DNA from: Craspedostauros australis
Taxonomy: Eukaryota
Length of the DNA: 33,632 nt
Assembly: GCA_030167865.1 (NCBI GenBank)
Contig: JALAGF010000339.1
Location: 1 to 33,632, forward strand
Direction of reading: 5' to 3'
This document shows positions 1 to 33,632 of this stretch, piece by piece (positions within the stretch are counted from its first letter, which is position 1; each line of letters starts with the position of its first letter). The position numbers and the translations under genes were made by a program. Below the pieces are notes generated by a model, which ran no database searches, was not told the origin of the DNA, and saw only the letters and a program-made list of their open reading frames with translations.

Positions 1-337
1 TTCCAAAACCTTTTTTCAGTTCCCCCTGCATACAATAATTTCATTTCGTTAATCACCACTCTAACACAATCAATTACAACAACAGCAACAATCCCAACGA
101 TAGTGACAGCAGCAGTAGCGATGGAAACAGTAGTCCTCATGCGATGGTACGGCGACCTTTGTGGAGATCTGCGACAATCGTTTGGTTCGTCCCATCGGCA
201 CTTTCTGCATCCGCACAGGCGCCGTTGAAGCATGACAAGAGTATTCGCATGGTGCAGTGCCGCGCAACACAATGCTGCCCAGAGTTCAGTGGAGCACCCT
301 CGATGGTACTACGAGTAGTAGAATGCGGAATCTATCT

Positions 338-1790
338 TCAATTACCGCTTCCCATGCCGACCAATTCCTCCATGTTCTGTCGCTGCGATTTGATGCGCTT
401 TTCCAGGTATTCCAATTTCTGTGTCATGTCCTTCTGCTTCTTGCCTTGCTCCGCAACGCTGGTCTCCAGGTACTCCATGATGTTCTCCTTGCTGGACTTG
501 ACGAAGACCTTGCCGACTGACTTGTACATGGCGAGGTTGGAATCGTCCTTCCCCAGCTCCTCCTGCGTTACCTGTTGCATCTTCTGCTCTCGTAGCGATT
601 TATTCATGTGGGCCTGGACAGCGTTGTATTCGCGCGTTGATTGGCTGTACTGGATCTGCAGATCCTGCAGTTCCTTCGTCGTGGCGCTATCTAGCTGTCT
701 GCCGGTGGTTGGCAATGGCATTGACGTCGCGGCGTCCTTCTGCTGCTCGGCGAGCCTCTTGTTCTGCTTCGTCTCGCGCATCAGTTTGAGGAGCTGTGTG
801 TTGTTGGCATCCAGCGCCAATCCCTGCTTGATGGTGGATTGCGCTGCGTCGTACGCCTTGAGCTCATTCTGTGCTTGGGCCAAGCGGTAGTACCCCTTCA
901 TGAAGGAGGGATCGATGCGGATGCATTCCTTGGCGTCCTTGGCGGCGTCATCGAACTTTTTCAATCCGAAGTTGGCAGCGCTGTGGAGTGTTGGTTCAAG
1001 TGCGAGTGCGAATGCAACGCATGTACGAAGCATGTATAAAACATGTGCGTCATGAAAATGTGCGAGTATGGTGATGGCGTATGGATATGAAAGGATTTTT
1101 GTCGATTGAAGCGTTGGTGGTCAGCGAAGTGTGTGTATTCACCTTGTGTGTGCAGAGTGGAGTATGTTCAATGCGGCGATCATTCACTTTGCTGTGGCAT
1201 TGGTGGCTTCAGACATGATGGATCCCTCCGCTGCGGCTCATACCATCGCTTATCGCCAAAATGGCCTTGATGCATTGCTCTTCTTCACGATGCCAAGTCA
1301 AGAATGGCATGGAACATTGCCGCACTCGTACTCCGAAGGTATAATATATATATCTCCATGGCAAACAATGACATCGCATTCAATGACAAACGTCCAAAAA
1401 TTAGCTCTCCAAAGAGCTCACAGCATCACAGTGCATTGCCTGACGTCGTGGTGCGAGGCCGTTTTGTCTCACTTACCTCCGATTGGAGAAGAAGATGTGA
1501 TTGGTGGCATCGATCTTGATCGCATCAGAATAATGTCCGACAGCCTCCTCGAACTTCTTGGATGTGAATGCCTTGTTGCCAAGTCTGTGGAAACAGCGAT
1601 CGTGAGCAGCAAAGCGATTGTGAGAATGCATGTTGCGTGCATGTTGTCAAGGCGCATGAGGGCGTGGTGCATACGCTGAGATCGCGCAGCCCCACACGCG
1701 AAATCAGTCGAAGGGAGAGAGCTGAAGCAAGCCCCCGGTCGGAAGATCCACTCACTCCTTGTGCTCTGCTGCCGTGCTGGAATTGATCAT
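338..1790 (-). CDS. TPR-repeat (STI1/HOP TPR1-like) + prefoldin beta-type (subunit 1-like) fusion protein, 3 exons, 261 aa
   Basis: Exons 1790-1756, 1584-1477 and 980-338 (35+108+643=786 nt), with GTGAGT/GTAAGT donors and CAG acceptors. Spliced N-terminus MINSTAAEHKELGNKAFTSKKFEEAVGHYSDAIKIDATNHIFFSNRSAANFGLKKFDDAAKDAKECIRIDPSFMKGYYRLAQA reads as three TPR motifs. C-terminus has coiled coils flanking MYKSVGKVFV, the beta-hairpin pattern of beta-class prefoldins. Confidence 0.88.
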
Positions 1791-2369
1791 CGTGTCACAA
1801 CGTTCGGATATTCTTCTCTACTGTCACGTTGCTGTTGCAGAGCACGGATATTCAGCGGGTCGTTTGATTGCGAGTGTACGTGCGTGCGGCCTCAGTGTCG
1901 ATGATAGTCGATCAGCAGTTGCTTTGTCTGTGATGGTGTGTGTGGTGGCATTTCGATGGACTTTGGCGAGATTGCTCGTGTTGCGACGAGTAACAAATCG
2001 CCGAACGAAATTCGCCTACGATTTGAACGGCTGTCGATGGCCATGGTCGAACTAGGGAGCTCGTGGATAGACCTCGTGTGGCGACTCAGGCTAATCCGAA
2101 ACCTAGACATAGTCTCCGACATTCTTACCACACGGCGGCTCCGCTACCGTGTACTTCACATACGAGTATCCTCTTGGAGTCTCCACTATCCTTTCTTTCT
2201 CAACAGTAGGGTCCCATTATATGTTTGTCACAATGGGTAGCATCTGCGGTGCAAGATGTGCTTGTGAAAGGGCAGATGAATAGGAAGAGTGGAGCATGCA
2301 CTGGCACGATGGCATATCCGTAGAGCATTACTCTACCCTACTATATTTTACGTGTACGGACGAAATACT

Positions 2370-3872
2370 CTACAGCATCTCGTAACTCGCAAACTCACGG
2401 CGTCTCCAGACGAAGACCCCGTCGTACTTGGCGTCGTACCGGCTGATGCGGAGACCTTCGTCGCAGAAGGTGGTTCTCATGGTCACCTGCGACGAACCCT
2501 CCTTGACCTTTTCCAAGGCCTCGCCGCTGGGGAACGGCGGCGCATTCTGGTTGATGACGGTGCCAAGAAGGGGGATGCGTTCGATGGCTGAGGATTCTTC
2601 TGGCTTGGTCGTCTCCACCTTCAGCTTGATACCATCCACGCCGTCAACGCCCACGATCGTGGCGCGCGTCGTCATGATGGACGTCGCAAGGCCTCCGAGG
2701 GTGGCGACCTTGACGCGTGAGACGAACTGTCCGCGTCCTGTCTCCGTGACGAAGTTGATGTTCTGGAATGCCGGTCCAACCTCCTTGATGGGTGCTGGGA
2801 TGGAGTCGGTGATGGAGAAGATTTGATCCGAATTTTCTGGGAATGCCTGTTGGAATGCCCAAAAGAATGGAGAAGAGCGCGTGACGTCCTCCGGAGCAAA
2901 CAGCAGCTCCCTGTCCGTCGAAAGCATCGCGCCATAATACCAGTAGTACGTGTACGGTAGGGCACCAACCAACCAACCAACCAACCAACGAACAACATGC
3001 CATGTCGGTTGGTTTGTTATTGCCCGAGGTTGCGTTCGAGTAAACGCAGAAGCACGGCAATGGAATGTGTTGGTTGCAATTCGAACGACGCAACACATGC
3101 ACTGACATTAGTACGAATATGATGCTCGTAGGATGCTGTGGACACGGCATAACTCATAGTACTGCAGCCACCACGAGCCGCATCCCGTCACGCTCTTGGC
3201 TTGCTCCCACTCGAATCACATCCACCATTTCTCTGTCTCTGTCTCTCTCGATCTCCAGGGAGAGAGAGAGAGTTGAAGAACACAAGAACTTACCATTCTC
3301 CAGACAACATGCCCGAAAAGGAAGACGATTGTCCAACGCCGGCCTGTGGAGGCGGTCAAGAAAGAAAGATAGAGTCGAGCAGTGTGTTGGAGAAACGAAC
3401 AGTAAAGCACAGATAGTGAGTGAAATGCTTCGACGCAGACATGAAGATTGTTCTCGACGTTCACTTCCATGAAGCATTGTGGAATACTCCTTGCTAGCCG
3501 TACTAATATTCCATCGTGAATAGAATAGGAATGGCTTGCACCACAAGACCATGCGCAACCATGCCTGGATCGGATGCTCACCATCTCTGCCTTGACCTCC
3601 AGCTCCCGCACGAGGCCTTGCACCTTGGACAAGGATGGCTTGGGCGACATCTGGCAGCACTGCACCAGTGTCATCTTGAGGTCCTCCAACGTCATCTCGC
3701 TGTCCACATCGGAAGGCGCTGCCTCCGACGACATGGAAAGTGGCTGCGACACACGCGACGCCGATGACACCGACGCTGCTGTTGCTGCCGATGGCATCAC
3801 AAAGGATTCAACGACGATGCTAGTGCCGGCCAACGCCAGCACGCTCAGGAACGAGGTTGCGCTTATTCTCAT
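2370..3872 (-). CDS. Plastid-targeted PAP/fibrillin (plastid lipid-associated) family protein, 3 exons, 293 aa
   Basis: Exons 3872-3582, 3343-3294 and 2910-2370 (291+50+541=882 nt), GT-AG introns. Bipartite presequence MRISATSFLSVLALAGTSIVVES-FVMP followed by a Ser/Ala-rich transit peptide. Fibrillin-like motifs: VQGLVRELE, LSGEWELLF (created across the splice junction) and C-terminal TTFCDEGLRISR...VFVWRR. Confidence 0.85.
2964..2989. repeat. (ACCA)n tetranucleotide microsatellite in intron
   Basis: accaaccaaccaaccaaccaaccaac lies inside intron 2911-3293 of the fibrillin gene. Confidence 0.9.
3230..3272. repeat. (TC)/(GA) dinucleotide-rich tracts in intron
   Basis: tctctgtctctgtctctctc followed by gagagagagagag; the two tracts are partly complementary. 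Confidence 0.7.
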
Positions 3873-4574
3873 GGTGGATGTAGTCAAGTACAGTATTATA
3901 GTAGTCGTATGTATTATTCTATAATAGGCTTGGCTTGAGCGGGCGAGTGAGTGATTGGATGCTGATGTTTGTCTTCACCCTGCACGAATGCAAGGTGGGA
4001 GAAGGAAGCGAAGGAAACGAAGAAGAGATCCATCAACAGCTCATCGGTGGGCATCGCGACCGCCATCGTCATCATCTCCACCGTATGTGTGGTTTGTTGG
4101 CGTCAGTGTTCTTGTTGAGTTGTTCGCGAAACGAATCCATTCTTCCCGAAACGGAGCACAAAGACCAATACGAGATAAACATTGCAACCAGACATGGCTA
4201 ATGCCTTGGGTATAGATGCGGAGAATGTGGGCACAAGTGCTATAGGTCGTACTTTGATGCTCCGTGTCGTTGTCACAACAGACACAGGCATCATCTAGAG
4301 ACTCCAATCAATTGACCAGGGGCAATGCATTGGAGATCAACAGCGAGAGGTATGTCGCATGCCCGTGCGGTGCATTGATTTTCTCCATGACTGCCACTCC
4401 AATCGTTCATCTCTGGACTTTGCGTCACTTCTGTAATCAGGCCACACCACTCTCCTCTACCTGCAATACAACTATACGAGGCGGAGCAAAGCTGAATACT
4501 CTGTGACGCAGAGTCGATCAAAGTAGACGCAAGCGACGAAGCACGTCTATGGAAAACAAACTGATCACTCTATT

Positions 4575-5609
4575 CTATCCCTTCAACCACGATTTGCCAC
4601 CGCCGCTTGGTTTCGGGGTCGTTCCTAGCAATTCCGTTGCCGCCAATTGCATTTGCTCAGATCCGTACACCATGCGCTGCGCCGCCAATTTGCATGTCTC
4701 GCTATCCACCACAAGCTTCTCTATCTGCTTCGACGCCACGAGCAACTGCTCGCTGCACTCGATCAGCTGCCCGCCAATCTCCTTCAAAGGGTACCGTTGC
4801 ATGATGGCAGCGCCGGTGGCCTCCAACGCCTCGCCGCTGCGCTTCGTACAGTTCAACATGCCATCGATAGTGGATTGCAGATCTTCGTCGTTGTCAGCCT
4901 CCGCTTCCTGCTTGGCAAGCTTCAGCTTGTCCACGGCCTCGATCAAGCAATCGCCGCCTTCCCTCAATTCGTCCGACACCAGCTCGAGGCCCGTCTTGAA
5001 ACGGCAGCTAGCGGCGGCCTGTCGTTACATCCACATAGACAGTACGCGTTGAGGAGCATGCGAATGTGCATGTGGAAACAGAAGTGGAATCCGAGTTGCA
5101 ACGTAGCAGCAGTCGCAATGGTAAAGAAGCATGGAGGTTAGACTTGGATACTTGACTAACAGTATCATAGTGAACTACCATGCACGGCGAAGAGCGCATT
5201 CACCCCAAGAGAAAGTGAAGCAAACCATTGACATGCCAAGGCAACGCAACACAATCATTCATTTCGTACATCTTGGACTCACCTGAGCGACCGCATCACC
5301 GCAGTTGCGAAGAGCTGCACCAACAGCCGACAAACCGCCACCGTAGATCTCCATTTCGGTGGTAAGATCCACCAGAAGTTCACCGCTGCGAGCGATGGCC
5401 TTGCCGGAATCCATCAGCGGCAACGCAGCCGGTTTCAGTGATACCCGAAGGGAAGTTGCCGATGCTGCGAATGCTTGGGAACCTGATTGCCTTCGCATCA
5501 GCCCATGCGGTGGCGTTGCTTGGAACGCGCTCGTAGCTGCGAGGCTTGCGGCAAAGATGACGAGCATCGCTGGCATCATCATTCCGATGCAGATCGGTCT
5601 CCTCGCCAT
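4575..5609 (-). CDS. Hypothetical plastid-targeted alpha-helical protein, 2 exons, ~256 aa
   Basis: Exons 5609-5283 and 5018-4575 (327+444=771 nt); intron 5282-5019 runs GTGAGT...ACAG and joins VAQ|AAASCRFKTGLELVSDELREGG in frame. Signal peptide ends in ATSA-FQA (ASAFAP-type cleavage motif). The true start could be one of the downstream Met codons. Confidence 0.8.
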
Positions 5610-8341
5610 GATTGCAGTATAGGAAGATGTCGTGCCTATGATCGACTCGCGCTTCTGTCTCCGAATGCTGAAGACAAGAAGACTTCTGAGCGGAGGTGCG
5701 GTTCAATGGACACTTGATGCCGACAGCCAAGAGTGATTGTTATGTACTCGTCGTAGTAGAACTACCCAATGTCCTTTCCCACCCGTTGTCGTATCGGATC
5801 GCGGTTTGGAGTTCGTTTGTCAGCGCCATCCGACGTTGTTGTTGTTGACGATCTTGGCCGCATCATGGTCAGATCCAAAAAAGCGTTCCATGGTGGAGTT
5901 TGTGGTGGGTGGTTTTGGCCTTCTCTGCGACGTGAGTTGGACAACGTCGAGGTCTGCTGATCGATTACGAGCTCTGCATCACCCACGTTTCATGGAATAA
6001 TATTGTTATAATAATATGTATTTCACCCCGACTCCACATGTGTCCGTTAGCAAACGGGAATAAATAACGAACAATTAAGTCGACAATAGTACTATGATCG
6101 CGCTCAGAAATAGTGAAGTACCAGGGATAGGATATCTGTAGTACCATGTATAACTTGCGCGCCACAAAATCAAACTCGTTCGTTCAATCTCCCCGGCATT
6201 CCGCAGAGGGAAACTTGCAGGGATGGCTCCATCTCGCGTTCATTCTTCAAGTTTGATGTTGCACACACGCAATAAGAGTGGTCTGCATCTCGCTGTTTGG
6301 CAGAGAATGTGCTTGCTCTGCTCCACTCTCGTTGTTTCTGGTAGAGGCTGACTCAGCGACCCGTGAGAGAATCCAGCGAAGGAGGAGAACGGATTGATAA
6401 TGTTGGACAGATAGCCGTGGTTACATGAGCTAGCATGGCGCCATGCTGGTGGTTGAAGTTGCTTGTTGGAATGGATCGTGATAGTGAAAGGATGAATGGC
6501 AGAGCGCCACGTGGTCAATAAATTGACCACGCCTCATCGAAAGCGGAGAAGCAAGAACTGTTTCAATCCAGACATGCGCTCACAGTCGAGTAGAATAAGT
6601 TGGGCGAACGAGCCGGTGTGGTGGCTTATGTGCGGGCCGCGTACGAATCTGTAGATGCCAACACGATAAAACGAAGGGAGTAGCTCGCTATTCCACAATC
6701 GTACTGGTGCTGTGGTGTCCATTGGTCGAGTGGAGGAAGACCAAGCGCCGAACAGAACAGATCGAGAAGAGGAATCCACTGGAATCGAATGGAGTCGAAA
6801 TGGGTCCTTCAATGTGAATGGAGAGAATGAGAACGTGCGAGTTGTGGTGATTGGCTTCGCTGTTGCTGCATCAGATTGGAGGAGAGTTCTCCATTTTCAA
6901 GAGAGTACGACGGAGTGGAATATCCTGGCTGCACCATGAAAGCTCAACCCGGCTATACTAACCAACACGTGCACGATGAGATCAGGAGTCGGAAACTCAA
7001 GATGAGTGCGAAACTGTCCATTGCATACAGGATTGGGATCCTGATACGATCTGTAGTCCCATTGTCATAACAGCATCCATCCGCGGTTCCTTCTCATGGG
7101 AGCTGTGCGCTCTTGCATGTGCACGGCACGCAACGAACAATGCCAAGCATTTAATTATGATGGATGTGTCCGAATGATCCGTTTGGCGTTGCAAGCTGAG
7201 CTTGAGAAGGGTGTCATCACGAGCTAATAGAGCACTCTGCACTCCTCTACTATACATCAGTGAAGCTCGCAGAGTACTCCAGATGGAGCATTTGACCATT
7301 CGCGGCGCTCCACGAGTAGTGTCATCAAAGATTCAACAGGAGTCTGCCGACCGAAGGGAAGCAGCACCGCAGTTGCTGTCGTTGTTCGTCTTCGTGTGTA
7401 GAGCAGCACACGAGTACTCTGCATGCGTTCGTATGGTATGCGTATGCAGATATAGAAGAACGCCCAAGCAACGACGAAGAACCCAGCGCAAAGTGGAGGT
7501 GTCAAAACGTGAGTTCGGATAGCTCCGGCAGCAGGAGATCCAACATGCGATGTGGAGGAGGGGACTTGCAAATGACGATGAACACGCTCACGCAGTTGAA
7601 ATACAGACTATTCTCGAATGGAGAGATGTCGATTTGTTGAAAGATTCCAGAGAGAAGAATCGCCAGCGCCGCGAGCTGGTTACGAGAAGCGCAGCGGCAT
7701 GATTTGGTCTTACTGGATGATTAGTCTACCGACTTCAACATCAAGAGGTTGCAGCGAACGGAACCAGTATCGTTCCTGTACGTCACCAGACGATTTCCGC
7801 ACTGAGTGATGAGACACGTTTCGCGGTGGGCAATAATAATGGATCCAAAGATTCCGGCAGTCGCCAAAGACGAAGAAGCAAACTTCCACGAACACAATCT
7901 CCAAACAACACAATTCGTCTGTTTCACTCGATGTCATTTGTTGTTGCCGCGTCTGGAGCTGAGGTCACCAATCAGCGCAGCGTGTTAATAGTGCTGGTGG
8001 AGAACGAGTGGCACGGTTTGTGAGAGACTGATGACATCTTCATGTTCGTCTCCATCGCAACCATGCTCCTGCACGGCTTCTGCGATCGTAGCAATTGTAC
8101 GGTAGACAGCAACCAATGGCGGCGGAGATGGCGGCTCAGTTGAAACTTACAGATACCACAACAATGACCTTCATGAGACGCCAGTGGTGGGAACGGTGAT
8201 TGCATTTCAACGGTAACAATCGCAAACATGCCAACGATTACCAACACTGCAGCGCGCCGACGGCGTTGGCGGACTTCTTCCAACACTTGATGATTCCATC
8301 ATCAATGGCGATGCCAACGAACAAGTCCTCGTGATCATCGA

Positions 8342-8412
8342 TGCATTGTTGCAATGGTGCATTGTCGCACTGTTGCATTGTCGCACTGTTGCATTGTCGC
8401 ACTGTTGCATTG
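8342..8412. repeat. 16-bp tandem minisatellite (TGCATTGTCGCACTGT), ~4.4 copies
   Basis: Perfect copies at 8358-8373, 8374-8389 and 8390-8405, a degenerate copy at 8342-8357 and a partial copy to 8412. Confidence 0.9.
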
Positions 8413-10762
8413 CGAGCAAAGCAGACGGCAGACAGCCAAAGCAATACCCATCACACCCATCGCACCTGCGACCCAGCGGTCTCATTGATTCCGTCGTCTC
8501 GTCTCGTCATACCATATCACCATTCTACAATCTTTGTCAAACAGGTGGCTTGTGTACAGACGATGAATGCCGTCCCTTCATCACCAATGCACTAAATCCA
8601 TGGCACAAACACCACGCCTTCTTCCATCCAATCATCAGTCATTTTACGCGAAATGGAGCCGATGATACATCATGCAAGAACGCGAGGAGATGCAGAAGTG
8701 GACGCATGCGTAGGTCCATTCAATCGCTGTCAAGATCTCCATCTTTGATGCATCTTTGATGCTTGACCGTCAATCGCTGTGGAGGCAACGAGAAGGCCAC
8801 CAACACCAACTTCCAACAGTGCTCCATCCATCAAAACTCCATCGAGATTCGACCATCGAGTGGATAGTTGACGGCGGAATCCGTGATACGATGCTCCAGG
8901 ATTGACACAAGTCGATTCAACACAAACAAGGAATGGTTGACGATGTGAGGTAGTAGCGACGACGACAAGGATGGCAAAACAACGAAAGGTACGATGCAAT
9001 GCATAATCAGACGATTGGCTGGCTGCAATGTCGGACTGCTCGATCGGGTTGCCTGTCATTGACATTCACAACGGCATCAAGAAATTGGTGACTGCAATCA
9101 AGGGCATCAGAGCTATGCTGGGCATTGAAAGCAACTCAACATTGGTTCGATCTGCTTCCTGACGATGCTGTTCCACATGATGACGACCCACTTCCATCAA
9201 ATGGCTCTTTGGCCACCATGAACGTCCAAATCACTTTCTCAATTCCATCCGACGGCCATTCTCAAACTTCCAGCAAATAGCAACGGCGACGGCGATTGCA
9301 TGGATACAACCGCGGGTGCCGTTGCTCGACACGCCGAGTCATTACGTGAGTTCATGTCCGTGCGCAGGTTTCCGCAAAACAACAACGACGACGGCGGCAG
9401 CGTCATCACCGTGCGTCTTCGCTGCCTTGACGCGTCAATATCTCGCCGTGAAAGTATGGCATTGTACATTGCACTCAGTTTGGGCCATTTTGTCCCAGCG
9501 ATGTCGAACCAACAATGTAACGCAGACCGACACGCGACGCACACGTGTTGCTCAGGGCGAACACCCCTTGTTCATTCACATGATCCCCAAACACAATGAG
9601 AGAGTCTTCGCACGGATCGAACACCTCCATTACATGCAATAAGATCACAGCCATCTCCAGTACAGTCGCCACAATCAAAGCGCAGTACCATGGTATGGAA
9701 TCCGTGATCCTCCAACTGCCAGGCGGCTTCCGCGAACATACCACGTGCCACACTGCACGGCATTGGGTCGTCGCCTACATACATCAACGAAAGCGAAGCG
9801 TACGTCGAAACAATGAGAGGCCAGACCAAGCTGCCCTGCAGGTATGGTACCATACACAGCGATGCTGGAGGCAGGCATGAGTATCCATACGATATGCTAC
9901 ATCCCACAGCCTTGGACCATCACGTCCGCGCTCTCTTTTCGACGAACGGTAGAAATTGAAATCGACAACAAGAACAAATGAACTGAACTGAACTGAGACA
10001 TTTGTACTTGCCGGTGCGAGCATCATCCTATACATTGCCGAAGAGGTGCGAGTGTGGATAGAAATTAGTGACGGTACCGGGACCACTCGTAACACTTCTG
10101 CGAGTGTGTGCCACAATCTAACATTCAACAGATAGTTGCAAATCACACGCACAGACTCCGTCTGCAACATGGTGCCGTTCCTGCAAAAGGAAAGAACTGA
10201 GTTTCGCTTGCGCTCTCCTACGCACGCACAGCGCCATCCATCGTAACCAATCGAACGAACGACTGTGGCAAACATGGGTGCTACGGCACAGAGTAGCAGA
10301 TCTTGTCGAATTGGCCAGGTGCGTGGGCTGTTATGTACGAGGATGGGCCGCAGCAGTGGGTAGAGCACTTCACTTGTCTGAATTAGACAACGGGTGTCTG
10401 GTATCACGGTGGACGGACTTTGCTCCGCAACGGGATGGCTGGTGGCACAAATCGAGAACCACCGCGAGGTATCCATGAACACCCATCTGCTGCTGATCAC
10501 AGTCCAATACCCACCTCAGTCACAGCTTGTCCCGAGGTCGCTCCGCTGACCAAACCCAACTGATACCATGAACTGCGAGCAGGTGCATGTAGACTGGAAT
10601 GTGAGGCTCTGCGAGAATGATGGACTGGGAACTTGCATCTTGCAGTCTACATGGTGCTCATTCTGCTTGTGCTTCTACTTCTGCCATGCATTTATATCGT
10701 GCGTACGGCATGCTAACTCTACCACTCTACTTTAGACACCGATGGAAAGGCGGAAGCATTGC

Positions 10763-12325
10763 TCATGTAGACTCCTCGTCTTCATCATCATCATCATCCA
10801 AACGATCTCGAACGTCCCACACAAACCCAATCGATTCCAACGCATCGATCCGCTCGCGACATAAGTTGGACTTGGAGCCAACCTGGAAGAGGCGGTACTG
10901 CCGACGCTGGCATTTGGCCCATACCCCCAGCGAGCGATTCTCAACGTACCGTGACGGCACCCGGCCGTGCCCATGGGTCGATAGAAATTGACGTAGCTGC
11001 GCCACGTGGCTTTCCCACGATGTCGCATGGGCATCCCATACGAAACCGACATTCTCCAGCATCTTTTGCCTCTCGATCGTCAGCGCGCTCTTGTTGCCAG
11101 CCATCTTCATCTTGTACTGGTACCTCTGACGTTTCACCCAATGGGCGAGTGGTGGATTTTCTGGATTGACGAGCGGGACTACGCAGTGGCCGTGCTCCTC
11201 CTTGAAGTTGAGTAGATCTTTGAGTCTCGTGTTCCATTTCTGGACATGAGATACGCGTACAACCTTGCTCCTCGTTTTCTTCTTCTTTGTTAACTTCCCT
11301 TCCTTCTTGTTCGTCGATGACGATGGCGCTCTTCGCTTGGCTTTTGGGGATGAAGTGGAGGTCTTGGCATTGGCATCAGCATTCGCATTCGCACAGCCAT
11401 CACCGTCATGCAAGTCATCATCATGAGTACGAACGGCGGTATCAGCTTCGCCTTGAAGATCGTCGTCGTCGTTGTCCTCACTATCATTGTCATCGTCGCC
11501 GTGGACGGTGTTTGTTGTGGCAACTGAGGTGCTGGAGATAGTCTCGGTGAGCATGCTGTCTGCAGTAAACTGCGAGATAGGTGGTTCGATGAGAGGATCA
11601 AGACGGTGGTTGGAGGAGGGTCTGAGATCTGGGCATGCCGCAGTGCGGTTCCCATTGGAGTCTGGATCGTCAGAATCAGGTCGGAGTGGACCTGGGAGGC
11701 CACATCGAGCAGCCGGGAACGCACCATAGTCACCGGAGGTGCCATCTTCGGCATGGACAGGACCGTGGCCATTCTCATTGATGCCGATGCTGATGGCAGA
11801 ATCATTTGGTGAGACTTGTGAGCTGGATATGTTCACGGATCTAGGTCCCGGAGATGACCCATAACAAGAGAAGAGCTCGGTTCGTGTTTGGGATGGCATG
11901 GGGCTCTGGTCTTGTCGGAGCGTGTTCGATTGGTGGTGTATCGGCCCGACCAGAGGTTCATGTTGAGGTTGATGAACAGAGGGCAAGTCATTCTGACGAA
12001 ATTCGCAGAAAGAATCAAGGAAGCCGTTGGTGTAATTCCCATTGCTGACCTCAGCCGTGGCGGGCGCCGCTGCACCGAATGGCATACAATTGCCTTGCGA
12101 AAGTGAATGATTCGGCAGAGCCGATGAGACGAAGGCCTGTTGGCCGGCGACGTCGCCGCCGTCGGTAGTGTCGCCAGCTGTGTAGCCGTCGGGATCGTGC
12201 AACATGGTCGCGAAGACATGATCGTCATCATCAAAGAGTGAGACGGCTTTGCCGGGAGGACGTCCTCTGCCCCCACCGCCGAGAGCACCGTCGCCGTCTT
12301 CGCCGCGGGTGTTGAAAGTCAGCAT
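10763..12325 (-). CDS. Helicase-associated (HA, PF03457-like) tandem-domain protein, putative nucleic-acid-binding regulator
   Basis: Two C-terminal repeats match the HA pattern: KWNTRLKDLLNFKEEHGHCVVP...LAHWVKRQRYQY...LTIERQKMLENVGFVWD and SWESHVAQLRQFLSTHGHGRVP...LGVWAKCQRRQY...RIDALESIGFVWD. They follow a long disordered acidic region and a basic KKEGKLTKKKKTR NLS-like stretch. First in-frame ATG is at 12325; the frame is open to at least 12382. Confidence 0.87.
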   Translation of the reverse strand: MLTFNTRGEDGDGALGGGGRGRPPGKAVSLFDDDDHVFATMLHDPDGYTAGDTTDGGDVAGQQAFVSSALPNHSLSQGNCMPFGAAAPATAEVSNGNYTNGFLDSFCEFRQNDLPSVHQPQHEPLVGPIHHQSNTLRQDQSPMPSQTRTELFSCYGSSPGPRSVNISSSQVSPNDSAISIGINENGHGPVHAEDGTSGDYGAFPAARCGLPGPLRPDSDDPDSNGNRTAACPDLRPSSNHRLDPLIEPPISQFTADSMLTETISSTSVATTNTVHGDDDNDSEDNDDDDLQGEADTAVRTHDDDLHDGDGCANANADANAKTSTSSPKAKRRAPSSSTNKKEGKLTKKKKTRSKVVRVSHVQKWNTRLKDLLNFKEEHGHCVVPLVNPENPPLAHWVKRQRYQYKMKMAGNKSALTIERQKMLENVGFVWDAHATSWESHVAQLRQFLSTHGHGRVPSRYVENRSLGVWAKCQRRQYRLFQVGSKSNLCRERIDALESIGFVWDVRDRLDDDDDEDEEST

Positions 12326-13823
12326 GGACGTGGAACAAATCGCGTTGCAAGCCAGTGTTGACAGCACCGCATGCGCTGCCAAGTCGATTCCTTGACTAGA
12401 CTATTACTCGAATGCTGACGGTATTGAGCTCCACGACCCGACGAACCAAGAGCACTGCACGAGGTATAGCTATAGTGCGTTGTTGGTTCCCAGAAGGTGC
12501 AACAAGCGCGTCCTGCTCTATTGGTAATGTACCAATAGTATGCGATGCGAGGTGCTGGATACGAGGTACAACAACGATTGAGATGGTTGTGCCGTTGCTG
12601 CGTGGTGTCCAAGACGAGTGGGATGTGACGCCAAAGTGGAGCGCAACAGTGCGGGGTGAGGAACTGCTTGCGTCGTTGTGGCTCTTGTGTGTTTGTGTTG
12701 GTGAGACTCAGCGTCCAAGTGAATCGCGACTTTACGAGGATGTATGTATGTAGGACTGAGCGCGTTGTGCGACTCCAGAGCGTTCGTAAGGTTCGAAGTA
12801 GCGTCTGCGTCCCTAAGTGTGGGACAGTGTGTTGCGGTCTGGTACAAGTACGACTATGTACCTTACTCTCGTACACTTCAGTGGACTGCTTCTGCTGGTA
12901 GGGTCTTCCGGCCAGGTTCCGCAAGCGCGCGCTTCTTGCGTTCTGCTTCCGCAGCACCTTGCCATCGATTTAGTTTGATTTGAGTCGGTATCCCTTTCTT
13001 CCCATCAGTCCCACACAGACGGCATGCACTCTATCAAACCATGTACTCTATCAAACCATACACACACCCAAAGCTCTCTCGTTGCTGGTGGTCACTCCAA
13101 CGCCCGTGCATGGCTCTTTGCCCTTCATCTCCCCATTCGGCTAATTGCGGGTTCCCTACTTTTCGTCGGACTATTTGTTGAAGCTGCGAGGGGCAGTACC
13201 ACCGCTACGAGCTTGCGGGAGTACTACGTTTGGTACTCTGTGCCGAACACATGAAACAACGCGTGGCTTCGTCCACGCTTTGGTCATTGCGACAGCCCTT
13301 TGTGCACATAGTCCAACTTTTCGTGCGAACATTTCGGTTCACGGCGGAGAACACGGAATCAGTTTCTGAAATCTCAAACAGTGTTTATTTGGGTGTTGCG
13401 GTATATTATAACAATTACTAATTTGATGTCTGTATCCAACTTGTCCCACACAGAAGAAGAAGCACAACAACCGAAAAGCGCACAGCGCCAGTCAACTATC
13501 GTCACTCGCAGAATGTCGCGAATACCTCAATTGTCACGATGATGTCAACGAACGCGAACGATCACGAGAACAGAGAGATGATGTTTCTGTTTCTGCATCT
13601 CTGTCTGACAGAAACCAAGGCCACACAGATAATAGTATGGATGCGAGGTGGAGCACGGAGCCGAATGATCCATGAGCATAGCAACAGAAAGCGGAAGTTC
13701 TACACGAGTCGGTGCAGAGACAAGTGGTACCCACTCTTCGTCGCGAAATCCAGGTTGCACAGAAGAGAGAGAGATCCGCACACACATACACAAGAGGTGG
13801 CAACGCCGAAAGGATTTGTGACC

Positions 13824-14102
13824 ATGCCAGCAACCAACACCAACACCGATGCTGCCTCGTCATCTCCCGCGACGCCATCAGCTCCAAAGCAGCAGGCAGA
13901 TGAAGTCGCGCCATCGCTTGCATTCCGTGCGCTAAAGGTGCTGGCCGTCCTCGGGATCTTCTACTTCGCAGGAGGTTGGCAGTATCTGTTGGAGTCGTTG
14001 AATGGATCGGTGCCAATGGCGTTGCTCGTAACTTCGTTCTTCCTGTTTGCTGGGTTCATTACGGACACCAACGACATGGTTGGCCAGCCACATGAGGATT
14101 GA
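13824..14102 (+). CDS. Small hypothetical membrane protein (two predicted TM helices), ~92 aa
   Basis: ACCATG start context and coding-like codon usage. Hydrophobic segments ALKVLAVLGIFYFAGGW and VPMALLVTSFFLFAGFI. The frame is open back to 13539, but the upstream part looks UTR-like, so the start is uncertain. Confidence 0.65.
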   Translation: MPATNTNTDAASSSPATPSAPKQQADEVAPSLAFRALKVLAVLGIFYFAGGWQYLLESLNGSVPMALLVTSFFLFAGFITDTNDMVGQPHED

Positions 14103-14257
14103 GCGCGTGGTGGAGAAGAGCAGAGCACTCTGGTACATCAACATCATATTATATCACATAATATTACTCTGCTCCGTTATGAATTATAATGCTATGAGTA
14201 GTTATTCAAAGCTATTGAGCACTCCAACACGAATGTTGCAGCAGACGCTAGTCGACT

Positions 14258-15631
14258 CTACTCGTTGTTCCGCCGTTTGCGACGACTGCCAAAGTCGCGG
14301 ATCAGATCGTGCACGATGAGTGATGACGATGCTTGTGATGACGATGACGAAGACAATGACAGTGAATGATTGTAGAGCGACGTGATGATGGATTCTTCAT
14401 CGTAGCACAAACCGAGGTAATCCGACTGCGTGTTTGGCAACTTCGATTGCGCCAGTATCCAATCCAGATGGTTGTAGAACTCTTCGATCAGGTACTCCAT
14501 CTGCTGCGGTCTGGCCAGGATGAAGCCGGCGCGGTACTCCACGTAGGAATGGTTGAACCTCATGTAGGACGGTCTCATCCAGACGTGATCGTCGTCGACG
14601 CGGTTGTCAGGCCAGGTCTGGATGCCCCTGTTGACGCCGCGGTTGGCAAGCAACGTCGCGTCCAGCCAGACGATGTACTTCCAACCAGGATGCTTGTGTC
14701 CCAGCTCCGCCATCTGCTGGAGCCGTTGCAGTATCTGCCGCATCATCTCGAATTTGGATATCCAGATATTGATGACATTGGTCCAACCATCCAGCGCCTC
14801 CTGCGTGTTGTCAGCATGCGCTCTTGGCAGGTAGCCAGACTGTTTTTCCACCCCCTCGAACGTCTCCTGTCTTCGTGACGGCGGTGCCATCTGACACAGC
14901 TTGACCAGATCACGCGCACGCTGCTGTTGCAATGATTCGAACTCCGTGGGCAGGAAGGTGAACTTTTCTGGTTTCAAGTGCTTGCGTATGGCGCCCCAGT
15001 ACACACTATCATCGTCGATGTCAGCTTCAGCTTCACCTCCGGCCCCAGCCTCGGTACCAATGCCACTAGCCATGCTATCGTCTGTGCTGTTCTCAAGGTT
15101 GTGAAAGTAGTACACGTGCTGGAATTGGCGCAGGTACCGCATGGTGGTCTTGAGACCCTTCTTGAAGTAGCCAGGTTGGTGCTTGGAGTTGCCTCGAATG
15201 TGGAAGAATCCAGTGACGACGATCGTTTCGTTCATGATATCTTGGAATCGATGTTGCGTTGAGGGATGGTCTGGATCGATGGTGAATCGGGGCAGTATGT
15301 GCGATGCTGGTGTGAGCATCGGCCGCTGCTGCTCTCCATTTCCACCTTCAGATGAAGCTGCCGTGCTTGCACTCGTAGCTGGTGCATGAAGAGCTTGCAC
15401 GCTGACTTGTCTTTCATTGCTTCCCATCCGCGGTTGCTGATCCGCCGAGTCTTGCATCAGCGCATTCTTCCGAGTCAGCACATCAAGCTGCTTCATTCCC
15501 TTGCCGCTGTTCCAGGCAGCGACGATCGTCACAGTGAGGCAAAAGAGGAGGCTCTTCGAACGCAACAGCCAGTTCAGCGATCGTCGTCTGCTCAACGTGT
15601 GCCTTTGCATGACTTCCATGGTGCTCTTCAT
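14258..15631 (-). CDS. Type II membrane protein with HtrL/YibB-like (putative glycosyltransferase-related) domain
   Basis: Long single-exon ORF, first ATG at 15631. Basic N-tail, TM (LLFCLTVTIVAAW), stem, then motifs IVVTGFFHIRGNSKH, IWISKFEMM, YIVWLDA, RAGFILA and YDEESII in the order I recall for HtrL/YibB-like proteins. The CDS is well supported; the family call is tentative. Confidence 0.7.
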   Translation of the reverse strand: MKSTMEVMQRHTLSRRRSLNWLLRSKSLLFCLTVTIVAAWNSGKGMKQLDVLTRKNALMQDSADQQPRMGSNERQVSVQALHAPATSASTAASSEGGNGEQQRPMLTPASHILPRFTIDPDHPSTQHRFQDIMNETIVVTGFFHIRGNSKHQPGYFKKGLKTTMRYLRQFQHVYYFHNLENSTDDSMASGIGTEAGAGGEAEADIDDDSVYWGAIRKHLKPEKFTFLPTEFESLQQQRARDLVKLCQMAPPSRRQETFEGVEKQSGYLPRAHADNTQEALDGWTNVINIWISKFEMMRQILQRLQQMAELGHKHPGWKYIVWLDATLLANRGVNRGIQTWPDNRVDDDHVWMRPSYMRFNHSYVEYRAGFILARPQQMEYLIEEFYNHLDWILAQSKLPNTQSDYLGLCYDEESIITSLYNHSLSLSSSSSSQASSSLIVHDLIRDFGSRRKRRNNE

Positions 15632-16393
15632 GTCGATGGACGCCAATGCTGTTGTTGTGAATGCTGTTGTTATTAATAATATTGCATAATACAACACAAT
15701 ACAATGTTATGGATGTCACAACTGATGTTGTTGTTGGATGTTGATTGTGCTCGTATGTGTTCGAATCACAACTCTCTCTCCCTGTCTTCACTGGTTTGGT
15801 TGCGCTCTTCAACTTCGCACACCACCAGCAACAAGCTCACTCAGTTTGAAAATGGCGGCAAACGAATGCAATGGTTTCGGAATGGTCCACGTTAGCGATT
15901 GCCATGTTTGATGTAGTACACGTAATCGTGACAGGCAAAACAGTAACAGAAACCGCGACACGAAATGTCAGCGCCGTTCACGAATTCTCGCACACTCTTC
16001 CGTGTGATCTGTTTGCTTTGACTGTTTCTGTCCTCGGGCAAAAGTGATGTTCGGAGATCGGAATCACGAATACATAGGGACGTCGGAAGCCCAGTGAGAG
16101 ATCAATTGGGTTGGTCTTCGTCCTCAATGACATTTATCCGAATAGAATCTCCGGCAAAGACGGTATTGACATTGAGGTTGGTGTATTGTAGATAATATTA
16201 ATTTACCGTAGATCCGACGAATAACATCAACGGTCCACATTGTTGCCGCAATCGCCGATTTTTTCATGATGTTGCATGCATTGTTGGGAGAATCTTGGGC
16301 ACATCACCAACGAGTATCATTGTTGTTGGTTGTGGGTGGCCTGTTCAAGCCGTTGTGCACACCAGATTCCGACACCCACTTTAATCTACCCGA

Positions 16394-16428
16394 CTCCACT
16401 CTACTCTACTCTACTCTGCTCTGCTCTG
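16394..16428. repeat. (CTACT/CTGCT)n pentanucleotide repeat upstream of the cyclophilin start
   Basis: ctccactctactctactctactctgctctgctctg. Confidence 0.75.
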
Positions 16429-16494
16429 GAGTATTATCTCTCATCAACGTTGGCATCTCTGTCGTCACCAACAGAGTGATCGCAAGAGGGAAGG

Positions 16495-17856
16495 ATGGCC
16501 ATTACACAACGCAGAAAGACCGATCCACCGTCGAACGCATCTTTGGAGACGTTGGAGCTGCCATCGAATCAAAGAACGCTGCCAAGGCACGATGATGGCG
16601 ACAAAGCAAGACGATCGGCCAACCCAACCAAAAGCAGCCATGGCGGCAAATGGGCGTGCATACTGGTGGTCGCCTTTCTCGTGATCTGCGCCTTCGTCAC
16701 CTCTGGGTTGCTCCAATTTGGAGGCGGCAGCAACAAGAACCAGAATGGAGGCGTCGCAAACAGCCACCACCATGACCAACAGACGAACAAGCTCCACCAT
16801 GATCCCGATCGCGAATACAGGAAGCGCAAGATGTCGCGAGTCCACGACGCCGATGACGAAGATGAGGATGGCAATTCGGTGGAGGTGAAGGAAAGCGGAG
16901 AAGACAAGGAAGAAGACGAAGAAGACGAGACGGAACTGGAAAATCAAAAGCACCAAGCCAATGACGCTTCTGACGCCGACGAAGCCCATAGAAGCAATGG
17001 AGGAAGTGGAACCAACGAGGCCAATCAACAAGGAGGAGATGAGGACGATGATGGAGATGAAAAGGATCACCTGCAGTGTGCTGGTTACAACACCATCGAT
17101 GATCTCACCGAGCCGGAGCTGTACCCATGGAAAGGTAGCCGGCACATGGTCACGCCGCCCAAAGGCGGCATGTACACTCTGGTGTGCTGCTCCACCACCA
17201 AAGGCCCACTGTCCATCGCCGTCCATCACAAATGGGCACCGCTTGGCGCGCAACGCTTCGTGGATATGGTCACCTCTGGTTACTTCCAATCCGTTCCCTT
17301 CATGCGATGCATGGAGGACTTCCTGTGCCAATTCGGAATCTCCGACAGCGCCAAGAACAACAACGTGGACCATCCCGAATTTCAGGAGACCATCCGCGAC
17401 GACCCGCCGTGGTTGCCATCCAACAAGGGACGCGACCAACATGGCGTTGCACGATTCGCGTACGGGTACATGGCCTACGCTGGAAATGGCACGAACTCGC
17501 GGGACAAGCAGGTCTTCGTGACGTTGGATGACAGTTCCTTCCTGGGCGGCACGGACGAGAGTCCTTGGGAGGTGCCGTGGGGCGAACTGGTGGGCAAACA
17601 TTCCTACGAGACCATCGAGCAGATCTACACGGGGTACGGTGACGAGTACCCGGATCAAGAGGATTTGGAGGAGGACGGCATGACGGAGGAAATGCGGCAG
17701 CAATACCCTCTGATGGATTACGTCCAGAAGTGCCAAGTCTTGGACATCCGGGTTATCGGAGAGAAGGTCTCCTCCAACGAAGATGAAGAGGACAAAAGCA
17801 ACATGGACAGCGACGACAAAAGCAGCAAAACTGCCCGTGATGCCGTCGAAGAGTGA
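16495..17856 (+). CDS. Membrane-anchored cyclophilin-type peptidyl-prolyl cis-trans isomerase, 453 aa
   Basis: N-terminal TM (WACILVVAFLVICAFVTSGLL) and an acidic stalk, then a cyclophilin core: STTKGPLSIAV...WAPLGAQRFVDMVTSGYF...FMRCMEDFLCQFG...GYMAYAGNGTNSRDKQVFVTL...VPWGELVG. Confidence 0.9.
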   Translation: MAITQRRKTDPPSNASLETLELPSNQRTLPRHDDGDKARRSANPTKSSHGGKWACILVVAFLVICAFVTSGLLQFGGGSNKNQNGGVANSHHHDQQTNKLHHDPDREYRKRKMSRVHDADDEDEDGNSVEVKESGEDKEEDEEDETELENQKHQANDASDADEAHRSNGGSGTNEANQQGGDEDDDGDEKDHLQCAGYNTIDDLTEPELYPWKGSRHMVTPPKGGMYTLVCCSTTKGPLSIAVHHKWAPLGAQRFVDMVTSGYFQSVPFMRCMEDFLCQFGISDSAKNNNVDHPEFQETIRDDPPWLPSNKGRDQHGVARFAYGYMAYAGNGTNSRDKQVFVTLDDSSFLGGTDESPWEVPWGELVGKHSYETIEQIYTGYGDEYPDQEDLEEDGMTEEMRQQYPLMDYVQKCQVLDIRVIGEKVSSNEDEEDKSNMDSDDKSSKTARDAVEE

Positions 17857-17974
17857 TGAGGCAGGACCACAGATGGTGCTTGCCCAATGCACGCACCTAC
17901 AATAGCGATTCAATACTATCATATTATAACATATTCTACGAGTGCTCTACACTAATATTTGACGTAACATTATT

Positions 17975-20092
17975 CTAACTGTACCAAGCAGATATCAACG
18001 AATCAGACGCAGTGGCATTCCCAGCATCGGCTTGCCTTTTTTCTGCGCCAAAATGATGATGGCCGTCAACGTGCAGGCGTTCCAAGTTGTATGGCAGAAC
18101 CGCAGCCATATGCTTTTCGTTGGGCGTAGACGACAGCCGCCGTCGTTTCGTTGGTGGCACTGCTGGCCGGCTTTCACTGTGGAGATTGATGTGGATGTCT
18201 CTCAGATCTCTCAGCTCCTGCGACAGCTTGGATGACAGGCCCTGCACGAGCTGCAGTTGCGCTTCATAGCGCCCCGCCCGTCCATCATCCCAAATATCAA
18301 CCAGCATCTTGTTGAATCGATTGAGTATCTCGTACATCAAGGTTGGTCGATTGCGCACTGTATTGCTGGACAGCAGCTTCCCGAACAGCGCATGCGATTG
18401 AATGCTGGCGAACAGCGTTGCCAACACCAAGACGTAGTTGCGGATCGCGTTTTCTCGTAGGATGCGAGGGGCGTGGGCAGAGTAGTAACGATCATCCAGG
18501 ATGCCACCTGGTATGGAGAGCTCCATGAGAGAGTGGTTGTCGGACAGAGCGGCGACCACCGCTGCCGTAGCAGGTTCTCTGTCAGCGAGAAGAGCATGGG
18601 CGGTGGTGGTGGCGGCCCTGGCAGTACTGCCATTGGTGTTGCCTGCTCCGTTGAAGACGCGAGTGCGGCCGTTGCTGACATGGCTTCGTCTCCGGGCTCG
18701 GGCCGAACCTGCTCCGTTGGCATTGGTCGACGTTGCTGCAGTTGGTGGAGAATCAGAAGCCCCGACCGTGTAGTTGATCTTGACCAAGTGTTTTGCCCGT
18801 ATCAGCATGAGCAATCGATCCAGCCAATTTCCCGCCTCCGCGTTGCCGCTGAGCGAGAGCTGCTGGATGTGAGGATTGGCAACGACTGCGCGGATGATCC
18901 TGTCGATGCTGCCCGTCCTGCTTCCGACGAAAGCCAGGCTCTCGATGCCAAACGCACGCACCGTGTGCATCGTCTGCATGGCGCGCACCAGGTGATCGGC
19001 GTCGATTGTGAGACAGTTGAGGTGGAGCTCGCGAAGGCGGCACGTGGTGCGCACAAGCTGCTCGCAAAGGGCACGGCCGTCATCTTGAAATCTGCACCGG
19101 CTGATTGATAAGGACTGTATGTTCTGGGCCAGCCACTCAGACATGGCGGGGTCGATGACATCGCAATTTGACAACGAGAGCTTGCGCAGCTGGGTCTGAT
19201 GCTGCCGCAGCGCGGTGTACATTGGCTTCCACAAGCAGTCCTTTCGGATCACGCATTCTCTGTGGCCGTGTTCATGGGCATGGTTGTTCATGTGGCCTTG
19301 GCCTTGGCAATAGGGATGGGAATGGCAATCATCACTTGCGTGACCGCGGCTGTGGTTGTAAGCTGACTCAAGGCAGTCGTATGCGCCCATGCTTGCACTT
19401 GCGCTTGTACTTGCACTCTCGCCTGTATCCATGTCTGCTGCTGCACTGGTATGGGAGTTGCGGGAGCGCCGAGGCTGTGTTGCAAACAGGCGCATCAGGA
19501 AGCACAACTGCAGTTTGCATCCATTCTCGCCAACGTACCTGGGATCAACGTGGATCCGGACTCCATTGAGATCCATCTGTGGCAAGAGCTTCATGTTGGT
19601 GAGAGATTCGCGATGGCACAGCCAGAAAGGCGTGACGAAGAGGCACTTCCAGCGTCGCACCAGCCGTTCCAGCTGCGACCACTCAAAGTCCACGCCCTCA
19701 TCCATGATGCGGCTGCCAACACATTGGCTTGGACTGCTGCCGTCGGCACCAGGACGAGCATCGGAGCGCTGCTGCGCCTGATCGAGCATCTGCCAATCAC
19801 GCAACCTCATGGGAAGCATCCTCGATCTCCTCGTCTTCTTCCTGCAGCTGTCTGGAGTGTACGGAGGCCCTCCCAACGGTTCGTATTCCTCCACGATCAT
19901 CTTCCACAGGGTTTGGAACTGGTAGTCCGAACGCAGTTTACGGGCCTTCGACGGCTGCGGCTGTTGCGGCTGTTGCTTCTGATGCTTGCGTTGGCGATCG
20001 CCAGGCTCTGGCTGTTGGCTCTGCTTGCCGAGTGGCGCGCCCACCGTCGCCATTGCTCTTGGCATCGACGCTGTCGCCTTGGTTGGTCCCAT
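17975..20092 (-). CDS. Hypothetical protein with RNI-like leucine-rich repeats
   Basis: ~705-codon open frame containing LRKLSLSNCDV, IQSLSISRCRF, LRELHLNCLTI, IQQLSLSGNA and ALSDNHSLMELSI, ending in the RILRENAIRN cap seen in diatom LRR proteins. First ATG is at 20092; an upstream exon cannot be excluded. Confidence 0.75.
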   Translation of the reverse strand: MGPTKATASMPRAMATVGAPLGKQSQQPEPGDRQRKHQKQQPQQPQPSKARKLRSDYQFQTLWKMIVEEYEPLGGPPYTPDSCRKKTRRSRMLPMRLRDWQMLDQAQQRSDARPGADGSSPSQCVGSRIMDEGVDFEWSQLERLVRRWKCLFVTPFWLCHRESLTNMKLLPQMDLNGVRIHVDPRYVGENGCKLQLCFLMRLFATQPRRSRNSHTSAAADMDTGESASTSASASMGAYDCLESAYNHSRGHASDDCHSHPYCQGQGHMNNHAHEHGHRECVIRKDCLWKPMYTALRQHQTQLRKLSLSNCDVIDPAMSEWLAQNIQSLSISRCRFQDDGRALCEQLVRTTCRLRELHLNCLTIDADHLVRAMQTMHTVRAFGIESLAFVGSRTGSIDRIIRAVVANPHIQQLSLSGNAEAGNWLDRLLMLIRAKHLVKINYTVGASDSPPTAATSTNANGAGSARARRRSHVSNGRTRVFNGAGNTNGSTARAATTTAHALLADREPATAAVVAALSDNHSLMELSIPGGILDDRYYSAHAPRILRENAIRNYVLVLATLFASIQSHALFGKLLSSNTVRNRPTLMYEILNRFNKMLVDIWDDGRAGRYEAQLQLVQGLSSKLSQELRDLRDIHINLHSESRPAVPPTKRRRLSSTPNEKHMAAVLPYNLERLHVDGHHHFGAEKRQADAGNATASDSLISAWYS

Positions 20093-20267
20093 CCCTCCAC
20101 TCGTTCCGAACACGGTGATGTTCAGCGTATTCTGATGTATCGTGGTATCGTTGATCCCTCGTCAACGGCATCCAAAGTCGTGCGAACGCGGTATTGCCAT
20201 GGACATGAGTGTCAACTCTGGCGCATCAAGAGAGCCAAAAGCAGCGGCTGAAACAAGCGGCCACCAC

Positions 20268-20307
<40 letters not shown>
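20268..20307. repeat. (CAACGA)6 hexanucleotide microsatellite
   Basis: Six perfect CAACGA copies plus CAAC, upstream of the LRR gene. Confidence 0.92.
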
Positions 20308-20705
20308 TTCCGATGCGATCAACCAACACGCGCCAAGTGATGCGATGTGATGTGAACCCCAACCACAGCAAGCCCCACGCGAACGCTTCCAAACCCGCGA
20401 CCCCCACGATCTCTTCCTCTTCTTCCAACCGTTCCCGCCAGTTTCGCAAAGATACGGATGCGGATTCTTGTTGTGTCTGCGTTTTTGGTGGGAAGTTTCG
20501 GTGTCATAGACTCTCTCTCCAACGTAGAGAGACGGCTAGATCGCATCGTGTGGCCTTCCGTGATCTCCACCAGACTCCAGATCGATTCAATGTCGAGTGA
20601 ATGAGTAAGGTAAGAACAGAGTAGAGCATTCTACTATAATGTGGAGTCTAAAGTGAACGCCCTATGAATTGAATGCCATCCTACGGTAAAACGGATAGCT
20701 GCTGC

Positions 20706-23700
20706 CTACCGCTTGATTTCGCCCCTGTACTTCCCCAAGTACGTCTGGACCGTCTCTTCTCCCCTCGATTCCCATTCGCGACGGTTGGCGAGAGCGTAGT
20801 TGAGGTACTCATCAGAACTCACGCCGAAGACGCCGCATTCCCTCAGCTTTTTGGCAAGCGGGATGATGTAGAAATCGAAGAACGACAACTCACCTTGGTA
20901 CCATCCCAGCAACGGGTCCGTCTCGGACCTACCTTCCTGATACGCGCGGTACATCTCATGGAACAACCGTTCGTTCCATTTCAAATAGATGTGCCAGTGC
21001 TGCATCGTGTGGGCGACGTCCGATGCCTGGATCAGATGTTCGATCACGATGGTCGCCATGCGATTGACTGCGATCTGGTCCACCGGTGGCATTGCCGCTT
21101 CAGCTGCCTCGTCCTGGCTCACCCCGCTAGACAGAGATTCCAGGCCACCCATGATCTCCAACGATCTCCGATTGATGTTGGCATGCAGCGATCGTCGTTG
21201 GTCGAACGACTTTATCCAGCGCGCCTTGCGCACGGATCCCAGCTCCTTGTCCATGATATCGGTGGCGAGCACCATGTTCACCATCAGCTGTCGGAAATGA
21301 TTCAGCTCGTGGTCGTCCATGTAGATGCAATCCCGGAAATCACTGTAACTCTCATCCATCAGCAAGTCCCATGCCAAGTCCAATGAATTCTGCTCCGCCA
21401 CGCTCTTGTTGTTGTAGGTCTGTGCCACGCGGGTGTTCTCCTTCACAAGCTGCGAATTGGGAACGCCATGATGATCGATGTCATGGATCAACGCAGCCAG
21501 GACGCAGCTGAATTGCGTGATGGGATCGGACGTGATGCCGTACGTGAATGCATGCAGCATCTGATCGGACTGTTCCTTCTTGTACTGCATGGCCTTGTAG
21601 TCGATGGTGTCCTTCGTCACGACGCGTGACAGCAGCTTCATCGTGGATTGGACGACGTGGCTGGCATGGGAGAAGTTGTGGAATGGATTGTCACGGTACA
21701 TGCTGGCGATTTGGCGCACGAAGTCTTCCACCTGTTCTCGGACCTTGCCATCCAGCTGGATGGTGGCCGGGTCGCGCAGGTACTGCGATGTCTCGCTTGG
21801 AAATTCGATGGCTTCCTCCAATTCATCGAACGGGGTTCCTGCGACGGTTGGTTGCCATCTGGGAGTGCCTCCATCTGATGACCCCGGGTGAGTGCTGCGA
21901 CGGCCATCCTTTTGATCATCAGCAGGCGGACGCATCGCGACGATCCGTTTCAGCATGGTCAGCAGCGCATCAACGTTCCACTGGATCTCCAACTCCATCA
22001 AAGATACCTGTGTATGCAAGCGCGATCGTCTGCGCCGTTGTGACGATGGCTTCTTCGTGGCAGGCGCCTGTGATGCGGCCTCTTCGATGATGCTGTCGTA
22101 CTTTTCCGTTTCCGTCGCGCCTGTCCCGGCGTGCTCCTCCAAATTCTTCTCGCGCACCTCGCCGACACTACCAACTCTGGCAAAGCCATCGCTGTCGCTA
22201 TCGGCATCGACCGTGGCACCATGACAATAGCTTCCTGACTCATCCCCGCCATCGCTATCAGCGACAGCCTCATCGCGCCGGTGCTGCTGAGCGTGAGCAG
22301 AATTGGAATTGCTGCTCCAAGTGTCCTCCGTAATCGGGTTCCTTGCAGGCGTTTGCACCCAGAATGTGCTGAGTGTCCCCTTCCCTTTGGCGACGATGGC
22401 ATCCCTTCTTGGGATCACCCAGTCCGTTTTGCCGGACGTGACCAGCGCATCCGCAGTCTCTTGGGAGATGTGGATTTCACCCGGCTTGCCGGTTTGCTCC
22501 ATCCTGGCGGCCGTGTTGACTGTGTCACCAAAGAGCTGGAATCGCGACTTATCGCCGCGCAGCACTCCGGCCGTGACGGGTCCAGAATGGAGGCCGATTC
22601 GTATCGACAGATCTTTCGTGCCTGGGCCGAGTGTCATGCACAATTCATGGAGGACCGATTGGAGCTTGATCAAACAACCCTTCGCGAAGCGTGCCATCAC
22701 GACGGCATGGTCTGCTCGTTGTTCGGGAAGCCCAGTCGCCGCGACATAGCAGTCGCCGATGGTCTCCACCTTGAACACGCCCAGCCGGCGAGCCATGCGG
22801 TCGAAGGAATTGTACACTGTTTCCAGCAGCTCGAATACTTGGGAAGGTTCTCGGATGCTTGCCCACGCTGTTGGGTGGTTGGGACGTATGAGAGGGCATT
22901 TGCAAGCGATAGATGGCAGTTGGTGAGTATAATGTTGAGCATGAAGTCCTGGACAAAGGATACTCCGCGGGCGGACAGCGCTATCAGATTACAACGACGA
23001 AGGCTCTGGGCATGAGAGCCAGAGAGGTATGCCCATACCGCCTTCCAGACTTGCAGTCGTCAGACCATGACTTACCCGTGAACCCCACGATATCAGCAAA
23101 CAGGACGGTGACTTGGGGAAACAGGTCCGCGATTGGCTTGGCCTTGAAGGGTGGTCCCGATCGAATCTGATCTCCACCGGCTTGCATCCCCACCACCTGA
23201 TCTGCGGCGGCACTAGTGCCACCAAAAGCCGCAAGTGCTTGACTTGCACCGCTCTTGCGTCTTTGCTCCGAGTTGCCCTCGTCGCTGCCGTCCTCATTCA
23301 TGAGCCGGTCTCGCACGTTGTCCGGGAACAGGGAGTTCACGATTGTGCTGGACCGCGTTGCGATCTTCATCACCTTCGATTGCCGGCTCTCCACCATGAT
23401 ATCGTACAGAATGAACACGAAGGTCGTCAACACGAAGGTCAGGACGACCGTGATGGTGTTGATGATCGGTTGGTTGGTGTGATACCGCGAATGGAACGCC
23501 TTCGTGGGATGGAGATGGAGTGTGTACTGGCATGCTTCCAAAGTCCCGAAACGGTCAAAGTCTGACATCACCTCCAGGTCATCCTCCGAAACATGCAGAT
23601 CACCGTTGCCCAGGAAGGTTACTTCCGGTCCATCGATTCGAAACGTGATGACGCCGCCGCACGTGCTACGCACCACCAGGTAAACTCCGTCGATACCCTC

Positions 23701-25470
23701 CGGGATGAGATCATGGAAGTACCCATGCCACGGCATGTCACCCGTGATCATCCCCACCATGTCACCGACGCTTTGCTCGTCTTTGCTGAACTTGAGCGTG
23801 CGCCAAATGGGCGTGGCCATTGTGCTTGAGGGCCATGTCCGACGATCGGCCGTAACTTCTTGTTCGTTGCTGAGCGTGAAGTTGGAAAGCACAGTTGCTC
23901 TGATGGCCTTGACGCGTTCGTGTTCAATGGCTAGGTATGGCCGATCCAACACGTTGAAATTCACGGATGGTGCTTGCTGGAGGATTGGTGATATCTGTGC
24001 CAACGGTAGGAAGTATTCCATCTCCTCTCCGTTGCTGTTGCCATTGATATTGCCGGTTCTCAGAGTGGCTGTTTTGGCTGCTCGTTCAGGCACATTGGTT
24101 TCATCGTGTCGATCGAAGATGTACGGGGTTATGGAAGAGTCGACAGTATCAAGTGCCGCTTGGATCGTTGTGGCAGAGTCGCCCTCGTGAGAGAACTTGA
24201 CGGCATCCTCTATCCACTCTCGATTGTTCAGCTGAAACTGCTCGAACTCGTCTCTCTCGTCAATAGGAACCAGCTGCGTCAGACCGACGAATCGAGTCTC
24301 CGTGAAGTCCATCATGTCTCGGGAAAGACCTTCAAATCCTGCCACAATCACTGAGGGCCACGCTTCGACATCCGATGCAGCCGTGATGTGCAGGCTCATC
24401 GTCTCGTAGGCCTGGACGACTGCTTCTGCATTGAGCTTGGACACGGCGATGATCTCATTGGCGAAGTCATTGAACTGTTGATGTTGTTCATGTTTATATC
24501 GCAGAGAGATATGCAAAAGTACCGTGATGGATGATGGGTGACGAAGTATGTCGCGTTGCGGTTGCGATTTGGTCCGAAGAATGATGCAGCAATGGAGAAG
24601 TTGTGAGATTCGTTTGCGTTGACAAAACGGTTATTGGGAACGAATGAACCGTCCTGCGGCGAATTCGATTGGAAGCAAAAAAGACAGATTTTAAAGCCCG
24701 TTTCTTGTGCCGTTTGTGATCACTCAGCAAGAAATGGCGTTGGTGAAACAAAGAAATAAGCTGCCAAGGACACGACAACGAACCCAACAGACTTCACACG
24801 AGCGTCACCAAAACAGGAATTGCGGCTTTGAACAAGTCCAATTCTGCAGGGGCCTCAAGATCAACGACACTTTTGCTCCGAGTGATGGTTCCAACACGAT
24901 CGGTGAATTGACAAAGGCAATGACCCAAATGCGAATTGTCATGACAACCATCGTGGCATCGGTCATGGGCGACCAACGGATTCCAAATCAACAGGAGCTG
25001 CTGATGCGCATCGCATCATGCTCCGCGCTCGTAACTCCATCAGCACTCACCCTCGTTTCGTACGCCTCTTCATCGTCCGATGCTGATGCTCGGTACACGC
25101 CGTATGCGCTGAGGACGGCCGCGATGCACAGTACCAAGAACACCAGCCCTTTCGAGAATGTGAGGTACTTCGTTTCCTTCCTGGCAAAATCGTCGCCCGT
25201 TGTCTTTCGTGCGCTCCGTGATGACATGAGCTTGCCGCTCCTGTTGCTGTTGTTGCTTCGAGAGCTGTTGCCATCGACACTGTTGGTGCCAATTGCTTCT
25301 GATGTGATGGATTCCATTGAAATCGGGCAAGTTGAATCGAGGCGTCCGCCGCCGCTGTTTCTGTGCTTGCTTTGGCCGTATTCGTCCTTGAAGTTGCTGT
25401 TGCATTTGCTGTCGGCTTTGCTCTTGGTTCCGGGGGATGATTCCATCGAATCGAAGCTGAAACTGCTCAT
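20706..25470 (-). CDS. Receptor-type bifunctional guanylate(-like) cyclase / cyclic-nucleotide phosphodiesterase, copy A (TM-CHASE-like-TM-cyclase-PDE), 3 exons, 1326 aa
   Basis: Exons 25470-25051, 24474-23076 and 22867-20706 (420+1399+2162=3981 nt), GT-AG introns. TM1 GLVFLVLCIAAVLSAYGVY; TM2 IINTITVVLTFVLTTFVFILY. Cyclase motifs: VTVLFADIVGFT|AW, FKVETIGDCY, RIGLHSGPVTAGV, RFQLFGDTVNTAARME. PDE motifs: NPFHNFSHASHV, ALIHDIDHHGVPN, LATDI, QASDVAH. Confidence 0.93.
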
Positions 25471-26027
25471 GGTGATGGCAGGGGTTGGGTTGGAGAATGT
25501 TGCGCTGGTTGCTGCGTGGAAGTTCTGTCAACGTACGAGTACGAGTACTTGTATGCGTAGTGGCACGATGTCACCGCAGCCTTGCTTCTCTCCGAGCGCC
25601 TCCACCTGCGCAGTGTGTGAGCTGTGTGGTTCAGGGAATAGTGCTGTTGGTGGGCCCACGTTTCTGCGAGTGTTGCGTTGCGCGGACTGGCAACAAAGCC
25701 AAAGGGTGCTTCGTCTTGGAAGATGAGGTCTTCCGCAGCCAGGTTGCGTTGATGATGCAATGGATGCGCTGGAGGTTGGACTTGTGTGAGGCGCAACGTG
25801 ATGCAATCCTTGGAAACCTGATTGGTCTTACTGTGATGATCCTTCCTGTTTCTGTGATAATTATAAGGGTATGTGAAGATGGGGACTCTCCGTGGTTGCG
25901 TTGGTGTTGGTGTTGGTGTTGGAACTGTTGTCGGTGTCGATTTGAGATTGTTCTCGTTCGAATTGTGTTGTGTTGTGTCGTCGGAGGTGAGCGATCCTCA
26001 TGCAGGTTGTGACTCTCGCGAGGGCGA

Positions 26028-26082
26028 GTGTGAATGTTGTGTGTGAATGTTGTGTGTGAATGCTGTGTGTGAATGCTGTGTG
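26028..26082. repeat. 13-bp tandem repeat (GTGTGAATGYTGT)4 upstream of cyclase/PDE copy A
   Basis: Units at 26028 and 26041 are GTGTGAATGTTGT; units at 26054 and 26067 are GTGTGAATGCTGT. Confidence 0.9.
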
Positions 26083-26722
26083 GCCACGCCAAAGACCGCA
26101 ACCAGCGCAGATCACACGTGTGCGCGCGCGTTTGAGTTTGTGTTCAAAATCGATGAACCAACCAGGAATTAGAATTAGTCCACCTCCATCTGCTGTGTGG
26201 CTTTGTCTTCTGTTTTCGCTCTGGTAGTTGTCTCCCCAACACGAGTACAACGAGTACCGGTGTCCGTGGTTGTGAAGGCAAAATCGCTTGTTTCCTTCCT
26301 TGGTCGTATTTGCCTGGAGAAGCGCGTGGACAGATCGCAGTTATTGTGTTCTTGGTTGATTTCAAAGCCTCATTGTGGCGTGTTGGTGTTGGCACAAACC
26401 GCATAACCCCCCTCGCGCGTCATCCACATGCGCTTTGGTTTGGCAGGGTTCTCCAATCGGGATGCACAGAGCCACGTGGCGAACAAAGACACCAAGGGTT
26501 CATATTCCCCTTCGCAGAAACCTCTCGCGGATCGCGCACGCAAAACTCTCAGGGCATGCCTGGTCGTTTAACTTTTGCCTGGTGATGCACCAAAAAGAGC
26601 CCAAGGCGTGTCCGCAGAACTGTCATACGAGTAGTCCCCAACAAAACGTCAATTGTGGCATAGCAAACCTCATCCTTCCAGGAAACGGAACGAGTACACG
26701 GCTGCCACGGCTACAGAAGCGC

Positions 26723-26747
26723 TGTTGTTGTTGTTGTTGTTGTTGTT
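26723..26747. repeat. (TGT)8 trinucleotide microsatellite
   Basis: tgttgttgttgttgttgttgttgtt in the spacer between the two cyclase/PDE genes. Confidence 0.9.
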
Positions 26748-27483
26748 TTCGTTGTTGACGATACCCCAAACCACCGAGATGTTTGATTTTGCCGTCCTTG
26801 ATGCATCTTCCTCATCATCTGTCGTGGGAACAGCACAATTGTGCTCCCGGAAAGGCAGAGTTGCTGCAATGCATTGCATGACATCGCATTTGGTGGTGCT
26901 GTCCATGGAAAGATGCATATTGATTCAACTTTACTGCTCAGCTTTCACGTTCCCGAATCATATCTGAGATCGTACTTTCCTGGATTGGAATCATCCTCGA
27001 CTACATTCTGCAACGATGACCATCGTTTCCGTTTCCTTTGCTCATCAACGAGGCTTGGTGGCGCAAAGGAGCGAAGGAGTATGAGGCTCTTTCGGTCCTC
27101 AGTGACCCACTCGTAAAGTAGGTGCTGCAATCCATAAGATCAAGTTGGTGATGCGAGAACGGAAGAGCAGAACGATAGGACAGAACAGCTGCTGCTTTCG
27201 TTTCCAACTGCCTCGCACCCGAGGTACTCTGGAGTGCTTGTATCCGTACCAACCACCCGCGCACTATTCAACTCGTATCCAAATGCATACGACCTAAGCG
27301 TATGTATGAATAATGCAAGCAACACTTGTATTCATACTTTAATGCACATAACCTCCGATGGCCAATCCAACAGACCCTGCCTCCGAGCATGTCTCTTGGT
27401 GCATTTCCTTGTCGAAGTTTCCCCACCTCCCATACTCATACGTGCTTTCCCCACGCTACGCGCTTCGTGCCCATCCACCGGTC

Positions 27484-30400
27484 CTAGGATCGGTCGTACT
27501 TTGCGAGGTAGCCCTTCACCACCTCCTGGCCTCTCATCGCCCATTCCATCCGGTTGGCCTGGGCGTAGTTAAGGTACTCGTCCGACGACACTCCGAACAC
27601 CCCGCATTCCTTCAGCTTTTTGGCCAGCGGGATGATGTAGTTGTCGTAGAAACCCAATTCGCCCTCGTACCAGTTATCTGACGGATCCTTGTCGACTCTG
27701 CCGGCAAGGTGAGCTTTGTAGATCTCGTCGAACAGCTTCTCATTCCACTTGAGGTAGATGTGCCAGTGCTGCATGGTGTGGGCGATGTCAGATGCCTGGA
27801 TGATGTGCTCGATGACGATCGTTGCCTTGCGGTTCACCTGGGTGTGTCCCTGTGGTGCCAAATGGAACCTCGAGGCGTTGATTGCGGTGTGAGCGTGAGC
27901 CTGGGCGTTGCCGCCGTTCTCGAAGAATGCCTTGTGCCAGCGAGCATTGCGCATCTGCTTTTGGTCGCCGTCCATGATGTCCGTCGCGATGATGGAGTTT
28001 ACGACCAGCTGGCGGAAGCGGTCGAGCTCGTGCTGGTTGCTGTAGATGCAGGCTCGCAGGTCTGCGTAGCGAGGTTCGAACAGCAGGCTCCACCCCAGGT
28101 CGATGCTATTCTGTTCTGCCACCGACTTGTTCTTGTAGTGCACCGCGATCTCGCGTTTCTCCTTGATCAGGGTCGTGTTGGGGACTCCGGCATGATCAAC
28201 GTCGTGGATCAGGGCCGCGAAGATACACGCGAACTGCGTGATCGGGTCCGAGGTGATGCCGAAGGTGAAGTCGTGCATCGCCTTCTGGTCGTACTGCTGG
28301 TAGTCGGTGCTGGCCTTCTCCCAGTCGATCTTCGGCGCCACGATACGTGACAGCAGCTTTCGCACTGACTGGACGACGTGGCTGGCATGGGCGAAGGAGT
28401 GGAATGGATTGGAATGGTACATCTTGGCGATGGTCTGGACGTAATCCCTGAGTTGCTCCTGGGCCGCTGTGGGCAACTGGACACCGTTGGGGTTCCTCTT
28501 GTACTTGTTCATCTTGTTGGGCAAGTGGATGATCTCCTTGACTTCGTCCAGAACTGTGCCGTCGATTTCTTCGGTGATGGAAAGTCCCCGGATGGTATTC
28601 GCGTCGATTGCCGTGCTGTGCCTCATCGCGATGATGTTCTTGAGAAGAAGTTGCAAGGTCTCGATGTTCCATTCGACATGGTGCTGGAACTCGTACTCGT
28701 GGCTTGCTGTAGCGCCTTGATCACCGAAAACGTCATCGTCGTCGTCATTGGTGACATGCTGGTCGTCATCATAGTCGTCGCCCACGATGGAAGTGGAGGA
28801 GGCGTCCTTGTTTGCAGCATCTAGTGCCAGAGCTCTGCTGTGCGAAAGGCCAGCTCGTTGACTTCTGTGCCGCACGATCTTGCCATGGGCGCTATGTGAG
28901 CTCTTGTCGATCCCAGCTCTACCACCAGAGTTGGCTGCCTTCGAAGCTGTCTTGCCTCCTTTCGATGACGGTGACGAGAGCGTCTCGACGCCGAGGTAAG
29001 TCTGGAGCTCGCCTTTGCCCTTGGCATGGACCTTTTTCGACCGCGGAGTATACCAGTGCTGCTTGCCGCACCGGGCGAGCTCATCAGCTGCCTGCTGCGA
29101 CAGCTGGATCTTGTCGGCAATTCCGCTGCTCTCCATGCGAGATGCGGTGTTGACCGTGTCTCCGAAGAGCTGGAAACGAGACTTCTCGCCGCGCAGCACA
29201 CCGGCAGTGACCGGGCCTGAATGCAGCCCGAACCTCATCCTGAGCTCGGCCGTTTCTGGCCCCAGCTTCACGGATAGTTTGGTGACCAGCTGCTTCATCT
29301 TGCTGAGGCAATGACGAGAGAAGCGAAACATGACGACTGCGTGATCGGCGCGTGGTTCGGGAAGACCGCATGCGGCAACGTAGCAGTCTCCGATGGTCTC
29401 GACCTTGAAGACCCCCAGCCCTCTGGCGAGCTTGTCGAAGGTGCCGTACAGCGCCTCGAGTAGCGTGAAGACCTCGGCAGGCTCGCGCGTGCTGGACCAA
29501 GCCGTGAAACCGGCCAGGTCGGCGAAGAGGACCGTCACAGATGGGAAGAAGTCGGCGATCGGCCGTTCTTGCAGTTCGTGGGTGTGGTCTGAGGAGCCGG
29601 AACGGGCCGCTATGCCATCAGCGATGTGAGCCGCGTATCGGTTGAGGAAGTGCTTGGGACTCTTCTTGTCCTTCTTTGGTGGCTCGCCAGCCCGATCTTC
29701 TGCATCTCCCGAATGCATCAATCGGTCTCGGACGTTGTCTGGGAACAGGGAGCTGATGATGGCGTTCGAACGGTTTGCGGAGGTGACGACCTTGAGCTGC
29801 CGCCTCTCCACGAGGCAATCGTAGAGGACGAAGACGCCGGTTGTCAAGATGAAGATGGCGACAGTAGCGAGCGTGCTGAAGAGCGGGATCTTCGTTTCGT
29901 ACGTCTTCCGGAAGGCCTTCGATGGGTAGAGGTGCATGGAGAACTGGCAATCCTCCAAGCTCCGGAAGGCTGTGAATGAGGCCTCGACCTCCAGATCACC
30001 GTACGCGTGTTGCTGGTAGTCCACCGGTCCCATGTACTGCACCCGCGGACCTTCGATCATGAAGCTGAACGACTGGTCGCACGTGTTCTTGACCACCAGG
30101 ATGATCCCCTCGATGCCTTCCGGCACCAGGTTGACGAAGAAACGGCGCCATGGCATGGCACCAACGATGGCAGCGACGATTGGATTCTGCTCCCCGTCGC
30201 GATCCATCGTGTACTTGAAGACAGGTGCTGCCATGAAGCTCTCTGGCCACGTGCTTGTATTGTTCTGTTGGTACGGACGATCCAAGTTGAGGACCTCCGA
30301 CAGAATGACTTCGCGGTTATCGATCATGTCTTGGTACACTCGCACGAAGTGAGAGTAGGCGAATCCGTCGTAGTTGATGAGATTGTATCGCCTCGCCAAT

Positions 30401-32009
30401 GGTGCGATGTGCGATGCTGGGGCCAGCAAGGCCTGATCTGCTGGCGAGACGAAGCTCCCACCATTCACAAAGTCTAGACCCCAGATTTCTGGGCGGAAAT
30501 TCAGCTCGGTCTCGGGTGGAATGTGGTTGTATTCTTTGCCCCGTTCGATCCAAATGTGAGATGAGTTTTGAACGAACTCCTCGTACGATGCCCTTTGCTC
30601 TGATGTGACGAACGGTGTCAACGTGACATAGTTCGCCCCCGTGTGGTTGATGATGGGAGCGAACTCGGCCTCGAAGTGCGGGATGATCATGTTGGGCCAG
30701 CTCTGGTCCGTTCCATCGCCATAGGCAGAGACCTGAATGCTGGCGGTTTCGAATGTTTCGAAGACATTCCTCACGTTCATTTGCGAGACCTCTACGATCT
30801 GGTTGGCAAAGTCCAAGAACTGTTCGGGATGAGGCGGCGACCGTGGTTAGATAAGGATCCGGCCAAGAGAGCAGAGCAGAAGTTAAGTGGAGTAGCGTGG
30901 CGTGGAGCGAATGTATCAGATGAGATAGGGAGACGAGAAGGAAAAGGTGGGAAGGGTGCATTGTTTTTCAGCCAACGTCAGATTCGGGCCAGGTCAGCGA
31001 GAATCAAGAAGGCACAGTACGCATACGAGTAGGGCAGAACAGGATTAGGTTGTGATTCGAGGTTTCAGGCGGGTGGATCAGACAGTTTTGGCACGAGAAC
31101 CGGAACAGCAAGTCACGCATACAGCTACTCGCGCCACACCAACATGGAGGAGGAGGATTTGCATGTGTGAACTCGAGCAAGATGAAAACCGAATCGGATG
31201 GGAATTCACACCCAGATCCGAACCGGCATGGCTGATTAACACGCGTGCTGCCAAGAGTAGTGGCCACATAGTCACTCTTTCGACAACAGTGCGCTGCGTG
31301 ACACTCTTCTGCTCTACCTTCGTATCTGTGTTGGTATGGTACTCACCCTTGTCTCGAAGTCGCCTGATTCGGTGTCGGATGTAAACCAGTACACGACCCC
31401 CGCTGTGACTCCCGTGGCTACGAGGAGCACCAAAGCCACCAGAGCCTTGGCTCCGGCCACGTACTTGGTTTCCTGCGCGTGCTCAGGGGAGCTGTTGCGT
31501 TGGGCGAAGCTGCGCCGGTTCATGTGGCCGCCAGAGATGGATGAGTTCGTGGAACCTATGGACGAGAAGTGGTTTGGGCTCTTCGAGCTCGATGGTGCGC
31601 TTGAGGCGTGGCTGTGCTTTGACGAAAACGTGCTGCCTTCCTCCATATCCTTAGTCGATCCATCTTCTTGTGACATGGATCTGGTCGGAGTCAGGAGGCT
31701 GTTAGAGCTGGACTTGGCTGGGGTGCTCTCGTTATCGTCAAGGCTGGTACCATTGACCTGAGGCACTTTCTTCTCGGCTGCGCCGGCTGGACTAGCTTGG
31801 AGGCCGCCCATCGCGTTGTGAGGGTTGATACGATTACCATGGGCATCGACGTCTCCTGGAGACCTTCCCGGTGCGTAGGCGTGGTGAACTCCGCTCTCTG
31901 GTTGGTGGACGCGTCCGAATGTGGGATCGTTACCGCTGTGCTCGTGCAGAGTATCGTCGCGATCGTCCCCATCGGTGGAAGCGTGGATATGCTGTGGATT
32001 AGGTGCCAT
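27484..32009 (-). CDS. Receptor-type bifunctional guanylate(-like) cyclase / cyclic-nucleotide phosphodiesterase, copy B (TM-CHASE-like-TM-cyclase-PDE), 2 exons, 1332 aa
   Basis: Exons 32009-31347 and 30819-27484 (663+3336=3999 nt); intron GTGAGT...AACAG joins DFETR|FLDFANQ. TM1 ALVALVLLVATGVTAGVVYWF; TM2 LFSTLATVAIFILTTGVFVLY. Cyclase motifs: FADLAGFTAW, FKVETIGDCY, RFQLFGDTVNTASRME. PDE motifs: NPFHSFAHASHV, ALIHDVDHAGVPN, IATDI, QASDIAH. Confidence 0.94.
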
Positions 32010-33632
32010 GATGGTGCGACACTATCGTTGTATGTTATCGTGCGATATGGTGTGGTATGATGTGCCAAGATGTGCAGTTAGATGCAGCGTAGGTGCAGTG
32101 CCGTTCTTGCTGTTGCTTGTGTTCACAGAGCGTCGCGATTGTCGCTGTCTCTTGTGTTGTTGGTGTTGTTGACAACTTGCTCGTCGAGATTTTGTGACGA
32201 GAACATCCAAACTTGCGCCTCCCACATACCTGCGAGGACCGCCGCTCTTGGTGCCAATGCTCGTACGCTCTCCGTACTATAGCTCCCATTTCCACAATCC
32301 CGCGGAGGCGGCTTAGTCTCTCCACTCTCTTGGGAGGAATCTGTATATTACGTGAAATCTATCCCGTTGCTGGCGTGTGCGTACACAGATACAGTCCTGT
32401 TCTTCAACACGCGCGGTACCGGCACGAACACAACAACGAACAACCAGGCAACCAATACTGCCACGAAGGTCGCAAGACTCCGTTCTCCTTTGCTATTTGA
32501 AGAGGTGTGTGAGCACAGAGCAACCACGAACGACGACGAAGACATGAAGAACAAGGAAGGGACAAAGATCACGAACTTGCATCTCTTCGTGGAGGCAGTT
32601 CCAGTCGCACTGTCCGCAGGGGGCGCACGTATAGTTCATCTGGAGGAGCTATTTTGTCTGACCTTTGCTTGCGCAATTCGCACTACAATGTCAAAGCTAC
32701 AGGTGCACCGGCACTTTAGCAACGACTTGGGCTCGCTTGATCCCACATCTTTGCGAGGTCATGCACCTGGGACATCAAAATCTCCGTTTCTGCACAAAAT
32801 GTGAAGCTCTTCAGCTCGCTCGCCGATTTGGCTTCTGTTTTGTGGAGGAACTCGATTCCGAGGTCACGCTGTCGACGCCTCGAAAACCTGTCATGACGTT
32901 TTGTGCTTATTTTCTTGTTGATTGATGATAGTTGAAGAGATACAAAGAGCGGCCACCGTGACCAAGAGAATTTTTAATCCACACAACGGACATGTTATCT
33001 CGGGTATGTACGACTACTTGTTCATAGTGCCTCGTGCCAGTGCCGGTGTGCAGAGTGCCGCGCTCTGGACAACTCGAACTCGCAGAGCAACTCTCCCGCA
33101 TTCTGGGGCGTGGTGTTGTTGGTCCTCCGACCTGGCGGCAACGGGCTGCGGATTGCATCCACTGCCAGAAGCTGCTCTTTGGCGCCAAAGGCAGCGCCAA
33201 GGAAGCTCTCTGAAAACGCGAAGATGTTGTCGGGAGCGTGTGGGTGTTGGCGCGAAACTGGACACCATCAACAGCAACAGCACCACAGACGAGCTCAAAG
33301 TGTCAAAACGCTTCTGCCCTTGCAGGTACCGCACAGCTTGCGAATCGAAAGCAGACAGGGGGGTAAAGGCGACAAGATGCCCACCGTTGCCGTCTTCAAG
33401 TCGAGTAGGCTACCTTCCTGATGCGCGGAATTGAACATCGGAATAGGCGTGAGTGGGGTGGATTTGTCACTCGCAAACCGTCTTTGGCGAGCGTGATCCA
33501 GAGAGGCCTTCCTATCAGGTAGCGCAATGGATCGACCATGGCTTATCCTATCCATGAGGAAATTCGTCCACGATAAAAGTCCAAAATTGTCTCAGGAGAC
33601 CAAGCGGATTCGAGGGGTGCCAAAATTGGTCT

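What the first reader, a model, noticed from the sequence alone, without database searches (positions are those of the whole stretch)
20706..32009. Tandem pair of one-component 'sense-synthesise-degrade' cyclic nucleotide receptors (CHASE-like sensor + cyclase + PDE in one chain)
Seen: two head-to-tail genes each encode a Ser-rich cytosolic tail, TM, ~320-aa extracytoplasmic domain, TM, a class III cyclase with both metal-binding Asp and the N..A.RM motif, and a class I PDE keeping the FH..H, HD.DH and SD metal ligands. Established: animals encode receptor guanylate cyclases and PDEs separately; bifunctional GC/PDE genes are known in diatoms, and as I recall one is induced by sex pheromone in Seminavis robusta, so the architecture itself is not new. 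Inference: each protein could be a self-limiting cNMP pulse generator or a ligand-switched synthase/hydrolase, analogous to bacterial GGDEF-EAL hybrids. I am not aware of established ligands or switching mechanisms for these enzymes.
Basis: partly seen in the sequence, partly recalled or inferred. Interest (0 to 1): 0.8.

Follow-up and report, generated by a model that had tools for sequence, protein, structure and literature searches.

The report
Diatom CHASE receptor cyclase-phosphodiesterase pair
Two neighbouring genes each encode a membrane receptor with an outside small-molecule sensor and, inside the cell, one domain that should make cGMP and one that should destroy it; they are ordinary members of a known, greatly expanded diatom family whose ligands and enzymology are still untested.

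Summary
Observation confirmed. Two minus-strand genes (1326 and 1332 aa, 42% identical) each encode tail-TM-ectodomain-TM-class III cyclase-class I PDE with intact catalytic motifs. The ectodomain has a CHASE fold: pLDDT 95.5, best matches AHK4 (Z 21.0) and PcrK (Z 17.9). The pair is not special. This genome gives at least 150 cyclase matches, 69 of 80 fetched loci carry all three domains, and tandem clusters recur. The topology is the published Seminavis robusta GC/PDE, and CHASE+cyclase+PDE already stands in that genome's InterPro tables. Added here: the PDE has Glu in place of the 'invariant' Gln in 73 of 80 loci. The same Glu and an adjacent pocket Leu occur in the active, cGMP-preferring choanoflagellate RhoPDE, where changing either cuts cGMP hydrolysis 30-40-fold. 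That favours a live cGMP PDE over a pseudo-enzyme. Sensors are far more divergent than PDEs (20% versus 54% identity). Best reading: a ligand-regulated guanylyl cyclase with a tethered cGMP PDE. A reciprocal switch remains unproven. The scan earlier noted a soluble GAF-cyclase-PDE fusion in another genome.

The parts
27484..32009 (-). Gene B, CHASE-GC/PDE receptor, 1332 aa; exons 32009-31347 and 30819-27484
   Evidence: spliced model without internal stops
31377..31463 (-). Gene B TM1 (aa 183-211), after a Ser-rich N-terminal tail
   Evidence: hydropathy
30820..31346 (-). Gene B intron, 527 nt, GT-AG, branch-like motif 31 nt before the acceptor; same position and phase as gene A intron 1
29890..30819 (-). 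Gene B CHASE-fold ectodomain (aa 222-531 part), with a conserved Cys pair
29806..29889 (-). Gene B TM2 (aa 532-559)
28993..29547 (-). Gene B class III cyclase (D655, E695, D699, R769, Q771, N778, R782, K821)
28618..28686 (-). Gene B conserved helix-like motif ahead of the PDE, after a variable low-complexity linker
27487..28404 (-). Gene B class I PDE (H1028, H1032, H1093, D1094, E1123, T1167, D1232; pocket L1250, E1275, F1278)
20706..25470 (-). Gene A, CHASE-GC/PDE receptor, 1326 aa; exons 25470-25051, 24474-23076, 22867-20706
25081..25170 (-). Gene A TM1 (aa 101-130)
23473..24474 (-). Gene A ectodomain (aa 141-474 part), 30% identical to B's; not folded on its own
23386..23472 (-). Gene A TM2 (aa 475-503)
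22353..23121 (-). Gene A class III cyclase, split by the 208-nt intron 23075-22868 (D601, E641, D645, Q717, N724, R728)
21927..21998 (-). Gene A conserved pre-PDE helix-like motif
20709..21683 (-). Gene A class I PDE (H1003, H1007, H1068, D1069, E1098, T1142, D1223; pocket L1241, E1266, F1269)

Best explanation
Each gene encodes a two-pass membrane receptor that works as a dimer. An extracellular CHASE domain binds a small molecule (ligand unknown). The signal passes through TM2 and the helical segment behind it and changes the activity of a homodimeric guanylyl cyclase. The class I PDE on the same chain is an active, cGMP-preferring hydrolase that is tethered and largely constitutive, so cGMP stays local and short-lived. 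The two genes are old paralogues in a repertoire of at least about 70 such receptors that share an output module and differ in the sensor. Shown here: architecture, open frames, folds, residue conservation, family size. From established knowledge: class III cyclases need dimers, CHASE domains of AHK4 type bind small ligands, Glu at this site marks guanylyl cyclases. Inferred: ligand control of the cyclase, cGMP specificity, constitutive PDE activity, dimer state.
For: Ectodomain model pLDDT 95.5; best fold matches AHK4 (Z 21.0, rmsd 2.8, 238 aligned) and PcrK (Z 17.9, rmsd 3.6, 238 aligned), next 13.9; Foldseek E 1.7e-7. A Cys pair is kept in 61 and 54 of 62 ectodomains, as expected for an extracellular disulfide. 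The cyclase keeps both Asp, Asn, Arg and the guanine-type Glu (role of the Glu from PMC2576301 passages). PDE metal and catalytic positions are 95-100% conserved among 77 PDE-bearing loci, whereas only 17% of 307 columns reach 95%. Profile and fold searches both rank S. rosetta RhoPDE first, and it shares the Phe, Leu and Glu pocket residues. RhoPDE prefers cGMP 10- to 200-fold, is strongly active in the dark, and E657Q or L623F cut cGMP hydrolysis about 30-40-fold (PMC8774190 passages). The cyclase-PDE linker varies from 36 to 118 aa in the 22 sequences measured, which fits a tether. Median pairwise identity is 20.5% for 62 ectodomains and 54% for 53 PDEs.
Against: No enzyme assay of any diatom GC/PDE was found in the searched library. 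The second specificity residue of the cyclase is Gln (78 of 80 loci), neither the GC Cys nor the AC Asp. The PDE replaces two histidines of the second metal motif by Asn and Ser (Ser in 76 of 80 loci); RhoPDE keeps His there, so activity may be lower. RhoPDE ranks first only narrowly (E 8.8e-10 versus 9.6e-10 for PDE4D, about 19% identity), so it is an analogue, not shown to be a close relative. A weak predicted cyclase-PDE contact and a conserved pre-PDE helix point to tighter coupling than a plain tether. No ligand or pocket residue could be assigned.
Confidence: 0.55

Rival explanations
1. Ligand-operated reciprocal switch: the PDE docks on the cyclase dimer, so that one state synthesises and the other hydrolyses cGMP, like a regulated GGDEF-EAL hybrid.
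For: Predicted complex of cyclase x2 with PDE: weak support, score 0.36 against best control 0.02, runs agreeing in at least 91% of contacts, partner pLDDT at least 80. The mark was reached by 51 of 78 solved complexes and 2 of 108 mismatched pairs, but at 0.60 or under by only 5 of the 78 and by all 4 mismatches that passed of 180. A helix-like motif ahead of the PDE is conserved. The fusion is kept in 76 of the 79 fetched loci with a cyclase (I chose the loci, so this share is biased).
Against: The linker is low in complexity and 36-118 aa long. The pass is of the kind that the tool calls more often wrong than right, and the job was unlike its calibration. A contact would not show regulation. 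The pre-PDE helix may simply complete the PDE fold.
Confidence: 0.2
2. The PDE is slow or a pseudo-enzyme that binds cGMP and feeds back on the cyclase, so the protein is a product-sensing receptor cyclase.
For: Family-wide departures from animal PDE consensus: His-His to Asn-Ser in the second metal motif, Gln to Glu, Tyr to Phe, Asn to His. A few paralogues have lost the metal Asp (L028, L040, L074).
Against: All direct metal ligands and the general-acid His are kept in both genes and in 74-77 of 80 loci. Glu and Phe are shared with the active RhoPDE, where Glu is needed for full cGMP hydrolysis.
Confidence: 0.13
3. The cyclase is dual-specific or makes cAMP, or the ligand controls the PDE and not the cyclase.
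For: Gln at the second specificity site. The best sequence matches in the PDB are AC9, AC5 and AC8, though their scores sum two domains. The only cyclase-PDE fusion I saw assayed, CAPE, is an AC with a cAMP-preferring PDE.
Against: Glu, not Lys, at the first specificity site in both genes and 68 of 80 loci; the 3 apparent Lys/Gln cases that I checked of 10 were exon-edge artefacts. The PDE pocket is of the cGMP-preferring RhoPDE type. The cyclase, not the PDE, follows TM2 directly.
Confidence: 0.12

Closest known systems
Seminavis robusta bifunctional transmembrane GC/PDE family (Moeys 2016 PMC4726125; Bilcke 2021 PMC8027222; family HOM02SEM000012 in PMC7335047)
   Same: Small cytosolic N-terminus, two TMs around an extracellular stretch, then GC and PDE (passages). 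S. robusta Sro29_g019290 (P0060) was found by the ectodomain profile, has the same two-TM layout, the same catalytic and pocket residues (Phe at the Leu site), and 49-53% identity in the PDE region. Cyclases are tandem-enriched there too. Five S. robusta genes are annotated CHASE+cyclase+PDE in the 23 table rows I saw.
   Different: Another genome (65.9 Mb assembly) and divergent ectodomains. Orthology to the pheromone-induced Sro991_g228730 was not tested. The main-text passages I saw do not name the ectodomain as CHASE or discuss the Glu pocket.
CHASE sensor domains of Arabidopsis AHK4 (3T4J) and Xanthomonas PcrK (6K62)
   Same: Same fold over about 240 residues, flanked by two TMs.
   Different: 8-13% identity; output is cyclase plus PDE, not a histidine kinase; no evidence that cytokinin is the ligand.
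Salpingoeca rosetta RhoPDE (5VYD, 7D7P)
   Same: Class I PDE with Phe before the catalytic His, the L623-equivalent Leu and Glu657 at the purine-binding Gln site; membrane sensor-linked enzyme.
   Different: Rhodopsin sensor, no cyclase, about 19% identity, and it keeps the His residues that the diatom family replaces by Asn-Ser.
Marchantia CAPE (PMC5159850)
   Same: Class III cyclase and class I PDE in one two-TM chain; both domains active in vitro (passages).
   Different: PDE is N-terminal and AC C-terminal with the TMs between them; cAMP-specific; single copy; no CHASE sensor mentioned in the passages seen.
Dictyostelium adenylyl cyclase G (recalled, not tested)
   Same: Two-TM CHASE sensor joined to one class III cyclase domain (recalled).
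   Different: Adenylyl cyclase, no PDE.

Membership tests
Diatom transmembrane GC/PDE | Short cytosolic N-terminus, two TMs with an extracellular stretch, GC then PDE in one chain | tested here: met
   definition from passages
Diatom transmembrane GC/PDE | Homology to annotated S. robusta members over sensor, cyclase and PDE | tested here: met
   P0060 = Sro29_g019290: 32-34% over ectodomain plus cyclase, 49-53% over PDE
Diatom transmembrane GC/PDE | One transcript spans all domains | tested here: inconclusive
   One open frame spans cyclase and PDE; no contig laid spans both domains
Diatom transmembrane GC/PDE | Induction by sex pheromone (seen for some members) | not testable with these tools
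   No expression data for these genes
CHASE domain (PF03924) | CHASE fold between two TMs | tested here: met
   Gene B model: Z 21.0 to AHK4, 17.9 to PcrK; 26 of 30 Atlas hits CHASE. Gene A by homology only
CHASE domain (PF03924) | Pfam score above the curated cut-off (25 bits) | tested here: not met
   Gene B 17.8 bits, E 0.0029; gene A no hit; 14 of 62 family members hit at E up to 0.1, best 1.6e-6. A divergent CHASE-fold branch
CHASE domain (PF03924) | Binds a small ligand | not testable with these tools
   No ligand data
Class III nucleotide cyclase | Two metal Asp, transition-state Asn and Arg, phosphate Lys | tested here: met
Canonical guanylyl cyclase | Glu at the first specificity site | tested here: met
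   A E641, B E695
Canonical guanylyl cyclase | Cys at the second specificity site | tested here: not met
   Gln in both genes and 78 of 80 loci
Class I cyclic nucleotide PDE | Fold, general-acid His and metal ligands (His, His-Asp, Asp; Glu and Thr of the second shell) | tested here: met
Class I cyclic nucleotide PDE | Invariant purine-binding Gln of animal PDEs | tested here: not met
   Glu in 73 of 80 loci and in all 11 outside proteins, of 152 examined, that reach this site; Glu is also native to active RhoPDE
Class I cyclic nucleotide PDE | Hydrolysis of cGMP or cAMP | not testable with these tools
   Needs an assay

The most novel reading that the evidence does not exclude
This family is the main chemoreceptor repertoire of motile diatoms: dozens of divergent CHASE sensors wired to a conserved cGMP module in which the PDE docks on the cyclase dimer, so that ligand binding flips one chain between synthesis and hydrolysis. 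Natural Leu/Phe variants at the site that slows RhoPDE 40-fold (Phe in 13 of 80 loci) would set different pulse lengths. It would be a eukaryotic cGMP counterpart of switchable GGDEF-EAL hybrids and a candidate pool for the unknown pheromone receptors.
Probability: 0.2. Interest if true: 0.72.

Novelty: new member of a known kind. Interest (0 to 1): 0.33.

Why it matters
The two genes themselves are ordinary members of a published family. The family matters because diatom receptors for pheromones and bacterial cues are unknown, and GC/PDE genes respond to both (passages). Three points make it more testable. The ectodomain has the fold of small-ligand sensors, so it can be expressed alone and screened. 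The PDE pocket matches a characterised cGMP-preferring enzyme, which gives exact control mutations. The contrast between divergent sensors and a conserved output module suggests a receptor repertoire. A single-chain cGMP source and sink could also be a useful signalling tool.

Tried and rejected
Expression: no RNA holder listed. The one run offered, X1 (RNA only a guess, 0.15 of the words), holds one 1530-nt contig identical to 26866-28395, the 3' part of gene B's PDE plus 618 nt past its stop. No listed piece spans cyclase and PDE, and the joints between A and B come from short, divergent paralogue pieces, so I did not use them. Pfam on whole exons gave no CHASE hit; it appeared only on the trimmed domain. 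An ectodomain profile against PDB sequences gave no CHASE match; its top hit was a 26-residue repeat match that I rejected. The search for homologous proteins with the ectodomain gave only 2 proteins among 2320 candidates. 'Recent tandem duplication' rejected: 42% identity, and in a quick tree of 53 PDE domains (the careful search did not finish) A groups with six other loci at 99 and B with three others at 86. 'Gln-to-Glu means a dead PDE' rejected through RhoPDE. 'Some paralogues are Lys-type adenylyl cyclases' rejected: both Lys cases were exon-edge artefacts. 'CHASE in these proteins is unreported' rejected: it stands in the S. robusta InterPro tables. The three identical copies of this locus (C339, C3749, C3982) were treated as assembly redundancy, not as further genes. 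The search for Gln-to-Glu in the PDE literature listed only reviews, which I did not open. Moeys Figure S5 is a picture; only its legend was readable, so it may already show the Glu and Gln residues. The S. robusta source-data file was cut when stored, so counts from it are lower bounds; bioRxiv supplements were closed.
Full report
Observation. The finding covers two intact minus-strand genes. Gene B runs from the ATG at 32009 to 27484 with one 527-nt intron and gives 1332 aa; gene A runs from 25470 to 20706 with introns of 576 and 208 nt and gives 1326 aa. All introns are GT-AG, the first lies at the same codon and phase in both genes, and the spliced frames have no internal stop. The genes are 2013 nt apart and 42% identical over 1265 columns. 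Each has a Ser-rich tail, two hydrophobic segments around a 320-344 aa stretch, a Pfam Guanylate_cyc domain and a Pfam PDEase_I domain. In B everything from the ectodomain to the PDE is one 1120-codon frame, and in A most of the cyclase and the PDE share a 760-codon frame, so the fusion is in the DNA itself. The splice sites are predictions.

Sensor. Pfam found nothing in the ectodomain when whole exons were scanned. From 80 paralogous stretches of this genome I built an ectodomain alignment of 62 sequences: the two window domains and 60 of the 65 near-complete ones found, leaving out five of the longest. Of these 62, 14 hit Pfam CHASE at E up to 0.1, best 1.6e-6; gene B scored 17.8 bits, below the cut-off of 25, and gene A did not hit. 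The ESM Atlas gave CHASE clusters in 26 of 30 hits. The AlphaFold model of B's ectodomain has mean pLDDT 95.5. Foldseek ranks the AHK4 cytokinin sensor (E 1.7e-7) and PcrK first, and VIA-align gives AHK4 Z 21.0 (rmsd 2.8, 238 aligned), PcrK 17.9 and the next chain 13.9. A Cys pair is kept in 61 and 54 of 62 sequences, which fits an extracellular location.

Family context. Searches of the own genome gave 150 scored cyclase matches of 214 candidates, 166 PDE matches and 130 ectodomain matches; these include exon pieces and duplicated contigs. Of the 80 stretches that I picked from those lists to avoid obvious duplicates, 79 hold a cyclase, 77 a PDE, 76 both, and 69 all three domains; four of the seven cyclase-PDE loci without an ectodomain match were cut short by contig ends. 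The 77 PDEs reduce to 74 clusters at 95% and 71 at 90% identity. Clusters of two to four genes occur on C143, C198, C1966, C4047 and C6180. In a quick tree of 53 PDE domains A and B are not sisters, so the pair is an old arrangement. Outside this genome the ectodomain profile matches 6761 clusters at 50% identity, 2071 at E up to 1e-30; of ten long hits looked up, two clusters carried species names, S. robusta and Stauroneis constricta.

Cyclase. Both genes keep the two metal Asp, the Asn and Arg, and the phosphate Lys; across the 80 loci these stand in 73, 76, 76, 76 and 78. The first specificity site is Glu in both genes and 68 of 80 loci. Eight Gln and two Lys readings remain; the three that I checked were exon-edge artefacts. 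Glu plus Cys marks guanylyl cyclases and Lys plus Asp adenylyl cyclases (PMC2576301, passages). Here the second site is Gln in 78 of 80 loci, so GTP use is likely but not canonical.

PDE. The general-acid His and the metal ligands stand in 74-77 of 80 loci (3 without a PDE match). They are 95-100% conserved where only 17% of 307 columns reach 95%. Four family-wide departures from animal PDEs looked at first like signs of a pseudo-enzyme: Tyr to Phe, His-His to Asn-Ser, Asn to His, and the purine-binding Gln to Glu (73 of 80 loci; 5 not aligned, 1 Asp, 1 Gln). The PDE4 numbering and the term 'invariant Gln' are recalled; the column match to PDE4B is. All 11 outside proteins, of 152 examined, that reach this site have Glu. 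The PDE profile and the folded model (pLDDT 88.7) both rank S. rosetta RhoPDE first, narrowly (identity of the entries), and RhoPDE has the same Phe and Glu. In PMC8774190 (abstract and passages) RhoPDE prefers cGMP 10- to 200-fold, has strong dark activity, and E657Q or L623F lowers cGMP hydrolysis about 30- and 40-fold. The paper's primers and the 34-residue spacing in the alignment place these at B E1275 and L1250 (A E1266, L1241). So the Glu fits an active cGMP-preferring enzyme. The Asn-Ser change is not shared with RhoPDE and stays unexplained. Phe stands naturally at the Leu site in 13 of 80 loci.

Coupling. The linker between cyclase and PDE is 36-118 aa in the 22 sequences where it could be measured (A 116, B 97), followed by a conserved helix-like motif. 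A predicted complex of two cyclase domains with the PDE gave weak support: 0.36 against a best control of 0.02, runs agreeing in at least 91% of contacts, partner pLDDT at least 80. The mark was reached by 51 of 78 solved complexes and 2 of 108 mismatched pairs, but at 0.60 or under by only 5 of the 78 and by all 4 mismatches that passed of 180; my alignments were not used. This keeps a docked switch open and does not show it.

Mechanism. Most likely (0.55) ligand binding to a CHASE dimer alters a homodimeric guanylyl cyclase through TM2, and the tethered PDE clears cGMP at once, so the signal is local and brief. Sensors diverge (median 20.5% identity, 62 sequences) while PDEs do not (54%, 53 sequences), as expected of a receptor repertoire with many inputs and one output; relaxed constraint on the ectodomain would look the same, and I did not test for positive selection. 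Rivals are a reciprocal switch (0.2), a slow or binding-only PDE (0.13), and cAMP or PDE-side control (0.12).

What is known. Moeys 2016 (PMC4726125; passages and supplement 1 text) described this topology, its induction by SIP+, the hypothesis of ligand activation through the extracellular domain, and tight control of cGMP by the fusion. Bilcke 2021 (PMC8027222; passages) found 8 such genes up-regulated. Cirri 2019 (PMC6688387; passages) linked some to bacterial exudates. Osuna-Cruz 2020 (PMC7335047; passages and supplement rows) reported tandem-enriched cyclases, and its source data annotate five genes as CHASE plus cyclase plus PDE among the 23 rows. CAPE of Marchantia is an assayed AC-PDE fusion of another layout (PMC5159850; passages). 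I also read passages of PMC7644710, PMC7590022, PMC13466520 and PMC12558739. I found no enzyme assay, ligand or structural account of a diatom GC/PDE, and no mention of the Glu pocket, in searches; the library lacks most subscription journals.

Verdict. What is added is a confident CHASE fold, sequence evidence that both active sites are under strong constraint, and a pocket match that predicts cGMP hydrolysis. Interest 0.33.

Noticed in passing
G000 C339, C3749, C3982: The gene pair occurs three times with 100% protein identity and equal spacing, most likely redundant assembly; family counts from this genome need de-duplication.
   Followed up: partly
L016:1501-3579 (+): CHASE-type ectodomain plus cyclase with both metal Asp altered (Asn, Glu) and no PDE in the fetched stretch: a likely pseudo-cyclase that could act as a partner or inhibitor subunit.
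   Followed up: partly
L028, L040, L074: Paralogues whose PDE has lost the metal Asp; L074 has lost catalytic residues in both cyclase and PDE yet keeps a 1270-codon frame.
   Followed up: no
L023:533-6799 (+), L028:725-6199 (+): Very long frames (2089 and 1825 aa) with about 1000-1200 aa ahead of the cyclase that Pfam does not recognise.
   Followed up: partly
L009, L080: Ectodomain plus intact cyclase with no PDE match in the fetched stretch; may be cyclase-only members or cut short.
   Followed up: no
13 of 80 loci, e.g. L010, L025, L027, L029, L030: Natural Phe at the site where L623F slows RhoPDE about 40-fold; several of these loci fall in one clade of the PDE tree.
   Followed up: partly
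window 338-1120 (-): One frame joins TPR repeats to a Prefoldin_2 domain.
   Followed up: no
window 10763-12400 (-): Protein with two helicase-associated (HA) domains, E 1.7e-35.
   Followed up: no
window 16480-17856 (+): Cyclophilin-type domain behind a predicted membrane anchor and an acidic stretch.
   Followed up: no
window 17975-20161 (-) and 14258-15706 (-): A 728-codon frame with a weak LRR hit and a 482-codon frame with no confident Pfam match.
   Followed up: no
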